Shown here: positions 1-64,000 of the stretch, one piece after another
How positions within the stretch are numbered: the stretch's first letter is position 1
Layout: each line of letters opens with the position of its first letter
Virus record (IMG/VR): IMGVR_UViG_3300021255_001366
Location: 1 to 64,000 of that record
DNA length: 64,000 nucleotides
Origin: a virus
Taxonomy: Duplodnaviria > Caudoviricetes
Direction: 5' to 3' (one strand)
Notes under the pieces: generated by a model
What the model saw: the letters and a program-made list of their open reading frames with translations, nothing else
What the model was told of the DNA's origin: nothing
Database searches by the model: none
Program-made: the position numbers and the translations under genes

Positions 1-47
1 TATTATGTGCGGATGAACAGACCGAATGGATTCCTGTAAGTGAAAGG

Positions 48-248
48 TTGCCAAAGCCGGGTGAATATGTCGGTGATGTCGCAAAATATTACCTTGTGCA
101 AAATGAGTACGGGGATATGATGGTTGCAAGATATACTCATAGTGAGTATTGGGAGCAGATATATCAACTAACGCCTATCGCAGATGAAATCGTAGCATGG
201 CGTGAGTTACCACAGCCTTACAAGGCAGAAAGTGAGGATAAGGAATGA
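48..248 (+). CDS. Small phage protein, DUF551-like (true start probably upstream of window)
   Basis: EWIPVSERLP upstream in frame and IVAWRELPQPY C-terminal motif. Confidence 0.6.
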   Translation: MPKPGEYVGDVAKYYLVQNEYGDMMVARYTHSEYWEQIYQLTPIADEIVAWRELPQPYKAESEDKE

Positions 249-445
249 CAAGACTTGAAGAAAATAGAATGGTAATTGAGAAAATGACGGAATTATCAAA
301 GCTTAATCCGTCGGGGACGTATGAGGAAATGATGACATTTCAGCTTGGTGCGATTGCCACAATGCTTGCAGAAATATCCAAAAGCCTTGCAATCCTTGCT
401 AACAAGGCAGAAAACGAGCCGCAGGAAAGTGAGGACAAGGAATGA
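245..445 (+). CDS. Hypothetical protein
   Basis: ATGA-coupled to neighbours. Confidence 0.6.
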   Translation: MTRLEENRMVIEKMTELSKLNPSGTYEEMMTFQLGAIATMLAEISKSLAILANKAENEPQESEDKE

Positions 446-843
446 CAAAAGAGGACGCAATCGACATCATCAAAAGTGAATGCTATGTTTTCAATCCATT
501 AAACTTTGACAGATCAACAATGGTAAATACCGCACTTGATATGGCAGTCAAAGCATTAGAGCAAGAGCCTTGTGAGGATGCGGTAAGCAGACAGGCGGTG
601 CTTGATTGTCAGCATTTTATTTATGATGAAACAGGCGAAGAATTAGAAGTAATCCATGCCGAAAGTGTATTAAACTTACCATCCGTCACACCACACCAAA
701 AGACGGGACGGTGGATAAATATTGATGAGACTCACAGTAAATGCGATAGATGTGGAGCAGTATTTGAGATTGCATCGGGAAACGGCGATGTAAATTATTG
801 TCCTAACTGTGGTCAACCAAAGATGCAGGAGGTGGAAGAATGA
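442..843 (+). CDS. Small modular protein with C-terminal Zn ribbon
   Basis: EQEPCEDAVSRQAV, LPSVTP, GRW, CxxC..YCPNCG; paralog of 1286-1681. Confidence 0.75.
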   Translation: MTKEDAIDIIKSECYVFNPLNFDRSTMVNTALDMAVKALEQEPCEDAVSRQAVLDCQHFIYDETGEELEVIHAESVLNLPSVTPHQKTGRWINIDETHSKCDRCGAVFEIASGNGDVNYCPNCGQPKMQEVEE

Positions 844-1094
844 TCGAAGAGAAGTGTGTAAATTGTAAATATTATGTCGGTGATTGTGGCAGACATCATA
901 AGGATTTTGAAGGACATATCAACTATGAAATACCTGCAGAGTATATGTATGACCATGGCTTGTTGACTTGTTTTAAGCCGTCAGAGAAATGTTTAATGAG
1001 AAAACACGAAGAACAAGCGAAAGAATTAGCAAAATATCCGATTGATGTTATCGAAAGAGCATTGGAGATAGCAAAGATGGAGGCGGAAGAATGA
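840..1094 (+). CDS. Hypothetical Cys-containing protein
   Basis: ORF track, coupled start. Confidence 0.6.
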   Translation: MIEEKCVNCKYYVGDCGRHHKDFEGHINYEIPAEYMYDHGLLTCFKPSEKCLMRKHEEQAKELAKYPIDVIERALEIAKMEAEE

Positions 1095-1285
1095 TGGATG
1101 ATGGGGAAAGGTTCTGTAGCAAGTGTAATTGGAATGATTGTGATTGCGGATGTACTTGTCCACCAAACGAAGAAGTGTATCAATGTGTAATGTATATGCA
1201 CTATCATCCAGATGAAGTTAATGAATTTAATAAAGCTATGGAAGAATGGGCAAACAAATCTTTGACAGAAAGTGAGGATGCGTGA
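1091..1285 (+). CDS. Small Cys-rich protein
   Basis: ORF track, coupled start. Confidence 0.6.
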   Translation: MMDDGERFCSKCNWNDCDCGCTCPPNEEVYQCVMYMHYHPDEVNEFNKAMEEWANKSLTESEDA

Positions 1286-1681
1286 ATGACAAAAGAAGAA
1301 GCAATAGAAATACTTGAAGAACGTTGGAGATATTCGAAGACATATAAGTACACAGATGCTAAAATAAGAGAAGCATTTGAAATGGCAATCAAAGCGTTAT
1401 CAGCAGAGCCTTGTGAGGATTGTATAAGCAGAGAAGCCTATATAGAAAGATTTAGAAAATGGGCTTATTCAGAGTATGGACATAAAATGGATGACGGAGC
1501 ACTTGCAATAAGAGTAGCAATGTCATTACCATCCGTCACACCACAGCCGAAGATGGGGCGGTGGATAATGGATTCGTACAGTAATGTTTGCGAATGCTCC
1601 GAGTGTGCCTATGTGATTGATAAAAGCAGAAGAAGGGCATACTGTCCGATGTGCGGTGCGAAGATGGAAAGCGAGGAATGA
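1286..1681 (+). CDS. Small modular protein with C-terminal Zn ribbon
   Basis: AEPCEDCISREA, LPSVTP, GRW, CSEC..YCPMCG; paralog of 442-843. Confidence 0.75.
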   Translation: MTKEEAIEILEERWRYSKTYKYTDAKIREAFEMAIKALSAEPCEDCISREAYIERFRKWAYSEYGHKMDDGALAIRVAMSLPSVTPQPKMGRWIMDSYSNVCECSECAYVIDKSRRRAYCPMCGAKMESEE

Positions 1682-1684
1682 GAA

Positions 1685-2026
1685 ATGACACTAAAAGAAA
1701 TCATAGGTGGATTAAAATTTACAGTTGATATGTTTCTTTTTGATCCGAGTACGGGAGAAACATATACAGAACCAAGAAATGATATGGATAAAACCACTAT
1801 TGACGCTTGCAAAGGTGCAATCAAAGCCTTAGAGCGTTCCGAGAAATTCCAACAGAAAGCGGAAGTCGTTATCTCGCAGCTTAGAGCCGACAGAGATAGG
1901 CTATTAAATGTGCTTAATGAGATACTGGCAGAGATTAACACCTCAAATAGAGGGACTTGTGATTATTTTATAGTAGATAGCATTGAAGAAATAATCGATA
2001 AGTATAAGGCGGAAAACAAGGAGTAA
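1685..2026 (+). CDS. Hypothetical protein
   Basis: ORF track, operon context. Confidence 0.65.
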   Translation: MTLKEIIGGLKFTVDMFLFDPSTGETYTEPRNDMDKTTIDACKGAIKALERSEKFQQKAEVVISQLRADRDRLLNVLNEILAEINTSNRGTCDYFIVDSIEEIIDKYKAENKE

Positions 2027-2079
2027 AAATGAAATTCACATTTGATGCAAACCAAACAGAGTAGAAAAGGAGTTTCACA

Positions 2080-2277
2080 ATGCTAATTAAGGTAATTAAC
2101 ATCGATACTAAAAAGGTTGTGGCGGATTTCCACAATAAAACGTTAGATCATGTGGTTGAATTCATCCGGGAACACAAAAACGACGCACAATGGAGCGAAT
2201 TCAAGGATGCTAATTTAAAACTTAGATGTGAACGTATTGTATGTGAGGATTATGACCTAGACGGAAGGAGGATGTAA
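2080..2277 (+). CDS. Hypothetical protein
   Basis: AGGAG RBS. Confidence 0.6.
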   Translation: MLIKVINIDTKKVVADFHNKTLDHVVEFIREHKNDAQWSEFKDANLKLRCERIVCEDYDLDGRRM

Positions 2278-2279
2278 CA

Positions 2280-2510
2280 ATGGCGAAATTTGAGAAAAAC
2301 GACGTAGTTCAATTTACCGAGAATCATAAATGGTGCGGTTGCTTGGGAATTATAAACGAAGTTAAACAATGCGGTGATGATGTCAGATACATGCTCGGAG
2401 TTCCAGTACCAGAAGGTGGAACGGCTTATATATTTTCGATGGAGAGCGAAGAAGAGTTTGAATATATTGGTGATGCGGTGATGATATTAACGGATAATCA
2501 GGAGGAGTAA
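2280..2510 (+). CDS. Hypothetical protein
   Basis: AGGAGG RBS. Confidence 0.65.
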   Translation: MAKFEKNDVVQFTENHKWCGCLGIINEVKQCGDDVRYMLGVPVPEGGTAYIFSMESEEEFEYIGDAVMILTDNQEE

Positions 2511-2512
2511 TT

Positions 2513-3700
2513 ATGGGCGAAAGAGCATTGGCACATATAGAAAAAATAGCATGGATAAAACCAATTGAAGGGGCTGATAACATCGAAAAGATCGGTGTAC
2601 TTGGATGGGTTCTAATCTCAAAACGCGGGGAGTTTAAAGAAGGAGATAAGTGCTGTTTCTTTGAAATTGACAGTAAATTACCAGAAAAAGAGTGGAGTAA
2701 ATTTCTCGAACCGAAACATTACAAAATTAAGACAATGAAGTTAGGTAAGTTTGGCGTTATTAGCCAGGGATTAGCATTACCGATATCTGATATCCCAGAA
2801 TTAGCTAAGAAAGAATGGAATATTGGAGACGATGTAACAGAATTATTAGGGGTAAAGTACTCTGTTCAAGAGGATAATATCCGTAAAGCAAAAGCAAATC
2901 CGAATGCGAAATATAATGCTATGGCTGCAAGACATCAGAAAATTGCTAAAAAGAAATGGTTTAGATGGTTAATGAAGAAGAAGTGGGGTAAAAAGTTGTT
3001 ATTCTTATTCTTTGGCAAAAAAAAAGATAAACCACTGGGATTTCCTACACAGTTTGAATTTGTACATAAAACAGATGAAACTAGGGTAGAAGCACTTGAT
3101 CAAGACTGGTTGTTTAACTATAAAAAACCACTTATTCAGACACTAAAAGTAGACGGAACATCTGGCACATTTATATTAGAGCGCAAGAAACACAATAAAT
3201 TTGAGTATTATATCTGTTCCAGAAATATTCGTCAGTTCACACCGGATCAGAAAACATACCATAAAGATAATGTTTATTGGGAGGCTGAATTTAAGTATCA
3301 TATTAAAGATTTCTTAATTGGCATGCTTGAAGACAATAAAGAATTAGACTATGTAGCAATTCAAGGTGAAATTGCTGGCGAAGGGATACAAGGAAACCCT
3401 CATAAGTTACAAGGTATTAATTTCTTTGGATTTAATCTTATTGATTCGATTAATGGAAGATGGAATTCAGTACAGGCAAGAGACTGGTGTAAACAGCATG
3501 GTATCCCATGGGTTCCGATTATCAGTGAAGAGTATTATTTACCTGAGACTATGGAAGAATTAAAGCTACAAGCTGATGGCAATTGTGATATTCCTGGTTC
3601 TTCAGGATTAAGAGAAGGTTTTGTTTATAGAGGTATTGATGATCCGATGATTAGTTTTAAGAATGTCAGCAGAAAATATCTTATGAAGCATGATGGGTAA
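2513..3700 (+). CDS. RNA ligase, DRB0094/Rnl family, with N-terminal OB-like domain
   Basis: N-terminal IKPIEGADNIE; motif I KVDGTS; CSRN, QGEIAG, REGFV, SFKNVS. Confidence 0.88.
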   Translation: MGERALAHIEKIAWIKPIEGADNIEKIGVLGWVLISKRGEFKEGDKCCFFEIDSKLPEKEWSKFLEPKHYKIKTMKLGKFGVISQGLALPISDIPELAKKEWNIGDDVTELLGVKYSVQEDNIRKAKANPNAKYNAMAARHQKIAKKKWFRWLMKKKWGKKLLFLFFGKKKDKPLGFPTQFEFVHKTDETRVEALDQDWLFNYKKPLIQTLKVDGTSGTFILERKKHNKFEYYICSRNIRQFTPDQKTYHKDNVYWEAEFKYHIKDFLIGMLEDNKELDYVAIQGEIAGEGIQGNPHKLQGINFFGFNLIDSINGRWNSVQARDWCKQHGIPWVPIISEEYYLPETMEELKLQADGNCDIPGSSGLREGFVYRGIDDPMISFKNVSRKYLMKHDG

Positions 3701-3736
3701 TATATAAATAAAATGAGTCTTTTATTGGAGGGTAAA

Positions 3737-3895
3737 ATGGACGAACATTACATAAAACAAGGAGAAATCTCTGTTCTTCTTCCGTTTGACGAAGAAGAAA
3801 TCTTGAAACCCTTATGGGATAAGGGGTTTGAGACATGCTTAGTAGAAAACCGAGATGGTTGTTTGACATATATAATTATGAAAAAACTACAATGA
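3737..3895 (+). CDS. Small hypothetical protein
   Basis: GGAGG RBS before ATG 3737. Confidence 0.5.
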   Translation: MDEHYIKQGEISVLLPFDEEEILKPLWDKGFETCLVENRDGCLTYIIMKKLQ

Positions 3896-3919
3896 AATCA
3901 GACTTTTATAGGAGGTTAT

Positions 3920-4402
3920 ATGAGTAAATCATTAGACTTTTGTAAGGCAAGAGCTTTGAATCCAGAAACGTCACAATGGAGTAATCGTAATTGGAATGAA
4001 GCACAAGAATTGGATATATCTCCTTTTATAGATAATATTTTGGGAGACATAAGACATTATAAAATATGTGGAAAGTTAGATGATGGAACAGAAGCACAAT
4101 ATAATGTTATTCTTACAATCAATCCAGATGGTGAGTTTGATTATTTTACATCTGATTCATTTCTATCTGACGGGACTTTACTGTTTGAACGAGAGTCAAT
4201 AGATAAACTAATTAATAAGGTTTTAACATTACGAACTTTTAATATAAAATCGGGAATGCCAACAAATGGTTGTGAAATTCATTGGACTGTTGGGAATTTT
4301 GTAATATTACATGAGTACGATGGGGACTGGGTTCCATTAGATAAAAAATGGATGAGATTGAGAACGAGTATATTATTACCGTTAAAGTGTGTTTACGAAT
4401 AG
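3920..4402 (+). CDS. Hypothetical protein
   Basis: AGGAGG RBS. Confidence 0.7.
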   Translation: MSKSLDFCKARALNPETSQWSNRNWNEAQELDISPFIDNILGDIRHYKICGKLDDGTEAQYNVILTINPDGEFDYFTSDSFLSDGTLLFERESIDKLINKVLTLRTFNIKSGMPTNGCEIHWTVGNFVILHEYDGDWVPLDKKWMRLRTSILLPLKCVYE

Positions 4403-4428
4403 AATGAAACTTTTATAGGAGAAAAACA

Positions 4429-4713
4429 ATGAGAATAAAATTTGGGAATAAAGTCATGGAAACAAATTATATTTGTAATCTCGGTGGTCAAAGTAGGTTT
4501 GTAGATGTAATTACTCCTATTGGACATTATGTTATAGATTGCGAAGAACCCAATTATGCCAGTTGGTTAATGACCTTCATGCTTACAAAAGGATATTTTA
4601 ATGCATCTGGAGTAGATTATGATAATAGTGATAATCCAGGTTGGTTTAAATATTGTAAAAACAAAACAGAAGAACAGAAGGTTTTTGGTAAATGGATAAA
4701 CCAAAATGGATAA
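4429..4713 (+). CDS. Hypothetical protein
   Basis: RBS, operon context. Confidence 0.65.
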   Translation: MRIKFGNKVMETNYICNLGGQSRFVDVITPIGHYVIDCEEPNYASWLMTFMLTKGYFNASGVDYDNSDNPGWFKYCKNKTEEQKVFGKWINQNG

Positions 4714-4742
4714 AATAAACTTTTCATAGGAGGAAAAATTAA

Positions 4743-4949
4743 ATGAGCAAATCTGCGTCTGCGGCATCTGCGTTAAAAGAAATATTTAAGAGATTTGAAC
4801 AGAAGAATAATCCTGAGAAGAGAACACATAATGACAACGTAATAGATAAATATAGTTTATTAGTTACTGATAAAACTGGGACAGAGTTTAGAGCTATACC
4901 AGTAGTTTTAATTGATAGTTTTATTAAAGAATATAAAAATATAACTTGA
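4743..4949 (+). CDS. Hypothetical protein
   Basis: AGGAGG RBS. Confidence 0.6.
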   Translation: MSKSASAASALKEIFKRFEQKNNPEKRTHNDNVIDKYSLLVTDKTGTEFRAIPVVLIDSFIKEYKNIT

Positions 4950-4961
4950 TTGGAGAATACT

Positions 4962-5195
4962 ATGTTAAAAGGATTATTTGAGGAAAAAACAGAAATCGAA
5001 TCTGCGTGTCATCTTGATGATGTTGAACTAACAATATATCAGGATGAGATAATAAAGCGTAATTTGGATGGCACTCCGATTGTCAGAGATATTAAATCAA
5101 AAGGTGTAAAATTACATGGCAGCAATGGTGAAACTAAAATTATTGTTAATATCACCGGAGATTTCAAAGTAGCAATTCAGATGGACGAAGAATAA
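4962..5195 (+). CDS. Hypothetical protein
   Basis: GGAG RBS before ATG 4962. Confidence 0.6.
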   Translation: MLKGLFEEKTEIESACHLDDVELTIYQDEIIKRNLDGTPIVRDIKSKGVKLHGSNGETKIIVNITGDFKVAIQMDEE

Positions 5196-5215
5196 AAGTA
5201 CAATTTGAAAGGAGA

Positions 5216-5425
5216 ATGATTATGGACGTAAAAAATTTATCATGGGAACAAATTAAGGAACTTGCAGAGATAGCTATGAAGAATGGGAGTGATTTTTCGC
5301 TAACGTTGTGCGCAGATGGAGATTGTAGTTTAGATATTTCAAAACATGATTATACAATAACACCAATAACTACAACACCAAGTATTACATGGGATAGTGG
5401 TATTAATAACGTGATTCCGTGCTAA
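5216..5425 (+). CDS. Hypothetical protein
   Basis: AAGGAG RBS. Confidence 0.6.
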   Translation: MIMDVKNLSWEQIKELAEIAMKNGSDFSLTLCADGDCSLDISKHDYTITPITTTPSITWDSGINNVIPC

Positions 5426-5455
5426 ATGAAAATGTAATTTTATAGGAGGAATAAA

Positions 5456-5752
5456 ATGGTCAAAGAAATTTGTGATAGTTTTAAATTTGAAAATCGTAAA
5501 GAACCAAACACAAGATATGTTACTTACAAATACAAGACTAATAATGAGAATGATAAAAGAGTGATGAAATTAATAGATGAGTTATTAAATAATGAACAAA
5601 AGAGATGTAATAACTGTATTCATTATCAATCGGATGGAACCTTTTGTGGATATGAATCTCATTCCTGTGATATTCACGGCAATATAGAAGGGTTCGATCA
5701 TCCTCATCATGATGGAGATGGCAGCAAGTGTGAAGATTATAAACGTAAATAA
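5456..5752 (+). CDS. Hypothetical Cys/His-rich protein
   Basis: AGGAGG RBS; CxxC. Confidence 0.65.
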   Translation: MVKEICDSFKFENRKEPNTRYVTYKYKTNNENDKRVMKLIDELLNNEQKRCNNCIHYQSDGTFCGYESHSCDIHGNIEGFDHPHHDGDGSKCEDYKRK

Positions 5753-5784
5753 TTATAAAGCAGACTTTTATAGGAGGTGTAACT

Positions 5785-6111
5785 GTGCGGTTTGAGATAT
5801 GGCAACTTCCGACTGCTAATAAAGCAAAATTCCTTCATTTTGATTGGCTGAAAGAAAAACCGTCTATTTATGACTATGTGATGGTTTATTCTGGAGAAAA
5901 AGAAAATCATCGTGTAGAAATAGAATCATACTTGGAAGATTTGTACGAGATATTCAACGTTAATCATCCTGAAGATTATCATGCCGCATCATTATCAGTA
6001 TCAGATTTGATTTGTTTAATTGATGAGGATAATAGACGTACTTGGTGGTATGTAGATGGTATTGGGTTCAAGAAAGTAAATGGGCTTATTGATGGGTGTG
6101 AGTATGGATAA
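5785..6111 (+). CDS. YodL-domain protein
   Basis: LEDLYEIFNVNHPEDYHAASLSVSDLI...YVDGIGFKK matches the YodL pattern. Confidence 0.8.
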   Translation: MRFEIWQLPTANKAKFLHFDWLKEKPSIYDYVMVYSGEKENHRVEIESYLEDLYEIFNVNHPEDYHAASLSVSDLICLIDEDNRRTWWYVDGIGFKKVNGLIDGCEYG

Positions 6112-6158
6112 ATTTATAGAGTATACGAGGTAAAACAAAGTATAATGGAGGGATTTTT

Positions 6159-6389
6159 ATGGCACAATTAGTTAAAAACAATAGCACTATTCCAATATTA
6201 AATGAGACATGGACGGTGACATTCTATGATCATCTACCGCTTGCATTTGAATCCAAACAAGATGTGGAAAAATATCTTAATGGCGAATTTTCAGAAGCTC
6301 ATGGTTACATGGAATATGAAAGAGTTCCTAATGGTGTAGAACATACTGTATATTATAATATTGAACATGATGATGAAAACAAAGTTTGA
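6159..6389 (+). CDS. Hypothetical protein
   Basis: GGAGG RBS. Confidence 0.6.
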   Translation: MAQLVKNNSTIPILNETWTVTFYDHLPLAFESKQDVEKYLNGEFSEAHGYMEYERVPNGVEHTVYYNIEHDDENKV

Positions 6390-6401
6390 TAGGAGAATAA
6401 T

Positions 6402-6671
6402 ATGGAAAAAGTAGAAGAAAGACAAATTAATTTAAAATTTCATCAGTTTTATTGTGATGAATGTGGAAAGTTTCTTGAAGAAGATTACGAAGATCACAAA
6501 GGACGATATAGAATTCCTGGTAGACTTGATTTAATTCATTTGAGCTATGGAGATCTTTTTGGAGAAAATCAAAATTATGAATATAAAGGTACATTTTGTA
6601 AGGATTGTAGGACTAAAAAGTATAAATGGCTAGGAGAACAATTAGTTAAATTGGGGTTTACTAAAGTTTAA
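6402..6671 (+). CDS. Zn-finger hypothetical protein
   Basis: CDECG...CKDC. Confidence 0.65.
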   Translation: MEKVEERQINLKFHQFYCDECGKFLEEDYEDHKGRYRIPGRLDLIHLSYGDLFGENQNYEYKGTFCKDCRTKKYKWLGEQLVKLGFTKV

Positions 6672-6831
6672 CTTGATGTTGCCGGAGATCAATTGGTATT
6701 TAAGTGCAGAATAAAAGAATAGTTTGATATGTAAACTAAAATGGTTTACAAAAAATGTTAAAGTAATATGTATTAGAGAAGTATGTGCAATAGACAAATA
6801 AATAATTGTTAAGTTTTCAAGTTTAGAAACA

Positions 6832-6860
6832 TTGATTTTTATCACTTCGTATGATAGTAT
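6832..6860 (+). promoter_or_regulatory. Sigma-A-type promoter for the repressor-like operon
   Basis: TTGATT-N17-TAGTAT with TGn extension. Confidence 0.55.
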
Positions 6861-6899
6861 AAGCTTACTAAAGTTGACATATTATCAAATTAAGCGGAG

Positions 6900-8108
6900 G
6901 TGGTAAAAATGTTAAAGGAACGAAAGCAACTAGATGATAGTATTAGAAAAATAATAAAGCAGCTGACTCGAAAAGAAACGGCTGACGTAACAGCTCGTTT
7001 AAAAGACGAGAAAGGTTTTCCGATCTCCTTGGCTTCCGATATATTCTGTTTACGGAAAGATCCATCTGAGTTATCGGCTTTTGAATTATTCTGCGTAACA
7101 AATATAGTTGTAAAAGAACGTATTAAAGAGTATTACAGTCCGGCTGAAATCAAGAGATATGAATCCGAGAAATACTTTGTTGATACAATGAAGTTTCCGT
7201 TAGAATTTGAAATGGTGCAGATTTCCAATGACCAATGGATAGGTAAATTCTCTGCAAAAGAATTAATGAAATTAAGAGAATACCAACTTATCAATTACAA
7301 CACAAACACTCAGAGAATTATGACTTATGTTATTCAGAATGAATCGGTCGATTATAAAATAACCATTAATTATAAAGCGGTTAAGGCAATTAAAGAGTTG
7401 TTAAAGGCTGGTGCGTTTATACCGAATACCATAACATTAAATATCAATGACGACCAGGATACTAACTGTAAATACGAAAATGGCAAACTAATAATCGACA
7501 AGATTGAAGCCTTTGACATCATAGATGGATTCCATCGTTATCTAGCCATGGGAGAACTTCACGATGAAGACAACAATTGGGATTATCCACTTGAGCTTCG
7601 AATAGTTGCATTCTCAGAGAACAAAGCAAAACAAATGATTTTCCAAGAGGATCAGCAAACTCCTATGTCTAAGACGGCATCAAAGAGTCTAAATCAGTAC
7701 AGTTATACTAACGTTATATGCGGAAGATTAAACGAAGATAGTTCGTGTAACCTATCCGGGCAGATTAATAACTACGGATATGTTGACTCAGCAGCCTTGG
7801 CTTCTGCGTTGTCAGTGTCAGACATTAAAGATAAAAAGGAGATGATCGGGTTATGTTCGGAACTTAAGAAGTATATCAATCAAGTAACGGAAGAAGATAC
7901 TTATTATCTTGATCATAAGTGGACAGAAGCCCAAATCTATGTGATGACATACGGATTCTATAAGAAAACAAAGCCTAGTATAATAGTAAAGGCAATGAAG
8001 AATATAGAAACCGCAGAAGAAAAAGCGCACAAAACTAGAATTATTGCAACAAAAAAACTTACAAAAGGTGTGCAAAATCATATAGAGGAGGTGTTGAGAA
8101 ATGTATAA
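6900..8108 (+). CDS. DGQHR/DndB-like (ParB superfamily) protein, similar in type to SPbeta YopQ
   Basis: NTQR, PNTITLN, IIDGFHRY motifs; directly upstream of an integrase-fold protein. Confidence 0.72.
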   Translation: MVKMLKERKQLDDSIRKIIKQLTRKETADVTARLKDEKGFPISLASDIFCLRKDPSELSAFELFCVTNIVVKERIKEYYSPAEIKRYESEKYFVDTMKFPLEFEMVQISNDQWIGKFSAKELMKLREYQLINYNTNTQRIMTYVIQNESVDYKITINYKAVKAIKELLKAGAFIPNTITLNINDDQDTNCKYENGKLIIDKIEAFDIIDGFHRYLAMGELHDEDNNWDYPLELRIVAFSENKAKQMIFQEDQQTPMSKTASKSLNQYSYTNVICGRLNEDSSCNLSGQINNYGYVDSAALASALSVSDIKDKKEMIGLCSELKKYINQVTEEDTYYLDHKWTEAQIYVMTYGFYKKTKPSIIVKAMKNIETAEEKAHKTRIIATKKLTKGVQNHIEEVLRNV

Positions 8109-9036
8109 TGAATCATTTAAGAAGATGTTTCTTAACACAGCCATTGGTAATGAAGATTGGTATATTCCGTGTTTCAACACATTCGAGCCTTATGAAAATG
8201 AATATGGGAAAGACTTAAGCAACTTCAGTACGTCGCAAATACTTGGTGTTTATAAGGCGCAGAATACTACTTCAATAGATTATTTATATAACTTAAATAT
8301 TCGGATGTATAAATATACACAATTTGCGCTAATGCAGAACATTGTTAGAGACGGTCAGAATCATTTCGACGAAATTTCGCAAGACATAATCGTGAAATGT
8401 TTGGATCAGAAGGGGGTAGAAGTATCATTCATATCTAGAGAGCGTTTGAATTCGTTTACGTCGAAGCTGCAGAATCCGATGGATAAGTATATATTCTATG
8501 CATTATACGACGGGTTAAAAGGTAACGATTACGAAGAAATAACAAGTCTTACGGTTGAAGATATTAATGAAAAGAATAAAACCGCAGTGTTGTGTACCGG
8601 AAGAAAAGTATTCGTCAGCCAAGAACTAATAAACATAGCCAAAGAATCTGCGGAAACATATAGATATTATGCTTATATTGTGTCGAACAACACAAATCGT
8701 GATGAGTTTAGTTATGAATTAGTTGGGAGTGGAGCTTGGAAACTTAAAAATAGAAAAGATATGTCTGATTCACAACGTCAAAGGGGACGTGGTGTATACA
8801 GAATTATGCAAAAGTGCTTAGACTACGTATATCAAGATTCAAGCTATATATCCGGGCAGTCGTTGCACGATAGCGGATGTATAGATTATATCAACAGAAT
8901 CGCAAAGCAAAATAATATTTCAGGGGAAGAGGTTTTGTATAGGCAAGATTTGCTTACTAAAGTTGTAAATCAATATAATATTGTACCTCCTCGAAGGAAA
9001 AACTTAATAAGAAAATATGGGGAGTTTCTGGTTTAA
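8101..9036 (+). CDS. Tyrosine-recombinase-fold protein lacking catalytic motifs; candidate master repressor (SPbeta YopR/SroF-like)
   Basis: MYNESFKKMFL start, DKYIFYALYDGLKG..EITSLTVEDI; no HxxR; gene order as in SPbeta yopQ-yopR. Confidence 0.68.
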   Translation: MYNESFKKMFLNTAIGNEDWYIPCFNTFEPYENEYGKDLSNFSTSQILGVYKAQNTTSIDYLYNLNIRMYKYTQFALMQNIVRDGQNHFDEISQDIIVKCLDQKGVEVSFISRERLNSFTSKLQNPMDKYIFYALYDGLKGNDYEEITSLTVEDINEKNKTAVLCTGRKVFVSQELINIAKESAETYRYYAYIVSNNTNRDEFSYELVGSGAWKLKNRKDMSDSQRQRGRGVYRIMQKCLDYVYQDSSYISGQSLHDSGCIDYINRIAKQNNISGEEVLYRQDLLTKVVNQYNIVPPRRKNLIRKYGEFLV

Positions 9037-9066
9037 ACCAGGGACTCCGAGTTTTTTGATAAAGGA

Positions 9067-9107
9067 GTAAAAATGTTATTGACATACAAGATGGTAAGTG
9101 GTATTAT
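9067..9107 (+). promoter_or_regulatory. Strong sigma-A promoter with upstream GTAAAAATG box; drives the RNA cluster
   Basis: TTGACA-N17-TATTAT with TGn. Confidence 0.8.
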
Positions 9108-9174
9108 ACTATTGTGAGTGAGATGCTCTATGCCATACATGACTTGGGTTTGTAGGAGTTGCCTTGAATAACCT

Positions 9175-9320
9175 TCATTTAATCTTACCCGCGAACAGGA
9201 TCCGAGAATAACGGACTGGCGTACAAAATAACAACGGTAGGTATTAAATAATAATAGACTAAAGATAAGGGCGAAATAACTTGTCTTGTGTTCGCGGGTG
9301 TTCCAAACGGGTTTAAATGA
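9175..9320 (+). ncRNA. Candidate structured ncRNA
   Basis: Nested stems TCATTTAA/TTAAATGA and ACCCGCGAACA/TGTTCGCGGGT; no + strand ORF; follows strong promoter. Confidence 0.5.
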
Positions 9321-9340
9321 GTTACCGTGAATAACATTAT

Positions 9341-9479
9341 TGCATAGTGGTGGAATAGGTAGACACAACAAGCAGTTGAATTATCGAGGATAGAGGATGT
9401 TAGGTGTACCAGTGGCGAGCATAGCGCTGTGCAAGCCGTGTAGATAATTCATGTAAGGTGCAAATCCTTACCTATGCAA
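9341..9479 (+). ncRNA. tRNA-like RNA with anticodon arm replaced by a long stem-loop (copy 1)
   Basis: Acceptor TGCATAG/CTATGCA, D arm GTG-GAATAGGTAGA-CAC, stem TGAATTATC/GATAATTCA, T arm GTAAGG-TGCAAAT-CCTTAC. Confidence 0.75.
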
Positions 9480-9498
9480 GCGTGGGGCAGAGCAAATT

Positions 9499-9599
9499 AT
9501 CCCGATTCCCCAACGTTAATTAAGAACAATTGGCCTATGACTAGACGTAGTTATGCCACCTATGTATAGGTCTTATTTGACGGGCTAATGTCGGGGATG
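9499..9599 (+). ncRNA. Candidate rod-shaped structured RNA
   Basis: ATCCCGAT/GTCGGGGAT and CGTTAATTAAGA/TCTTATTTGACG pairings. Confidence 0.4.
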
Positions 9600-9630
9600 T
9601 GCAGTTTGCGGTTTACTTTAAACCGCACAA

Positions 9631-9703
9631 TGGGGTATCGCCAAGCGGCTAAGGCACAGCACTTTGACTGCTGCATTCGCTGGTTCAAATCCAGCTACCC
9701 CAG
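9631..9703 (+). tRNA. tRNA-Gln(UUG)
   Basis: Canonical cloverleaf; anticodon arm CAGCA-CTTTGAC-TGCTG; no encoded CCA. Confidence 0.95.
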
Positions 9704-9749
9704 TTCATTAGACAAGCAAGTAGGATTATGAAAGGAGTAAAAATGAAAA

Positions 9750-9956
9750 TTGAACAAAACAAAAATATGCGAGTGCGTTCAGTGTGGGCATATTTTTAAC
9801 ATCGAAGATGGAATTAAAACTAAAACAAAAGTATATGATAAGTATGTAACGGACATTTGTTGCCCAGAATGCAACGGAAAATATAGGATGTTATTTTTAC
9901 CACGATGGATGGACAAATACTTACAAGTGAATAATGATACAAGGTTTTTTGTGTAG
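9750..9956 (+). CDS. Small Zn-ribbon protein
   Basis: CVQCG..CPEC. Confidence 0.6.
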   Translation: MNKTKICECVQCGHIFNIEDGIKTKTKVYDKYVTDICCPECNGKYRMLFLPRWMDKYLQVNNDTRFFV

Positions 9957-9994
9957 GGCGGTTACGGTATGCGGTTCGACTCCGCGCCGTCCTT
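9955..9994 (+). ncRNA. tRNA minihelix (acceptor stem plus T arm only)
   Basis: AGGGCGG/CCGTCCT, 8-nt linker, TGCGG-TTCGACT-CCGCG. Confidence 0.55.
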
Positions 9995-10193
9995 TAGCCC
10001 TTCGTCTTAACATGTGTGTTGTTGGGCGATAAAGAACTTATGCAGTAGTGTTAATGCGAACACACATCGTATTAATAGGGATGGATAAAACAACTGGAAG
10101 TATGGGTTAGCGACACCATTCCGATTTATGGGTACACAGTGTACCCGGCAGTTACTTCGTTGCCATCTTGCCTCCGCTTTGAGATGGCAATAC

Positions 10194-10281
10194 GCACCTC
10201 TAGCTCAACGGTAAGAGCCACGGTCTTATAAACCGTAAGCCCTGACAAGGTTTAATCTCAGTTCGAATCTGAGGGGGTGTA
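10194..10281 (+). tRNA. tRNA-Ile(UAU) with long variable arm
   Basis: GCACCTC/GGGGTGT acceptor; ACGGT-CTTATAA-ACCGT anticodon arm; long V arm; CTCAG-TTCGAAT-CTGAG. Confidence 0.88.
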
Positions 10282-10308
10282 TCAAGAATTAAGAAGAAAG
10301 GAGTAAAA

Positions 10309-11265
10309 ATGGAAATAGTAGATCAAAGTGCGGTTTTATTGGAACATAATATCCCGCCATACGAATTCATAGAGCAAGTTGCTAGGACTTGTTACAAGTC
10401 GGAAGACAAGATAACTCCTGGTTCTGCTGAGAAGATGGTCAATGCATTGCTTAAATCATCACATCTTGCGATGTTTGAGCATGAACATATAGCAATACGG
10501 TGTTCGTTTGATACATTTACAACAATAAATGACCATCCAAAACAAAGAAAATTTATCAATGCGTTACTTAGTGACAAGTATGATACCGTAGTTTTATATG
10601 GCTCATACAGAGCATGGATTGAGTTTTGCGTCAACATGAGCTTATTAATTAATACGGAATACTTATCTGATCGAACTATGATGATGATAGTTAATGCGTT
10701 ACATGACTTTGATAAGAATGTTTTTCCTATCTCTTACGATGATGTTTCATACGACGATGATATTGAGATACTTACAAAGAGAGATATGGAATCGATTATT
10801 GATGAAGCTCAGTGTCCGGAACCTCTTGATGTGGTATCACATACGATTAAATTTACTACGTCAAGAGCGATAGCAAACGAGTTGGTAAGACATAGAAATA
10901 ATATCGCATTCGCTCAAGAGTCACAGCGCTATGTAGATTACAAGAAGAATGACCGGATTACGATTATTCAACCGATGATAGCACCGGATTCAGCAGCTTA
11001 TAATGATTGGCATTACGCAATGCTGATGGCTGAGACACAGTACTTTAACCTCAGAAAACAAGGAGTACTTCCTCAGATTGCACGAGGAGTACTACCAAAT
11101 GACTGCAAAACAGAGATTGTAGTTACCGCAACAGAAGACGAATGGCAACACATCGTCAATCTTAGATACTACGGAACAACCGGAGCACCACATCCGCAGA
11201 TGAAAGAACTCATCGGAATGGCGTTACCGTTGTTAAATAAAGATTCGAAAGGACGGATTAAGTGA
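10309..11265 (+). CDS. thyX: FAD-dependent thymidylate synthase
   Basis: ARTCYKS, HLAMFEH, ELVRHR..FAQESQRY, ARGVLP. Confidence 0.93.
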   Translation: MEIVDQSAVLLEHNIPPYEFIEQVARTCYKSEDKITPGSAEKMVNALLKSSHLAMFEHEHIAIRCSFDTFTTINDHPKQRKFINALLSDKYDTVVLYGSYRAWIEFCVNMSLLINTEYLSDRTMMMIVNALHDFDKNVFPISYDDVSYDDDIEILTKRDMESIIDEAQCPEPLDVVSHTIKFTTSRAIANELVRHRNNIAFAQESQRYVDYKKNDRITIIQPMIAPDSAAYNDWHYAMLMAETQYFNLRKQGVLPQIARGVLPNDCKTEIVVTATEDEWQHIVNLRYYGTTGAPHPQMKELIGMALPLLNKDSKGRIK

Positions 11266-11267
11266 TT

Positions 11268-11390
11268 ATGCGCAAATTAGCAAGAGAAGTAGCAAGACAC
11301 AAGATGAAGAAGGCTGGGTACACAAGGATTAATAAAAAAGATGAAGACGGCCGCAGTAAGTTTAGTAAGTTATGGAGACAGTTTATTTAA
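11268..11390 (+). CDS. Small basic protein (40 aa; below ORF-track cutoff)
   Basis: MRKLAREVARHKMKKAGY...; fills the gap between thyX and the ATPase. Confidence 0.55.
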   Translation: MRKLAREVARHKMKKAGYTRINKKDEDGRSKFSKLWRQFI

Positions 11391-11402
11391 GGAGGAAAGA
11401 AA

Positions 11403-12320
11403 ATGGCATTTCAAGTTAAGAAAGCTATAAGAGAGAAAATTTTTGTTAAGGTAGCACTCATGGCGCCATCAGGTGGCGGTAAAACGTATGGAAGTCTGAG
11501 GCTTGCTACTGGAATGGCTCAAGAAATCGAAAAAGAAACTGGCAAGAAGGCTAAGATTCTTCTCGCCAACACAGAGCAGAAGCGTGGTTATTATTATGCC
11601 AACGAGTTTGATTATGACATCGTAGATATTGATGCGCCGCATGAGCCTGAGAAGTACGTTGACTTGATTGATTTTGCAGTGAATGAGGGATATGACATTC
11701 TTATTATAGATTCTTCTTCTCATGAATGGGAAGGCAAGGGCGGATGTCTGGATCTTCAGCAGAAAGCTGGTGGAACTTATCAAGCTTGGGGAAAGGTAAC
11801 TCCTCGTCATAATAAGTTTATAAATGCAATAGCAGATAGCCCTATCCATATTATTGCTACAATGCGTGGTAAAGATCAGTATGAAATGACTAAAGACGAT
11901 AAGACTGGTAAGGCTACGGTTCAGAAACTTGGCGTTGGAGCAAAGCAGAGGGACGGATTTGAGTATGAATTCACATGTACATTCCTCATAGACCAGAAGA
12001 CGAATACCGCAGAAGTCCAGAAGGATAATACTCACATCTTCGAATCACAAGGAGCAACTCTTCTTACAGAAGGACATGGTGCAAAACTTATTCAGTGGGC
12101 AAACGATGGAGAAGGATATACTCCGGTTAGTAGAAATAATGCACCAGAAGAAGTGGCAAATGATCTTGAGACTCTAAAGAAAAAAATAATCGAGAAGTGC
12201 ACTGAACTTGGAGGTCAAAAATCCGAACTAGTAATGTCCGTTGTTTCAGAACTAGGAAATCCTAATGGTCTTAAGACAACTGATGATGCAAAAAAGTATC
12301 TTGAAGCATTAAATAAGTAA
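11403..12320 (+). CDS. Sak4-like AAA ATPase (single-strand annealing)
   Basis: Walker A APSGGGKT, IIDSSSHEW, QRDGFEYEF; upstream of SSB. Confidence 0.85.
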   Translation: MAFQVKKAIREKIFVKVALMAPSGGGKTYGSLRLATGMAQEIEKETGKKAKILLANTEQKRGYYYANEFDYDIVDIDAPHEPEKYVDLIDFAVNEGYDILIIDSSSHEWEGKGGCLDLQQKAGGTYQAWGKVTPRHNKFINAIADSPIHIIATMRGKDQYEMTKDDKTGKATVQKLGVGAKQRDGFEYEFTCTFLIDQKTNTAEVQKDNTHIFESQGATLLTEGHGAKLIQWANDGEGYTPVSRNNAPEEVANDLETLKKKIIEKCTELGGQKSELVMSVVSELGNPNGLKTTDDAKKYLEALNK

Positions 12321-12354
12321 TAAAAAAGTATCTTGAAACATTAAATAAGTAATA
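12291..12354 (+). repeat. 32-bp tandem duplication (1 mismatch) across the ATPase stop codon
   Basis: AAAAAGTATCTTGAA(G/A)CATTAAATAAGTAATA twice. Confidence 0.9.
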
Positions 12355-12382
12355 AAAACAATATCAAAAGGAGAAAAGCACT

Positions 12383-12799
12383 ATGAATAAGTTTGTATTT
12401 TTAGGAAGAGCATGCGAAGATGCCCAGGCACATTATACACAGGGTGAAAAGGCTACATGTATTTCTAACTTTAATTTCGCAGTAGACAAGAAATTTAAGA
12501 AGAAGGATGATCCAGAAGCCCCTACTGCTGATTTTTTCAGAATCACCGCAATCGGCAAGCTTGGCGAGTTCGCAGAGAAGTACATTAAGAAGGGTACTAA
12601 GCTTGTCATCTCAGGTCGTATTGAAAACAACAACTACACCAATAAGGATGGTGCTAAGGTATACGGCTTTCAGTTCGTAGCAGAAGAAATTGATTTCGCT
12701 GAGTCTAAGAAGGCTGCAGAAGAGAATGCTAATGCTCAGAAGAATACGGATTTCGTATCTGTTCCAGACGGTCTTGAGGCTGATTTACCGTTTAAGTAG
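12383..12799 (+). CDS. ssb: Single-stranded DNA-binding protein
   Basis: OB-fold pattern; C-terminal DLPF. Confidence 0.93.
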   Translation: MNKFVFLGRACEDAQAHYTQGEKATCISNFNFAVDKKFKKKDDPEAPTADFFRITAIGKLGEFAEKYIKKGTKLVISGRIENNNYTNKDGAKVYGFQFVAEEIDFAESKKAAEENANAQKNTDFVSVPDGLEADLPFK

Positions 12800-12858
12800 A
12801 ATCTCTCCTCCTAAGTAACATACATGCTACCACGGCAACACACCGTGGTAGCGCATTT

Positions 12859-12957
12859 GGGTCGGTAGTGTAATGGCAGCACAGCGTTATTTTCCTTTAC
12901 TATTGCACCCCCTTCCATGTTTCTCAGCAAGTCTAGGTTCGAATCCTAGCCGACCTA
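12859..12957 (+). ncRNA. tRNA-like RNA with pyrimidine-rich segment in place of the anticodon arm
   Basis: GGGTCGG/CCGACCT acceptor, D arm GTG-TAATGGCAG-CAC, CTAGG-TTCGAAT-CCTAG; about 50-nt middle with no anticodon stem. Confidence 0.7.
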
Positions 12958-12979
12958 TTTCTAGAAGGGAGGAGTTTAA

Positions 12980-13450
12980 ATGAAGTGTAGGTTCGCACAT
13001 TGTAGGCACAAGACAACTGAAATTAAAGATGGCGATCAGTATGATAAGGTCGGACAGATGTATTATCATTCTGATTGCAATCAAGAACGCATCAAGTTAA
13101 ACAACATAGTTACGACGTTCCTTGAACAAGTTAACAACCAAGTATCTGTTGTGCAGTTACGAGGTATCATTAACAAATTGTGTTACAATGATAATCTTGG
13201 AGTTGACTATGTTGAATTTGCGTTGCATTACGCAATTGCTCATCCAGAGTATAGGCTTACATACCCGGCTGGTATGACGAGGATTTGTCAAAGTCTTACT
13301 ATTCAATCCGAGTGGAAAAAGGCTCAAGACGCTATGTATGCACGTACAATCAGTCAAGATGCTTTTGTAGCAGATGATGTCAAAGGAGTAGTAACAAAGC
13401 AAAAAGATAAGAAAACAAAGGGATTTGGTAGTATTCTGAGGAGGAGATAA
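12980..13450 (+). CDS. Hypothetical replication protein, possible helicase partner
   Basis: C..C..H..C N-terminus; coupled to dnaB. Confidence 0.6.
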   Translation: MKCRFAHCRHKTTEIKDGDQYDKVGQMYYHSDCNQERIKLNNIVTTFLEQVNNQVSVVQLRGIINKLCYNDNLGVDYVEFALHYAIAHPEYRLTYPAGMTRICQSLTIQSEWKKAQDAMYARTISQDAFVADDVKGVVTKQKDKKTKGFGSILRRR

Positions 13451-14826
13451 TGAACAAGGAATTGGTTGATGTAGCGGCAGAAGCTGCAACGATAGCGACT
13501 CTTATCTATCATCCAAATTTCCTTCTTACGGATAATATGCTGAAGCCTACGTTCTTTCATGAACGAGATAATCAATGTATGTTTTGGGCGATCGAATCAT
13601 TAGTCGCATCTGGGGTTGAAAACATTGATGCTCTCAATCTCGGTAATATGCTTAACAGCGACAATGCGGTTAAGCAAGTAATGAGTAAATATAATATTAC
13701 GAATATTCAACAGTATATAGAAACTGCACATTACGCAGCTCGTGCAACATACGAGGAGTATAAACTCGTAGCAGAGAATGTTGTAACGTGTGCGTTCCGT
13801 AGATATCTAGATCAGTTTTCCAAAGATATTGGTAAAGAGTGTCACAACATGAATATTTCTTTGGACGACTTAAATGATTTCGTTAATAACGGAATCGACA
13901 GTATAGCGCAGAAGTTTATCTTTGGTACTGACACGGTTCTCTTTGGAGAGAAAATCGATGAAGTGTGGGAAGACATATGTGATGACAGAAATGAAGATGG
14001 TACATTCGGTTTACCAAGTAAGATAGCCACGTTGAATGATTATATCACGTTTGGCGATGGAGAATTAACACTTGTAGCCGGAGCAACTGGTCGAGGAAAG
14101 TCTGCGTATTTTCTTAACGAGGCTATGTATTCGTTGCAGAGAGGTGTTTCTGTAATGATTATTGACTCTGAGCTTACCGACAAGGTATTTCTCCCAAGAG
14201 CATTAGCAAACCTGAGCGGTGTTACGGTTAAACAGATTAAGGCTGGTACGTATACAAAAGCCGAAGAACAAAAGGTTAAAGAATCTATGGAATGGTTAAA
14301 AAAACAACCGTTCATACATCAGTACGACCCTGTATTTTCAAAGATTAAAGTGGAACAATCTGTTCGAAAGTGGAAGAATCAAAAGAACTTAGGATTGTTA
14401 ATATACGATTATATCAAGCCGTCTGAAAAATACGGAGCTGCTGATATTAGTCAAAGCCTTGGAATAATGACTGACTTCTTAAAGAATAATATTGCCGGAA
14501 GTCTTTCGATGCCAGTAATTGCTGGTATTCAGTTAAATAAACAAACTCAAACCGTCGCTGACAGTCAGAAACCCGAACGTTACGCAGATACGCTTATGTA
14601 TTGGAAGGCTAAATCTGTTGATGAGTTGCGACAAGACGGTCTTGATTGCGGTAATTTCAAGATTGAGATTGGCAAGAATAGAAATGGATCGACAACGGCA
14701 GAAGGTGAATATTTAGACATTATGTTTCAGGGTGATTTAATGCGCATATCAGAGGCTAAGAAACACGAAGTCGGTACTAACTTACCTTTTGCAGACAAGG
14801 AGGGAGTAGATGATACGAAAAAATGA
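13450..14826 (+). CDS. dnaB: Replicative DNA helicase
   Basis: GATGRGKS, IYDYI, QLN, KNRNG motifs. Confidence 0.92.
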   Translation: MNKELVDVAAEAATIATLIYHPNFLLTDNMLKPTFFHERDNQCMFWAIESLVASGVENIDALNLGNMLNSDNAVKQVMSKYNITNIQQYIETAHYAARATYEEYKLVAENVVTCAFRRYLDQFSKDIGKECHNMNISLDDLNDFVNNGIDSIAQKFIFGTDTVLFGEKIDEVWEDICDDRNEDGTFGLPSKIATLNDYITFGDGELTLVAGATGRGKSAYFLNEAMYSLQRGVSVMIIDSELTDKVFLPRALANLSGVTVKQIKAGTYTKAEEQKVKESMEWLKKQPFIHQYDPVFSKIKVEQSVRKWKNQKNLGLLIYDYIKPSEKYGAADISQSLGIMTDFLKNNIAGSLSMPVIAGIQLNKQTQTVADSQKPERYADTLMYWKAKSVDELRQDGLDCGNFKIEIGKNRNGSTTAEGEYLDIMFQGDLMRISEAKKHEVGTNLPFADKEGVDDTKK

Positions 14827-15058
14827 TTGGCGTAGCTGTACATTTGCTCCCCCCGAGCCGTATAAAAGAGTGGAAATAAGGGATAAAAATAATAAGATGT
14901 ATATTGGGTATTATACAGAGAAAAAAATGTATCTCACTAGTTTTAAACATAAAGAGATTAAATTCCCACTTAAGTGGAGAGATTTACCTCACCCAAACGT
15001 TACGGCTGATGGAGTTAATATATCTGAGTTAGTACCAAAGAAATATGTAGGATGGTGA
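14810..15058 (+). CDS. Hypothetical protein
   Basis: Overlapping start, operon context. Confidence 0.6.
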   Translation: MIRKNDWRSCTFAPPEPYKRVEIRDKNNKMYIGYYTEKKMYLTSFKHKEIKFPLKWRDLPHPNVTADGVNISELVPKKYVGW

Positions 15059-15062
15059 ACAT

Positions 15063-15362
15063 ATGAAAAGAGGGGTTGTAATTCTTAAAAATAGCATACG
15101 ATGTAAGAACTGCGGAGATGTTCTTGTTAGTAGATCAAGGCACGATTGGGTTTGTTGTAAGTGTTTCCAAGAATCTAGAGGAAAGACCGGATGTTATTGT
15201 GATGGTGGTACTAGTTATCTTAGATATGGTGGTGATGCAAAAACGTACGACATTCTTACAGAAACACGCCCGATGACAGACGAAGAAGTAGAGATTTATA
15301 ACAAAAAAGAAGACGAAAAGGTTAAAAAATACGGTTGGTATACGCCGAGTTATATGGAGTGA
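15063..15362 (+). CDS. Conserved-type phage Zn-finger protein
   Basis: IRCKNCGD..SRHD..C.C..DGG..Y pattern. Confidence 0.7.
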   Translation: MKRGVVILKNSIRCKNCGDVLVSRSRHDWVCCKCFQESRGKTGCYCDGGTSYLRYGGDAKTYDILTETRPMTDEEVEIYNKKEDEKVKKYGWYTPSYME

Positions 15363-15366
15363 GATT

Positions 15367-16170
15367 ATGGATTTGTTTCAAAAAACACCAGAAGAAATAA
15401 AGAATAATATTGACAATATGGTATGGAGTTTTAGCCGTATTCAAGGCTCAGAATGCCCATATGCTTGGTATTTAAAGTATATTGAGGAAGTTGATGGCAT
15501 GCCAAATGCATATTCTCAATTCGGAACTCTCTGTCATGAAACCATTGAGAAGTTCTTGAATGGTGAATTAGACATTTTTACGGCAGCTCAGTACTATCAA
15601 GATCATTATGGCGATTATGTAACGTGTGATTTTCCTCCTAATAAATACAAGGATCTCGGAGAAACTGCTTATCAAGCTGGGCTTGATTACTTTAATAATA
15701 TTAATTTTGACTTTGATAAGTATGAAATTCTCGGCGTTGAGAAAGAACTGCTGTTTAATGTTGGAGACTATCCATTCCACGGTTATGCGGATGCAATATA
15801 TCGCTGTAGAGATACAGGCGAAATAATTCTACTAGATCACAAGACAAGCAGTTTTAAGTATTTAAAGGACGGAAGCATATCAAAGTCTAATCAAGAAGTC
15901 TACGAGCATTATAGGCGTCAGGCTTGGCTTTACTGTATACCGTTGATTGAGATGTATGGAAAAGTTGACTACGTGTCTTGGAACATGATTCGTGATCAGA
16001 GAATAATTCAGATTCCTTTTGATAAAAAGGAATTCAATGAAACACAAGAGTGGGCGATAGACCGGATTAAGACATTGTCCGAAGAAGTTCTGTGGTTGCC
16101 AAATACAAGCAACTCATACTTTTGTAACGTCCTTTGTGATCAAAGAAATATATGTCAGTATCGTCAATAG
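15367..16170 (+). CDS. PD-(D/E)XK nuclease, Cas4/RecB-like
   Basis: WSFSR..CP, GTLCHE, GYAD..LDHKT, C-terminal Cys cluster. Confidence 0.85.
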   Translation: MDLFQKTPEEIKNNIDNMVWSFSRIQGSECPYAWYLKYIEEVDGMPNAYSQFGTLCHETIEKFLNGELDIFTAAQYYQDHYGDYVTCDFPPNKYKDLGETAYQAGLDYFNNINFDFDKYEILGVEKELLFNVGDYPFHGYADAIYRCRDTGEIILLDHKTSSFKYLKDGSISKSNQEVYEHYRRQAWLYCIPLIEMYGKVDYVSWNMIRDQRIIQIPFDKKEFNETQEWAIDRIKTLSEEVLWLPNTSNSYFCNVLCDQRNICQYRQ

Positions 16171-16185
16171 AGGAGGGGGAGTAAT

Positions 16186-16812
16186 ATGAGTACATTTAGT
16201 GGTAAGTGCGATTTTTATGATGGCTTCGTAATGATCGGAAGCGATGGCAAACATGGAAAAATTGAAGAAAATCTTAAGAGACTAAAACTTTATGTCTATG
16301 GCAAAGACGGCAGAGACCATAGAGTAAAGTCAGATACTATTAAAGATATAGCTAAGTATTATCCATATCTCGAAAGTAGAATGGGTTACAGTAAAGAAAC
16401 TGGATATAATATACATCTCCAATCTGATTCCTTTATAGATCAGGAAGAACGTGAACACATAGGATGGTATGTCCGAGATGTGCTTAAATATTGGCGTAAG
16501 TGTAAGCGTAATAAGATTACATTTGTAGTAGATGAATGTATTAAATCATTACATTGGATGAACGATGAAATTCTTCGTGAGGTTGCAGAGAGAGTTGCAG
16601 AAGATGGAGATAAGGCGAAATTTGATGATATACATGATTCATTGCATGAATACTATAGGCATAGATGGTTTGAAGAACTTGTACGTGTTGGATACACGGA
16701 GCGTGAAGCGTATGTTTGGTGTTTTAATGGCCTCTTTGACGACGAAGAAACCATAATGCGAAGACTAGGGAGGTCTTTGAGCGATGAGATACAGCCGGGA
16801 GCAACTGAATGA
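16186..16812 (+). CDS. Hypothetical protein
   Basis: Strong RBS. Confidence 0.7.
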   Translation: MSTFSGKCDFYDGFVMIGSDGKHGKIEENLKRLKLYVYGKDGRDHRVKSDTIKDIAKYYPYLESRMGYSKETGYNIHLQSDSFIDQEEREHIGWYVRDVLKYWRKCKRNKITFVVDECIKSLHWMNDEILREVAERVAEDGDKAKFDDIHDSLHEYYRHRWFEELVRVGYTEREAYVWCFNGLFDDEETIMRRLGRSLSDEIQPGATE

Positions 16813-17788
16813 GTTAGCATCCAAAATTGATATAGTAGATTACATCGGTAAGACAGAAGAACTGCGTCGTATGGGCGATAAGTATTTTATAAAATGCCCA
16901 TTTCATGAAGGAGATAATACACCATCTTTAGCCATTTATCCAGAGACGAACACATGGCATTGCTTTGGATGTGGAGCAGGATCCACAATTTACGATTGGA
17001 TATCACAAGCTGAAGGAAAATCTTTCCAAGAAGCTGTTGAGCATTGTGCCTCCCTTACCGGCTCGGATGTGACAAATCTAATTGAGTCCGAGTCGGTAAC
17101 CTTCTTAAAGAGTGTGAAAGATATGTCTAAAGATTGTTGTTTAACACAAAAGAGAGAAATCCTAGATTTCAATAAAGATTATTTAGATAAATACTCTAAT
17201 GAGTTGCCACAAGAATGGCTTAGTGAGGACATGACAGAAGAAGCTTTGAGACATTACAATATCATGATAGATAATAACGTTAATCGTATTGTCTATCCGG
17301 TATTTGATGCAGACGGTAATCTCATAGGAGTTAAAGGACGCACGAGATTGTCGACTTATAAAGAACTTGGTATTGCCAAGTATATGAATTATAACAAAAT
17401 AGGCGCTTTAGATTATTTCCAGGGGTGGCAACAAGCAGAAGAAGAAATAAAAAACACGAAATCCGTTATTATTTTTGAAGGTATCAAGAGTTGTATAAAG
17501 GCATACGGATGGGGAATCAAGAATACGGTAGCTGCTGAAACATCAAAGATTTCAGATGGACAACTGCAGTTGCTGATTAAAAACGGATTGTCAGAAATTA
17601 TTATTGCCTTTGATTCTGATCAATCGTATAAAAGCATAGTGACGGATTCGAAGATTCAGATGTTAAAACGATTCGTCAATGTGTCTGTAATAACAGATAG
17701 AAACGGTTTATTAGGAGAAAAAATGTCTCCGGTAGATAATGGCAAAGATATATTTTTAAGGTTATACAACGAAAGGAGGAGCATCTAA
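16784..17788 (+). CDS. dnaG: DNA primase (CHC2 Zn finger plus Toprim)
   Basis: CPFH..TPS..HCFGC; FEG..; FDSD. Confidence 0.92.
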   Translation: MRYSREQLNELASKIDIVDYIGKTEELRRMGDKYFIKCPFHEGDNTPSLAIYPETNTWHCFGCGAGSTIYDWISQAEGKSFQEAVEHCASLTGSDVTNLIESESVTFLKSVKDMSKDCCLTQKREILDFNKDYLDKYSNELPQEWLSEDMTEEALRHYNIMIDNNVNRIVYPVFDADGNLIGVKGRTRLSTYKELGIAKYMNYNKIGALDYFQGWQQAEEEIKNTKSVIIFEGIKSCIKAYGWGIKNTVAAETSKISDGQLQLLIKNGLSEIIIAFDSDQSYKSIVTDSKIQMLKRFVNVSVITDRNGLLGEKMSPVDNGKDIFLRLYNERRSI

Positions 17789-17789
17789 G

Positions 17790-18065
17790 ATGCACAAGGT
17801 TGAAAATGATTGTGTGTTAATTAAATATATTATGCTTGATTCAGATGATAATGAACATTATGTTGCTGGATGCAGAGTGGCTCATCCAGATGAGTTATTA
17901 AATATGTTAATTATCGCTTATAAAAACGAAGTTCAAGTATCATTTAATGAGTATTCAACGATTGTACCATCAGAGTTGCTTAATGATGTGTATTACATTG
18001 AAGACGTTATTATTGGGCTTGGTACTGAGGAAGATTTGATGACCATGGAGGTATATATTCGATGA
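17790..18065 (+). CDS. Hypothetical protein
   Basis: AGGAGG RBS. Confidence 0.65.
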   Translation: MHKVENDCVLIKYIMLDSDDNEHYVAGCRVAHPDELLNMLIIAYKNEVQVSFNEYSTIVPSELLNDVYYIEDVIIGLGTEEDLMTMEVYIR

Positions 18066-18421
18066 TTAAACTTTCAACCGGAGAAATTAACATTGTCGTA
18101 GACGTATTACGAGGAATAGAACGTGAACTTGAGCGTTGTTATTGGAATAAGTATCACAAAGAATTAAATTCTCCATTCAGAAACACTGGTGAGGAATATG
18201 CGAACAATACATTTACAATTCGAGCTTATTATTGGGGAGACGACGAGGAGTTATTGCATAAACCAAATTTCCAATACAAAGGACTTAGAGTGTATTGGTA
18301 CAAGTATCTTCCAAGAGGATGTGTTGCAGAGTGTGATCAAGAAGTAACAATGAAATACCTTGTACAGATGCATGAAGATTGCGTACGTGCAATCAGGGAG
18401 GATTTCAATGACAAAGACTGA
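18062..18421 (+). CDS. Hypothetical protein
   Basis: Coupled start; PNF..VYWYKY motif. Confidence 0.7.
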   Translation: MIKLSTGEINIVVDVLRGIERELERCYWNKYHKELNSPFRNTGEEYANNTFTIRAYYWGDDEELLHKPNFQYKGLRVYWYKYLPRGCVAECDQEVTMKYLVQMHEDCVRAIREDFNDKD

Positions 18422-19091
18422 AAGAAAACGTAGGAAGAAAGTACAAACACGCAATCGGCACTTGATTGAAAAGTATCCTTGGTTACTGCCAAGAAATGTT
18501 TGGACTGGCAAAGTTCTAAAAGATTACAATTACATGTTTACAGAGTTTGATGCAATGCCACCTGGGTGGAATAAGGCATTTGGTTTGTTATTAGCTGCGG
18601 ATATTGATGCTGAACTACGGAAATACAATGCTCAAAACACATTTCGTATAGTGCAATTAAAAGAAAAGTATGGAGAAATAAGGCTATATTATAGCGGTGG
18701 CGTTGGCGATATTGATTCAATCATCAATGCGTATTCTTATATATCACAAAGAGTTTGTGTGGATTGCGGCAAATTGGATGTTCCAATGATAAATGATGGG
18801 TGGATGTGCCCGACGTGTTATAACTGTTTTAAAAATAACTTTAGACGCAGAGAGCATTATTTAGCAAAGAGTCGTGCGAAAAACGGATTAGAATTTGCCA
18901 TTACCGATGAGAACACAATCAAGGAAAAGTATGAAAAATATATTTGCGACACTCCAGATGACAATGGTGAGTACAAGCTGCCAACGGAGTATTCATTTAC
19001 ACGTTATAAAGGCGATGAAAAAGAAGTGCACACCGTAGACATATCTGATATAACAGAAAAAATAAGGAGGCGCAGATTATCAAAGGGATAA
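18408..19091 (+). CDS. Hypothetical phage protein
   Basis: GW..QLKEKYGEIRLY..CVDCG; start chosen by GGAGG RBS. Confidence 0.7.
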   Translation: MTKTERKRRKKVQTRNRHLIEKYPWLLPRNVWTGKVLKDYNYMFTEFDAMPPGWNKAFGLLLAADIDAELRKYNAQNTFRIVQLKEKYGEIRLYYSGGVGDIDSIINAYSYISQRVCVDCGKLDVPMINDGWMCPTCYNCFKNNFRRREHYLAKSRAKNGLEFAITDENTIKEKYEKYICDTPDDNGEYKLPTEYSFTRYKGDEKEVHTVDISDITEKIRRRRLSKG

Positions 19092-19414
19092 AAATAACAA
19101 CTGTCGAAGGCGTTGAATATAAGTATCTAATACCAAACACAATGTCGGCTACTTGTGCAAAGAAGTGTTTTCTAAACAACCGCAAAACTGAGGAAATTGC
19201 GGATGTTGAGATAATTCCTTTAGTTGGATTCAAGACTAATATGATGATTAGATAGGAGGAAGAGCCATGAGATTAAGCGATATTGAGGTGTACAACGAAT
19301 TAAACAAGCAAGCTTTGTTATCCGGGATTATAGGTGATCACGCCACGGAGAAAATACTTAAACTAGCTGCGAACAGAATTAAAGAATTGTCTCCAACGAT
19401 GCGATTACAAAGTG

Positions 19415-19455
19415 GTAAAAATGTACCTGACAATATCGGCTAAGTGTGATAGTAT
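19415..19455 (+). promoter_or_regulatory. Sigma-A-type promoter with GTAAAAATG box
   Basis: GTAAAAATG-N3-CTGACA-N17-TAGTAT, TGn. Confidence 0.6.
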
Positions 19456-19473
19456 ATTTTTTGGAGGTGAGGC

Positions 19474-19671
19474 ATGATTAATAATAAAAACATAGCAGAT
19501 GAGTTGAATCGGTTGTATCGCACGGATGGAGTAAACTACATGAAATATGTTCATAATCTCAAGTCTTCTGGCTATAAAGTATATAGGAATTCTGAGAATA
19601 TACATATTGTTAAAGGCGGTGTACCAGACGTGTTCTCTTCTTTGTTCGGATTTGACCTCAAAAAGGAGTAA
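19474..19671 (+). CDS. Hypothetical protein
   Basis: GGAGGTG RBS. Confidence 0.65.
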   Translation: MINNKNIADELNRLYRTDGVNYMKYVHNLKSSGYKVYRNSENIHIVKGGVPDVFSSLFGFDLKKE

Positions 19672-19766
19672 AAATGATATACCAAGAAGAGTGTGAAAAA
19701 TATATAAATCAATAAGGAGGAAAGAGGTTGTGCGCACATTAAACCATGGTTTCCTTCTGAAGAAAA

Positions 19767-20507
19767 TTGAATCAAAACAAAACTTTAAAGAAGATACTTG
19801 TAGCTTGTGAAGAATCACAAGCGGTAACTATTGAATTTAGAAATAGAGGTTTTGAAGCATATAGCTGTGACATTATTGACTGTAGTGGCGGTCATGATGA
19901 ATAGCATATCAAACAAGATGTTCTGCCGTTATTAAATGGCAATTGTACTTTTACAACGTGCGACGGAGTATCGCACACAATAAATGGCAAGTGGGATTTA
20001 ATCATAGCACATCCTCCTTGTACACATCTCACAAACTCAGGCGCTAGACATTTTGAGAAGAAACGTGCCGACGGCAGACAGCGTGAAGGTATTGAATTCT
20101 TCTGTCAGTTCCTAAATGCAGATTGCGACAAGATAGTCGTTGAAAACCCCATGGGGATTATTAGCGGTACATATATCAAGGAATTCTTCCCGGATCTTTG
20201 TGAGAAGTATGGTCTTCCTCGAAAGTACTCGCAGATTATTCAGCCTTGGATGTTTGGAGACAACTTCAGTAAAACGACTTGTCTGTGGATTAAAGGGCTT
20301 CCAAATCTTGTACCTCAAGTAACCGAAAGACCTGAGCTTGAATGGGTTGAGTGGGTAGACAAGAAAACTGGTAAGACAAAGCGCCAAGATAAGTGGTATT
20401 ACGATGCTTTTAAGAACTGCAACCCCGAGGAACGTGCAAGAGTTAGGTCAAAAACATTCCCCGGAATCGCAAAAGCCTTCGTTGAGCAGTGGGGGAAGTG
20501 CTTATGA
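19767..20507 (+). pseudogene. DNA cytosine methyltransferase-like gene interrupted by an in-frame TAG at 19902-19904
   Basis: KILVACEESQAV..GHDE*HIKQD..AHPPCT..VENPMG..KTTCLW..RSKTFPGIAKA, all in one frame. Confidence 0.85.
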
Positions 20508-21418
20508 GAGTGCTTTCCTTATGTGGTGGAATAGAAACTGGTTATCTTGCCTTGAAAAACCTTGGAATACCAGTGGAAGAGTATCATACATTTGAGATAT
20601 TACCTGAAGCCATAGCGGTTTCCTCATATCATTTCCCTGAGATTGTCCATCATGGCGATTTATACAAAGCTGATTGGAATTGGTTTAAGGGATTTGATTT
20701 AGTAATCGGAGGTATGACATGTACTTCTCTCTCCAAGGTTCGTATAGAGGATAAGGCGGTTAACAACGGACTGCTCGGTAAGTCTGGCATTGTTTACGAA
20801 TTATCTAAGGCGTTAGATGTCGTGCAGCCACGATGGTTTATGGCAGAAAACGTCGTCCCGTCACGACAAGAAGACCTTAATGAATTAAACCGTATTATGG
20901 GCGTTAATGGAATACTTATTAACAGCGGTCTCTTCTCTGCCCAAGATCGCCCTAGATATTATTGGACGAACATACCAATGAGTGAGTTGCCGACAAGTAA
21001 TCCTTTGGTTATCAAAGATATCATGGAAGATAATGCCGATGAGAAATATTTCTACAAAAAGGATTTCGAAGTTATTGACATGGATAAGCGTGTTTGTGCG
21101 ACTCTTAAAGTTAATTCCATGGAGATGAATAAGCGTATTTATAATCCGAACTTCAAGTCTCCGACATTAACATGTATTAATTGTGGATATCATGAGAAAA
21201 AAGTGATGGATCACGGCAGACCGAGGAAATTAACTGAAGTTGAGTACGAGAGATTACAAGGATTACCGGACGGATTTACTGACGTTGAGTTGAATGGCAG
21301 AAGATTACCGTATTCAAAACGGTGTAGTATGTGCGGAAACGCATGGACATTGCCAGTAATTGAGTTCATTTTTAGCAAGCTTAATAGAGAGTTATTGATT
21401 AATTATCGGAGGATTTAA
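20504..21418 (+). CDS. DNA cytosine-C5 methyltransferase
   Basis: VLSLCGG, GGMTC (PC variant), AENV, QDRPR, ERLQG, CGNAW. Confidence 0.88.
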   Translation: MRVLSLCGGIETGYLALKNLGIPVEEYHTFEILPEAIAVSSYHFPEIVHHGDLYKADWNWFKGFDLVIGGMTCTSLSKVRIEDKAVNNGLLGKSGIVYELSKALDVVQPRWFMAENVVPSRQEDLNELNRIMGVNGILINSGLFSAQDRPRYYWTNIPMSELPTSNPLVIKDIMEDNADEKYFYKKDFEVIDMDKRVCATLKVNSMEMNKRIYNPNFKSPTLTCINCGYHEKKVMDHGRPRKLTEVEYERLQGLPDGFTDVELNGRRLPYSKRCSMCGNAWTLPVIEFIFSKLNRELLINYRRI

Positions 21419-21419
21419 C

Positions 21420-21929
21420 ATGGGTTGCGACATTCATTTATACACAGAAAAGAAAGTACAGACAAGAGATGGCGATGACGCATGGTTTTGCTGTGATTAC
21501 TTCATGCATAACGAGTCTTACATTTGCGGTTATGCCAAAGAAGATGAACTAAATCATGTAGGAATTTACGACAATAGAAACTATCTGTTGTTCGGGATCT
21601 TAGCAAATGTAAGAAACGATGAGTATATTCCAATTGCAGCACCTAGAGGATTGCCTAATGATGTTTCAGATATTGTTAAGCAAGCTGCTGATGATTGGAT
21701 TGGCGACGGGCATACTCATTCATGGCTTACTGCGGGTGAAATCTTTAAATATTACAATCGGAACAAAGTTGATTGTCGCATTAAGCAAGCCATGAAGCCG
21801 TTAGTTAAAGCAATCAAGAGGAAGATGTGCGAGCAGTTTTGGATACGCACAGAAGATAAGGAAATAAAGAAGCAGCGTTTAAAGCAATTTGAAGACAGTT
21901 TCCGGATAGTTTTCTGGTTCGATAATTAA
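21420..21929 (+). CDS. Conserved-type phage protein
   Basis: MGCDIH..RNY.LF.ILA.VRN..PRGLP.D..HSWL..RIVFWFDN. Confidence 0.75.
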   Translation: MGCDIHLYTEKKVQTRDGDDAWFCCDYFMHNESYICGYAKEDELNHVGIYDNRNYLLFGILANVRNDEYIPIAAPRGLPNDVSDIVKQAADDWIGDGHTHSWLTAGEIFKYYNRNKVDCRIKQAMKPLVKAIKRKMCEQFWIRTEDKEIKKQRLKQFEDSFRIVFWFDN

Positions 21930-21940
21930 GGAGAGCGTGT

Positions 21941-22165
21941 ATGAAGTTATCAGACGTGCTGAAAGAGTGCGGAAATAAGGATTTTGATATGATTGAGTAC
22001 CGCAGTATTCAATCTATTGACTCAGACGACGTGGATACGTTGATGGGGTTGGCATCTTATAAGAATAAAATGTTAGTTTCATTGGACGGTGATTCCTATT
22101 ATCTGAGTGACAATGTGGTTAAATACGAGGTCTACAGACCGAATTGGCTGATTGTGTATGTTTAA
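21941..22165 (+). CDS. Hypothetical protein
   Basis: AAGGAG RBS. Confidence 0.6.
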   Translation: MKLSDVLKECGNKDFDMIEYRSIQSIDSDDVDTLMGLASYKNKMLVSLDGDSYYLSDNVVKYEVYRPNWLIVYV

Positions 22166-22170
22166 TAGCA

Positions 22171-22210
22171 GTACGGCTGTGCAATACATTGTATAGCCGT
22201 ACAATTATGT
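22171..22210 (+). terminator. Hairpin, possible terminator
   Basis: GTACGGCTGTGCAAT/ATTGTATAGCCGTAC. Confidence 0.5.
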
Positions 22211-22276
22211 TTATTAAAATATACGCTATGTTCAACTTTGTCAATAATAATTGACATTAAATTGGAGAATTAACAT

Positions 22277-25200
22277 ATGAAGAGATACAATAATTATCAT
22301 CGTCATTCTCATTACTCATCTATCTTTGGTGGTGTAGGAGACAGTAATGTCAAGCAAAAAGAATACATTGACCGTTGTGTTGAACTTGGGCACACCAATT
22401 ATTTCACAACAGAACATGGAATTCCTGGAGATATTTTTGAGGCGTTTAGTTTATGTGAGCAAAACAATCTACGATGCCTTCCTGGTCTTGAGGGATATGT
22501 TGTTGTAGATAATAATCCTGAACTTAAGGATAAATCTAATTATCATATTATGATTATTCCAACAACAGATAATGCTCGCAAGAAGATGAATTATTATAAC
22601 AGTCTTGCACATATGCAAGGATTTTACTACAAGCCTAGATGGAGCCTATCTTACTTGCTTTCATTTGATAAAGATGAATTGTATATAACAACTGCTTGTT
22701 GCGCCGGACTACTTAAGGATCAAGATAGTATTGAGAGGATTGTTATGCCTTTAATAAATCATTTTGGCGACCATCTGTTACTTGAGGTGCAAAACCATCA
22801 GTTCGATATTCAGAAAGACATCAATAAGAAGGCATTAGCGTTATCTGAAGCGTTTGGTTTAAAGATAATAGCAGCTAATGATTCACATTATATTTATCCT
22901 TGGCAGTCAAAAGAACGCCATGATTTGATGATGGGTAAAAGACAATTGGATCAGAAAACAGATAATGCCGTTGTCGTAGAAGATGAATTTATTCTTGACT
23001 TCCCAGATTATGATGAATTCTTTAAGAGATTCGAACAGCAAGGCGTGTTGAATGAACAACAGATTGAAACAGCAATTTCAAACACTTTAATTCTTGACGA
23101 CATTGAAGAGATTAAATTAGATTATTCAATCAAGATGCCTAATATATATCCAGATGTATCTCTTGACGATAGAATGAAGATGCTTGAAGATTTAGTGTGG
23201 CAGAAATTTGAAGACATAAAACAAGTAGAACATATATTAGAAGAAGATATTCCTAAATATGAAGAAGCAATCAACTATGAACTTCAAATTATTAAGGATA
23301 CTAATGACGAAATACATACGTGTGATTATTTCTTATTCAATACAAAAAATGTTGATTTAGCCGTTAACAAATATGGTGGCGTATTAACGAGAGGTGGTCG
23401 TGGAAGTTGTGCATCGTTTTATACAAATAAGCTACTTGGAATGACGCAACTTGATAGACTAAAAATAAATCTTCCAATATTCCCGGATAGATTTGCAAGT
23501 ACTGCTAGGCTTCTCTCCAATAGGGCAATCCCAGACATAGACTTTAACGTGGAGTCACAAGAACCATTTGTAAAAGCGTCTAAGGAATTACTTGGAGATA
23601 ATGGTTGTTATCCGATGGTTGCATATGGAACAATGCAATTAGGCGAAGCATTTAGAAACGTATGTAGAAGTCATGGAATGAATTTTGATGAATTTAATGA
23701 TGTCGCCAAAAACATAGAAGCATATACGGACGACAAAAAATGGGGAAAATATATTGAAGAAGCAAATCATTATGTTGGAACAATTGTAAGTGCGTCTGTT
23801 CATCCATGTGCACATGTGCTTTCTGATAAAAATCTTTTATATGAATATGGTGTTGCAAAGATTGGCGATTATTATTGTGTATTAATAACGTCGTCAGAAG
23901 CTGATCAGTTTAAGGTATTGAAGAATGATTATCTGATTGTTACTGTGTGGAAATTGATTAATGAGACGTTCAAAGAAATCGGTGAGCCGATTATTAATGC
24001 TCATGATTTATTAGATAAGATTAAGGATGATAATAGAATATGGGATTTGTTTGCAAATGGAATTACATGTACTCTCAATCAGGTTGATTCAGACAATGGT
24101 ATGCAACAAGCAAAGCAGTATGGTATTAAATCATTTGAAGACGGGGCATTAATAGCTGCAGCCATACGTCCTTCGTTTGATGCTTGGCGACCTAAGTTCC
24201 TTAATCATGAAGACTATTCAACAGGATCAAAAGATCTTGATAATGTCTTACAGCAAACACAGCATTATATTTTGTTCCAAGAGAATCTAATGCAGTATTT
24301 TGATTGGCTTGGTATCAGTCCGGCTGAATCAATTGGGTTAATTAAAAAGATAAGTAAGAAAAAGATTAAACCAGAAGACTTTGAAAAACTTGAAGAAACA
24401 CTTAAGAGAAACTGGATTAAACAAACTGGTTCAGAAGACATGTTCGCAGAAACGTGGGAGATGATACAAGGGTGTATGGCTTATGGGTTTGCTAGTCCAC
24501 ATGCCGCTGCAACATCATTAGACATGTGCTATGGAGCATATTTAAAGGTTAATTATCCATATGAATACATGACGGTTTGTCTTAATAATTACGCAGATGA
24601 TGCTGAACGTACTGCAAAACTTAAGAAAGAACTGAAGTATTTTGGCATTTCAATGAGTAGTATCAAGTTCGGATTATCAAGGGCAGAGTATTCATATAAT
24701 AAAGAGCAAAACATAATCATTAAAGGAATAGGATCTATTAAGTTCCTTAATTCGCAAGTAGCAGAGGAATTATACACATTATCTCAAAACCGTGTGTATG
24801 ATAACTTTATTGATCTGCTCGTAGACATTGCAACTAAATCTAGTTGCAACTCACGACAACTTGATATCTTGATTAAGCTGAATTACTTCGAACAGTTCGG
24901 AGAAATCAACCAATTGCTTGAAACCGCTAGGTTGTTCAGCAATCTTTTTACCAAGGCTAAAGGCTACAAGGAGCAGATGAAGAAAAGTACTGCCGAGAAA
25001 AACGGTCTACCGTTAAATCTGTTGCAGAAGTATTCAGAGGAATATAAGCAGTCTAAGGCGAATCCGGACGATGGTAATTACAAAGGCTTGGATTCTGAGA
25101 AATTACTTAAGGAATTCAAGTATATCAAACGCCCTAGATCCATCAAAGAAATCGTTAAGGATCAGCAAGAGTATTTGTCATACATTGAATATACAGACAC

Positions 25201-25507
25201 TTCGTTGTCCCCGAACTATGTGGTTGTTACAAAGTTGAACACAACATACTCGCCATCGTTCGTTGCATATTGTATTAAGACCGGAGATACTTGCCAAATG
25301 AAAGTCCATAAGACGAGAAATCCTAAGAATTCAAAGATATTTGATACGTTTACTAAGAAACCATTTGAAGACGGAGATGTGTTGTTTATGGACAAGTGTG
25401 AGAAGCAGCCAAAGGTTCGTAAGGGCATAGATGGCGAACCGGAGTGGGTTGAAATACCAGGTGAGTTTAATTGGTGGTTAATGAACTATTCAATTGCCAA
25501 ACTGTAA
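22277..25507 (+). CDS. dnaE: DNA polymerase III alpha subunit (C family)
   Basis: PHP motifs HRHSHYS, TEHG, NDSHY; GRGS; PDIDFN; HPCA; YGFASPHA. Confidence 0.95.
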   Translation: MKRYNNYHRHSHYSSIFGGVGDSNVKQKEYIDRCVELGHTNYFTTEHGIPGDIFEAFSLCEQNNLRCLPGLEGYVVVDNNPELKDKSNYHIMIIPTTDNARKKMNYYNSLAHMQGFYYKPRWSLSYLLSFDKDELYITTACCAGLLKDQDSIERIVMPLINHFGDHLLLEVQNHQFDIQKDINKKALALSEAFGLKIIAANDSHYIYPWQSKERHDLMMGKRQLDQKTDNAVVVEDEFILDFPDYDEFFKRFEQQGVLNEQQIETAISNTLILDDIEEIKLDYSIKMPNIYPDVSLDDRMKMLEDLVWQKFEDIKQVEHILEEDIPKYEEAINYELQIIKDTNDEIHTCDYFLFNTKNVDLAVNKYGGVLTRGGRGSCASFYTNKLLGMTQLDRLKINLPIFPDRFASTARLLSNRAIPDIDFNVESQEPFVKASKELLGDNGCYPMVAYGTMQLGEAFRNVCRSHGMNFDEFNDVAKNIEAYTDDKKWGKYIEEANHYVGTIVSASVHPCAHVLSDKNLLYEYGVAKIGDYYCVLITSSEADQFKVLKNDYLIVTVWKLINETFKEIGEPIINAHDLLDKIKDDNRIWDLFANGITCTLNQVDSDNGMQQAKQYGIKSFEDGALIAAAIRPSFDAWRPKFLNHEDYSTGSKDLDNVLQQTQHYILFQENLMQYFDWLGISPAESIGLIKKISKKKIKPEDFEKLEETLKRNWIKQTGSEDMFAETWEMIQGCMAYGFASPHAAATSLDMCYGAYLKVNYPYEYMTVCLNNYADDAERTAKLKKELKYFGISMSSIKFGLSRAEYSYNKEQNIIIKGIGSIKFLNSQVAEELYTLSQNRVYDNFIDLLVDIATKSSCNSRQLDILIKLNYFEQFGEINQLLETARLFSNLFTKAKGYKEQMKKSTAEKNGLPLNLLQKYSEEYKQSKANPDDGNYKGLDSEKLLKEFKYIKRPRSIKEIVKDQQEYLSYIEYTDTSLSPNYVVVTKLNTTYSPSFVAYCIKTGDTCQMKVHKTRNPKNSKIFDTFTKKPFEDGDVLFMDKCEKQPKVRKGIDGEPEWVEIPGEFNWWLMNYSIAKL

Positions 25508-25513
25508 GAAGTG

Positions 25514-25554
25514 GTAAAAATGATATTGACTATATGCCGGCAATATGATAGACT
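25514..25554 (+). promoter_or_regulatory. Sigma-A-type promoter with GTAAAAATG box
   Basis: GTAAAAATG-N3-TTGACT-N17-TAGACT, TGn. Confidence 0.7.
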
Positions 25555-25576
25555 ATAGACACAGGAGGATTTTAGA

Positions 25577-25810
25577 ATGAAAGACAATCTATATGATGTG
25601 TTTAGTGTCGTTCTTATCGTCGGCATTCTTCTGTTAATTCTAAACACAGCAATTACACACAAGAAAATTACCAATTTACAAAAACAAATCGATGAAATAC
25701 ACGCTGAACGCATCGAAGACCAGTTATCTATCAGTAACAGATTTAGAGGTGTTTCAAGCAGAATTAACGATTTGGAACAAGAAGTAAAAATGTTATTAGA
25801 AGAGGAATAG
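25577..25810 (+). CDS. Membrane-anchored coiled-coil protein
   Basis: N-terminal hydrophobic helix. Confidence 0.65.
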   Translation: MKDNLYDVFSVVLIVGILLLILNTAITHKKITNLQKQIDEIHAERIEDQLSISNRFRGVSSRINDLEQEVKMLLEEE

Positions 25811-25813
25811 AAT

Positions 25814-26341
25814 ATGCAAATAATATGTGTATCAGGAAAGGCGGAAGCTGGGAAAACTACGACTGCAAAGGTTGCAAAGACAATCCTTGAGGAAAAAGGT
25901 TTTAGAGTTCTTGTAACAAACTATGCTGGAATCCTTAAATACATCTGCACTGCGTTCTTTGGATGGGATGGTAAAAAGGATGAACAAGGTCGTGAATTGT
26001 TGCAGAGAGTTGGAACTGACATTGTTAGAAAACAAGATCAAGACTTTTGGGTTAATCTTATGAAGTCATTACTCATCATGTTTGATGACGAATGGGATTA
26101 TGTGTTTATTGATGATGTAAGATTTCCGAACGAAATAGAAGTATTGCAAGATAAATTCGACGTATTTAAGCTTAGGATTGAACGTCCGAATTACGAGAAC
26201 AGTTTAACAGAAGCCCAGAGACAACATGAATCTGAGGTTCGCCTTGATGATTATGAATTTGATTACACGCTGATTAACCCCGGAGATGTACGCATTAGAG
26301 ATGTAGTATACGATTTTATTAAAGTGCTGCGAGGTGAGTAA
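25814..26341 (+). CDS. Deoxynucleoside monophosphate kinase
   Basis: SGKAEAGKT, RELLQRVGTD, IDDVRFPNE, HESE. Confidence 0.85.
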   Translation: MQIICVSGKAEAGKTTTAKVAKTILEEKGFRVLVTNYAGILKYICTAFFGWDGKKDEQGRELLQRVGTDIVRKQDQDFWVNLMKSLLIMFDDEWDYVFIDDVRFPNEIEVLQDKFDVFKLRIERPNYENSLTEAQRQHESEVRLDDYEFDYTLINPGDVRIRDVVYDFIKVLRGE

Positions 26342-26951
26342 TTTGAGGGATTTATATGTGGATTATGACGGTGTCATAGTCAACACAATTAAAGCAATAA
26401 CAGAGATGTATGATGATGAATTCCGCGATCACCCAAATTATCGTGAAGTTAATTGGTCTGAGGTTGAGAGTTGGGAGTTCAATGAGTTGAAATGTGCAGA
26501 TGCAGCTCATATAGATGCATATTTCTGCGAACCAAAATTCTTTGAAATAGTAGAGTTTATGCCATGGGCTGATTACATCCTTGGTCTTTTGAAAGAGTAT
26601 TATAACATCACCATCGTGTCTATGGGACATACAGAAAATCTTAAACTCAAGGAAGAGTGGTGTAAATTTAACATTCCGTATGCAAGATTTTGTGGTGTCA
26701 ATTTTGATAATCACGTAAACAAATCCAAGATAGATATGAGATATGGAGTGTTTATTGACGATGTAACCGAGAATCTTAATACTTCAAATGCTATTAAAAG
26801 GATTTGTTTTGGCGATAAATACGCATGGAATCAAGATTGGGAAGGAGTACGATGTGCTAACTGGTTTGATGTCTGGAAAGCAATCGGTAAGCCTGAATGG
26901 AAGGAACAACAAAACAAGAAGAAGTTAAAGCCCGGATGCTTGGATATCTAG
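26334..26951 (+). CDS. HAD-family 5'(3')-deoxyribonucleotidase
   Basis: DYDGV, K..W, FIDD, WN motifs. Confidence 0.82.
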   Translation: MSNLRDLYVDYDGVIVNTIKAITEMYDDEFRDHPNYREVNWSEVESWEFNELKCADAAHIDAYFCEPKFFEIVEFMPWADYILGLLKEYYNITIVSMGHTENLKLKEEWCKFNIPYARFCGVNFDNHVNKSKIDMRYGVFIDDVTENLNTSNAIKRICFGDKYAWNQDWEGVRCANWFDVWKAIGKPEWKEQQNKKKLKPGCLDI

Positions 26952-26993
26952 TGCAGACGGAGATTATAGAACCAACAAAAAAAATAGTGAGGA

Positions 26994-27350
26994 GTGATGT
27001 TTTCAATGTTAACAACGAAGATTATAGGCTATGCCAAAGAGGATGGTCTGACGTACGAGAGTAGTTTTGGAGAGTATAGTGACAAGGAAGGTTTTAAATT
27101 TAATGATTACGGTCGCAAATGTTTAAAGAACGACCCTGATAAATTTATCACAATGTTGTTCGCTGATGAAACTATTTGGTGCGTTAAGGCTCCAGAACCT
27201 AAGCCGAAGAATATGACGCTTTCCGAAATTGAGGATGCGTTAGGATATAAGATTAATTTAGTAAAGAGTAAAAATGAACAGAAGGCGAAGGAACACAAAG
27301 AAACGACGTACCCTTCGTTGGAAGATGTATTCAATGCGCTCTTTGGATAG
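26994..27350 (+). CDS. Hypothetical protein
   Basis: MTLSEIEDALGY motif. Confidence 0.65.
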   Translation: MMFSMLTTKIIGYAKEDGLTYESSFGEYSDKEGFKFNDYGRKCLKNDPDKFITMLFADETIWCVKAPEPKPKNMTLSEIEDALGYKINLVKSKNEQKAKEHKETTYPSLEDVFNALFG

Positions 27351-27358
27351 GAGGATGT

Positions 27359-27550
27359 ATGGATAATAGAAGTGGCGGAATTGGTTGTTTTGGAGTGCTT
27401 GCAATAGTTTTTATAGTTTTAAAACTGTGTAAGTTAATCAATTGGTCATGGCTATGGGTGCTGGCCCCTCTATGGATGCCGTTTGCGTTAGTTTTAATCA
27501 TTGCATTAATAGCCTTGATATATACGAAGGTTAAGGGAGGTAAGTCGTGA
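27359..27550 (+). CDS. Small two-TM membrane protein
   Basis: GGIG..IVFIVLKL..INWSWLWVLAPLW. Confidence 0.75.
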   Translation: MDNRSGGIGCFGVLAIVFIVLKLCKLINWSWLWVLAPLWMPFALVLIIALIALIYTKVKGGKS

Positions 27551-27717
27551 AAGGAGAAATTGAGATCACTAAAGACTTGCAAAACGCATACAAGCATTGT
27601 TGTGAAGAAAACTGCAACAGTAGATGTATTGCAAGTATGTCAAATGGGGATTGCTTCTTCGACTATGTTGGAGATGACACCATGAATGAACTTGAAGAAG
27701 CCGAGGGGAGGTAGAAC

Positions 27718-29925
27718 ATGCATGTATTAAAGCGTGACTCTGAAGAGGTCGAATTTGACCGTGACAAAATAGAAAATGCTATTTTACTTTCAATGAAAAA
27801 TGGTTCTGGAATTGTAAAACCAAAGATAGCAAAAGATATAGCGGATGAGATATATGAAGAAAACAAAGATAAGGACGAGTTGTCTATCTATGATATTGAA
27901 AAGTTAGTCTTTGAAAAACTCATTTCAAAAAAACAGAAACTTACTGCTAGAGCTTACGAGGGTTATAGAAGTATTAGAGAGTTTCAACGTGAAGCGGCGA
28001 ATACTATTGATGAAGATATTGATTCTCTAATCGAGGATCAAAACGAATATTGGAAAGACGAGAATGCCAACAAGAATCCAATATTGAATACTACAAAACG
28101 TGATTATATGGCTGGAATCGTTAGCACAGATGCCACAAGAAGAGCATTGCTTCCTCCTGATATTATTCAAGCACATGACGATGGCATTATACACTTCCAC
28201 GACGCCGACTATTTTTTGCAGCACATGCACAACTGTGATGTATTTAATCTTGATGATATGCTTCAAAACGGCACAGTTATTAGTGAGATACTAATCGAAA
28301 AACCGAAGTCATTTCAAACAGCTTGTACAGTAGCAACACAAATCATTGCGCAAGTTGCAAGTGCGCAGTACGGAGGACAAACAATTTCATTAGCGCATCT
28401 TGCTCCTTTTGTAGATGTAAGTAGACAAAAGATACGCAAGGATGTAACAGAAGAGTTACGAATGCTCAATAACGATAACGTTAAACAAGATGTTATTGAC
28501 GAGATTGTTGAAAAGCGATTGCGAAAAGAAATAAAGGCTGGCATTCAGACAATCCAATATCAGTTAATAACTATAATGACCACTAACGGTCAAAGCCCGT
28601 TTGTTTCTATCTTCATGTATTTAAATGAAGCAAAGAACGAACAAGAAAAGAAAGACTTAGCAATACTCATTGAAGAAGTGTTGTTGCAAAGAATTCAAGG
28701 CGTTAAATCTGAAGACGGTATTTATATAGCACCAGCCTTTCCTAAGTTGCTCTATGTTACTGAGGAAGACAATATTTCAGAAGGACAGCCATATTGGTAC
28801 TTAACCAAATTAGCAGCAGAGTGTACAACAAAGAGATTAGTTCCAGATTATATATCAGAAAAGGTTATGCTTGAATTAAAGGGTGATGTGTATCCGTGCA
28901 TGGGCTGCCGGAGCTTCCTTACTCCAGATGATTTTACAGATCGAGGAGTTGGAAATATTGCCAAGGCTGGTAATTATGAACCGGGCAAGCATAAGTATTA
29001 TGGCAGATTTAATCAAGGAGTTGTAACTATTAATCTTCCAGACATTGCTCTTTCTTCTGAGGGTGATTTTGATACCTTTTGGGAATTGTTTGAGGAACGT
29101 ACAGAACTTTGTCATAGGGCGTTGAGATTAAGACATGAACGGTTGCTTGGAACGGTTTCAGATGTTGCGCCAATTCTTTGGCAATATGGAGCATTAGCAA
29201 GGCTTGAAAAACACGAGAAAATTGACAAACTGTTATATGACGGATATTCAACAATTTCACTTGGTTATGCTGGATTATATGAATGCGTTAAGTATATGAC
29301 TGGAAATTCACACTCTGATGAAGGGGAAGGCGAAAAGTTTGGTCTTCAAGTAATGCAAGCATTAAATGATAAGTGTAAGAAGTGGAAAGATGCTGAAAAC
29401 ATTGCATACTCAATTTACGGAACTCCTTTAGAATCGACAACTTATAAGTTTGCGAAGAAGTTACAAGAAAGATTTGGAGTAATCGAAGGCATTACTGATC
29501 GGAATTACATAACTAATAGTTATCACATCCCGGTGTTCGAAGAAATTAATGCTTTTGAAAAACTCAGAATTGAATCGAAGTTTCAAAAACTGTCTCCGGG
29601 AGGGGCAATATCATACATAGAGACTCCCAATATGATTAAAAATGTTGATGCTATATTATCGGTCATTAAGTACATGTATGAAAACATTATGTACGCAGAG
29701 ATTAATACAAAGTCGTGTCATTGTGAGAAGTGTAAATATGACGGTGATATTCCGCTTGTTACAAACGAAGGCGGAAAACTAATATGGGAATGTCCTAGTT
29801 GCCATAATAGAGACGCTTCTACAATGGATATAGCATTCAGAGTATGCGGCTATATAGGCACTGCAAAGAATGGCGGAAATCAAGGAAGATATGGAGATAT
29901 TCACGATAGAGTGATGCATTTATAA
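27718..29925 (+). CDS. nrdD: Anaerobic ribonucleoside-triphosphate reductase with ATP cone
   Basis: VLKRD ATP cone, MGCRS, TNSYH, Zn site, RVCGY glycyl-radical loop. Confidence 0.95.
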   Translation: MHVLKRDSEEVEFDRDKIENAILLSMKNGSGIVKPKIAKDIADEIYEENKDKDELSIYDIEKLVFEKLISKKQKLTARAYEGYRSIREFQREAANTIDEDIDSLIEDQNEYWKDENANKNPILNTTKRDYMAGIVSTDATRRALLPPDIIQAHDDGIIHFHDADYFLQHMHNCDVFNLDDMLQNGTVISEILIEKPKSFQTACTVATQIIAQVASAQYGGQTISLAHLAPFVDVSRQKIRKDVTEELRMLNNDNVKQDVIDEIVEKRLRKEIKAGIQTIQYQLITIMTTNGQSPFVSIFMYLNEAKNEQEKKDLAILIEEVLLQRIQGVKSEDGIYIAPAFPKLLYVTEEDNISEGQPYWYLTKLAAECTTKRLVPDYISEKVMLELKGDVYPCMGCRSFLTPDDFTDRGVGNIAKAGNYEPGKHKYYGRFNQGVVTINLPDIALSSEGDFDTFWELFEERTELCHRALRLRHERLLGTVSDVAPILWQYGALARLEKHEKIDKLLYDGYSTISLGYAGLYECVKYMTGNSHSDEGEGEKFGLQVMQALNDKCKKWKDAENIAYSIYGTPLESTTYKFAKKLQERFGVIEGITDRNYITNSYHIPVFEEINAFEKLRIESKFQKLSPGGAISYIETPNMIKNVDAILSVIKYMYENIMYAEINTKSCHCEKCKYDGDIPLVTNEGGKLIWECPSCHNRDASTMDIAFRVCGYIGTAKNGGNQGRYGDIHDRVMHL

Positions 29926-29951
29926 TTTGCATACTATTTAAGGAGAAGTCA

Positions 29952-30263
29952 ATGAATTATATAGTTGACATATGCCATGGCATTATTGCTATTGATTTAT
30001 CAAAAATCGGAGATATGCCAATACACTATGCTGTTGGTAGAGCAATAGACGAATATAGATATAATTATGATAAATCTCCGGTTATCAGAATGAATGCTTA
30101 TACTGTTAATAAAGTAATAAGTAGTTTGCCTATTCAATGGTATAACATCAATGAGACAATAATCTCATCGGATGGTTATAAAGGTATGTATTGCGGTTAT
30201 CATATTGAAACAGATGAAGCAATACAAAACGACGTTATATATTTAGAAACAACAGATGATTAA
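29952..30263 (+). CDS. Hypothetical protein (not NrdG)
   Basis: No radical-SAM CxxxCxxC. Confidence 0.6.
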   Translation: MNYIVDICHGIIAIDLSKIGDMPIHYAVGRAIDEYRYNYDKSPVIRMNAYTVNKVISSLPIQWYNINETIISSDGYKGMYCGYHIETDEAIQNDVIYLETTDD

Positions 30264-30292
30264 TGCGTAGCAAACCAATAAAACAATAATTT

Positions 30293-30416
30293 AATGCGGT
30301 GGAGGAATAAGTAGACTCTAGGTGGCGAGATGGTTTTGTAGCACGACGTTACGACGGCGTTCGATTTTCCTAGTAAAGAAAACTATCATGTAGGGTGTAA
30401 ATCCCTACCCGCATTA
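30293..30416 (+). ncRNA. tRNA-like RNA with anticodon arm replaced by a long stem-loop (copy 2)
   Basis: AATGCGG/CCGCATT, D arm GAG-GAATAAGTAGA-CTC, GATGGTTTT/AAAACTATC, GTAGGG-TGTAAAT-CCCTAC. Confidence 0.75.
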
Positions 30417-30423
30417 CAATAAG

Positions 30424-30640
30424 GTGCAGTCTCTCGGCATGACTGTTAAATGTCAAGTAAGGAGCAAAGCACGAGAAAGCATTCTCACTAAACGAGAGTT
30501 GGAATACACTAGATTCCACAATGCAGAGTGTGTGAGCAAAGAGGAAACAGCCTACAATATGGGTGACACTCCCCTGTCTATATGGCAGTGACAATTAAGG
30601 GCGAGGAGTGCATGGTCGTGGAGTTGGGGTAGCGATCAAA
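30424..30640 (+). ncRNA. Candidate structured ncRNA with 5' pseudoknot
   Basis: CAGTC/GACTG plus GGCAT/ATGTC; TGGAAT/ATTCCA; GAGTGT/ACACTC; no + strand ORF. Confidence 0.45.
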
Positions 30641-30665
30641 ATAAATAACAAGGAGTAAAAATAAT

Positions 30666-31406
30666 ATGAGTAAAAACGTGCAACTTGAAAGAGACACGAA
30701 GGCAATCGAAGATGAGATGGTTAGAGAAGCGTCAGAGTTTCATCCAACTAATAAAGGAATGCTTCTTTTAAGCATAGGAGTAATCCTGTTTATGATTGCT
30801 CAGTTATGCTGGAACATTGTGTTAAATAAAAAGATGGACACGATGGGCGGCAAGATTACAGAGGTTGCATCTATCACAGATGCTGACAGAGCAAGGGTTG
30901 ATGAGTTCGAGCAGCTCTATAAATCAAACAGCGCTCTGAATGGCGAAGTGATTAATTCAATTCTTAATAACGTCAAAGACCTTAAGGATCACGTTGAAGA
31001 CGAAATCGACAGAATTGATAAACATGTTGATGAAGTTGAGCAATCAAAGCTCGATAAAAAGCAGAAGAAGACAGAGGCTACAACAGTAGCCTCTTCTGCT
31101 ACAACAACGCCAGTATCTAGTACTACCCCTAGTGGTGGGAATATGACACTCGTTGGGTATTATGAACTCACGGCATACGAAGAAACCGGATATCCTTGTG
31201 CGAATGGTAATTATCCAACGGTTGGTTATACAGTAGCGTGTAATAGTTTACCGCTCGGAACTCGCATCTATATTGAAGGATACGGTGAGTACGTTGTAGA
31301 AGACACCGGAGGAATGGGCGGTGGTGTAGTTGATATATACCTGGGTGATCCGGGGGCTTGTATTCAGTTCGGCAGACAAGGTGCAAATGTGTACATAGTG
31401 AACTAA
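30666..31406 (+). CDS. Membrane-anchored 3D-domain (MltA-like) cell-wall protein
   Basis: TM, coiled coil, S/T linker, LTAY..LPLGT.IYIEGYG..EDTGG..VDIY. Confidence 0.82.
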   Translation: MSKNVQLERDTKAIEDEMVREASEFHPTNKGMLLLSIGVILFMIAQLCWNIVLNKKMDTMGGKITEVASITDADRARVDEFEQLYKSNSALNGEVINSILNNVKDLKDHVEDEIDRIDKHVDEVEQSKLDKKQKKTEATTVASSATTTPVSSTTPSGGNMTLVGYYELTAYEETGYPCANGNYPTVGYTVACNSLPLGTRIYIEGYGEYVVEDTGGMGGGVVDIYLGDPGACIQFGRQGANVYIVN

Positions 31407-31437
31407 ATAAAAGAATAATTTGATTGGAGGAAAATGT

Positions 31438-31839
31438 ATGAGAATAATATCACAAAAAGAATTGGGATACATGCCAAACGGCACGGTGTTTAGCGAGATA
31501 ACTGATCCAAATTTTTATAAAGGCATTAATGGACACATGGAAATTAATGGATTGAATATTATTTGTGGACATGACAGTGCTGATACACGTTTTACTCCAG
31601 AAGCTGGGCATTTCAATGGTTGTCTTCATATGTTAGATTATGTTTCTCATACTAATAAAATCTGTGACAACGAAGAATTTGATGAAGACGATTGGTTTAC
31701 AACAACTGATACTTGCGAGTTTGATTATGACAATGATAGATATTTTGTTATTTATTCAAAAGATGAAATTAAAGCAATAATACGTAATTTGAAATGGGCT
31801 TTAAACGGTTGTACAGAGGAGGATACCAATGAACGCTAG
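31438..31839 (+). CDS. Hypothetical protein
   Basis: GGAGG RBS before ATG 31438. Confidence 0.65.
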   Translation: MRIISQKELGYMPNGTVFSEITDPNFYKGINGHMEINGLNIICGHDSADTRFTPEAGHFNGCLHMLDYVSHTNKICDNEEFDEDDWFTTTDTCEFDYDNDRYFVIYSKDEIKAIIRNLKWALNGCTEEDTNER

Positions 31840-32104
31840 ACAAGCTGCAAAGTATTACAAACGCAAATATGAGAACTCAAGATACGACTACAACGACAGT
31901 CTTAAACTAGAATATTGTACACCGACTCATTATGGAATATCGAATAGGTTTTATTTTCCGTTTCTCGCTGATCAGAACGCTATTAAACGTAAGATAGCAG
32001 AGCATTTATCAGAAGATATGACTGGATTCATATACGAACATATGAATGTAAAAGATACTGAGAATGAGCGAACATATGAGGCGACATTTGAATTTTGGAT
32101 ATAG
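31829..32104 (+). CDS. Hypothetical protein
   Basis: RBS, overlap. Confidence 0.6.
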   Translation: MNARQAAKYYKRKYENSRYDYNDSLKLEYCTPTHYGISNRFYFPFLADQNAIKRKIAEHLSEDMTGFIYEHMNVKDTENERTYEATFEFWI

Positions 32105-32115
32105 GAGTGATTAAT

Positions 32116-32661
32116 ATGAAAATAAACGAGTCAGATTTCGAATACAAAGGATATAGATGCGTTACTACATTTACAGATATGGGATACCGCTGCGGCTATG
32201 TTGGGATTCCAGAAGGACATCCTCTGTACGGCAAGAAAGAAGATGTAAAATTAAATATGACCATTAAAGAAATGGCAGAAAAAGAAACTGAAGCAAATAA
32301 GAGAAACTCTGTTTCTACACTATTGCTTGGGATGACAGATGAAGACGAGTTAGTAGAATTAGGTGCGTACTTTAATGTACACGGCGGTATTACTTACTGC
32401 ACCGGAGGACATAACTCGAAACATCCCATAGAGAGTGATTTGTGGTGGTTCGGTTTTGATTGTGGTCATTGCTATGATGCGCCTGACATTGAGAAGATGG
32501 AAGATCTATGGGGAGATAATCCCAATATTCGTCGTCGAATTGACGATCCGCTAATCTTCGCTGATATGGAAGTACGCACATTGGAGTACGTACAAGAAGA
32601 GTGCAAGAGATTGGTTGATCAGATTATAGACTTGCTCGACAACGTGGAGGTATTGGCATGA
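32116..32661 (+). CDS. Conserved-type phage protein
   Basis: CGYV..HP..VHGGITY..WWFGFDC.H motif. Confidence 0.75.
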   Translation: MKINESDFEYKGYRCVTTFTDMGYRCGYVGIPEGHPLYGKKEDVKLNMTIKEMAEKETEANKRNSVSTLLLGMTDEDELVELGAYFNVHGGITYCTGGHNSKHPIESDLWWFGFDCGHCYDAPDIEKMEDLWGDNPNIRRRIDDPLIFADMEVRTLEYVQEECKRLVDQIIDLLDNVEVLA

Positions 32662-32815
32662 CATCAGAAGAAATCAAAACTCAAATCGAAGCGCTTTCAG
32701 AAAAGTGTTTTATCCTCGACATGAAAGATTTTTGGTCGAATAAAGATTTTGAAACTTATAACAAATGGACAGAAGAAATAAGAGAACTTAAAGCACAACT
32801 TAAGGAGGAGTAAAA

Positions 32816-33271
32816 ATGATTGACGTTACGAATACACCGACAATTAAAGTTAAGAAAATGAATAGTAATGCGACTCTGCCGACAAGGGGATCAGAGGAAG
32901 CTGCGGGTATTGACTTATACGCCTGTATTGATAATCCTATTACAATCCCTCCGCATGATTCTGTTACGTTTAACAGTGGCGTAGCGTTTGAATTGCCAAA
33001 GGGTTACTTCGGAGCTGTAGTACCGAGAAGCAGCATAGGAATTAAGAAACATTTGAGGCTTTGTAATGATGTTGGGGTTATTGATTTTGATTATAAGGGC
33101 AGCGTTCTTATGGCTTTCCATAATGATAGTGATTATCCTCAGACAATTAATCCAGGTGATCGTATTGCTCAGATGGTACTTCTTCCATATGTGACATTCC
33201 CGATTGAGGAAGTGGCAGAATTGACAGATACAGAGCGTGGAGAAGGTGGCATTGGTAGTACGGGAAGGTAG
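32816..33271 (+). CDS. dut: dUTPase (trimeric type)
   Basis: AGIDL, PRSS, GVIDFDYKG, RIAQ, RGEGGIGSTG. Confidence 0.95.
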   Translation: MIDVTNTPTIKVKKMNSNATLPTRGSEEAAGIDLYACIDNPITIPPHDSVTFNSGVAFELPKGYFGAVVPRSSIGIKKHLRLCNDVGVIDFDYKGSVLMAFHNDSDYPQTINPGDRIAQMVLLPYVTFPIEEVAELTDTERGEGGIGSTGR

Positions 33272-33281
33272 GTGGGGCAAT

Positions 33282-33476
33282 ATGAGCGACGTAGAACCAA
33301 TAATGTTAACAGTTAAAGACGTACAAACAATGCTTAACATTGGAAAGAATACTGCTTATGAATTAATAGCGCAACCAGATTTTCCTACTATCAAATTAGG
33401 TGGGAAGTATCTGGTTTCCAAACAAGGTTTAGAAACATGGGTACAAAAACATTTATATAAAGAATATACGTTATGA
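33282..33476 (+). CDS. xis: Excisionase-like HTH protein
   Basis: MLTVKDVQTMLNIGKNTAYEL..FP.IKLG; adjacent to attP. Confidence 0.8.
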   Translation: MSDVEPIMLTVKDVQTMLNIGKNTAYELIAQPDFPTIKLGGKYLVSKQGLETWVQKHLYKEYTL

Positions 33477-33480
33477 AAAA

Positions 33481-33754
33481 CTGGTCATTGTGTGACCACT
33501 TTGCCATTAGATGACGTAATAAAAACTGTTATAAATGACTAAAATTTCAACTGATACCAAAGGTCTCCAAAACCTTTGGCGCGGGTTCGATTCCTGCAGC
33601 CCCTGTAGCCGTAAATCGTTATAAATCAACGGTTTGCGGCTCTTTTATTATTTGTAAAAAGTGGTCACACCACTTCGGATTTTCCATATTTTCCCACATT
33701 TTATTAAACTATCTGGTCACAAAGTGGTCATTTTGCATTTTAAAAAGTGGTCAC
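33481..33754. repeat. Integrase arm-type repeats (C/G)TGGTCA(C/T) flanking the att core
   Basis: Copies at 33481, 33492 (inverted), 33661, 33713, 33724, 33747. Confidence 0.75.
33560..33605 (+). other. attP core: 3' half of tRNA-Trp(CCA)
   Basis: AAGGT-CTCCAAA-ACCTT anticodon arm, T arm and acceptor 3' strand; no 5' half; followed by a terminator-like hairpin. Confidence 0.88.
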
Positions 33755-33758
33755 ATTG

Positions 33759-33787
33759 TTGCATCCTATTAATTTGTATGTTAGAAT
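33759..33787 (+). promoter_or_regulatory. Sigma-A-type promoter of the integrase
   Basis: TTGCAT-N17-TAGAAT, TGn. Confidence 0.6.
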
Positions 33788-33805
33788 ACAAAAAAATAGG
33801 AGGCG

Positions 33806-35011
33806 GTGCTTATGAAATTACCAGTATTACCCTATGGTGAAGGCAGTATGTATATGAGAAATGATACAGTGTTGTATAAAAAAACAATAACACTGCCAAA
33901 TGGAAAAAAAGTTAGAAAGGTAATCTCTGGACAGAACCCAAAACAATGTTTAGAGAAAATGAAACAATTCGAAGAAGAAATTAAAAATTCTAAGACACCA
34001 TCAAGTCATATTGTATTAATAGATGGTATTATAAGTTGGCTTGAGAATACGCATAAGGACACCGTAAAGCCACAAACATACAGACGATTAGTCGGAACGG
34101 CGACTAACCAAATTGAGCCTTCTCCAATTGGACATATGCGATACCAAGAGATAACCGGAGATGAAATACAAAGTTTGCTCAATTATTTAAACCAAAAAGA
34201 ATATTCACATTCAACCATAAAAAAGACACATGATTTACTGAATTCTTTTTTTAGATACGTCTCAGAAAAAGACTCCTTTGATAATCCAATGCGTCTTGTT
34301 ACTATGCCGAAGATTAGCAATATCAAAGCGGAGTCCAAAGAAATTGCATGGCTTGAAGAAGACGAGATAGATCGCTTTGTTAAGGCGTGTGATACGCAGT
34401 TCAACAATGGATTGTTAAAATTCAAGTATGGTTACATACTCGCAGCAAATATCTATCTTGGTATGCGAGGAGGTGAATTACTTGCCTTAAAATGGAAGGA
34501 CATAGACCTCGAAAAGAATACCATATACGTATGTAAGACGTTGATTGAAGCCACCAATCCGGAGTATGATACAAACGATACGGCTGAAATGCGTAGACAG
34601 GGTATCAAGCGTACGTTGTTCTCAGTTCAAGAAAACACCAAGACATCTAAGAACCGCTACGTACCGATTAACTCCAAAGCAAGAGAGTTGTTAGTCAAAT
34701 ATCGTAATAATTGTCAATACACTGATCCAGAGGATTTTGTAATATCAACGAGTAATCGTAAAACGAACACGCTCAAGAATCTCTCAGACGCCATCAAGGC
34801 TATCGAGGCTGAAGCTGAAATAAATAAGCCTTGTAATACACATATCCTCCGCCATACATGTGCGAGTTTATACTTCAGAAAAGGAGTTCCAATAGAAGTC
34901 ATCTGTCAAATACTTGGAAATTCTAGAGAAGTGTGTGAAAAGACCTACGTACATTTTGTAGAAGAACAGTTGAAAGAAGCGGCCTCAAAGATTGATGTTA
35001 TCGAAATATAG
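33806..35011 (+). CDS. int: Tyrosine integrase
   Basis: GMRGGE, KT, HILRHT, LGNS..TYVH. Confidence 0.95.
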   Translation: MLMKLPVLPYGEGSMYMRNDTVLYKKTITLPNGKKVRKVISGQNPKQCLEKMKQFEEEIKNSKTPSSHIVLIDGIISWLENTHKDTVKPQTYRRLVGTATNQIEPSPIGHMRYQEITGDEIQSLLNYLNQKEYSHSTIKKTHDLLNSFFRYVSEKDSFDNPMRLVTMPKISNIKAESKEIAWLEEDEIDRFVKACDTQFNNGLLKFKYGYILAANIYLGMRGGELLALKWKDIDLEKNTIYVCKTLIEATNPEYDTNDTAEMRRQGIKRTLFSVQENTKTSKNRYVPINSKARELLVKYRNNCQYTDPEDFVISTSNRKTNTLKNLSDAIKAIEAEAEINKPCNTHILRHTCASLYFRKGVPIEVICQILGNSREVCEKTYVHFVEEQLKEAASKIDVIEI

Positions 35012-35019
35012 CCATATGC

Positions 35020-35058
35020 AAAAAAAGCCAAGGAGCGTAAAAACTCCTTGGCTAAAAT
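35020..35058. terminator. Terminator at the convergence of the two arms
   Basis: AGCCAAGGAG/CTCCTTGGCT hairpin with a T tract on the - strand. Confidence 0.75.
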
Positions 35059-35161
35059 TTTGACGATGCGATTCTTGTATGCTCTTGAATCGTCATTTAC
35101 TTATACCCCTAAGAAAGGGAATGCCGTTTTGACATCCACGTGATATGTGGATTTAGTTGAG

Positions 35162-35629
35162 TTATGTTCTCTTCTTTAGAGGGAAGAAACGCAATTTTGA
35201 ACCGCTTAAACTTAACTCGTTTATGGTTGCAAAAGTAATGGTCTCACCTCTACACATCAAGTATTCTACTGGTACATATCCATCAACGACAGTAATGTTG
35301 CTAATGTACACATATTCGTTAGTTATGCTTGATTTGAAGCCAAATGTTCCCGCACTTTGCGTGTTGGATTTTCTGATATATCCACGCACGACACCCATAG
35401 ACGGAGCAGTAAAATAATCATTCACTTTCGTAGGTGTAATTACAGATGCTGTGCCATAATCTAAGTCCGCTAAATTTTGACTTAACTCATCCACCTCATC
35501 CATATACGCATCCATGCTATCGCCAAGAGGTGTTCCGTCAGACTTGAAAATCGAATTTGTCCTCGTGACGTAGGACACGGGTGTTCCATCCTCGGCTTTC
35601 GGCTGAACGATGTTTATTGTATTTGGCAT
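35162..35629 (-). CDS. Putative fibre-tip/adhesin protein
   Basis: N-terminal T..I...DG.PL motif, short coil, beta-rich C-terminus. Confidence 0.65.
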   Translation of the reverse strand: MPNTINIVQPKAEDGTPVSYVTRTNSIFKSDGTPLGDSMDAYMDEVDELSQNLADLDYGTASVITPTKVNDYFTAPSMGVVRGYIRKSNTQSAGTFGFKSSITNEYVYISNITVVDGYVPVEYLMCRGETITFATINELSLSGSKLRFFPLKKRT

Positions 35630-35659
35630 TTCGTTTTCCTCCTTTGTTATTTAATTTGG

Positions 35660-36061
35660 TTACGCACAGACGTAGGCAACTGTGTATGTTTGATTAGCCG
35701 CAGGAGTGAAGCCCGAATTAGTAATCAAAAACTTATATCTTGAATTGTTCACTATCGTAAACACCACTCTATCAACCGCCACTCCTTCAACCCAAGCGTT
35801 CATAATTTTAACTTGGCTTGTTGTTAAGGTTGTTGTTAAAATACCGTTGCTGTCGGTAGTACCCGAAAAGGTTGGAAACTTAATCAACTCCTCTACATCA
35901 CTCATATGAGCAAAAGGGTCAATTTCTTCCACATCGTCCGATGCAATCGTCTCACCGATAAACAGTTCTCCGTGAAGTGGATTCCCATTCACATCAAACA
36001 CATGAGATGTGTCCGTCTTTATGGGTTTGCTATTTCCTTGTTCGTCTTGTATTACTGCCAT
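35660..36061 (-). CDS. Putative fibre-tip/adhesin protein
   Basis: Same architecture as neighbours. Confidence 0.65.
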   Translation of the reverse strand: MAVIQDEQGNSKPIKTDTSHVFDVNGNPLHGELFIGETIASDDVEEIDPFAHMSDVEELIKFPTFSGTTDSNGILTTTLTTSQVKIMNAWVEGVAVDRVVFTIVNNSRYKFLITNSGFTPAANQTYTVAYVCA

Positions 36062-36097
36062 GATTTTCCTCCTTTGTAAAATGTGGATTTAACTGAG

Positions 36098-36943
36098 TTA
36101 TGATGTTACATTGGTATATGCTCCAACTGACACTGTTGCATAAGACCATGTGTTATCTACTTTTCTGAATGAAAACATAGCACCATTATATGCAACAACC
36201 ATCATACCAATGTGTGAAGAATTCATTTTGTGTACAATACCGCACTGATTGTATATTATCGCCACTCCCGAAGAAGTATTATCCATATTTGAAGCAATCG
36301 TTTCAAGCGTTGCAATAGAAACAAATGTTTGCTTAGATGTATCCTTATAGACAATCGGCATTGTGCCACTTGCTAACTCCGCTAAATCATCACTAACCGC
36401 AGTAATCTTATCATCCAACACCTTGCCTTGCCGTGCATCCAATGGATAGTTCGGTAGTGTCGTAACAAGGTTATTCTGCAAACTGCTTTCACGAAGTACG
36501 GGTGATACACTCGGCAGTTCCTCATCGTCACCCGCAAGGTACGCAAGGTTTGTAGGACGGTCTTCAAGAGTATCCCAACTAGCAGTAGCGGAATATCCTT
36601 GATAACCAGCTTCTTGGTTAAGTTTTGTATCATCTACAACAAGATACATAAGTTCTGTTGCAATTACATATACAGTATCCCCGTTCTGTACTTGATCAGT
36701 CGTGAGTGCAAATCTAGCTGTGTCATCAGCCACCTTTACAAGGTTATCCAGTGCCGTCTTAGGTATTTCACTAAGAGGCACTTTACCGTTAACAAGGTCT
36801 GCTTTTGCTGACCACGCAGTGGTTAAAGTAGAACCATTGCTCATCTCTACCGTATCAGAAGATGTCCAATGAGACAGTAGTTTATATCCATTGCTTTTTT
36901 TGTTATATCTTTTTATCTTTTCAAATCCAGAAAGAATAGACAT
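36098..36943 (-). CDS. Putative tail fibre protein
   Basis: KADLVNGKVP, ARFALT..VQNGD.V, LDARQGKVL fibre-type motifs. Confidence 0.7.
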   Translation of the reverse strand: MSILSGFEKIKRYNKKSNGYKLLSHWTSSDTVEMSNGSTLTTAWSAKADLVNGKVPLSEIPKTALDNLVKVADDTARFALTTDQVQNGDTVYVIATELMYLVVDDTKLNQEAGYQGYSATASWDTLEDRPTNLAYLAGDDEELPSVSPVLRESSLQNNLVTTLPNYPLDARQGKVLDDKITAVSDDLAELASGTMPIVYKDTSKQTFVSIATLETIASNMDNTSSGVAIIYNQCGIVHKMNSSHIGMMVVAYNGAMFSFRKVDNTWSYATVSVGAYTNVTS

Positions 36944-36957
36944 ATTTTATTCCCTCC

Positions 36958-37941
36958 TTATTTCTTTATTACGTTGGGCTTAGTCGTAGCGCCCGGAGCT
37001 TTACCACCCTTCGGCACTAACACAATCTGAATTGCTTCCATGCGCTTCTTTAAGCCCGTTGTACCAGCGATTTCTCCGTTCTTCGCCCAATCTAACCATC
37101 CATATGTCTGACAGTGTGCCTTGTAGTAAATGTCATACTTATTAGCAGCGTCACCAGTTAACTTAATTTGAATGGCTTCCATGCGCTTGGATTTACCAGT
37201 TGTTCCAGCCACATTACCATTGGCTACCCAACCCATCCATCCTTTATCTTGAACATGGGCGTTATACTGAACACCACCGCTTACACCGCCACCAAGAGCG
37301 ACCTTGATAGCCTCAAGCCTACGTGATTCTCCGGTTGTACCAGCAGTAGCACCATCACATACCCAAGAGAACCATCCTTTGTTTTGTGCGTGTACTTGGT
37401 AATTAACCTTTCCATTGGTAGTAGGCTTAGAGCCACCACCACTCAGACGGTCGTTAACCTTCTTGGCAATGTCAGACATCTTGCTCTTTAAGTACGGTCC
37501 AGGGCAAGCAGTATCAGCGAACATGCAGTGCATTGTAAGGTTTCCAGATGCATCGCCCGTATAATTCAGCCTCGAAATGCCGTTTCTACGACAAATATCA
37601 ACGCAGAGATCAATCAGCTTGTTATAAGCTTTATCAGATACATGCCAATCTCCACCAATTTTATCGTTTGCAACCTCAATGGTTACTGCTTGATAGTCGT
37701 TAGAAGGAGAAAGAGAAGCCCAAGAACGATTCTTCTCCTCTACATACATACCAACACGACCATCAGAGCCGATGCCGTAGTTAGCAGAAGCCTGAGAACT
37801 CTGAAACACGTTTCCACATGTTTCTACACTGAGATTACCAGCCATGTGGTGAATTGTGATTTTCTTATTAGCTCCGGTCTTGGTATTGTAAAACGGAGAA
37901 AGCTTTGTATAGTTAACAAGATTACTGTTGCTGTATGTCAT
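36958..37941 (-). CDS. Endolysin: amidase_2 domain plus ChW repeats
   Basis: ITIHH, SANY, IEVAN, H....T.CPG; three HxQxxGW..GTTG..RxEAI repeats; GGAGGAG RBS before ATG 37941. Confidence 0.9.
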   Translation of the reverse strand: MTYSNSNLVNYTKLSPFYNTKTGANKKITIHHMAGNLSVETCGNVFQSSQASANYGIGSDGRVGMYVEEKNRSWASLSPSNDYQAVTIEVANDKIGGDWHVSDKAYNKLIDLCVDICRRNGISRLNYTGDASGNLTMHCMFADTACPGPYLKSKMSDIAKKVNDRLSGGGSKPTTNGKVNYQVHAQNKGWFSWVCDGATAGTTGESRRLEAIKVALGGGVSGGVQYNAHVQDKGWMGWVANGNVAGTTGKSKRMEAIQIKLTGDAANKYDIYYKAHCQTYGWLDWAKNGEIAGTTGLKKRMEAIQIVLVPKGGKAPGATTKPNVIKK

Positions 37942-38080
37942 CGTACTCCTCCCCCTTTCCATCAACGAGTTCTTTTAAAGTTTCCTCATTGAAGTCCTTC
38001 CCGAACTCAAGACCAGCTTTTTCAAGCTCAATTCTTATCATATCTATGTTATTTTTTATATCTATATTTGTTTTTTCCAT
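37922..38080 (-). CDS. Small acidic protein (52 aa) overlapping the endolysin start
   Basis: MEKTNIDIKNN...DDIQQQ*, GGAG RBS. Confidence 0.5.
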   Translation of the reverse strand: MEKTNIDIKNNIDMIRIELEKAGLEFGKDFNEETLKELVDGKGEEYDDIQQQ

Positions 38081-38095
38081 AATAAAATCTCCATT

Positions 38096-38311
38096 TCATT
38101 CATAAATTTGTGACCATACATCTCCAACCCTTTGAGTCAGTGGTTCGGTATCCGAAAACACCTCAGTGGGCTTTAAAGCAATCTCATCTATTGCAGATTG
38201 CACAGATGTACCAGTAAGACCGCTAGACGTGTTACTATATTGAACTTGTGCAGCAGAGGTAGTATTAGCAACACCACCGTATGCAACACCGTTTTTCATT
38301 ATTAATCCCAT
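38096..38311 (-). CDS. Small fibre linker protein
   Basis: MGLIMKNGVAYGG, VQSAIDE repeat, SDTEP..W; start chosen by RBS. Confidence 0.65.
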   Translation of the reverse strand: MGLIMKNGVAYGGVANTTSAAQVQYSNTSSGLTGTSVQSAIDEIALKPTEVFSDTEPLTQRVGDVWSQIYE

Positions 38312-38343
38312 CTGTAATCTTCCTTTCCAATAAAAAAAAGAAC

Positions 38344-39600
38344 CTATTCGGTTCTCTTGTGTCTCTTTTCCCATGCCACAACTTGTGGCGAATGTATTTC
38401 ATGATTAGCACCATCAAACTCAAGAGTCTTGCAATATTCGAGCATTTCATCGTAAGACATCTTGAATAATTCTGCGATAGTACCATCGGGATCATTGATA
38501 TAATCATAGAAATTACCTATCCAACTTTCACAAAATCTCACATCTGAGTAATGTTTCACTTGATAAAGCATATCTTCAATGTCAGAATACACAATTTCAT
38601 CCCAATATTTGTCCTTCAAACGCTGTCGAAGACGTTTGACATTATCTCTTAACGAGTACCAATCCTCCTCAAGAGGCTCATAATCCGTACTTGCAACCTC
38701 TTTTAAAAAGTCCAAGAAGTTATAAAATGCATAAATTGACATGTTCAAGTACTCATGTTTCATGAATTCGTCCTCTTGATCCTCGAAATTATACTTCTTA
38801 TTGAAATCATCAAAGAAATCTAGGATTGAATTACTGCTTGCCATAGTCCATCCGGACAAATGTTGACCATAATGTGGATCTTTTCTTGACAAAGAATCCT
38901 CATTTGGAAACCAAAATGCGGTTGCTTGACAGTCAGTTTCATGAGTATCATACGGAATTTTAACCGTGATATAGTCGTCAGTATGTGCGATAGCATAGTC
39001 TAACTTGCGAATAAACGGATAATCCTCTCCTTGACGGGAGTTTAAGCCTGTCAAAAAGTGAATATCGTACTCCTCAATGAACTTTCTATTAAAGCATCTC
39101 GACTGCACCCATATGCTATGACCAGGAATGTTATGTTCATAACCTCCGGTGTCGAAAGAATAGAGTAGTCCATGGATACACGCAATAGGTTTTGCATCCT
39201 CATGAGATGCGTTATCATTAATGATGTGCAAAAATCTATCACATGCATTTGGTGCGAGCATGTCATCACAATCTACAAGTAGAAAATAATCGTAATCACC
39301 GTGTTTCCATCCGATTTCACGAGATTCGCCTTGATATTTGTGATCTTCATTGCATATGATAGAAATTTTGATGTGTTCAGTGTCATATGACGACTTAAAC
39401 TCGTCTGAAAAATAATAAGAATACGCAGAACCCCCGTCATTACTACGTCCTTCGAGGTAGTCATCTACCAATATAAGATGTATTTTATACGGGTTCTTTT
39501 TGCTTATAAATTGATGTATTACCGAATATACCATTCTATCCGTTTTACTTCGATCCCCCCACATGGGGGAGACTACGGTAATTCCTTCTTCTTTCTTCAT
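38344..39600 (-). CDS. Glycosyltransferase family 2
   Basis: VVSP, LILVDD, R..G, LLVDCDD (DxD), GED. Confidence 0.85.
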   Translation of the reverse strand: MKKEEGITVVSPMWGDRSKTDRMVYSVIHQFISKKNPYKIHLILVDDYLEGRSNDGGSAYSYYFSDEFKSSYDTEHIKISIICNEDHKYQGESREIGWKHGDYDYFLLVDCDDMLAPNACDRFLHIINDNASHEDAKPIACIHGLLYSFDTGGYEHNIPGHSIWVQSRCFNRKFIEEYDIHFLTGLNSRQGEDYPFIRKLDYAIAHTDDYITVKIPYDTHETDCQATAFWFPNEDSLSRKDPHYGQHLSGWTMASSNSILDFFDDFNKKYNFEDQEDEFMKHEYLNMSIYAFYNFLDFLKEVASTDYEPLEEDWYSLRDNVKRLRQRLKDKYWDEIVYSDIEDMLYQVKHYSDVRFCESWIGNFYDYINDPDGTIAELFKMSYDEMLEYCKTLEFDGANHEIHSPQVVAWEKRHKRTE

Positions 39601-39619
39601 TCCTTTTACCTCATCCTTT

Positions 39620-40570
39620 TTATCCTTCTGTGCTTGTAGTTATAATTGTTTCTGTCTTAACACTCTTGTATAGATACCTTGTTTGATAAATTGACTCATT
39701 AGTAGTAGTAGTAGATGACGTAAACCACTTAGAAGACGTTGAGGTGGATGTTGTAATTGAACAAGATGTATAATAAGGATCGGTTGTCATAGGAATAATC
39801 GATGATGTTTTCTCTTGTTGTGTACAATGTACAATATCGACGTTTGGCGCACCGTTCTTATAATAATATACATTAGTCATTGCTTCGATAATATACGGGT
39901 TAACGGTAGACGTCCCAGTTTGTGTGATTGAATATCGCATAGCACCAACTCCTGCATTAATGGTTGTATTATTGACAAGCAATATGTGCGACACCGTTTC
40001 TCCTATTCCATCAGTATTAGCATAATTCCATCTTAAAGACATTGTATGTATTGTCGTAGCCGTATAATATGCGTATGATTTTTCTGCATAAACACTGGTT
40101 TGTGTAAATATACCAACAGATGTTTTTCCAGGAGTATCAAATATATCCATAGTTCCATTACTACTTGAATACGAATAAGTTCTTGTAATATTTATTAGTG
40201 CAGATCCATTAAAAGAATATGAGTTATTTTTTTGAGTTGTTCCTAACGTCAACGTCGTAGACACAAATGCCCATGTATGTGTGTAATCTCTACCACCATA
40301 AACAAGTCCATTAAAACTACTACTTGATTTTCCTTCAATTCCATATGAAGACCTTACATGTGTTGTTGTATTAACAGTCGTAGTTACCGTCTGCACCGGA
40401 ATATACGTCTGACCACTCTTTGTCACTTCAAGCCTTAATCCAGTAGTCGTATTCGTTGTTAAGTCCAAATATGAATTAGACACCTTTAAATATGGTTGTC
40501 CCGTATGTGTTTCCTTACATTTGTACGATTTTGTCGTACCGTCTTTGTTTAAAACTAAATAAGTCGGCAT
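39620..40570 (-). CDS. Thr/Ser-rich protein, putative fibre or adhesin
   Basis: Very high T/S content. Confidence 0.7.
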   Translation of the reverse strand: MPTYLVLNKDGTTKSYKCKETHTGQPYLKVSNSYLDLTTNTTTGLRLEVTKSGQTYIPVQTVTTTVNTTTHVRSSYGIEGKSSSSFNGLVYGGRDYTHTWAFVSTTLTLGTTQKNNSYSFNGSALINITRTYSYSSSNGTMDIFDTPGKTSVGIFTQTSVYAEKSYAYYTATTIHTMSLRWNYANTDGIGETVSHILLVNNTTINAGVGAMRYSITQTGTSTVNPYIIEAMTNVYYYKNGAPNVDIVHCTQQEKTSSIIPMTTDPYYTSCSITTSTSTSSKWFTSSTTTTNESIYQTRYLYKSVKTETIITTSTEG

Positions 40571-40581
40571 AGTACACCTCC

Positions 40582-40935
40582 TTATTCTTCAATTGAAATG
40601 TTATCTAAACCATTTTCAGATATCAGTGTTTGCATTTCAGATACTTGCGTTTGTAATGTCGCAATCTTATTTAACAATTCAATGATTACAGTTTGAACAT
40701 TTGTAGATACAAGTCCCGTTCCCGTGTTATTAAATGTAACGGCACTTGCACTGAACGACGCGGCTCCACCTCCGGCTCCGTCGACAATAAAATAAACAGC
40801 ACCATTGTTCTGTTCCGATGGAGTTAAGGCATTATATTGCTCTTGTGTTAAAACAATAAGTTTGCCATCAACCCAATCTTTTATAAGGTTGTCGTAGGTT
40901 GACAAACCACTATAATTTAAGAATTCTTTTGCCAT
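40582..40935 (-). CDS. Small fibre linker protein
   Basis: FLNYSGLSTY N-terminus; LTQEQYNAL..VYFI; NVQ..I.EL repeat. Confidence 0.7.
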   Translation of the reverse strand: MAKEFLNYSGLSTYDNLIKDWVDGKLIVLTQEQYNALTPSEQNNGAVYFIVDGAGGGAASFSASAVTFNNTGTGLVSTNVQTVIIELLNKIATLQTQVSEMQTLISENGLDNISIEE

Positions 40936-41012
40936 TTTATACTCCTTTCGTTAGCTTTAATTGCTTTACAAAACAGATTAATCTTTTGCGCATTTTTCTA
41001 AAGCAATTAAAT

Positions 41013-41034
41013 AGGAGGGGCATTACGCCCCTCC
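41013..41034 (-). terminator. Intergenic GC hairpin
   Basis: GGAGGGGC-ATTAC-GCCCCTCC. Confidence 0.6.
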
Positions 41035-41043
41035 GTTAATAAA

Positions 41044-42291
41044 TTATGCTGTGAAAAGAGCCTGGATGTCAGAAGTAGCAATACCAGCGGTAGAAGCATC
41101 AGCATAAGCCTTTGCACCGTTGATTGTATCAGCTGTTGCAAGATCACCAGAAGCACCGATCACTTCGCTCTTTACAGTAGCGGCAGCACCAGCTGCGTCA
41201 TATGCAGCAGAAGCGGTGTAAGCAGCAGTTCCAAGACCGTGAACAGCAACCTCTGTGCCATCAACATCGATAGTACCATTGGTAGCACCTTCGGTTACGG
41301 ACTGTACTGCGCTGTCAGCAAGATCGAGAGAGTTCTGAACAGCTGTAGCAAGCTTAGACTTTGCTACGGAACCAGCGGCAAGCTTAGAACCGTCGATTTC
41401 ATTGATCGTAACGGTAACAACATTGCTGCCATCGATAGTTACAGTAGCCTCAGTATTTGTACCACCTGTGTAAATATCTACAAGGCTGTTTGCGGGGATG
41501 TACAGAGGATTTGCAACGTTCTGAAGAACCAACTCAATATACTTGTCGCCAACCTTTGCTCCGGGATAAGGTTCGTCAGCAACAGTAACAGTTCCAACAG
41601 AGCCGCTCTCAACTACTTTGTCCTTAGGGATGTTAATCGTTCCGATCTTCTCAGAAGCAACAGGGCTTGCAGAAGAACCTGTTGCACCCTGATATACATC
41701 ATAAACCTGAGCATAATCAGCGGTAGTACCAGTAGCTACCATGTAAACCGTCTTGGAAGCAACACCGCCAGCGGAAGCCTCTGCAAGCTCATCAATAGCA
41801 CCCTGTACATCATCAGATGTCAGACCAGAAGTAGTATTGTCATAGTCAACATCAGCAGCGGCACCAGTAGTTGCCACGGTAGCAAGGCTCTGCTCAAGAG
41901 CATCAATCTCTCCGCTTACAGCATCTGCAGTCTCATCAATATATCCAACTACAGTAGTTGCGGTTGCACCTTCCGGAATAGCACCAACAAAAGCGTTAGT
42001 AGCAAGGTCGCTAATAGCAGTAGAAGACTCAGATACTTCACCGTCAGCAACGGATACAACAATCTTTCCACCAGTAGCGGATGCAAGCTTACTCATAAAT
42101 CCAGATACATCGGGGATATCTACGGTATAAGCAGCCGTTCCAGATGCATCTGGAGTCTTGAAGAAGTTAACAGTATTACCAACACGAGTAATACTCTTAA
42201 TAGACTTAGCGTCCTCAGTACCGATATAGTCTTTAATCAGTCCGTCATAAGTTGTCAAGTTTTCAAGTGTCATAAAATTCTTTGTTGCCAT
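41044..42291 (-). CDS. Fibre-like structural protein, paralog of 42356-43390
   Basis: Shared IPKD.VV.SG, GDKYI.L, LYIPANSLVDIYT; Ala/Thr-rich. Confidence 0.75.
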   Translation of the reverse strand: MATKNFMTLENLTTYDGLIKDYIGTEDAKSIKSITRVGNTVNFFKTPDASGTAAYTVDIPDVSGFMSKLASATGGKIVVSVADGEVSESSTAISDLATNAFVGAIPEGATATTVVGYIDETADAVSGEIDALEQSLATVATTGAAADVDYDNTTSGLTSDDVQGAIDELAEASAGGVASKTVYMVATGTTADYAQVYDVYQGATGSSASPVASEKIGTINIPKDKVVESGSVGTVTVADEPYPGAKVGDKYIELVLQNVANPLYIPANSLVDIYTGGTNTEATVTIDGSNVVTVTINEIDGSKLAAGSVAKSKLATAVQNSLDLADSAVQSVTEGATNGTIDVDGTEVAVHGLGTAAYTASAAYDAAGAAATVKSEVIGASGDLATADTINGAKAYADASTAGIATSDIQALFTA

Positions 42292-42355
42292 AGTTTTCTC
42301 CTTTCGAAATTAGAAAAAATGTGTATTAAAAAAACTTGTTATTGTTAACAAGTTT

Positions 42356-43368
42356 TTAACCAAATAATGCTTCGATATCACTATCAGCTACGCTGTCGAT
42401 ATCATCTTGCTGTAATGCGCTGTCTGCAAGGTCGAGAGAGTCGATTACATCACTAGCAAGTTTAGCTCTTGTAACAGAACCGTCTACAAGTTTTGATCCG
42501 TTAATCGCTACGATGCTTGCAGATATTTCATTTGTTGCGCTAATAGCAAGTTGAACCTCAGATGCTCCTTGAGCAGCGGTGTAAATATCCACAAGGCTAT
42601 TAGCCGGAATATACAGATGCTCAGATTGATTCTGGATTTCGAGGTCAATATACTTGTCACCAGGAACAGCACCTTCATACGGCTCATCGGGCGTTACAAC
42701 AGTACCGATCGATCCCGACCGAACTACCATGTCTTTTGGAATGTCAATGCTTCCAACAATAACGTTCTTACTCATGTCAATACTATCAGCACCCTGATAA
42801 ATGCGATAAATCTTGGCATATTCACTTTGTCCACTAGACTCATCTTTTAAGTAAATCGTCTTTGATGCGGCATCGCCTTTCAGGTCTCCCTTAGTAGCAA
42901 GCTCGTCATCTGCGGTATATGCAGAAGAGTCACCTTTTACATAATAGAAACCATTTGTTGTCATATTAATTCTAGTGCCAACATATTTGTCGTCGATTTT
43001 CTTAACTGAGTAAATCTGTCCTGTAAGACCGTTTTCTCCACCGTCGTTAACACCGACAAAAGAAAGCGTTCCATCGTTGTGCTCAAATTTAGCACCGCCA
43101 CCATCTGACTCATTAAAAATAAGAGCCTTGCCGTTAGAACCTTCAATGACTCTCTGTACAAAATTACTTAAATCCGGTTGTGGAAGAGTAATGTTATACT
43201 TAGGAGGAGTGTCGTTGACAGGCTCTTCAACATCATAGAACTTCAGATTATAGCCATCGATTGCTACAGTTTTAATGCTTTTAGCATCTTCTGCTGCGAT
43301 GTAGTCTTTTAAGAGACTGTCATATAAATCTAAGTTCGATAGATTAATGAATTGTTTTACAGCCATTT
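42356..43368 (-). CDS. Fibre-like structural protein (start approximate, MAVKQF)
   Basis: Paralog of 41044-42291. Confidence 0.7.
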
Positions 43369-43397
43369 CTTTTTTCCTTTCTAAGTGCAAATTAAAA

Positions 43398-43419
43398 AGG
43401 CATGGCGATAACCATGCCT
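43398..43419 (-). terminator. Rho-independent terminator
   Basis: AGGCATGG/CCATGCCT plus T tract on the - strand. Confidence 0.7.
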
Positions 43420-43432
43420 AAGTTACCATAAT

Positions 43433-44023
43433 TTATTCAAATAATTGTCGTATTCCTTCATCGTCTTCCGATTGGATATCTCGATCTATTATTTCCTCAA
43501 CAATAGGTTTCACAATGGGTTCTACCAACTCTGCGATTTCACCTTCAATTGATTCTTTTAACGCTTGTATTTTTCCGTCTACGACATCCTCGGTTGTATA
43601 ACCTTTATCCTTAAGGTACTCACTTGTTGCAACCTCAACCACATCTACGGACAAGTCTTCGTTAATAACATACGTATCAAGCTCGTCGGCAGTAATCCGC
43701 CTTATTTTTTTTGTACCATTAATGGTCTGTATAACAACAAGAATATATGAGCTACTATCAAACGTAGTTGGATGATCAGCTGTTATCTTGTGCTGACCTT
43801 GAATCTCATATAATCCATCTTCTAGAGACGATAATATAATTGCTTTTTCAAGTGTGCCTACAATCTTTGGAATACCACAAATCTCAAGTTCTCCGTTTTT
43901 ATTCAAAAACGAGTATTGATCAGTGTCATCTATCCAAATATATGCAGGGTATGTAATACGACCAGATTCAATTGCTTTATAGGCACTTGCTAATGTACCG
44001 TGTGCAAATTTAGGAGTTTTCAT
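43433..44023 (-). CDS. Structural/hypothetical protein
   Basis: AGGAGG RBS; C-terminal GIRQLF. Confidence 0.7.
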   Translation of the reverse strand: MKTPKFAHGTLASAYKAIESGRITYPAYIWIDDTDQYSFLNKNGELEICGIPKIVGTLEKAIILSSLEDGLYEIQGQHKITADHPTTFDSSSYILVVIQTINGTKKIRRITADELDTYVINEDLSVDVVEVATSEYLKDKGYTTEDVVDGKIQALKESIEGEIAELVEPIVKPIVEEIIDRDIQSEDDEGIRQLFE

Positions 44024-44037
44024 ATCTTGCCTCCTCC

Positions 44038-44712
44038 TTACTCGTCTAATTCTATGAATTCAGGATCTTCGTCATCGCCACCGATTTCATCCAAATCGAT
44101 AATTCCATCACGTTCTCCGTCATCCAAATCCTCATCGCCAGGAACAAGGACTTCAACCCCATTACCAATAGGATTACCATCGTGAGTTAGATGAAGAATA
44201 TCTTCGTCACTAATTTCAAGATCATTCGGCATATCATCCTGAAGAGTGGTAATATCACGAGACATCTGATTCATCTGAGCCTTAAATGCTTCAATGTCCT
44301 CAAAATCTACGTTGTCTGTAAATCCTACGGGACGTTCTACTCGAATAATAGTAGAGTTGGTTTCCATCTTATCTATTACCAAAGTATCATCACCTTGTTC
44401 GTACTTGACGAGCGTCAAGCGACATGTCAGATTGCCGGATACTTGGGTAAGCTTGGTTCCAACGGGAAGAACATACCTAATATAGTCCTTATAAAGTTCA
44501 TCATCTGCTGTCAGTACCTCGGAATGAAAATTCCCATTTGGATCTACATACTTGAGTGTTACAATATAATCCTTTAATTCATTTCCTTGATATGTAGGAG
44601 GTATTAAAAACTGGATTTTATCAGTCATATTCTCCTTCATGAATATTACTGTGCGAACAGTCGTATTCAAATTCTTGTACTTATCCATTACAATCGTATA
44701 CACTTTTTTCAT
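44038..44712 (-). CDS. Baseplate upper protein-like (BppU-type N-terminus)
   Basis: Ig-like beta pattern; acidic C-terminus. Confidence 0.55.
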   Translation of the reverse strand: MKKVYTIVMDKYKNLNTTVRTVIFMKENMTDKIQFLIPPTYQGNELKDYIVTLKYVDPNGNFHSEVLTADDELYKDYIRYVLPVGTKLTQVSGNLTCRLTLVKYEQGDDTLVIDKMETNSTIIRVERPVGFTDNVDFEDIEAFKAQMNQMSRDITTLQDDMPNDLEISDEDILHLTHDGNPIGNGVEVLVPGDEDLDDGERDGIIDLDEIGGDDEDPEFIELDE

Positions 44713-44720
44713 TCACCTCC

Positions 44721-45308
44721 TTAATTATATGGTTGTGCCCAGAAGAATCCATCATGTTGATATGAAGGCTCTGTGTCTGAGACAATTTCTAAGCCACTAA
44801 CAATTGAAGCAGCTTGCTCAACGCTTTCTGCTGCGTTAACCTCACTAATATGTGCGGCTTCTGCGCTTTGAACAGCAAGTTCTGAACTATGAACAGAGAT
44901 AGGAGCAGCCTCAATAGCTTGTTGTATTAATCCTAATTCGTCTTGGCTTTCGATATCTCCATCTTGTACGGTTGATTCTTCAACCTTGATAATGCCAGTA
45001 ACAGTTGCAATAACCGTTTCGCTTTCGGTTAACGACAATTGATATTTACACTTCCCAGGAATTGAGGTTATTTGTTCTGTTATTTCAACTGAAACAATAT
45101 TGTCAGTAATAGAGCCATAGCTAAGCACAACATGCCCATCAGGCTTTTTTAACTCAAACGCAACAGCAACACCAGTAAGGTCTAATGGCTCACCATCTTT
45201 GGTGACCTCAAACTGTACTTGATATCCGCGATTGTATTGTTTCGCATAGATTTGTTCATATGTTTGATTATCACGAATATCAATTCTGATTATTTGTGAG
45301 TTCTCCAT
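44721..45308 (-). CDS. BppU N-terminal (DUF2479-like) baseplate protein
   Basis: AKQYN, DGEPLDLTG, KKPDG motifs. Confidence 0.75.
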   Translation of the reverse strand: MENSQIIRIDIRDNQTYEQIYAKQYNRGYQVQFEVTKDGEPLDLTGVAVAFELKKPDGHVVLSYGSITDNIVSVEITEQITSIPGKCKYQLSLTESETVIATVTGIIKVEESTVQDGDIESQDELGLIQQAIEAAPISVHSSELAVQSAEAAHISEVNAAESVEQAASIVSGLEIVSDTEPSYQHDGFFWAQPYN

Positions 45309-45585
45309 TATTTACCTCCTGATTTAATATTAATAAATCTTCATCATTTACGGATAAATCATGATTTAAATCCATTCGATATGAGAAAAACATATCTGGA
45401 ACAACCATAATAAATCCTTTTTGTCTTTGTTCTACATAAAAACTTAACATACGATAATCAACATCATTTACGATGCCGTCCTTATCATAATCACCAACCG
45501 TGAAATAATTATTTTTAAACAATAAAAAAACGCATATAGCAACTATTACTAATGCGTAAAAAGGTAATAATCTCATTTTATTCAT
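45280..45585 (-). CDS. Membrane-anchored or secreted dockerin-like protein
   Basis: N-terminal TM; GDYDKDGIVNDVDY and MDLNHDLSVNDEDL duplicated Ca-binding loops. Confidence 0.75.
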   Translation of the reverse strand: MNKMRLLPFYALVIVAICVFLLFKNNYFTVGDYDKDGIVNDVDYRMLSFYVEQRQKGFIMVVPDMFFSYRMDLNHDLSVNDEDLLILNQEVNNGELTNNQN

Positions 45586-45587
45586 AA

Positions 45588-48500
45588 TTACACATCTTCT
45601 CTTGTTCCTATAACACTCATAATAACACCGCCAACAATTCTTATCTTGGTTATATTACTCCACGTACCATCCATTCCAGGGCGTATGTTTCCGCTAGATG
45701 GATCGTACATTTTAAAACTATGCATTTGTAAATTTTCTGTTTGTATCGATTTTGCATATATACCATTTGACCGTATATATACGCCATCCGTTTCGATAAT
45801 ATTAGAATGTGTTAATGGATTTATTACTATTGAAGTGTTAATAGTTCTACTTGTATCAATTCCGTCAATAAATCTTCTTACAGACACTAAGTCATGAGCG
45901 TCTATCAAACCATCTTGATTAAGATCATATTTTTCATAATCTGAACTTGATGGTTCACTAATACCTACCATTATTTCTCTCATTCTAGTCACATCTGCTT
46001 CAGAATAATCTCTTGCATATTTCGTAATTGAACCACTAGCGGTAAACGACGAACCAGTAATAGCACCAGAAAAGTTTGCGCTAGTCGCAGTCAACACTCC
46101 AGATGCATTAACTACGAACTTATTGTTAATATTTAAAGAACCCCCAGTAATTGCAACGTTATTAGCAGTCAATGTTCCATTTGATATTGTTACAGAATGA
46201 GTTGCGTCTTTGTAGTTTCGAAGTCCAACGTTGTCTCCGTCAACCCCAATAAATACACCAAGATTTGTAGATGTTAACGAATCAGTGCCATGATATAACG
46301 CATCACTAGTTGCAGTAAATCCACCAACTTGAACGATTCGATTATCAACATCGGCTTTAAAAACAATTTCTTCGTTTGCGTCTTTAACAGTTAATGACCC
46401 ATTGTTTATGAACTCATGACCATCAAACGTCAACTTACCACCAGCTAAACTAAACTTGCCGTTTTCCAAATCAAGATATGAACCAGTCTTATTTTTGTGC
46501 GAATAATTATTGCTATATATTTGACCACCAATAATCATAGAGCCATTTACGCATCCAGCCGTTACAAACTTAGAAATAAGACCATAACCTCTTTTTGTGA
46601 TAAATTTATCTTCTACTGGGTCATACTTGATATAGTCACCTTCACCAATACCTAATGCACACGTCTTCCAATTATCGTCGGTAAACGCAAACACATTATG
46701 CGTAAGCTTTGCTTGACTTTGACTGTATTTTCCTGCGATATCATCCCAAGACCTCAACAATATTCCGTTATTATCAAACAAAACCTCTTCGTTGTTATTA
46801 TTCTTAATAGCAACCAACGTACCGTCTAATCCCATATTCTTCCAATCGGTTACATTCTCATTAGCCTCGTCACCTTGGTTTGCTTGATGAGCAACTGTAT
46901 TATACGAAGATGCCATACTCTTAACTTGATCTAAGATAGATTTAGCATCATTAATTGTATTATTAATTCTGTCTGCATTAGAGAATGTAATACCAATACT
47001 TGCAAGATTGCCATAGTCAATTGATATAGCGATAATCCGGAGATTAAACAACTCTTCGTCAGACCTTACAACAATCCAATTGCCGAGTTGAACTTGGTCT
47101 ACGTAAGGAGCAAAGCCCTTCTCTTGCAGAAGATTGTTCATAGTGGCAGACAATGTGTATTGCTCGGTACTTGCTTTTACAACTTCCTTTGCGGCAACAT
47201 CATATAATTCACGAGCTTTATCCAACAGTTGTTTATTATCCAAACCGTCTGATACATAGTTATCATTCGTGTATTCGGATTCTACAAGATAGTGAGAGAA
47301 GATAAGCCACAGATCATCTCCGATAAATGACTTAAAGTCCAATAGATTATGAAATCCATTTATCGTTTCGCGAGCAGAAGTAATCAGTTCATCTTGTTCA
47401 GCTATGTCAGCATCTCGAACTGCAAGCTCATCTACAATTAAATCCATACGTTCTTTATATGGTTCGTACATTGTTTCATATAAGTGAACACCATAGAAAT
47501 CTGAATTTTTATCTGTAACACCATTTTCGATCATAACGTTAAGACATGTTTCATAACTATGGTAAAATGATTCAAGTCTTGCCTTGCTGTATTTAGTCAA
47601 TTCTTCCTTGAATATTTCCACGTCTGTTAAAGTAAACAAATCATAAAACGTATTATCATCACGGTCTAACTGCTTAAGAATACGCTGGTACAAATATTTT
47701 GCATAGGCAGTGTCAGTACCACCTTGAATTAAAACAGAAAACTGTTCGGTCTGCGCAGTATCTTCGTCGTCTCCATAGTTTGTGATTGTACATACGCCAG
47801 TCCATCGTTTATTATTGGTATCGACCGTAGCTAATTCACCTTTTGCTTTAACGTCATATCTGGCATCCACCAATACTCTTGCAAGACCCTGGACGGCAAG
47901 ATCTGCAGAAATAGTAGAGATAGAGTCTATGTTTGTTACACAAACAGAACCAAATTCAAGAAAATCCCCAGGTAACTCGTCCGCCTCTTTCTTAGCGTCA
48001 GTAGTAGGAGTGGTCACCTTCGGCATCATAGTGTGTTCCAGATAGTTCTTCCGATCAACGGCTTCATAATACTGTGTGCTTGCTTCTTGATATTTAACAA
48101 TATTATCTTCATACAAGACATTATAATCATGTATTTTTTGAACTAGTTCCTCTGGCATATCAGATAGCATATGTTCATTGAAACTATACAGATACCTAGA
48201 CCCATTCGGATTAACGTACATGAAAGCTGTCGTAACATCATCATCTCCACCACTAATACGTAAGCAGTTATAGACATTATCAGTATCACCGGAGCGTGAG
48301 ATTGACTCTGCATAGTTCTCGGCAGATATATAGATGTCAGTTATCTGTCCATAATTACTATGATATTCTGTACTGCCACACTTAGGGCATGCTGATGCAA
48401 AGTCTCCTCGATGACCGCACGAATCACAGACAAACTTTAAGTCGTAACAATTCACGACTCTGTTGACACTGTCAAACTTGAATAAACATTCAATTTCCTC

Positions 48501-49052
48501 TGCTACCGTGCCCGTCAGAAAATCATAAATACTCGTACCATTCGTAGAGAATGTACGTTGTATCCTGGCAATAGAATCATCAACATGCCCGACACTATAA
48601 TCTGGGCACTTGTCATGAAGCACCCGATGTATCAACGAAGCGTTGTGATCGTCCTCATTATAAAGAACAGTAGGAGAATAGTCTTCTCGTGCAATGTCAT
48701 CTTCTGTATTACACTCGAAGTCATACAGTATTCTCTTACTAAGCTCAAACTCACATGCAGAAGTTCCGACAACTTGTTTCACGGTTTCATCCGCATCGTC
48801 TATGGTTACAAATATGTTAAAGTACTCGTTGAACTCTGGTACATACACATACTTAAAGTCAACAATCTGATCCCAAAGAGGCTCTTCTTTATTGTCAAAC
48901 TTTTTGTGTACCGTAAAAGAAATCTCTTGAGCACTATTCATGTTTTGATTAATCTGAATAGAAGACTCGTCTACGGTAACAAGTCTCCCAAGGTGTTTAT
49001 GATATTTGGTGGAGAGTATGATCATCGGATACTCTAATTTTGTATATATCAT
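45588..49052 (-). CDS. Tail spike/baseplate hub (Tal-like) protein
   Basis: Follows Dit; prophage-tail-type N-terminus; beta-repeat C-terminus with one EF/dockerin loop. Confidence 0.8.
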   Translation of the reverse strand: MIYTKLEYPMIILSTKYHKHLGRLVTVDESSIQINQNMNSAQEISFTVHKKFDNKEEPLWDQIVDFKYVYVPEFNEYFNIFVTIDDADETVKQVVGTSACEFELSKRILYDFECNTEDDIAREDYSPTVLYNEDDHNASLIHRVLHDKCPDYSVGHVDDSIARIQRTFSTNGTSIYDFLTGTVAEEIECLFKFDSVNRVVNCYDLKFVCDSCGHRGDFASACPKCGSTEYHSNYGQITDIYISAENYAESISRSGDTDNVYNCLRISGGDDDVTTAFMYVNPNGSRYLYSFNEHMLSDMPEELVQKIHDYNVLYEDNIVKYQEASTQYYEAVDRKNYLEHTMMPKVTTPTTDAKKEADELPGDFLEFGSVCVTNIDSISTISADLAVQGLARVLVDARYDVKAKGELATVDTNNKRWTGVCTITNYGDDEDTAQTEQFSVLIQGGTDTAYAKYLYQRILKQLDRDDNTFYDLFTLTDVEIFKEELTKYSKARLESFYHSYETCLNVMIENGVTDKNSDFYGVHLYETMYEPYKERMDLIVDELAVRDADIAEQDELITSARETINGFHNLLDFKSFIGDDLWLIFSHYLVESEYTNDNYVSDGLDNKQLLDKARELYDVAAKEVVKASTEQYTLSATMNNLLQEKGFAPYVDQVQLGNWIVVRSDEELFNLRIIAISIDYGNLASIGITFSNADRINNTINDAKSILDQVKSMASSYNTVAHQANQGDEANENVTDWKNMGLDGTLVAIKNNNNEEVLFDNNGILLRSWDDIAGKYSQSQAKLTHNVFAFTDDNWKTCALGIGEGDYIKYDPVEDKFITKRGYGLISKFVTAGCVNGSMIIGGQIYSNNYSHKNKTGSYLDLENGKFSLAGGKLTFDGHEFINNGSLTVKDANEEIVFKADVDNRIVQVGGFTATSDALYHGTDSLTSTNLGVFIGVDGDNVGLRNYKDATHSVTISNGTLTANNVAITGGSLNINNKFVVNASGVLTATSANFSGAITGSSFTASGSITKYARDYSEADVTRMREIMVGISEPSSSDYEKYDLNQDGLIDAHDLVSVRRFIDGIDTSRTINTSIVINPLTHSNIIETDGVYIRSNGIYAKSIQTENLQMHSFKMYDPSSGNIRPGMDGTWSNITKIRIVGGVIMSVIGTREDV

Positions 49053-49849
49053 AGTCCCACCTTTCTAATTCCACGATATGTAAGCGCAATAATACATGGA
49101 AGCGTACAACTAAAAGTATTAACACTGTTCCTATATTCATTCACTAATCGTGGAAATTTATAATTATAGTCCTTAGCGAGAGAATGACTAGAATTCGAAG
49201 ATGTAATCTGAAGAATATCACTGCCGTCAATTGTTATCACCTCATCGGCAATACAATTATCGATGGCAGTGGTGCGGTTCTCATTTACATTTGTTAACTC
49301 GAAATTTCCGCCTCCTCGCATAGTAATTGTCATATCAGGGTATATATATCCCTCTTCTTCACTGAAGCAGTTAATCTTAAAAGAACTATCGGCTTCAAGA
49401 GAGTATATACTAGTTATCGGTTTTGTTACGGCAAACGGACGATTTGACTGAATTGTAATTTCAACGCCACGGCAAACACCATGTAACAAAACCTTGGACA
49501 ACGTACATCTCACTTCGTAGAAGATTTCGTCGTCGTCCTCATCATCAACCCATTTGAACCATTTGTAGTCTTTACGGCACAACCACTTTGCGAGTTCTGA
49601 AATGTCGTCATTCGTTAACTCGTCATCCTCTTGGTTATCACAAATGTTTTTACAAATCTGAATGGTTCTTTGGTAGTTGTTTGAATACGATGTAGCAACT
49701 TTGTGTGATACATCTGATAATGGCGAACTAATGTCCGTGTAATCCATCTCCGAGACAACAATATTCTCATCCACCGATTGGTCAAAGCTGCACATCATAT
49801 ACCCAAAGTGGGAGAGTAGTTGTCCGTCGAACATGAAGTCTACAACCAT
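49049..49849 (-). CDS. Distal tail protein (Dit)
   Basis: Position after TMP; FMFDG.., AKWL.., YP..I, FPRL..N motifs. Confidence 0.78.
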   Translation of the reverse strand: MVVDFMFDGQLLSHFGYMMCSFDQSVDENIVVSEMDYTDISSPLSDVSHKVATSYSNNYQRTIQICKNICDNQEDDELTNDDISELAKWLCRKDYKWFKWVDDEDDDEIFYEVRCTLSKVLLHGVCRGVEITIQSNRPFAVTKPITSIYSLEADSSFKINCFSEEEGYIYPDMTITMRGGGNFELTNVNENRTTAIDNCIADEVITIDGSDILQITSSNSSHSLAKDYNYKFPRLVNEYRNSVNTFSCTLPCIIALTYRGIRKVGL

Positions 49850-49871
49850 GTATGCTACACCACCTTTCTAA

Positions 49872-50171
49872 TTAAATTTCCATTTCATGCTTGGCTTCCT
49901 TAAATGCCTTCTTATAAGTGCCGTCTACCTTACGAACAGAAGACCTTAATTCTTGCATTAATGACTTATATGCCTCACGGTCTTTCTCGAGATCAACAAC
50001 AAGTTTTGCATACTCAAGTTGTACCTTTTCGGCAAGCCTCATTTTAGTTTCATATTGTCTCTTTAATCTATCTACAGTACGTGCTTCGTTGAGCAGTCGG
50101 TCATTATCAGCTTGAAGCTTCTCAATTTTAGCCTCTAACCGTTCTATCCTTTTGTATGGATTCATATCCAA
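49872..50171 (-). CDS. Coiled-coil protein
   Basis: AGGAG RBS. Confidence 0.65.
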   Translation of the reverse strand: MDMNPYKRIERLEAKIEKLQADNDRLLNEARTVDRLKRQYETKMRLAEKVQLEYAKLVVDLEKDREAYKSLMQELRSSVRKVDGTYKKAFKEAKHEMEI

Positions 50172-50183
50172 TAATCACTCCTT

Positions 50184-50218
50184 TTTAAAAGGTCGCCCAG
50201 CTTTAACACTGGGCGACC
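50184..50218 (-). terminator. Terminator after the tape measure gene
   Basis: GGTCGCCCAG/CTGGGCGACC plus T tract on the - strand. Confidence 0.7.
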
Positions 50219-50224
50219 ACAGTT

Positions 50225-53200
50225 TTAAAATCTATTTTTCATTAGACTATTATGACCAGTTGCTTGACCAAATGTAATCTCTTGAATGAAACTACTAAAT
50301 TGACCATCTTTCTTCATAGCCTCCTTAAACTGCTCATAGTTCTTAACATTCGGGAGGTTAATAGAAATAGCGTTTTGGTTGTTAATGGTATTACCATTAC
50401 CATTACCGTGAGGTATGATAGACTGAATGTCTTTAGCCGTAGGAACATCTGTCTTGGAGAGTTCCCACAACCTTTGAGCCATTTCATTGGTAAATACCAT
50501 ATCGCCAGAACCAAGAGGTGTTAACATTGCTCCATCTCCCGTACGGTAGATAAGCTCTTGTCCTTTCTCCTGAGTCCATGCTAACTGGTCGTGAGGAATC
50601 TTCTTAGATCCCTTCGCAAACTTATTGTAATGGTACGGACTAAGGTCACGGATACCGTGGTATCTTCCTACCCAAGCACCGCTATAAATATAACCTTCTC
50701 GTCCCATTTGGTTAACGATGTTCTGCACCTTATCAGCGTCGAATCCTTTTTGTCTCAAGCGGTTAAAGCGGTCTTGTCCGGAACCCCACCCGTAATTGCC
50801 ATTCCATATAGCAAGAGCAACACCATAATAATCCTTTTCAGAACGCTTAGGTGTTTGAGCTGCCTTAGCGGCGGCTTGCTTCTTAGCTGCGGCTTGTTGC
50901 TTAGCCTTCTCTGCTTCAGCAGCTTTCTGTTTAGCGGCGGCCTCAGCCCTAGCTTTTGCTTCTTGCTCTGCTTTGATTTGTTGTGCTTTCTTAATCGCAG
51001 CCTGACGTTCAGCTTCAACTTGTGCCTTGCCAGCGTCCGTCATACTGTATACGTAAGCCTTGATTTGGTCTATAGATGCCTTAACGGCAGTAGAATTCGT
51101 GTCGAACTTATTCATGAAGTCGGATACGAGAGTAGATATCTTATTGCTATTCAAGATGTCATTCAAAGGCTTTGTAATAGTATACGCAACCTTATCGGTT
51201 TCAACCTTAATAGTATCCTTAATAATGGCGGTATTCTCATTAGCGTTATCAATCATGTCATGCATAAGAGCATCAACATCATCAAGTCTTGCCATGAGTA
51301 CCTCTTCATACTCTTGTCGCATCTTAGAGATGAGTTCCTTAGTCTCGGAAATCATCTTTTCCCATTCGGTCTCTTCAAGTTCTTCACGAGCTTCATTTAA
51401 GTTGTTCTGCGTCTGCTGAATTGTCTTACGTGCCTCTTCAGAGTCATCCCCAGCATAGGCATTAAGCATCTTCTCCATGGAATTGATATTCTTGACTTGT
51501 TGCTCGATGTTCTTCGAGTAGTCATACATGTCTTTCTCTCTGTCCATAACCTCTTGATATTTATCAATCAGTTTATCGAGGTTCGACAAGTGTTCTTGGA
51601 TTCCCTTCTCTACAAGGTCTTTAACGGCATCCTTCATCTGCTCTGCTGATTTAATTGCATTCTGCTGAGCATCAACGAGCTGTTCATACCTCTCAATTAA
51701 GGACTTATTTCCAGGATCTTTCGCAATTTCTTTTTCAAGTTTACGACGCTCCTCAGCGTAATCCAATGCTTGACGCATAGCGGTTTCATATTGTACCGCA
51801 AACAATCCATTGGTTGCTTGACCACGATTAGTCAACCGTCCATCGTCCTCATAGAGTTTGTCGTTAGACATTAAATCTACAAGGAATTGTGCTTCACTTG
51901 TAATACGTGAAATGCGGCCTTCAATCCAGTCAAAGATTTCCCAATCAAGATTTCTTATTTCGTTATTAAACTTAACGAGAGCAGTAGTAGATTCCTCGAT
52001 AGCTTTCTCAACAGAAAGAATCTCTTGGTTCATAGAATTCCAAGCCGATGACCCCTTCTCTATAGCCCCACTAGCAACTGCTTCGTCACGTTTCTTTATT
52101 AATTCTTGATACTCTTGTGTAAGGTATCCAAGTTCCTCGTTTTCGTACTTAATGAGTTCCTTGTAATAATCCTTACTTACAAAGTATCCATGTTCTTGCG
52201 TTCTACTAATGCGCTCATCTATGATGTCTGCATATGAAGTAGCATACGCAATTAACTCTTCAAATTCGGATTTGATATTGTCGAACTTTGTTTCTGCGAG
52301 TTCACCAAGTTTAATGGTTAATGTTTGAACTGCATCATAACATTCAACAGCCTTATTAAACCACTGCTGATACAGATTGATTTTTTCAACAAGTGGTTCA
52401 TTGTTTTTAATTGTTTCAATATCAATCAAACCATTCCGAACTTTATATGCATACTCTTCGGACAAACCTACAGAGTTAGCTTCTTGTAAATATCTTTCAT
52501 AACCTCGTCGTTGGATATCAATTTCTTCGCGTACTCGATCCATCTCAGAGATAAGACTCTTGTTGCGCTTTGACCACAGCGTATATGTGTTCTCGGCAAC
52601 CTCATTAAGCCTTGCTATTTCTTCCTCGATGCGCTGAATCTTAACCTCAATCCAATCGAATGTTTCTTTAGCTTCGTCGGCACTCTGATCATCGCGACCG
52701 CCACCTGAATTTCCAGAACCACCAGGACTAGGAACATTAAATCTATCTCTCCAAGAAGATGATCCAGCACGACCTCCGGTACCAGCACCGTGATATTGTG
52801 TTCCACTAGCAAATGAACCCATCAACTGACCACGAGAGTTAATCTTATGACTTGACAATAACTGCCTTGTCTGTTCAGCGTTAAAAATGATATCGCCTTT
52901 GACAACTGGAATTACTTCCGCACCATTAGAACCGATAGGGTAAACTTTCCCATCACGAACAAGTAACTCTTCGCCAAGCTCGCCTACGAGAGACATACCG
53001 CTTTGTTGAACGTTAGAATTACCATATGCACTACCAATCCAAGAACTACCATGTTGAGGATTAGCTTTCGTTCCATTTGTTGTTACACGAATATTAAACG
53101 GTTGATTATTAAGAGAGCTTTGAATGCTTTGACGCAAAGAAATTATAGCGCCTGGAGCAAGATTCAATTGAGTCTTTACAGTCGCATGTGTATTATTTAT

Positions 53201-56200
53201 TGCGGTAACTAAAACATTAACATCTTTTTTTGCTTGTGTGGTATCTGCTCCAACTTCGACATCACCATTCTTAACAAAATCATTAACATCAATACTGTCA
53301 GTTTTTTCTTTAATTGATGCAACTATTCCACCAGCAGAAGCAGTATCCCAATTAATACCACTCAAACCAAGAGTAGATTTGTTCTCAATGCCTTGAAGGT
53401 CTTTCATTAAAGCGCTAAGTTTTTCTTCTGCGGCATCAGCTTCAGAAGAATCAATCTTCATCTCTCGGTTATACTCTACTTCGTTATATGTTTCGATAAA
53501 TTCTTGAACTAGTGAAATATCTTCAGAAAGAGTACCCTCGACATCACTAGCGTCAACATCCATAATTGTTGGACGTTCAAGTTCTTGCTTCTGACGCAAT
53601 AACGCAGCCATAGCAGTAGATGCTTGTTGCCATTCTTCCGTATCCGGCGTTAATGTATCTCTATATTCAGATATCTGTTCAAAATCGCCAAGAAGAGTAT
53701 CAATATCTTTAGAATCAAAATGAATTTTAAAAGGAGCAGAGATTTTTTTAGACACTGCCTTTTGAATATCTTCAGCATACGACTCTGCTTCTGTAACTAA
53801 TTCATCTCTAGATTTTTCAGACAATCTTAGTTCAAAATCAATACCTTGATTAAGTCTACGTTCTGTAGCATACAACTCTTCTTCAAGACTGCTTACATCG
53901 TATCCGGCCGCCTTTAATTCTTCAATAGACTTCTTGTAATCGTCCATCTTCTGACGTGCATCAACACTTTCGTCAGATATAGCAGTTAATCCGTCAACAA
54001 TGCTGTCAGAGATATTGTCAAAGTCTATATCAAAATCCCAAGCATCACTAGTAGCAAGCAAGAGATCAGTAGCAGCAGATACGCTCAAGTCCATACGTTT
54101 AGCGAATTCATCAATATTTTTTACATTAATCGCATAAACACCTTCGGCATCTTTAGTAATCATACCTTCGGTTTTTTCGACGGCATCATCTAAGAAATTA
54201 TAGATACCAGATATGTCTTCAGTAAAATATCTTTGACCACGCTCAATATATTCTTCGACCTTGTCAGCCCAATTCTCATCATAAACATCACTACCAAATT
54301 CCATGATGTCTGGATTGAATCCATAACCACCAAGATACTCCATGCCCTTGCGGAATTCATCTGTACCAGTCCAACCGGACTCAAATGACTTCTTAAGGTT
54401 TTCTACAGCAGAAGCAGCAGTATTAAAGTTATCAGACAAGTTGGGAGTCTCTGTTGCCTTAACGTATTCGTTAAGAGCAGACATCGTAGCACGGATTTGT
54501 GCCTCAAGCATATCATAACCATTGATTTCATCAGCTAATGCTTGTGATTTATCAAGGCTTGCTATCAATTCAGAACGCTCTGCATCTGTTAAATCCTTAG
54601 TAACATTAACATAATCACGAAGAGTTTGCTTACCTTGTGCACGAGCATTTTTGAGACGCTGAGTTTTACTGGTAAGTCTGTCTATGGTTTTGATTTCTTC
54701 GTTGTATTCTTTGACAGCAACAGCTTCTTTAAGTTCTGCACTAACAAGTGTCGCTTCGGCTACTTGCTCTGTATACTTCTGCATTGCTTCAGTATTGAGC
54801 ATAACTCCGTTGTCAGTAAACGTATATAATGATTCTTGTAAATCACCATAGGTTTGATTTAACTTTTGAAGTGTTTCATCTGTTAAATAACCCTGGTCTT
54901 TCTGTTCAGAAAGAGCAGTAGTAAGAGACTCGAACATAGCAGTGTTAAACGAGAGTTTTCCACGAGCCGAATTGTATGCTAAATCATCAATAAACGAATT
55001 CCACGCAGCAGTACCCTTCTTGAGAAGTTCTTCATCAATCTCTCCATTGTTAAGAGCGGCCACCCAAAGGTCGTAGCGATCGTCAGATAGGGTATTAATG
55101 AATCGCTCATACTCTTGTCTTAGTTTGCGTCCGTTATAATCCGCAGTCTGATTTCGCCTATCTGTTGTTACAGAGTCATCTAAAGTCCACGCATTTAATG
55201 CCTTATCTCTGCTTGTCATGAAGCCATCAACTTGAGCAAGTTCCATTAGTTTATCAATTGGAACATTCGGAAGAAGTTTTTGCAATATCTCTAATTGCTC
55301 ATTAATATCCGCTACACGATCAGCATAACTTACACCTTTCGCATTTTGAACTCTATTAATCTCATTTAAAATGTCTACGACTTGATCAGTATCTTGTTTA
55401 GATAATTGTTCGAATTGTTCGTTGATATCTTTAATTGCTTGACTTTGTTTTCCAACTGCGCCAAGTTCATCAGGTAATGCTCCATAATCATAGGTATCAA
55501 GCATTCTCTTATATAATTCTTGCTCTTTACCAGACAAAGAATTATAAAACTCATTTGCTTCTGTGGCATAAAACCGAGACATATACGTTCCAGCTTCTTG
55601 ATTAAAATTATGAAGCTGAGTAGTGTGCATTGTTAAATTTGTTCTAAATTCAGTCTCAACTTGCTTGAGTTCTTTTTCTAACCATGCTGATTGCTCCGCA
55701 GTAAGATGTTCATAATCAACACTGCCGTATATATTTTCAAGATGCCCGGTTAATTTTGATATATCTAGGAATTTGTACGAATCACCGCTTTCATCAAGTC
55801 GCCCAGATCGAATATCGGAAATAACCTTATTCAAGCTATCCATCTTTTCTTGGTATTCGTCAACCTTATCTTGAGCATCTTCGACATTAAGCATTGCTCC
55901 AGAGAATAAATCTTCAAATTGACTTGCAAATTCTGCATTGGCAATATCTTGACTCTTTTGAAGTAATTCGTCTAACGACCCAACAATAGTTCCAACAGTA
56001 CCATTAAGGTTAAGAAGCGCATTGCCATTTTCATCATATCCGTTTGTTAATTCAGGGAATATTTCTGCAAGCTGATTACTGATGTTTAAGAATTCAGCGT
56101 ACTCATCATTTGACAAAGTACCTTGGTTTTGTTGTGATGTACCAAGATTATTAACTTCTTGTGCAAGCTCAGCATAACGTTGTTTTACATTGTTTACCGT

Positions 56201-56695
56201 ATCAGAGTTTTGCTTCATAGAAGAATCAACATCATCAACAGCATCTTTGGCTTTTTTGTAATTCTCCCGGATGTATTTCTCAGGATGAAAAGCCTTATCT
56301 AATTGATCAAATAGAAAACCTACTCCAAATGTTACAGCAGCAGAAATTCCTCCAGCTATTAGACTGGTACCAATGTTCGTAATTAATCCAGTAAAGAAAT
56401 CCTTAAACTTAACGCCCATTTGACCAAGAACAGTATAGTTCTTTTGCATAGTCTTAACCATGGAAGCACCGTCGCCAATAGCATTGTTTAACTTAAGTTG
56501 GTCTTTTGCGGCGCCAATAATACGAGCATCAACGTTGTCGTACGCTTTTGCCATTTCGTCCAAGTCGGCGTCTTCAGCAACATCCTCTTCCTTCAACATC
56601 TTCAAGAAATCAGCATTGCCTTTTTCTTGTAATAATCCCTCAAAATATTTCTTAGATTTAAATATAGGCGTTTTATTCTCTGTATTTCCAAACAG
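50225..56695 (-). CDS. Tape measure protein, exon 3 (with CW_7-like repeat)
   Basis: No RBS at the ORF-track start; GELGEE/E.G.E motifs; joins exon 2 in frame after splicing. Confidence 0.88.
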   Translation of the reverse strand: MFGNTENKTPIFKSKKYFEGLLQEKGNADFLKMLKEEDVAEDADLDEMAKAYDNVDARIIGAAKDQLKLNNAIGDGASMVKTMQKNYTVLGQMGVKFKDFFTGLITNIGTSLIAGGISAAVTFGVGFLFDQLDKAFHPEKYIRENYKKAKDAVDDVDSSMKQNSDTVNNVKQRYAELAQEVNNLGTSQQNQGTLSNDEYAEFLNISNQLAEIFPELTNGYDENGNALLNLNGTVGTIVGSLDELLQKSQDIANAEFASQFEDLFSGAMLNVEDAQDKVDEYQEKMDSLNKVISDIRSGRLDESGDSYKFLDISKLTGHLENIYGSVDYEHLTAEQSAWLEKELKQVETEFRTNLTMHTTQLHNFNQEAGTYMSRFYATEANEFYNSLSGKEQELYKRMLDTYDYGALPDELGAVGKQSQAIKDINEQFEQLSKQDTDQVVDILNEINRVQNAKGVSYADRVADINEQLEILQKLLPNVPIDKLMELAQVDGFMTSRDKALNAWTLDDSVTTDRRNQTADYNGRKLRQEYERFINTLSDDRYDLWVAALNNGEIDEELLKKGTAAWNSFIDDLAYNSARGKLSFNTAMFESLTTALSEQKDQGYLTDETLQKLNQTYGDLQESLYTFTDNGVMLNTEAMQKYTEQVAEATLVSAELKEAVAVKEYNEEIKTIDRLTSKTQRLKNARAQGKQTLRDYVNVTKDLTDAERSELIASLDKSQALADEINGYDMLEAQIRATMSALNEYVKATETPNLSDNFNTAASAVENLKKSFESGWTGTDEFRKGMEYLGGYGFNPDIMEFGSDVYDENWADKVEEYIERGQRYFTEDISGIYNFLDDAVEKTEGMITKDAEGVYAINVKNIDEFAKRMDLSVSAATDLLLATSDAWDFDIDFDNISDSIVDGLTAISDESVDARQKMDDYKKSIEELKAAGYDVSSLEEELYATERRLNQGIDFELRLSEKSRDELVTEAESYAEDIQKAVSKKISAPFKIHFDSKDIDTLLGDFEQISEYRDTLTPDTEEWQQASTAMAALLRQKQELERPTIMDVDASDVEGTLSEDISLVQEFIETYNEVEYNREMKIDSSEADAAEEKLSALMKDLQGIENKSTLGLSGINWDTASAGGIVASIKEKTDSIDVNDFVKNGDVEVGADTTQAKKDVNVLVTAINNTHATVKTQLNLAPGAIISLRQSIQSSLNNQPFNIRVTTNGTKANPQHGSSWIGSAYGNSNVQQSGMSLVGELGEELLVRDGKVYPIGSNGAEVIPVVKGDIIFNAEQTRQLLSSHKINSRGQLMGSFASGTQYHGAGTGGRAGSSSWRDRFNVPSPGGSGNSGGGRDDQSADEAKETFDWIEVKIQRIEEEIARLNEVAENTYTLWSKRNKSLISEMDRVREEIDIQRRGYERYLQEANSVGLSEEYAYKVRNGLIDIETIKNNEPLVEKINLYQQWFNKAVECYDAVQTLTIKLGELAETKFDNIKSEFEELIAYATSYADIIDERISRTQEHGYFVSKDYYKELIKYENEELGYLTQEYQELIKKRDEAVASGAIEKGSSAWNSMNQEILSVEKAIEESTTALVKFNNEIRNLDWEIFDWIEGRISRITSEAQFLVDLMSNDKLYEDDGRLTNRGQATNGLFAVQYETAMRQALDYAEERRKLEKEIAKDPGNKSLIERYEQLVDAQQNAIKSAEQMKDAVKDLVEKGIQEHLSNLDKLIDKYQEVMDREKDMYDYSKNIEQQVKNINSMEKMLNAYAGDDSEEARKTIQQTQNNLNEAREELEETEWEKMISETKELISKMRQEYEEVLMARLDDVDALMHDMIDNANENTAIIKDTIKVETDKVAYTITKPLNDILNSNKISTLVSDFMNKFDTNSTAVKASIDQIKAYVYSMTDAGKAQVEAERQAAIKKAQQIKAEQEAKARAEAAAKQKAAEAEKAKQQAAAKKQAAAKAAQTPKRSEKDYYGVALAIWNGNYGWGSGQDRFNRLRQKGFDADKVQNIVNQMGREGYIYSGAWVGRYHGIRDLSPYHYNKFAKGSKKIPHDQLAWTQEKGQELIYRTGDGAMLTPLGSGDMVFTNEMAQRLWELSKTDVPTAKDIQSIIPHGNGNGNTINNQNAISINLPNVKNYEQFKEAMKKDGQFSSFIQEITFGQATGHNSLMKNRF

Positions 56696-56704
56696 CAAAA
56701 CTAA

Positions 56705-56733
56705 TTGAATATATGTCTATATGGTGTTAATAT
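56705..56733 (+). promoter_or_regulatory. Sigma-A promoter of the intron cargo gene
   Basis: TTGAAT-N17-TAATAT, TGn; AGGAGG at 56741. Confidence 0.7.
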
Positions 56734-56752
56734 TATATTAAGGAGGTGGATT

Positions 56753-57262
56753 ATGATGGAAGATAACGCAATAGTAGTATACTGCGATATGTGTAGGAAA
56801 AAAGAAACTAGTAACAATTTACACATTAAACGTATTGTCGCATTCAGAGAATACGACGATTTTAATGGCACATGTCCACGATGTGGTAATCAAAACTGTA
56901 AAATACTTCACTTGACACAGAGCGAGATTTCACCAATTTATGTTCATGCTGAGTGTGCGGGGCAAGACGAAGAGTATTTGATTAACAAAGTTTTCGAATT
57001 CGATGAACTCAAAAGAAATAATCCTGAGGAATTCGATAAGCTATGGCAACCATTAGAAGAATTTAGAATCAAAGAACTAGAACGCAGAAAAAATTCAAGA
57101 AGTAAAAATGATTCTAATTCGCCCAAATGCCCCACATGTGGAAGTACCAACGTCAAAAAAATCTCCGGAGGTAAGCGTTGGCTTGGAGTTGGATTATTTG
57201 GTCTTGCATCATCTAATATTGGCAAAACATATGAGTGTAAGAATTGCCAATACAAGTGGTAA
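56753..57262 (+). CDS. Double Zn-ribbon protein encoded antisense inside intron 2
   Basis: CDMC/CPRC and CPTC/CKNC pairs; Gly-rich hydrophobic segment; no HNH, GIY-YIG or LAGLIDADG motif. Confidence 0.82.
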   Translation: MMEDNAIVVYCDMCRKKETSNNLHIKRIVAFREYDDFNGTCPRCGNQNCKILHLTQSEISPIYVHAECAGQDEEYLINKVFEFDELKRNNPEEFDKLWQPLEEFRIKELERRKNSRSKNDSNSPKCPTCGSTNVKKISGGKRWLGVGLFGLASSNIGKTYECKNCQYKW

Positions 57263-57330
57263 TACTTGACATCCACATCAGAAAGTACTACGATACAGAT
57301 GCCATACAATACGCCAAATCGCGTATTTGA

Positions 57331-57356
57331 GGAGGCGGGAGACCGTCTCCTTTTTT
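57331..57356 (+). terminator. Rho-independent terminator of the cargo gene
   Basis: GGAGGCGG-GAGA-CCGTCTCC-TTTTTT. Confidence 0.85.
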
Positions 57357-57787
57357 GACTTTTTATAGGATTCTCAGTCCTATTGTTTCGACTCTACCTT
57401 CATGCCTTTCGACACGCCCACTTGGGAGCCTGTGGGGGCGATTCTTGATAACTTGCCAAATCTGTCTTACTAACATCGAATTTTGATATTAATGTGTCAG
57501 ATTTGTCTAGTTATTAGACCATCTCCCTGCTGATTGAGTTATTGGGTAGTTTGCTTGCGCAAGTGAGAACCAATAACCTTTCCAGTCCTTGTAGGAGTCT
57601 CACGAACATCCTAGGGTCGGTAGTCACACCGATCCATATCAGTGGTACGAGAGGGACGAATGAAATATGTCCCATAAAAGTCTCGTTTGATTTTACTTGT
57701 ACACCCTACACCTTGCGGTGGTCTTTGTGTTTTACCTACGGTTGGTTAGCCGTAGCACGGGCGTGTACCTGAGCCTATTTGGATATA

Positions 57788-58358
57788 ACCCAGCTTTGAA
57801 AATTTGTTTGATAATACAAAAGTTCCGATTCCGGCAATTAGTGTTTTTAATGTGCCGAAAGAAGATATAAGGTCATTAACAATGCCTAAGATATTATTGC
57901 CAGTATCTATGAGTCCTTTTAAAAATCCAGAGTCTAATACTCCGGTAGCAAGTTCCTCTAGCGAAGCTTTGAGTCTATTTGTTGAATATTCAAGACCTTG
58001 TTCGAAATTGGCTTGTTCGCGCATTGCACTACCAGCAGAATTCTCTGCGGTGTTATATGCAGCTTCAAGAGTCTCGATATTATCAAGCACGGCGTAAAGA
58101 GCGTTTGCATTTCTTTTACCAGCTAATGCTTCTCCAAGAGATGCACGTTCAATGTCATCAAGATTCTTCCATTCTTTACCAATACCTATAAGGATATCAT
58201 AGATTGACTTAAATGTTTTCTGATCCGCTTCTAATATATCGAACCCGGTTAAACTCTTAACCAATCCCTGAAGTTTAGAAGTTGTTTCTGTAAACTCGTC
58301 AGTCTCTTCTCCGAGGTCTTCTAATTCTGTTGATGCACCACGTATGCGAGCACTTAAT
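57788..58358 (-). CDS. Tape measure protein, exon 2
   Basis: LSARIRGAS..TSKLQ..LAGKR core TMP motifs; in frame with both neighbours after splicing. Confidence 0.9.
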
Positions 58359-58965
58359 CGTTTGTATTAACATTGTTCGCAACACAATGCTTTTATTATA
58401 TTAATTATATGTGATTAATTAAAAAACGTTCCATATTGTCATACTCCCAATACGGAACGCAAAAAGGTATTCTTTCTCAGGAGTATGCTGAGTAGAATAC
58501 TCTTTGTCGTATTTTTTCATAATAATATAATAAAACTCATAGTTTCCCATGAGACTAGACTATTTCTTCATCCTCTCTACAAAATAGAGTAGGAGTATAC
58601 CTTTTCGATTTAAGGGGATTTCACCCACGCCATTTGCGATTGCGCCCTACGATTATTGTTATGGATATTCAGGATTTCCACCCTTATTCTCTTGTCCATA
58701 ACTCGACGTGAATCTAGTCGTTGAACCTTTACCCTCGACTCAAGCACCGGATGGTCTCCGGAATACGTTAGGGTACTTGGCTGCAAGAACTACCATTTGC
58801 CTTCGCCAGTACTTAGGTTTTTGACCATATACCATCCTTACGTTGTTTCTACTTTCGTACCATCATAGCGTGATTTCTCCGCTATTGTGGTGTAAGGCTT
58901 TAGGTTTTACCTGCAATTAAATATATTCCATATGCACATTACTGTACATAAAGACATAAAAGTTT
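58359..58965 (-). mobile_element. Group I intron 1 (607 nt, IA-like, ORF-less)
   Basis: P AAUUGCAGG, Q CUUGCAGC, R GUUCAACGACUA, S AAGAAAUAGUCU, P9 GAAA hairpin; removal restores GTVFKT-LSARIRG. Confidence 0.92.
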
Positions 58966-61900
58966 GTCTTGAAAACAGTTCCTACTTGTTCAGGATTTTG
59001 TACAACAGTGTTGGCGGCTGTGACGAGCGCTACAGATTCCTCAAGTGAAGTGTTTGCAGCATTTAAAGAAGCAGCTGAACGCTGTAATGCCTCACCAATT
59101 CCAGCACTATCAATTGCATAATTATTCGCAACTTCATTGAATACGTCTACAATATGCTCTGCTTGATCTGCTTGCATTTGATAACCTTGAAGCGTTGAAA
59201 TCAAACTTTCGTTTGCAGTTCCAATATCAATACCGTCTCCAACATTTTTATACAAAAGTGCAACACGAGCCAGCTCTTTAGCATCAGGAACAGAATACCC
59301 AAGTCTAGACCAATCTGCTGTTGCGCTTATTGTGTCAGAAATAGTAGCACCAAGATCCTTTGCGGTATTTGCATAAGCTTCAAAATCATTTTGTATTTGA
59401 CTAAGAGTTTGCCCTGATACCTTGGATAATTCGACCATCTGTTTGTTGATATCTGCAACATATGTATACCCTTGGCGTACAACTCTAATAACATCATAAA
59501 AACTATTAAATGTAGTAAGAGTCGCAATCATGGACTTTGCACGTTGCTTAATCATGTTGAATACAGACGATCCAGTCTGACCAGCTTTATATGCATTTGA
59601 CTGGATAGTTTGAATCTGGAGGATAATCCCATCCAATTCCTCTCTTGTTAAAGTCGCACTACTACGCAGCTTCTCAGAGATTTCGTCAAACTGAGTTCCA
59701 TATGTACTTTCTGCGGCTGAGTTTTGTCTACGCCATTTTTGAAGATCCTTTTCTATACGAAGCTGTTCCTTGTAGCGTTTATCTTCAGCAGCTTCTAGTT
59801 TTTTCTGGTCATTAACGTTCTTTTGATTGTTTTTAGCGACAATTTTGCCCAGCTCATTTTGTGCACGTTCATTTTCTTTTATTACATCAGTAGACTTTTC
59901 ATACTCGACATTAAGCTGACGCATAGATTGTAATTGTTCTTCGTACATTTTTGCACGACTAACAGCATCTCGTTCTAATTCTTGTTCTCCAGATAACTGA
60001 TACTTCTTCACTTCAATCATTGCGTTATTGTATTGCTTTAAAGTATCAACATATTTTTTCAATGCTTGCTTGTCTTGTTTTTCTGAAGAATCAGATTGCG
60101 CCAATCCACCATTTGATTTATCAAGCTTACGTGCCTCAATAACGGCTATTTCTTGCAAATTCTTTTTGCGCATCTCTAATAATGTATTAACTTGCGCCTC
60201 TGCGTTTGCATTTTCATCTATAGCCTTGAGTTCTTTTGTTTTTTCTTGATATACAGCTAAAGCAGTTTTCTTTTGTGCTTCTAGTTCTGTTATTTCAGCA
60301 GTATTTTTTACAGGATCTAGTTTCGCAATTTGCTTTCGAATATTAAGAACATCTTGGTATGCCGTCTTTTGCTCAGATAACAGATTATTAACATTAGATA
60401 CTTGAAGACCTTCCTCTGCTTTCTTCTTTGCTTCAGAATTCTGCCTCATTTGCTTATACAGATTCTGACGTTCTTTCTCAATTCTTAATTTTTCTCTTTC
60501 AGCCGCAAGGTCGGTTGATTTATAATCATCAGATTCAGCTACGCTTGTGTAGGCAACCCCGCCCTTTTTATCATATTTGATATTTAATCGTTGTGTTTGT
60601 TTTACTAATTTTCCACTCGAATCTTCAACCATGCGCTCTGCTTTAATTAACGCTTGAGCTAAATCATCGTGAGAATCATAGAATCTTTCAATACTAGCAA
60701 TATATCCATCAACTTCATATGAACTTATTTCTGCTATAATAGCATTTTCTATTTCTCTTGTTCGTATTTTGGCTTGTTCCGGATCATACTTGTCATCATA
60801 CGGGACTTTAGTTTTGCTTTGTTTTTTCTTTGCTGATTCAACCTTAGAAGATTGCATATCAGAAACAATGTTGTTCAATGGAGTTTTAAGGTCTTTGTAC
60901 CAATTTCCATATTCTCCATTATTCAACTTTGTTGCTTCTTCTTGTACTTCTTTAGCAGTAAGAGTTCCAGCGTTTACCAGTTCACGAACGGCATCCTCAA
61001 CTTCACCTTTATGCTTTTTAATACCTTTCGCATAACCCTCGCCCCACATTTCTCCAAGCGCCTCGGCTACCCTAGAAGGAGAGCGTGAGTCTTGTGCTTC
61101 GGCAGTACCTTCGTTTGCTGCATTAGCTAAATCAGCACCAGCTTGTTTGGCATTTGGTTGTTCGGATTCCATTCCTTCGACATATGATTTTCCTTGCTTT
61201 TTACCGTTAGATGAATCTGGAGTTTCATTGGATATTTGAGGAAGGTCAGGAAGTTCAACTTTATATTTATTAAATAATTCCTTTATATAACTTTCAACTG
61301 TATCCTGTATGTTGTTAAAAGCTTTAACAAAATCATCATCATCTAAACTACCTATTTCTCCTCTGACATTAGTCATTGCTTGCTTAATAAAGTCTTCTTC
61401 AGAGATTTGTTTATCCAAAGCTTCGCGAATAGTATAATCCATTGCTTCAGCAACAGCATCATAATACTTTCCTGTTATTTCAAAATACTGGCGTTCTGCA
61501 TCTGATGACATAGAAAACGGTGAAAAATTTGAACTGTCTACTTCAGAACCAATAAGTTTAGAGTAAGAATCGGCAAGAAATGTTGAAAGATAGTGTGCGG
61601 ATTGACTTTTCATCATCATTGAATTATGATTTAAGCCATAACTACCAGTTGACCTTATCATAAACTTCTCGAACTTTAAAACAGAAGAAACTTGTTCATA
61701 AGTAGAATCAATATGTTCTTTTAAAAACAATAATATTTTTTTAAACTCTTCAATTTTATTATTGATTGCTTCATCATTATTAACATTTAATTCTCTAAAT
61801 TTACCAAAATCATTCAGTATTTTAATAAGATTATCAATATTATTTTGCTCATTTTTAAGAGTATCAATTATATTAGTGTCAACTTTACCACCTTTAGACG

Positions 61901-64000
61901 TAACAATTGATTGAACCAAGCCATTTGAAAGACTATTATATAAATCAGATAATGGAATAGGAATTTCTCCATTTTCATTTTCTAATTCGAGACCAGCAAT
62001 ATGCGAAATATTTACAAGGGACTTTACTACACTAGCAATAAGACTGTTTTTTACATTAGACAAATCTATATTCAAAGTTTTGCCTTGCCACATTAGTTCG
62101 AACTGCTTACCTATTCCTTGAGACAAAAATTTATCAAACCACGTTAAATAATCATCTTCTGATAAAGTACCACCTAAAGGTGAAATAGAAGAGTGCTTAT
62201 GAAATATTTTTGCGGCATTAGTTGTATTCATTTCATCAGGTAAATTCATCCTATCTAATTTACCTATAAATGAATCTATGACTTTTCCAGTTTCATCAAA
62301 AATAGCAAAACGTTCTTCTAATGAATTATCATTTTTAACTTTCTTTATAAATTCTTCATAAGATAAGCCTATATCAGAAATAACTCTTTTAGTTCCTTGA
62401 CCTAACTCTTCATATTTATCTTGAGTTTCTTTTATTTCTGATTGTAAACGGTCTTGTTGTTCTTCGATTCCCGATGAAAGATTATTTTTATTACTAAACG
62501 GTTGTTCAACTTCCTTTAAATTTGCCTTATAATTCTCAAGCGTTTCCTTGAATAAAGCCGTAGCCTTTTGTACTCCAAGACGTTTCTTCTCAACGCCTTC
62601 CATAACGTTGTCAAAAATCTTTTGGAGTTCGCCGTCGGAAACTTCTCCGAAATCAATAAGCCCCTTATCTTTTTCCACCTTAATGGCATCAAGGATTTTC
62701 TCTCGTTTTGATTTAACATTTTGATTATTGGCTTGAGCAGAGGTATTCTCGTTTACTTTTTTTGTTTCTTCTTCGACCTTTGCTATATCTTCTTGCTTAA
62801 CAACTGGGGTGTTTGCGTTGTCTTGTTTAGCTTTCTTGTTTGCATCAACAGCAGAAGTAAGCCGCTCATACTCGGCTTGTAAACGTTGTTGTAATTTTGT
62901 ATTATCTGTTAAATCAGTTATAGACCGAGAACCACCCTGTTCTTTATATTCACTATATTGCTTAATTATATTAGCAAGGTTGCCCTTACCTTTGCTCGTA
63001 CGTTGATCAAAACTATTCTTGTCAACAAACGAAAGCATTTTATTAAAAGATTTTTCTAAATCTTTTGTATTCTCTTGTATGCCGTCGGTAACACCTTCCG
63101 AAATACTCTTGCCAACATCTTTTGACGCTTCCTTAATTGGTTCACTTGCTTGTTTTACTATATCACCCATAGAAACAACACCATTTTGAAGCTCTTGTTT
63201 TGCTTCTTCCATGGATTGTTTTACGGCTGGAGCAATACGCTCAAACTCCTCATTAATTTTCTTTATAATGACCTTTTTCCATCCAGGACTCTCGTTAGAC
63301 GCATTAGTCTGATCAAAGATAGTCTTAAGAATACTTGTTTCTCCAGTATTCATATATGCTTTGCTTAATTCTAAAATATTGTTCGCAAATCTAGCAGACG
63401 ATTCATTAATAATCGAACCATCTTTTTTTGTCTTAATCTTCGATTTATCAACAAGTGATCCTGTAATATTTTTTAAAAAATTTTTTTCGCTTGCATCAAC
63501 TTTTTCAGGGATAAAGTTAAAGTATTGTTCTGCTTTTTTTAACTCTGCATTAAGTTCAGCGACATGATCTTTTTGTTTTCTCGTTTTAGACGCTATTTGT
63601 TCTGCTGGTTTAGATGCGTCTTTAGCACCTTGTATTAAGTTTTTATAGGCATCATATTCGCTTTTAATCTCATCTGCGTTTTTACTAGATTGAATAAAAT
63701 TCTTCTTTTGTTCGTTGTATATTAATCCGTTTGCATTTAATGTTTCTTCTAATTCTTTCTTACGAATCTCAGATTCTTCTTTTAAAACCTTAACGGTTTC
63801 ATCATTGCTTTTAATATACTCTTTTTGATATTTTGAGATTAATTTAATGGTTTCAAGATATTCGTTTTTAAGTTTTTGAATAGCAGTAATATTATTATTT
63901 ACTTCTTGTGTATTATCTTCTAATGCAACAGTATCATTTTTAATATCACTCTGTGCGTTATTACTTTCAGAAGAAATAGAAGTAGTTGTTTTCGGTTTAT
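58966..64000 (-). CDS. Tape measure protein, exon 1 (5' end outside the window)
   Basis: Frame read codon by codon from 63353 to 64000 with no stop; TP901-type core ATADWSRLGY..DVFNEVANNYA. Confidence 0.9.

Follow-up and report, generated by a model that had tools for sequence, protein, structure and literature searches.

The window, by which we mean the whole 64,000-nt stretch of DNA that was analyzed, belongs to a 124-kb gut phage, most likely a large siphophage of gut Clostridia with hosts of the Lachnospiraceae type, and the tape-measure protein of this phage is split over three ORFs in the phage annotation. Our analysis concerns the 1,092 nt on the minus strand (57787–56696) that separate tape-measure exon 2 from exon 3. 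Exon 2 (58351–57788, minus strand; about 188 codons) was delimited by translation, tblastn, and protein alignment, with an only approximate 5' edge at the 3' splice site of intron 1, and its product, which ends in SKLG, has tblastn matches in proteins that are annotated as tape measures, among them those of Sundance, Tsamsa, and WRP3. Its last codons, AAG CUG GGU, end at 57788, and exon 3 (56695–50225, minus strand) opens with CUG UUU GGA at 56695 in the frame of a 2,156-codon ORF, for which a CW_7 repeat was detected by Pfam close to the C terminus. By inspection of the sequence, we found neither a ribosome-binding site nor a credible start of its own for exon 3. A preliminary description of this DNA had proposed that removal of the intervening sequence fuses the two exons in frame as KLG|LFGNTE, and this is borne out by the ORF translation and by the alignment with Sundance and Tsamsa, whose tape-measure ORFs are uninterrupted across the site and whose proteins align continuously with exons 2 and 3. 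The intron boundaries proposed there also hold, as the exon ends, the omega-G at 56696, and the frame of exon 3 agree; the in-frame junction was no criterion in the search for the 3' splice site, but a G was demanded, and the presence of omega-G is therefore partly by construction. In the related locus L008, the end of exon 2 is in codon phase 1, but intron removal again restores the ORF, which fits RNA splicing and not separate genes. A blastn search of 56300–58400 against GenBank phages gave no match, and an intron-less allele was not seen in the DNA sequencing runs. Two metatranscriptome runs of the source sample yielded nothing on 56200–58500, a result that has no bearing on expression.

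The intron consists of a ribozyme part (57787–57365) and a cargo region (57364–56697), and both splice sites are addressed by one guide strand, which together with the paired exon end covers 57793–57769 on the minus strand and is supported by the pairing in homologues. In P1, the exon sequence CUGGGU (57793–57788) pairs with the guide GCUCAG (57774–57769) and places a U-G pair at the splice site; P1 is paired in 8/8 sequences, the U-G is found in all eight, and one position shows a two-sided change from G-C to A-U. The P10 guide lies directly 5' of the P1 guide, and P10 consists of UCCAAAUAG (57783–57775) paired with CUGUUUGGA (56695–56687), the first 9 nt of exon 3, in 9 bp that include one G-U. 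A P10 of 6–10 bp adjoining the P1 guide is present in every mapped member of the family, and the sequences differ yet pair, as in L004 (AUUAAGUAG/CUAUUUAAU), L008 (AAUUUACAA/UUGUAAAUU), and L005 (UGUGCAAG/CUUGCACA). The guide is followed by a P2 three-way junction (57768–57699), in which most pairs are changed on both sides and which is formed by the strands GUACAC.CC/GGGUGUAC, GUG-CUACGG/CCGUAG-GUAAAA-CAC, and CACC-GCAA-GGUG; it holds the near-invariant motif UAAAACACAAAGA. A variable hairpin, P2.1 (57685–57648), was placed by alignment and is missing from L003 and the L091 group.

Coordinates for P3, P4/5, and P7 had been lacking and were mapped here from eight homologues by alignment and covariation. 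The 5' half of the core (57645–57584) begins with the P3 5' strand CCACU (57645–57641) and J3/4 GAUAU, continues with the P4/5 hairpin (57635–57615) and the P6 hairpin (57613–57592), the stems of which both covary, and ends with J6/7 CAA and the P7 5' strand GGACU (57588–57584). Unusually for a group I intron, P4/5 lacks a J4/5 internal loop; P6 has a conserved loop of 12 nt, and the P4–P6 domain is thus compact and atypical. The sequence GAGACUC (57600–57594) was considered as the P7 5' strand and rejected, as it left no room for P4–P6, is absent from the diverged L091 and L097, and lies in the loop of the covarying P6 hairpin. The covarying helices P7.1 and P7.2 follow at 57578–57436: P7.1 is a hairpin at 57578–57537, and P7.2 pairs GGGAGAU (57527–57521) with AUCGCCC (57442–57436), with an invariant A.G mismatch and a variable hairpin enclosed. 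The 3' half of the core (57422–57365) comprises the P3 3' strand AGUGG (57422–57418), P8 (57416–57401; CGUGUC-GAAA-GGCAUG), which covaries among homologues, J8/7 AAGGUAG, the P7 3' strand AGUCG (57393–57389), and a P9 hairpin (57383–57365) with the loop UGAGA. P3 occurs in three compensatory forms (CCACU/AGUGG, UCGCU/AGCGA, and CCUCU/AGAGG), and P7 (GGACU/AGUCx) is invariant across homologues, so that covariation is uninformative on P7 and speaks neither for nor against it. The helices are ordered as expected for a group I pseudoknot, their junction sequences are R- and S-like, and J8/7 (GAAGGUAG-AGUC) resembles the consensus GAAGAUAU-AGUC in the Rfam alignment of intron 1.

Based on the restored ORF and on the covariation of P1, P10, and the core in eight related sequences, the element is very probably a genuine group I intron and belongs to type IA. 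Covariation supports P1, P10, P2, P3, P4/5, P6, P7.1, P7.2, P8, and P9. The core model comprises 77 pairs in 13 helices, of which 43 pairs are changed on both sides, and none of 500 shuffles was equally good; 87.7% of the cells are paired versus 32–46% in slid controls, a contrast that is inflated because the structure was derived from the very sequences with which it was tested. The ribozyme part also folds far more stably than shuffled sequences (z = −3.85). A comparison with covariance models, which had been proposed as a check of the group I class, gave no support: RF00028 had no match in 56500–59200 at the gathering score or even at E<=10 and finds only intron 1 in the whole genome, and no Rfam group I match was obtained in L001 or near the cargo in 20 related loci. 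The earlier claim of a full ribozyme core thus rests on covariation and not on a match to the Rfam library; the P1 U-G, the 9-bp P10, and the GAAA loop of P8 were confirmed directly, and the other helices are supported by covariation, with the exception of the invariant P7. Two extra hairpins, P7.1 and P7.2, separate P7 from the P3 3' strand and agree with subgroup IA; IA2 features have been described (PMC4227781).

The cargo region contains a complete cassette on the plus strand, located between P9 and the 3' splice site. Its promoter-like site and ribosome-binding site (56705–56746) fall in the final 50 nt of the intron. The promoter-like site consists of TTGAAT (56705–56710), a 17-nt spacer, and TG-n-TAATAT (56725–56733) with an extended −10 TG, and similarly placed sites with an extended −10 TG occur in L008, L005, and L037. 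A ribosome-binding site AAGGAGG (56740–56746) precedes the 169-codon cargo gene (56753–57262; ATG at 56753, stop codon at 57260–57262), and the cassette is closed by a predicted intrinsic terminator that abuts P9 (57329–57362), with a hairpin (57329–57352; 10 stem pairs, six of them G-C) followed by TTTTTTGACTTT. The T tract corresponds to the conserved AAAAAG after P9 in the ribozyme alignment, and L003 and L004 have an equivalent hairpin plus T tract. The self-contained antisense unit of the preliminary description thereby stands with respect to AAGGAGG, the ORF, and the terminator, which indeed has its U tract in the cargo direction only, the minus-strand side of the hairpin being free of one; the promoter is present but weak, as it matches the consensus at 8/12 positions, falls below the threshold of a consensus scan, and lies in A+T-rich surroundings.

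The encoded 169-aa protein combines an N-terminal CxxC...CxxC zinc ribbon, a helical hairpin, and a highly conserved C-terminal zinc ribbon (PKCPTCGSTNVKKISGGKRW.GVGLFGLASSNIGKT.EC.NC.YKW). A Gly-rich hydrophobic loop at residues 142–156 might contact a membrane or a partner. Its gene is single-copy in the phage genome, its full-length homologues show 36–46% identity, and with 3,723 clusters at E<=1e-3 it belongs to a large, unnamed two-zinc-ribbon family. In 80 family sequences, only Cys, Pro, Gly, Ser, and the initiator Met are invariant, and no Asp, Glu, His, or Lys is conserved. Pfam detected no nuclease family in the protein and gave merely weak zinc-ribbon matches below the cut-offs, and neither by sequence family nor by fold did it match a nuclease, be it of the HNH, GIY-YIG, LAGLIDADG, His-Cys, EDxHD, PD-(D/E)xK, or another type. 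An AlphaFold2 model reached a pLDDT of 84.8, and in the structure search that had been suggested earlier, Foldseek returned no PDB fold match at E<=0.001 and none of use in BFVD. Neither the PADLOC defense models nor PHROGs contain a family for the protein, so that the role in exclusion or defense considered earlier gains no support from them, and Pfam, PADLOC, PHROGs, Foldseek, and the ESM Atlas together offered nothing beyond "zinc ribbon" or "hypothetical protein." The Pfam, invariant-residue, and fold searches agree with the original view of a double zinc-ribbon protein that is no recognizable homing endonuclease, and since the family has no conserved catalytic residues, the protein is probably not a nuclease.

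Relatives of the intron were obtained by an alignment search, which was needed as IMG/VR single-protein scans with the cargo or exon 2 gave none. Introns at the same site measure 946, 949, 1082, 1092, 1095, 3404, 5353, 5574, 5766, and 6086 nt, with 0.5 to about 5.6 kb of cargo; cultured strains are among the carriers, namely Eubacterium ruminantium ATCC 17233 with a 1,095-nt member and Coprococcus ammoniilyticus H1_22. The larger introns add genes of the GmrSD_N/NsnA, PemK/MazF, AbiQ, DUF4145, DUF3800, and KilAC/Bro types, and the NsnA and AbiQ models of PADLOC match passengers other than the zinc-ribbon protein in L005 and L040. No transposase family, such as the IS200/605 and IS607 types of IStrons, was detected in the window cargo (Pfam) or in 10 scanned cargo proteins of relatives. 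The zinc-ribbon gene is retained wherever an intron was completely mapped; in the 5–6 kb relatives, it lies far away from the core as well as from the splice site, and relative X3, seen in the DNA sequencing runs, retains the ribozyme plus the conserved segment of the C-terminal zinc ribbon, with the remaining cargo replaced. In the diverged L097, other cargo adjoins the ribozyme. The comparison of cargo among relatives that had been proposed thus shows the same ribozyme at the same site with different genes, several of them defense- or toxin-like, and a slot for accessory genes is supported by this variety, but the earlier wording that such a gene stands there instead of a nuclease gene needs a caveat, as the zinc-ribbon gene is constant. 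Three further candidates were discarded: a 4,169-nt intron with a 10-bp P10 (L098, L090), after which no open frame follows, a 384-nt "cargo-less" form (L095–L099), which has a stop codon at the junction and does not resume the tape-measure frame, and a single chance match of the pattern GCCCCCASAGGCTCYCAAG in the high-GC phage L083. Other structured RNAs occur at the same tape-measure site in the L078, L021, L030, and L062 groups.

We are fairly confident that these elements are self-splicing IA-type introns at a conserved tape-measure site, with a cargo bay before the 3' splice site. The first ~420 nt would fold as the ribozyme (P1–P9). Its guide would base-pair with both exons, namely with the final 6 nt of exon 2 and the initial 9 nt of exon 3, and would let the ribozyme reach a 3' splice site at a distance of 0.65 kb in this phage and of as much as 5.6 kb in relatives. 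Insertions would be tolerated downstream of P9, as far as the 3' splice site, and since inserts there are expected to be spliced out of the tape-measure mRNA, this region could serve as a cargo bay for genes that each bring along a promoter, a ribosome-binding site, and a terminator. In the present phage, the bay would hold only the constant passenger, the antisense zinc-ribbon gene, whose terminator is predicted to end the antisense transcript just ahead of the ribozyme core. From the sequence, we infer that the intron splices in vivo and that transcription of the cargo starts at its own promoter, independent of late transcription. We know of no demonstration that introns of 5–6 kb with genes on both strands splice in bacteria. 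The phage may be temperate, as its genome has three tyrosine-recombinase genes and one relative sits within a 420-kb Coprococcus contig. The zinc-ribbon protein itself would be no homing nuclease but a non-enzymatic binder, of nucleic acid or of protein, in the service of the phage or the element.

How free a passenger this protein is has to be questioned. The gene lies opposite tape-measure homology in 55/81 viral and 24/79 genome loci, some of the viral ones with an intervening RNA that is not recognizably related, and as it is also retained in every completely mapped member, whatever the other cargo, it may be tied to the element. It could be a mobility or maintenance factor and perhaps a novel type of homing protein, either by binding DNA as a subunit and recruiting a nuclease of the host or the phage, or by being itself a nuclease with an unrecognized active site; zinc ribbons are commonly nucleic-acid binders, and the small members place the gene where homing endonuclease genes often sit. 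We nevertheless regard this explanation as improbable, because the 80 sequences lack conserved Asp, Glu, His, or Lys and any match to a nuclease family or fold, the 3,723 clusters extend to many loci without tape-measure homology in the flanks (26/81 viral, 55/79 genome), and the diverged L097 members have other cargo next to the ribozyme. Alternatively, the protein or its antisense transcript could control splicing, as a maturase-like cofactor that brings in the distant 3' splice site, or as an antisense RNA that pairs with the 3' part of the intron and either blocks tape-measure production or sets its timing. Maturases are known among the proteins of group I introns, as established for LAGLIDADG proteins, and the predicted antisense transcript is complementary to 57352–56735 of the pre-mRNA and would end just short of the core, but the family is widespread outside introns, the gene is far from the core and the splice site in the 5–6 kb relatives, and the long P10 of the small members should be enough alone, which makes such a control very improbable. 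Hardly tenable is the explanation that there is no intron but separate tape-measure polypeptides around an intergenic island that contains some other structured RNA, as the missing Rfam group I match and the orphan Rfam motifs in equivalent gaps of other phages (Fusobacteriales-1, drum, RAGATH-18) are outweighed by an exon 3 without ribosome-binding site or start, covarying P1 and P10 that flank an exact in-frame junction, a codon-phase shift in L008 that only splicing compensates, the group I pseudoknot helix order with its R-/S-like junctions, and the continuous homologues in Sundance and Tsamsa.

The proposed self-splicing intron with a cargo bay departs from the textbook picture in which, to our knowledge, phage group I introns are selfish elements with homing endonucleases as their sole passengers: ribozyme and splice sites are fixed, and unrelated genes, several of them from defense or toxin families, occupy the stretch ahead of the 3' splice site. 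If the introns splice, an essential gene of the virion at the same time offers accessory genes a safe harbor that is silent in the late mRNA and can be lost only by precise deletion, and a new type of hotspot is added to the map of phage accessory and defense islands. It would then also be evident that gene callers and Rfam-based searches overlook such elements, and a very large zinc-ribbon family with thousands of clusters would gain its first genomic context. A more far-reaching proposal, which we offer tentatively and hold to be rather unlikely, is that the tape-measure introns of gut Clostridia form an undescribed class of "container introns," in which an essential late gene is a protected, co-inherited store of independently expressed conflict genes and the zinc-ribbon protein is the element's own factor. 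The stored genes could then act in defense, as toxin–antitoxin systems, or as anti-repressors, and the zinc-ribbon protein could exclude superinfecting relatives via their tape-measure protein or DNA entry, or else spread the intron to intron-less alleles without a classical nuclease.

Among known systems, the T4 nrdD (sunY) intron encodes I-TevII after its catalytic core and resembles the present intron as a phage intron of the IA type with an ORF in the 3' peripheral (P9) region that has its own expression signals, but its ORF is a sense-strand homing endonuclease and not an antisense cargo. Prophages of the Bacillus cereus group already provide examples of tape-measure genes with group I introns, described as TMP-IVS1, IVS2, and IVS3 (Tourasse and Kolsto, 2008; PMC2504315). 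These introns likewise belong to subclass IA, lie in frame in the tape-measure gene, and run into a stop codon shortly past the 5' splice site, and in both families, different introns fit one site via P1 and P10. Unlike the present intron, TMP-IVS1–3 are ORF-less or carry GIY-YIG or HNH homing endonuclease genes or remnants thereof (PMC2504315); compared by their description, no antisense, self-promoted non-nuclease gene or multi-gene cargo was reported for them, and the non-nuclease antisense cargo is the new part. The IStrons CdISt1 and BcISt1 (Tourasse et al., 2014; PMC4227781) share an IA2-type 5' ribozyme with P7.1/P7.2, a long foreign segment before the 3' splice site, and the principle that splicing renders the insertion harmless to the host gene. 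Their 3' segment, however, is an insertion sequence with transposase genes that move the whole element, whereas the present intron has no transposase, occupies one homologous site in one gene, and has accessory genes as passengers. A protein gene opposite the ribozyme strand is also found in nuclear rDNA group I introns (L2066; PMC9548176), but these are eukaryotic, encode a His-Cys homing endonuclease, and achieve expression via spliceosomal introns and polyadenylation (PMC9548176). The giant mitochondrial ND5-717 group I intron of corals and mushroom corals (PMC6545197) similarly encloses many non-endonuclease genes, but it is organellar, the enclosed genes are ordinary mitochondrial genes, and its processing is unconventional and involves back-splicing (PMC6545197).

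The 123,919-bp IMG/VR record, whose first 64 kb form the window, has direct terminal repeats at its ends, and virion genes lie on the minus strand of the window from about 35 kb on. The tape-measure gene among them is split into three open frames in the ORF listing: a 1,478-codon ORF (63353..58917, −), a 172-codon ORF (around 58264..57746, −), and a third frame at 56698..50225 (−). If open-ended ORFs are permitted, exon 1 can be read without a break as far as the window edge (58917–64000, −), and the tape-measure protein is therefore longer than the listed 1,478-codon ORF suggests. By Pfam, the first piece closes with a PhageMin_Tail domain and the last has a CW_7 repeat close to its end. In Brevibacillus phage Sundance and Bacillus phage Tsamsa the tape-measure protein is uninterrupted, and each of these proteins can be aligned over the two junctions. 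The first gap is a group I intron recognized by Rfam (RF00028, 54 bits, 58975..58536, −), which is the sole RF00028 match in the whole genome. As the match stops at 58536 and the reading frame is not picked up again until near 58351 (LSARIRG...), a 3′ tail of about 185 nt was assigned to this intron 1 (58352–58975, −); the provisional junction of exons 1 and 2 leaves a six-residue gap relative to Sundance, and the boundaries are approximate. The orphan Rfam motif Fusobacteriales-1 matches weakly in the 3′ tail (26 bits, E=1, 58337–58433, −) and strongly (75.7 bits) within the tape-measure interruption of a related phage (contig L007, 8301–8428, −), and it may be a peripheral piece of such introns.

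The second gap, of 1,092 nt (57787..56696, −), had been proposed in a preliminary description to be a group I intron that carries an antisense accessory gene. The search gave no Rfam group I match for this stretch, even at E≤10, and relatives were therefore sought for comparison, with an alignment of cargo-protein homologues as the query that yielded 80 viral loci. About a dozen distinct IMG/VR contigs proved to contain the same RNA when searched by blastn and with an nhmmer profile built from the ribozyme part. More distant members, the diverged group (L091, L095, L096, L097, and L099), came from a gapped motif search, and in all relatives found the RNA sits after the exon-2 homologue. The helix order is P1, the P10 guide, a P2 three-way junction, a variable P2.1, P3, a P4/5 hairpin, and a P6 hairpin, followed by P7, P7.1, P7.2, the P3 3′ strand, P8, J8/7 with the P7 3′ strand (GAAGGUAGAGUC), and P9. 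As predicted from the sequences, the arrangement has the pseudoknot topology of group I introns, plus the two additional hairpins of subgroup IA. P7 is formed by the invariant CAAGGACUGGAA; GAGACUC, taken as the P7 5′ strand in a first core model, was rejected, as it is absent from the diverged group and belongs to the loop of a hairpin that covaries. On an eight-sequence MAFFT alignment, from which the structure had itself been derived, 87.7% of the cells are paired versus 32–46% with the partners slid by one to three columns, 43 of 77 pairs are changed on both sides, and the covariation score is 0.504 versus 0.226 in shuffles, with none of 500 shuffles as high. P7 shows no variation across these eight sequences, and P4/5 is without the usual internal loop. 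We conclude that the stretch is very probably a group I intron that is functional or was so until recently.

The behavior of the predicted splice sites is stronger evidence than any pair count. Exon 2 ends with AAG CUG GGU at 57788 (−), and exon 3 starts with CUG UUU GGA at 56695 (−), in frame with the long ORF and preceded by the terminal G (omega-G, 56696). The guide GCUCAG (57774–57769) pairs with CUGGGU in P1, leaving a U-G at the splice site, and in P10 the nine bases immediately 5′ of the guide, UCCAAAUAG, pair with the opening nine of exon 3. The exon ends, P1, P10, the terminal G, and the plus-strand cassette signals of the preliminary description could all be located. Exon 3 has no Shine–Dalgarno sequence, and its sole start candidate is a TTG that overlaps the terminal G. 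The exon-2 frame, when read on into the intron, meets a stop after 13 codons, and the intron starts with UAA in four relatives (L003, L004, L008, and L110); a stop codon early in the intron is a habit of phage group I introns in a Bacillus cereus survey (PMC2504315). The P10 sequence differs lineage by lineage, yet it pairs with the first bases of its own exon 3. In L037, P1 is altered on both sides (exon CUGAAU, guide GUUCAG), and in L008 the codon phase at the end of exon 2 is different (GGG U|UU GUA), but the predicted junction still restores the frame.

The antisense cassette of the window consists, on the plus strand, of a promoter-like site (TTGAAT, a 17-nt spacer, TG-n-TAATAT) that matches the consensus weakly, at 8 of 12 positions and under the scan threshold, a ribosome-binding site (AAGGAGG), the cargo ORF (ATG at 56753, stop at 57262), and a terminator called by the scan, a 10-pair hairpin with a T tract (57329–57362). 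In the same four relatives, which are short (946–1,095 nt) and closest to the window, a single antisense cassette likewise takes up exactly the stretch from P9 to the 3′ splice site, and the AAAAAG that is conserved behind P9 in the aligned ribozymes is the T tract of the cassette terminator, read from the opposite strand. Five introns are larger, with unchanged ribozyme and splice-site logic (L005, 3,404 nt; L006, 5,353 nt; L033, 5,574 nt; L037, 5,766 nt; L040, 6,086 nt), and in all five the long exon-3 ORF continues in frame from the predicted 3′ splice site. Their additional genes occupy either strand, with ribosome-binding sites of their own. Passengers in relatives are a GmrSD_N domain protein (also hit by the PADLOC NsnA model, 1.4e-31), two PemK/MazF-like proteins (Pfam PemK_toxin), an AbiQ-like protein (PADLOC, 7e-21), a DUF4145 protein (Pfam, under the curated cut-off), a DUF3800 protein (Pfam), and a KilAC plus Bro-N protein (Pfam). 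The AbiQ-like gene lies at 7929–8489 (−) of L040, within the 6-kb member of the intron family; AbiQ toxins are usually partnered by a repeat RNA antitoxin. The diverged L097 intron carries a sense-strand gene with its own promoter-like site, and in a DNA contig of a different gut sample the ribozyme and the conserved C-terminal zinc-ribbon segment are retained, with the remaining cargo replaced. Swapped cargo of this kind had been predicted for an intron that serves as a slot, and two parts of the earlier interpretation hold, the group I intron by covariation and splice sites and the accessory-gene slot by the cargo that varies among relatives, while its ideas of expression in lysogeny, a defence role, and antisense control are hypothetical.

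The main rival to the slot is that the zinc-ribbon protein is the element's own factor. Tape-measure homology lies opposite the zinc-ribbon homologue in 55 of 81 viral loci, and near it in 24 of 79 bacterial-genome loci, on the opposite strand in every case; at some zinc-ribbon loci the same exon-2 end is followed by a different, unclassified structured RNA. The arrangement as a whole may be ancient, with RNAs that have since become too different to be recognized, or else the gene has a functional tie to the site. The 169-aa protein has full-length homologues at 36–46% identity, and its family comprises 3,723 clusters (50% identity) at E≤1e-3 in a profile search. Across 80 aligned sequences, only the initiator Met, five Cys, one Pro, one Ser, and one Gly are invariant, three more positions, including a sixth Cys, reach 90% conservation or more, and no acidic or His residue is conserved. 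In a confident AlphaFold2 model (pLDDT 84.8), an N-terminal zinc ribbon is followed by a helical hairpin and a second, C-terminal ribbon, and confidence is lowest in the Gly-rich hydrophobic insert of the latter. Foldseek returned generic zinc ribbons only, and no functional match was found in Pfam, PADLOC, PHROGs, or the ESM Atlas. With residue conservation, Foldseek, and family searches all free of any nuclease sign, it is very unlikely that the protein is one of the known homing endonucleases, in line with the preliminary description, and we read it as a putative binding protein.

In other phages the same exon-2 end (...KNLG/KNVG) precedes further structured RNAs, at least four in number, all conserved and unclassified, in the groups L078, L073, L076, L016, L042, and L024; L021, L039, L041, and L056; L030, L011, L018, L007, and L080; and L062, L060, and L001. 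None of the four groups has an Rfam match, and the tape-measure site appears to be a hotspot at which several lineages of intron insert. The L062/L001-type RNA has canonical-looking Q (AAUCCGCAGC) and R (GUUCAGAGAGC) elements. Within tape-measure interruptions of zinc-ribbon-carrying phages, we also observed RAGATH-18 (71.9 bits, L024 7700–7773, −) and a near-threshold drum RNA (40.5 versus a 43-bit cut-off, L062 5805–5910, −). In L001 (GenBank MT837120.1, 'Bacteriophage sp.', human faeces; 5049–7667), the tape-measure ORF ends at the same ...QLG site, and downstream follow a sense gene with a strong TTGACA/TATAAT promoter and antisense genes, one of them a zinc-ribbon gene, before the contig ends ahead of any exon 3.

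Genomes with cargo homologues belong to gut and rumen Clostridia (Ruminococcus, Lachnospiraceae, Butyrivibrio, Eubacterium, Coprococcus), and DNA of the window occurs in animal-gut metagenomes. The ribozyme itself occurs in a Lachnospiraceae MAG and in two named strains: Eubacterium ruminantium ATCC 17233 has a 1,095-nt intron whose flanks closely resemble the tape-measure gene of the window, and Coprococcus ammoniilyticus H1_22 carries the ribozyme within a contig of 420 kb. The phage genome has three tyrosine-recombinase (Phage_integrase) genes (34349–34954, +; 72649–73182, −; 119577–120014, +) and no serine recombinase. Because of these recombinase genes and the relative inside the Coprococcus contig, a temperate life of the phage is plausible. 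The two metatranscriptomes of the source sample had no match to the flagged stretch and are uninformative on its expression. Members in two cultured strains make the intron claims testable, and the intron is of clear interest for research on mobile introns and phage accessory genes.

Tape-measure group I introns of the IA1/IA2 type, without ORFs or with GIY-YIG or HNH genes, are known from prophages of the Bacillus cereus group (PMC2504315), and therefore neither the host gene nor the kind of ribozyme is new here. The standard model misses this ribozyme, and its cargo is a new type that varies among relatives; in the full-text literature, at incomplete coverage, we found no description of phage group I introns with non-nuclease, defence, or toxin genes under their own promoters. 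Group I introns of coral mitochondria can hold many genes (PMC6545197), and antisense protein genes are known from nuclear rDNA group I introns, but these are homing endonucleases (PMC9548176). The closest architecture is that of the IStron, in which foreign DNA lies between an IA2 ribozyme with P7.1/P7.2 and the 3′ splice site, although in the IStron this DNA is a transposon (PMC4227781).
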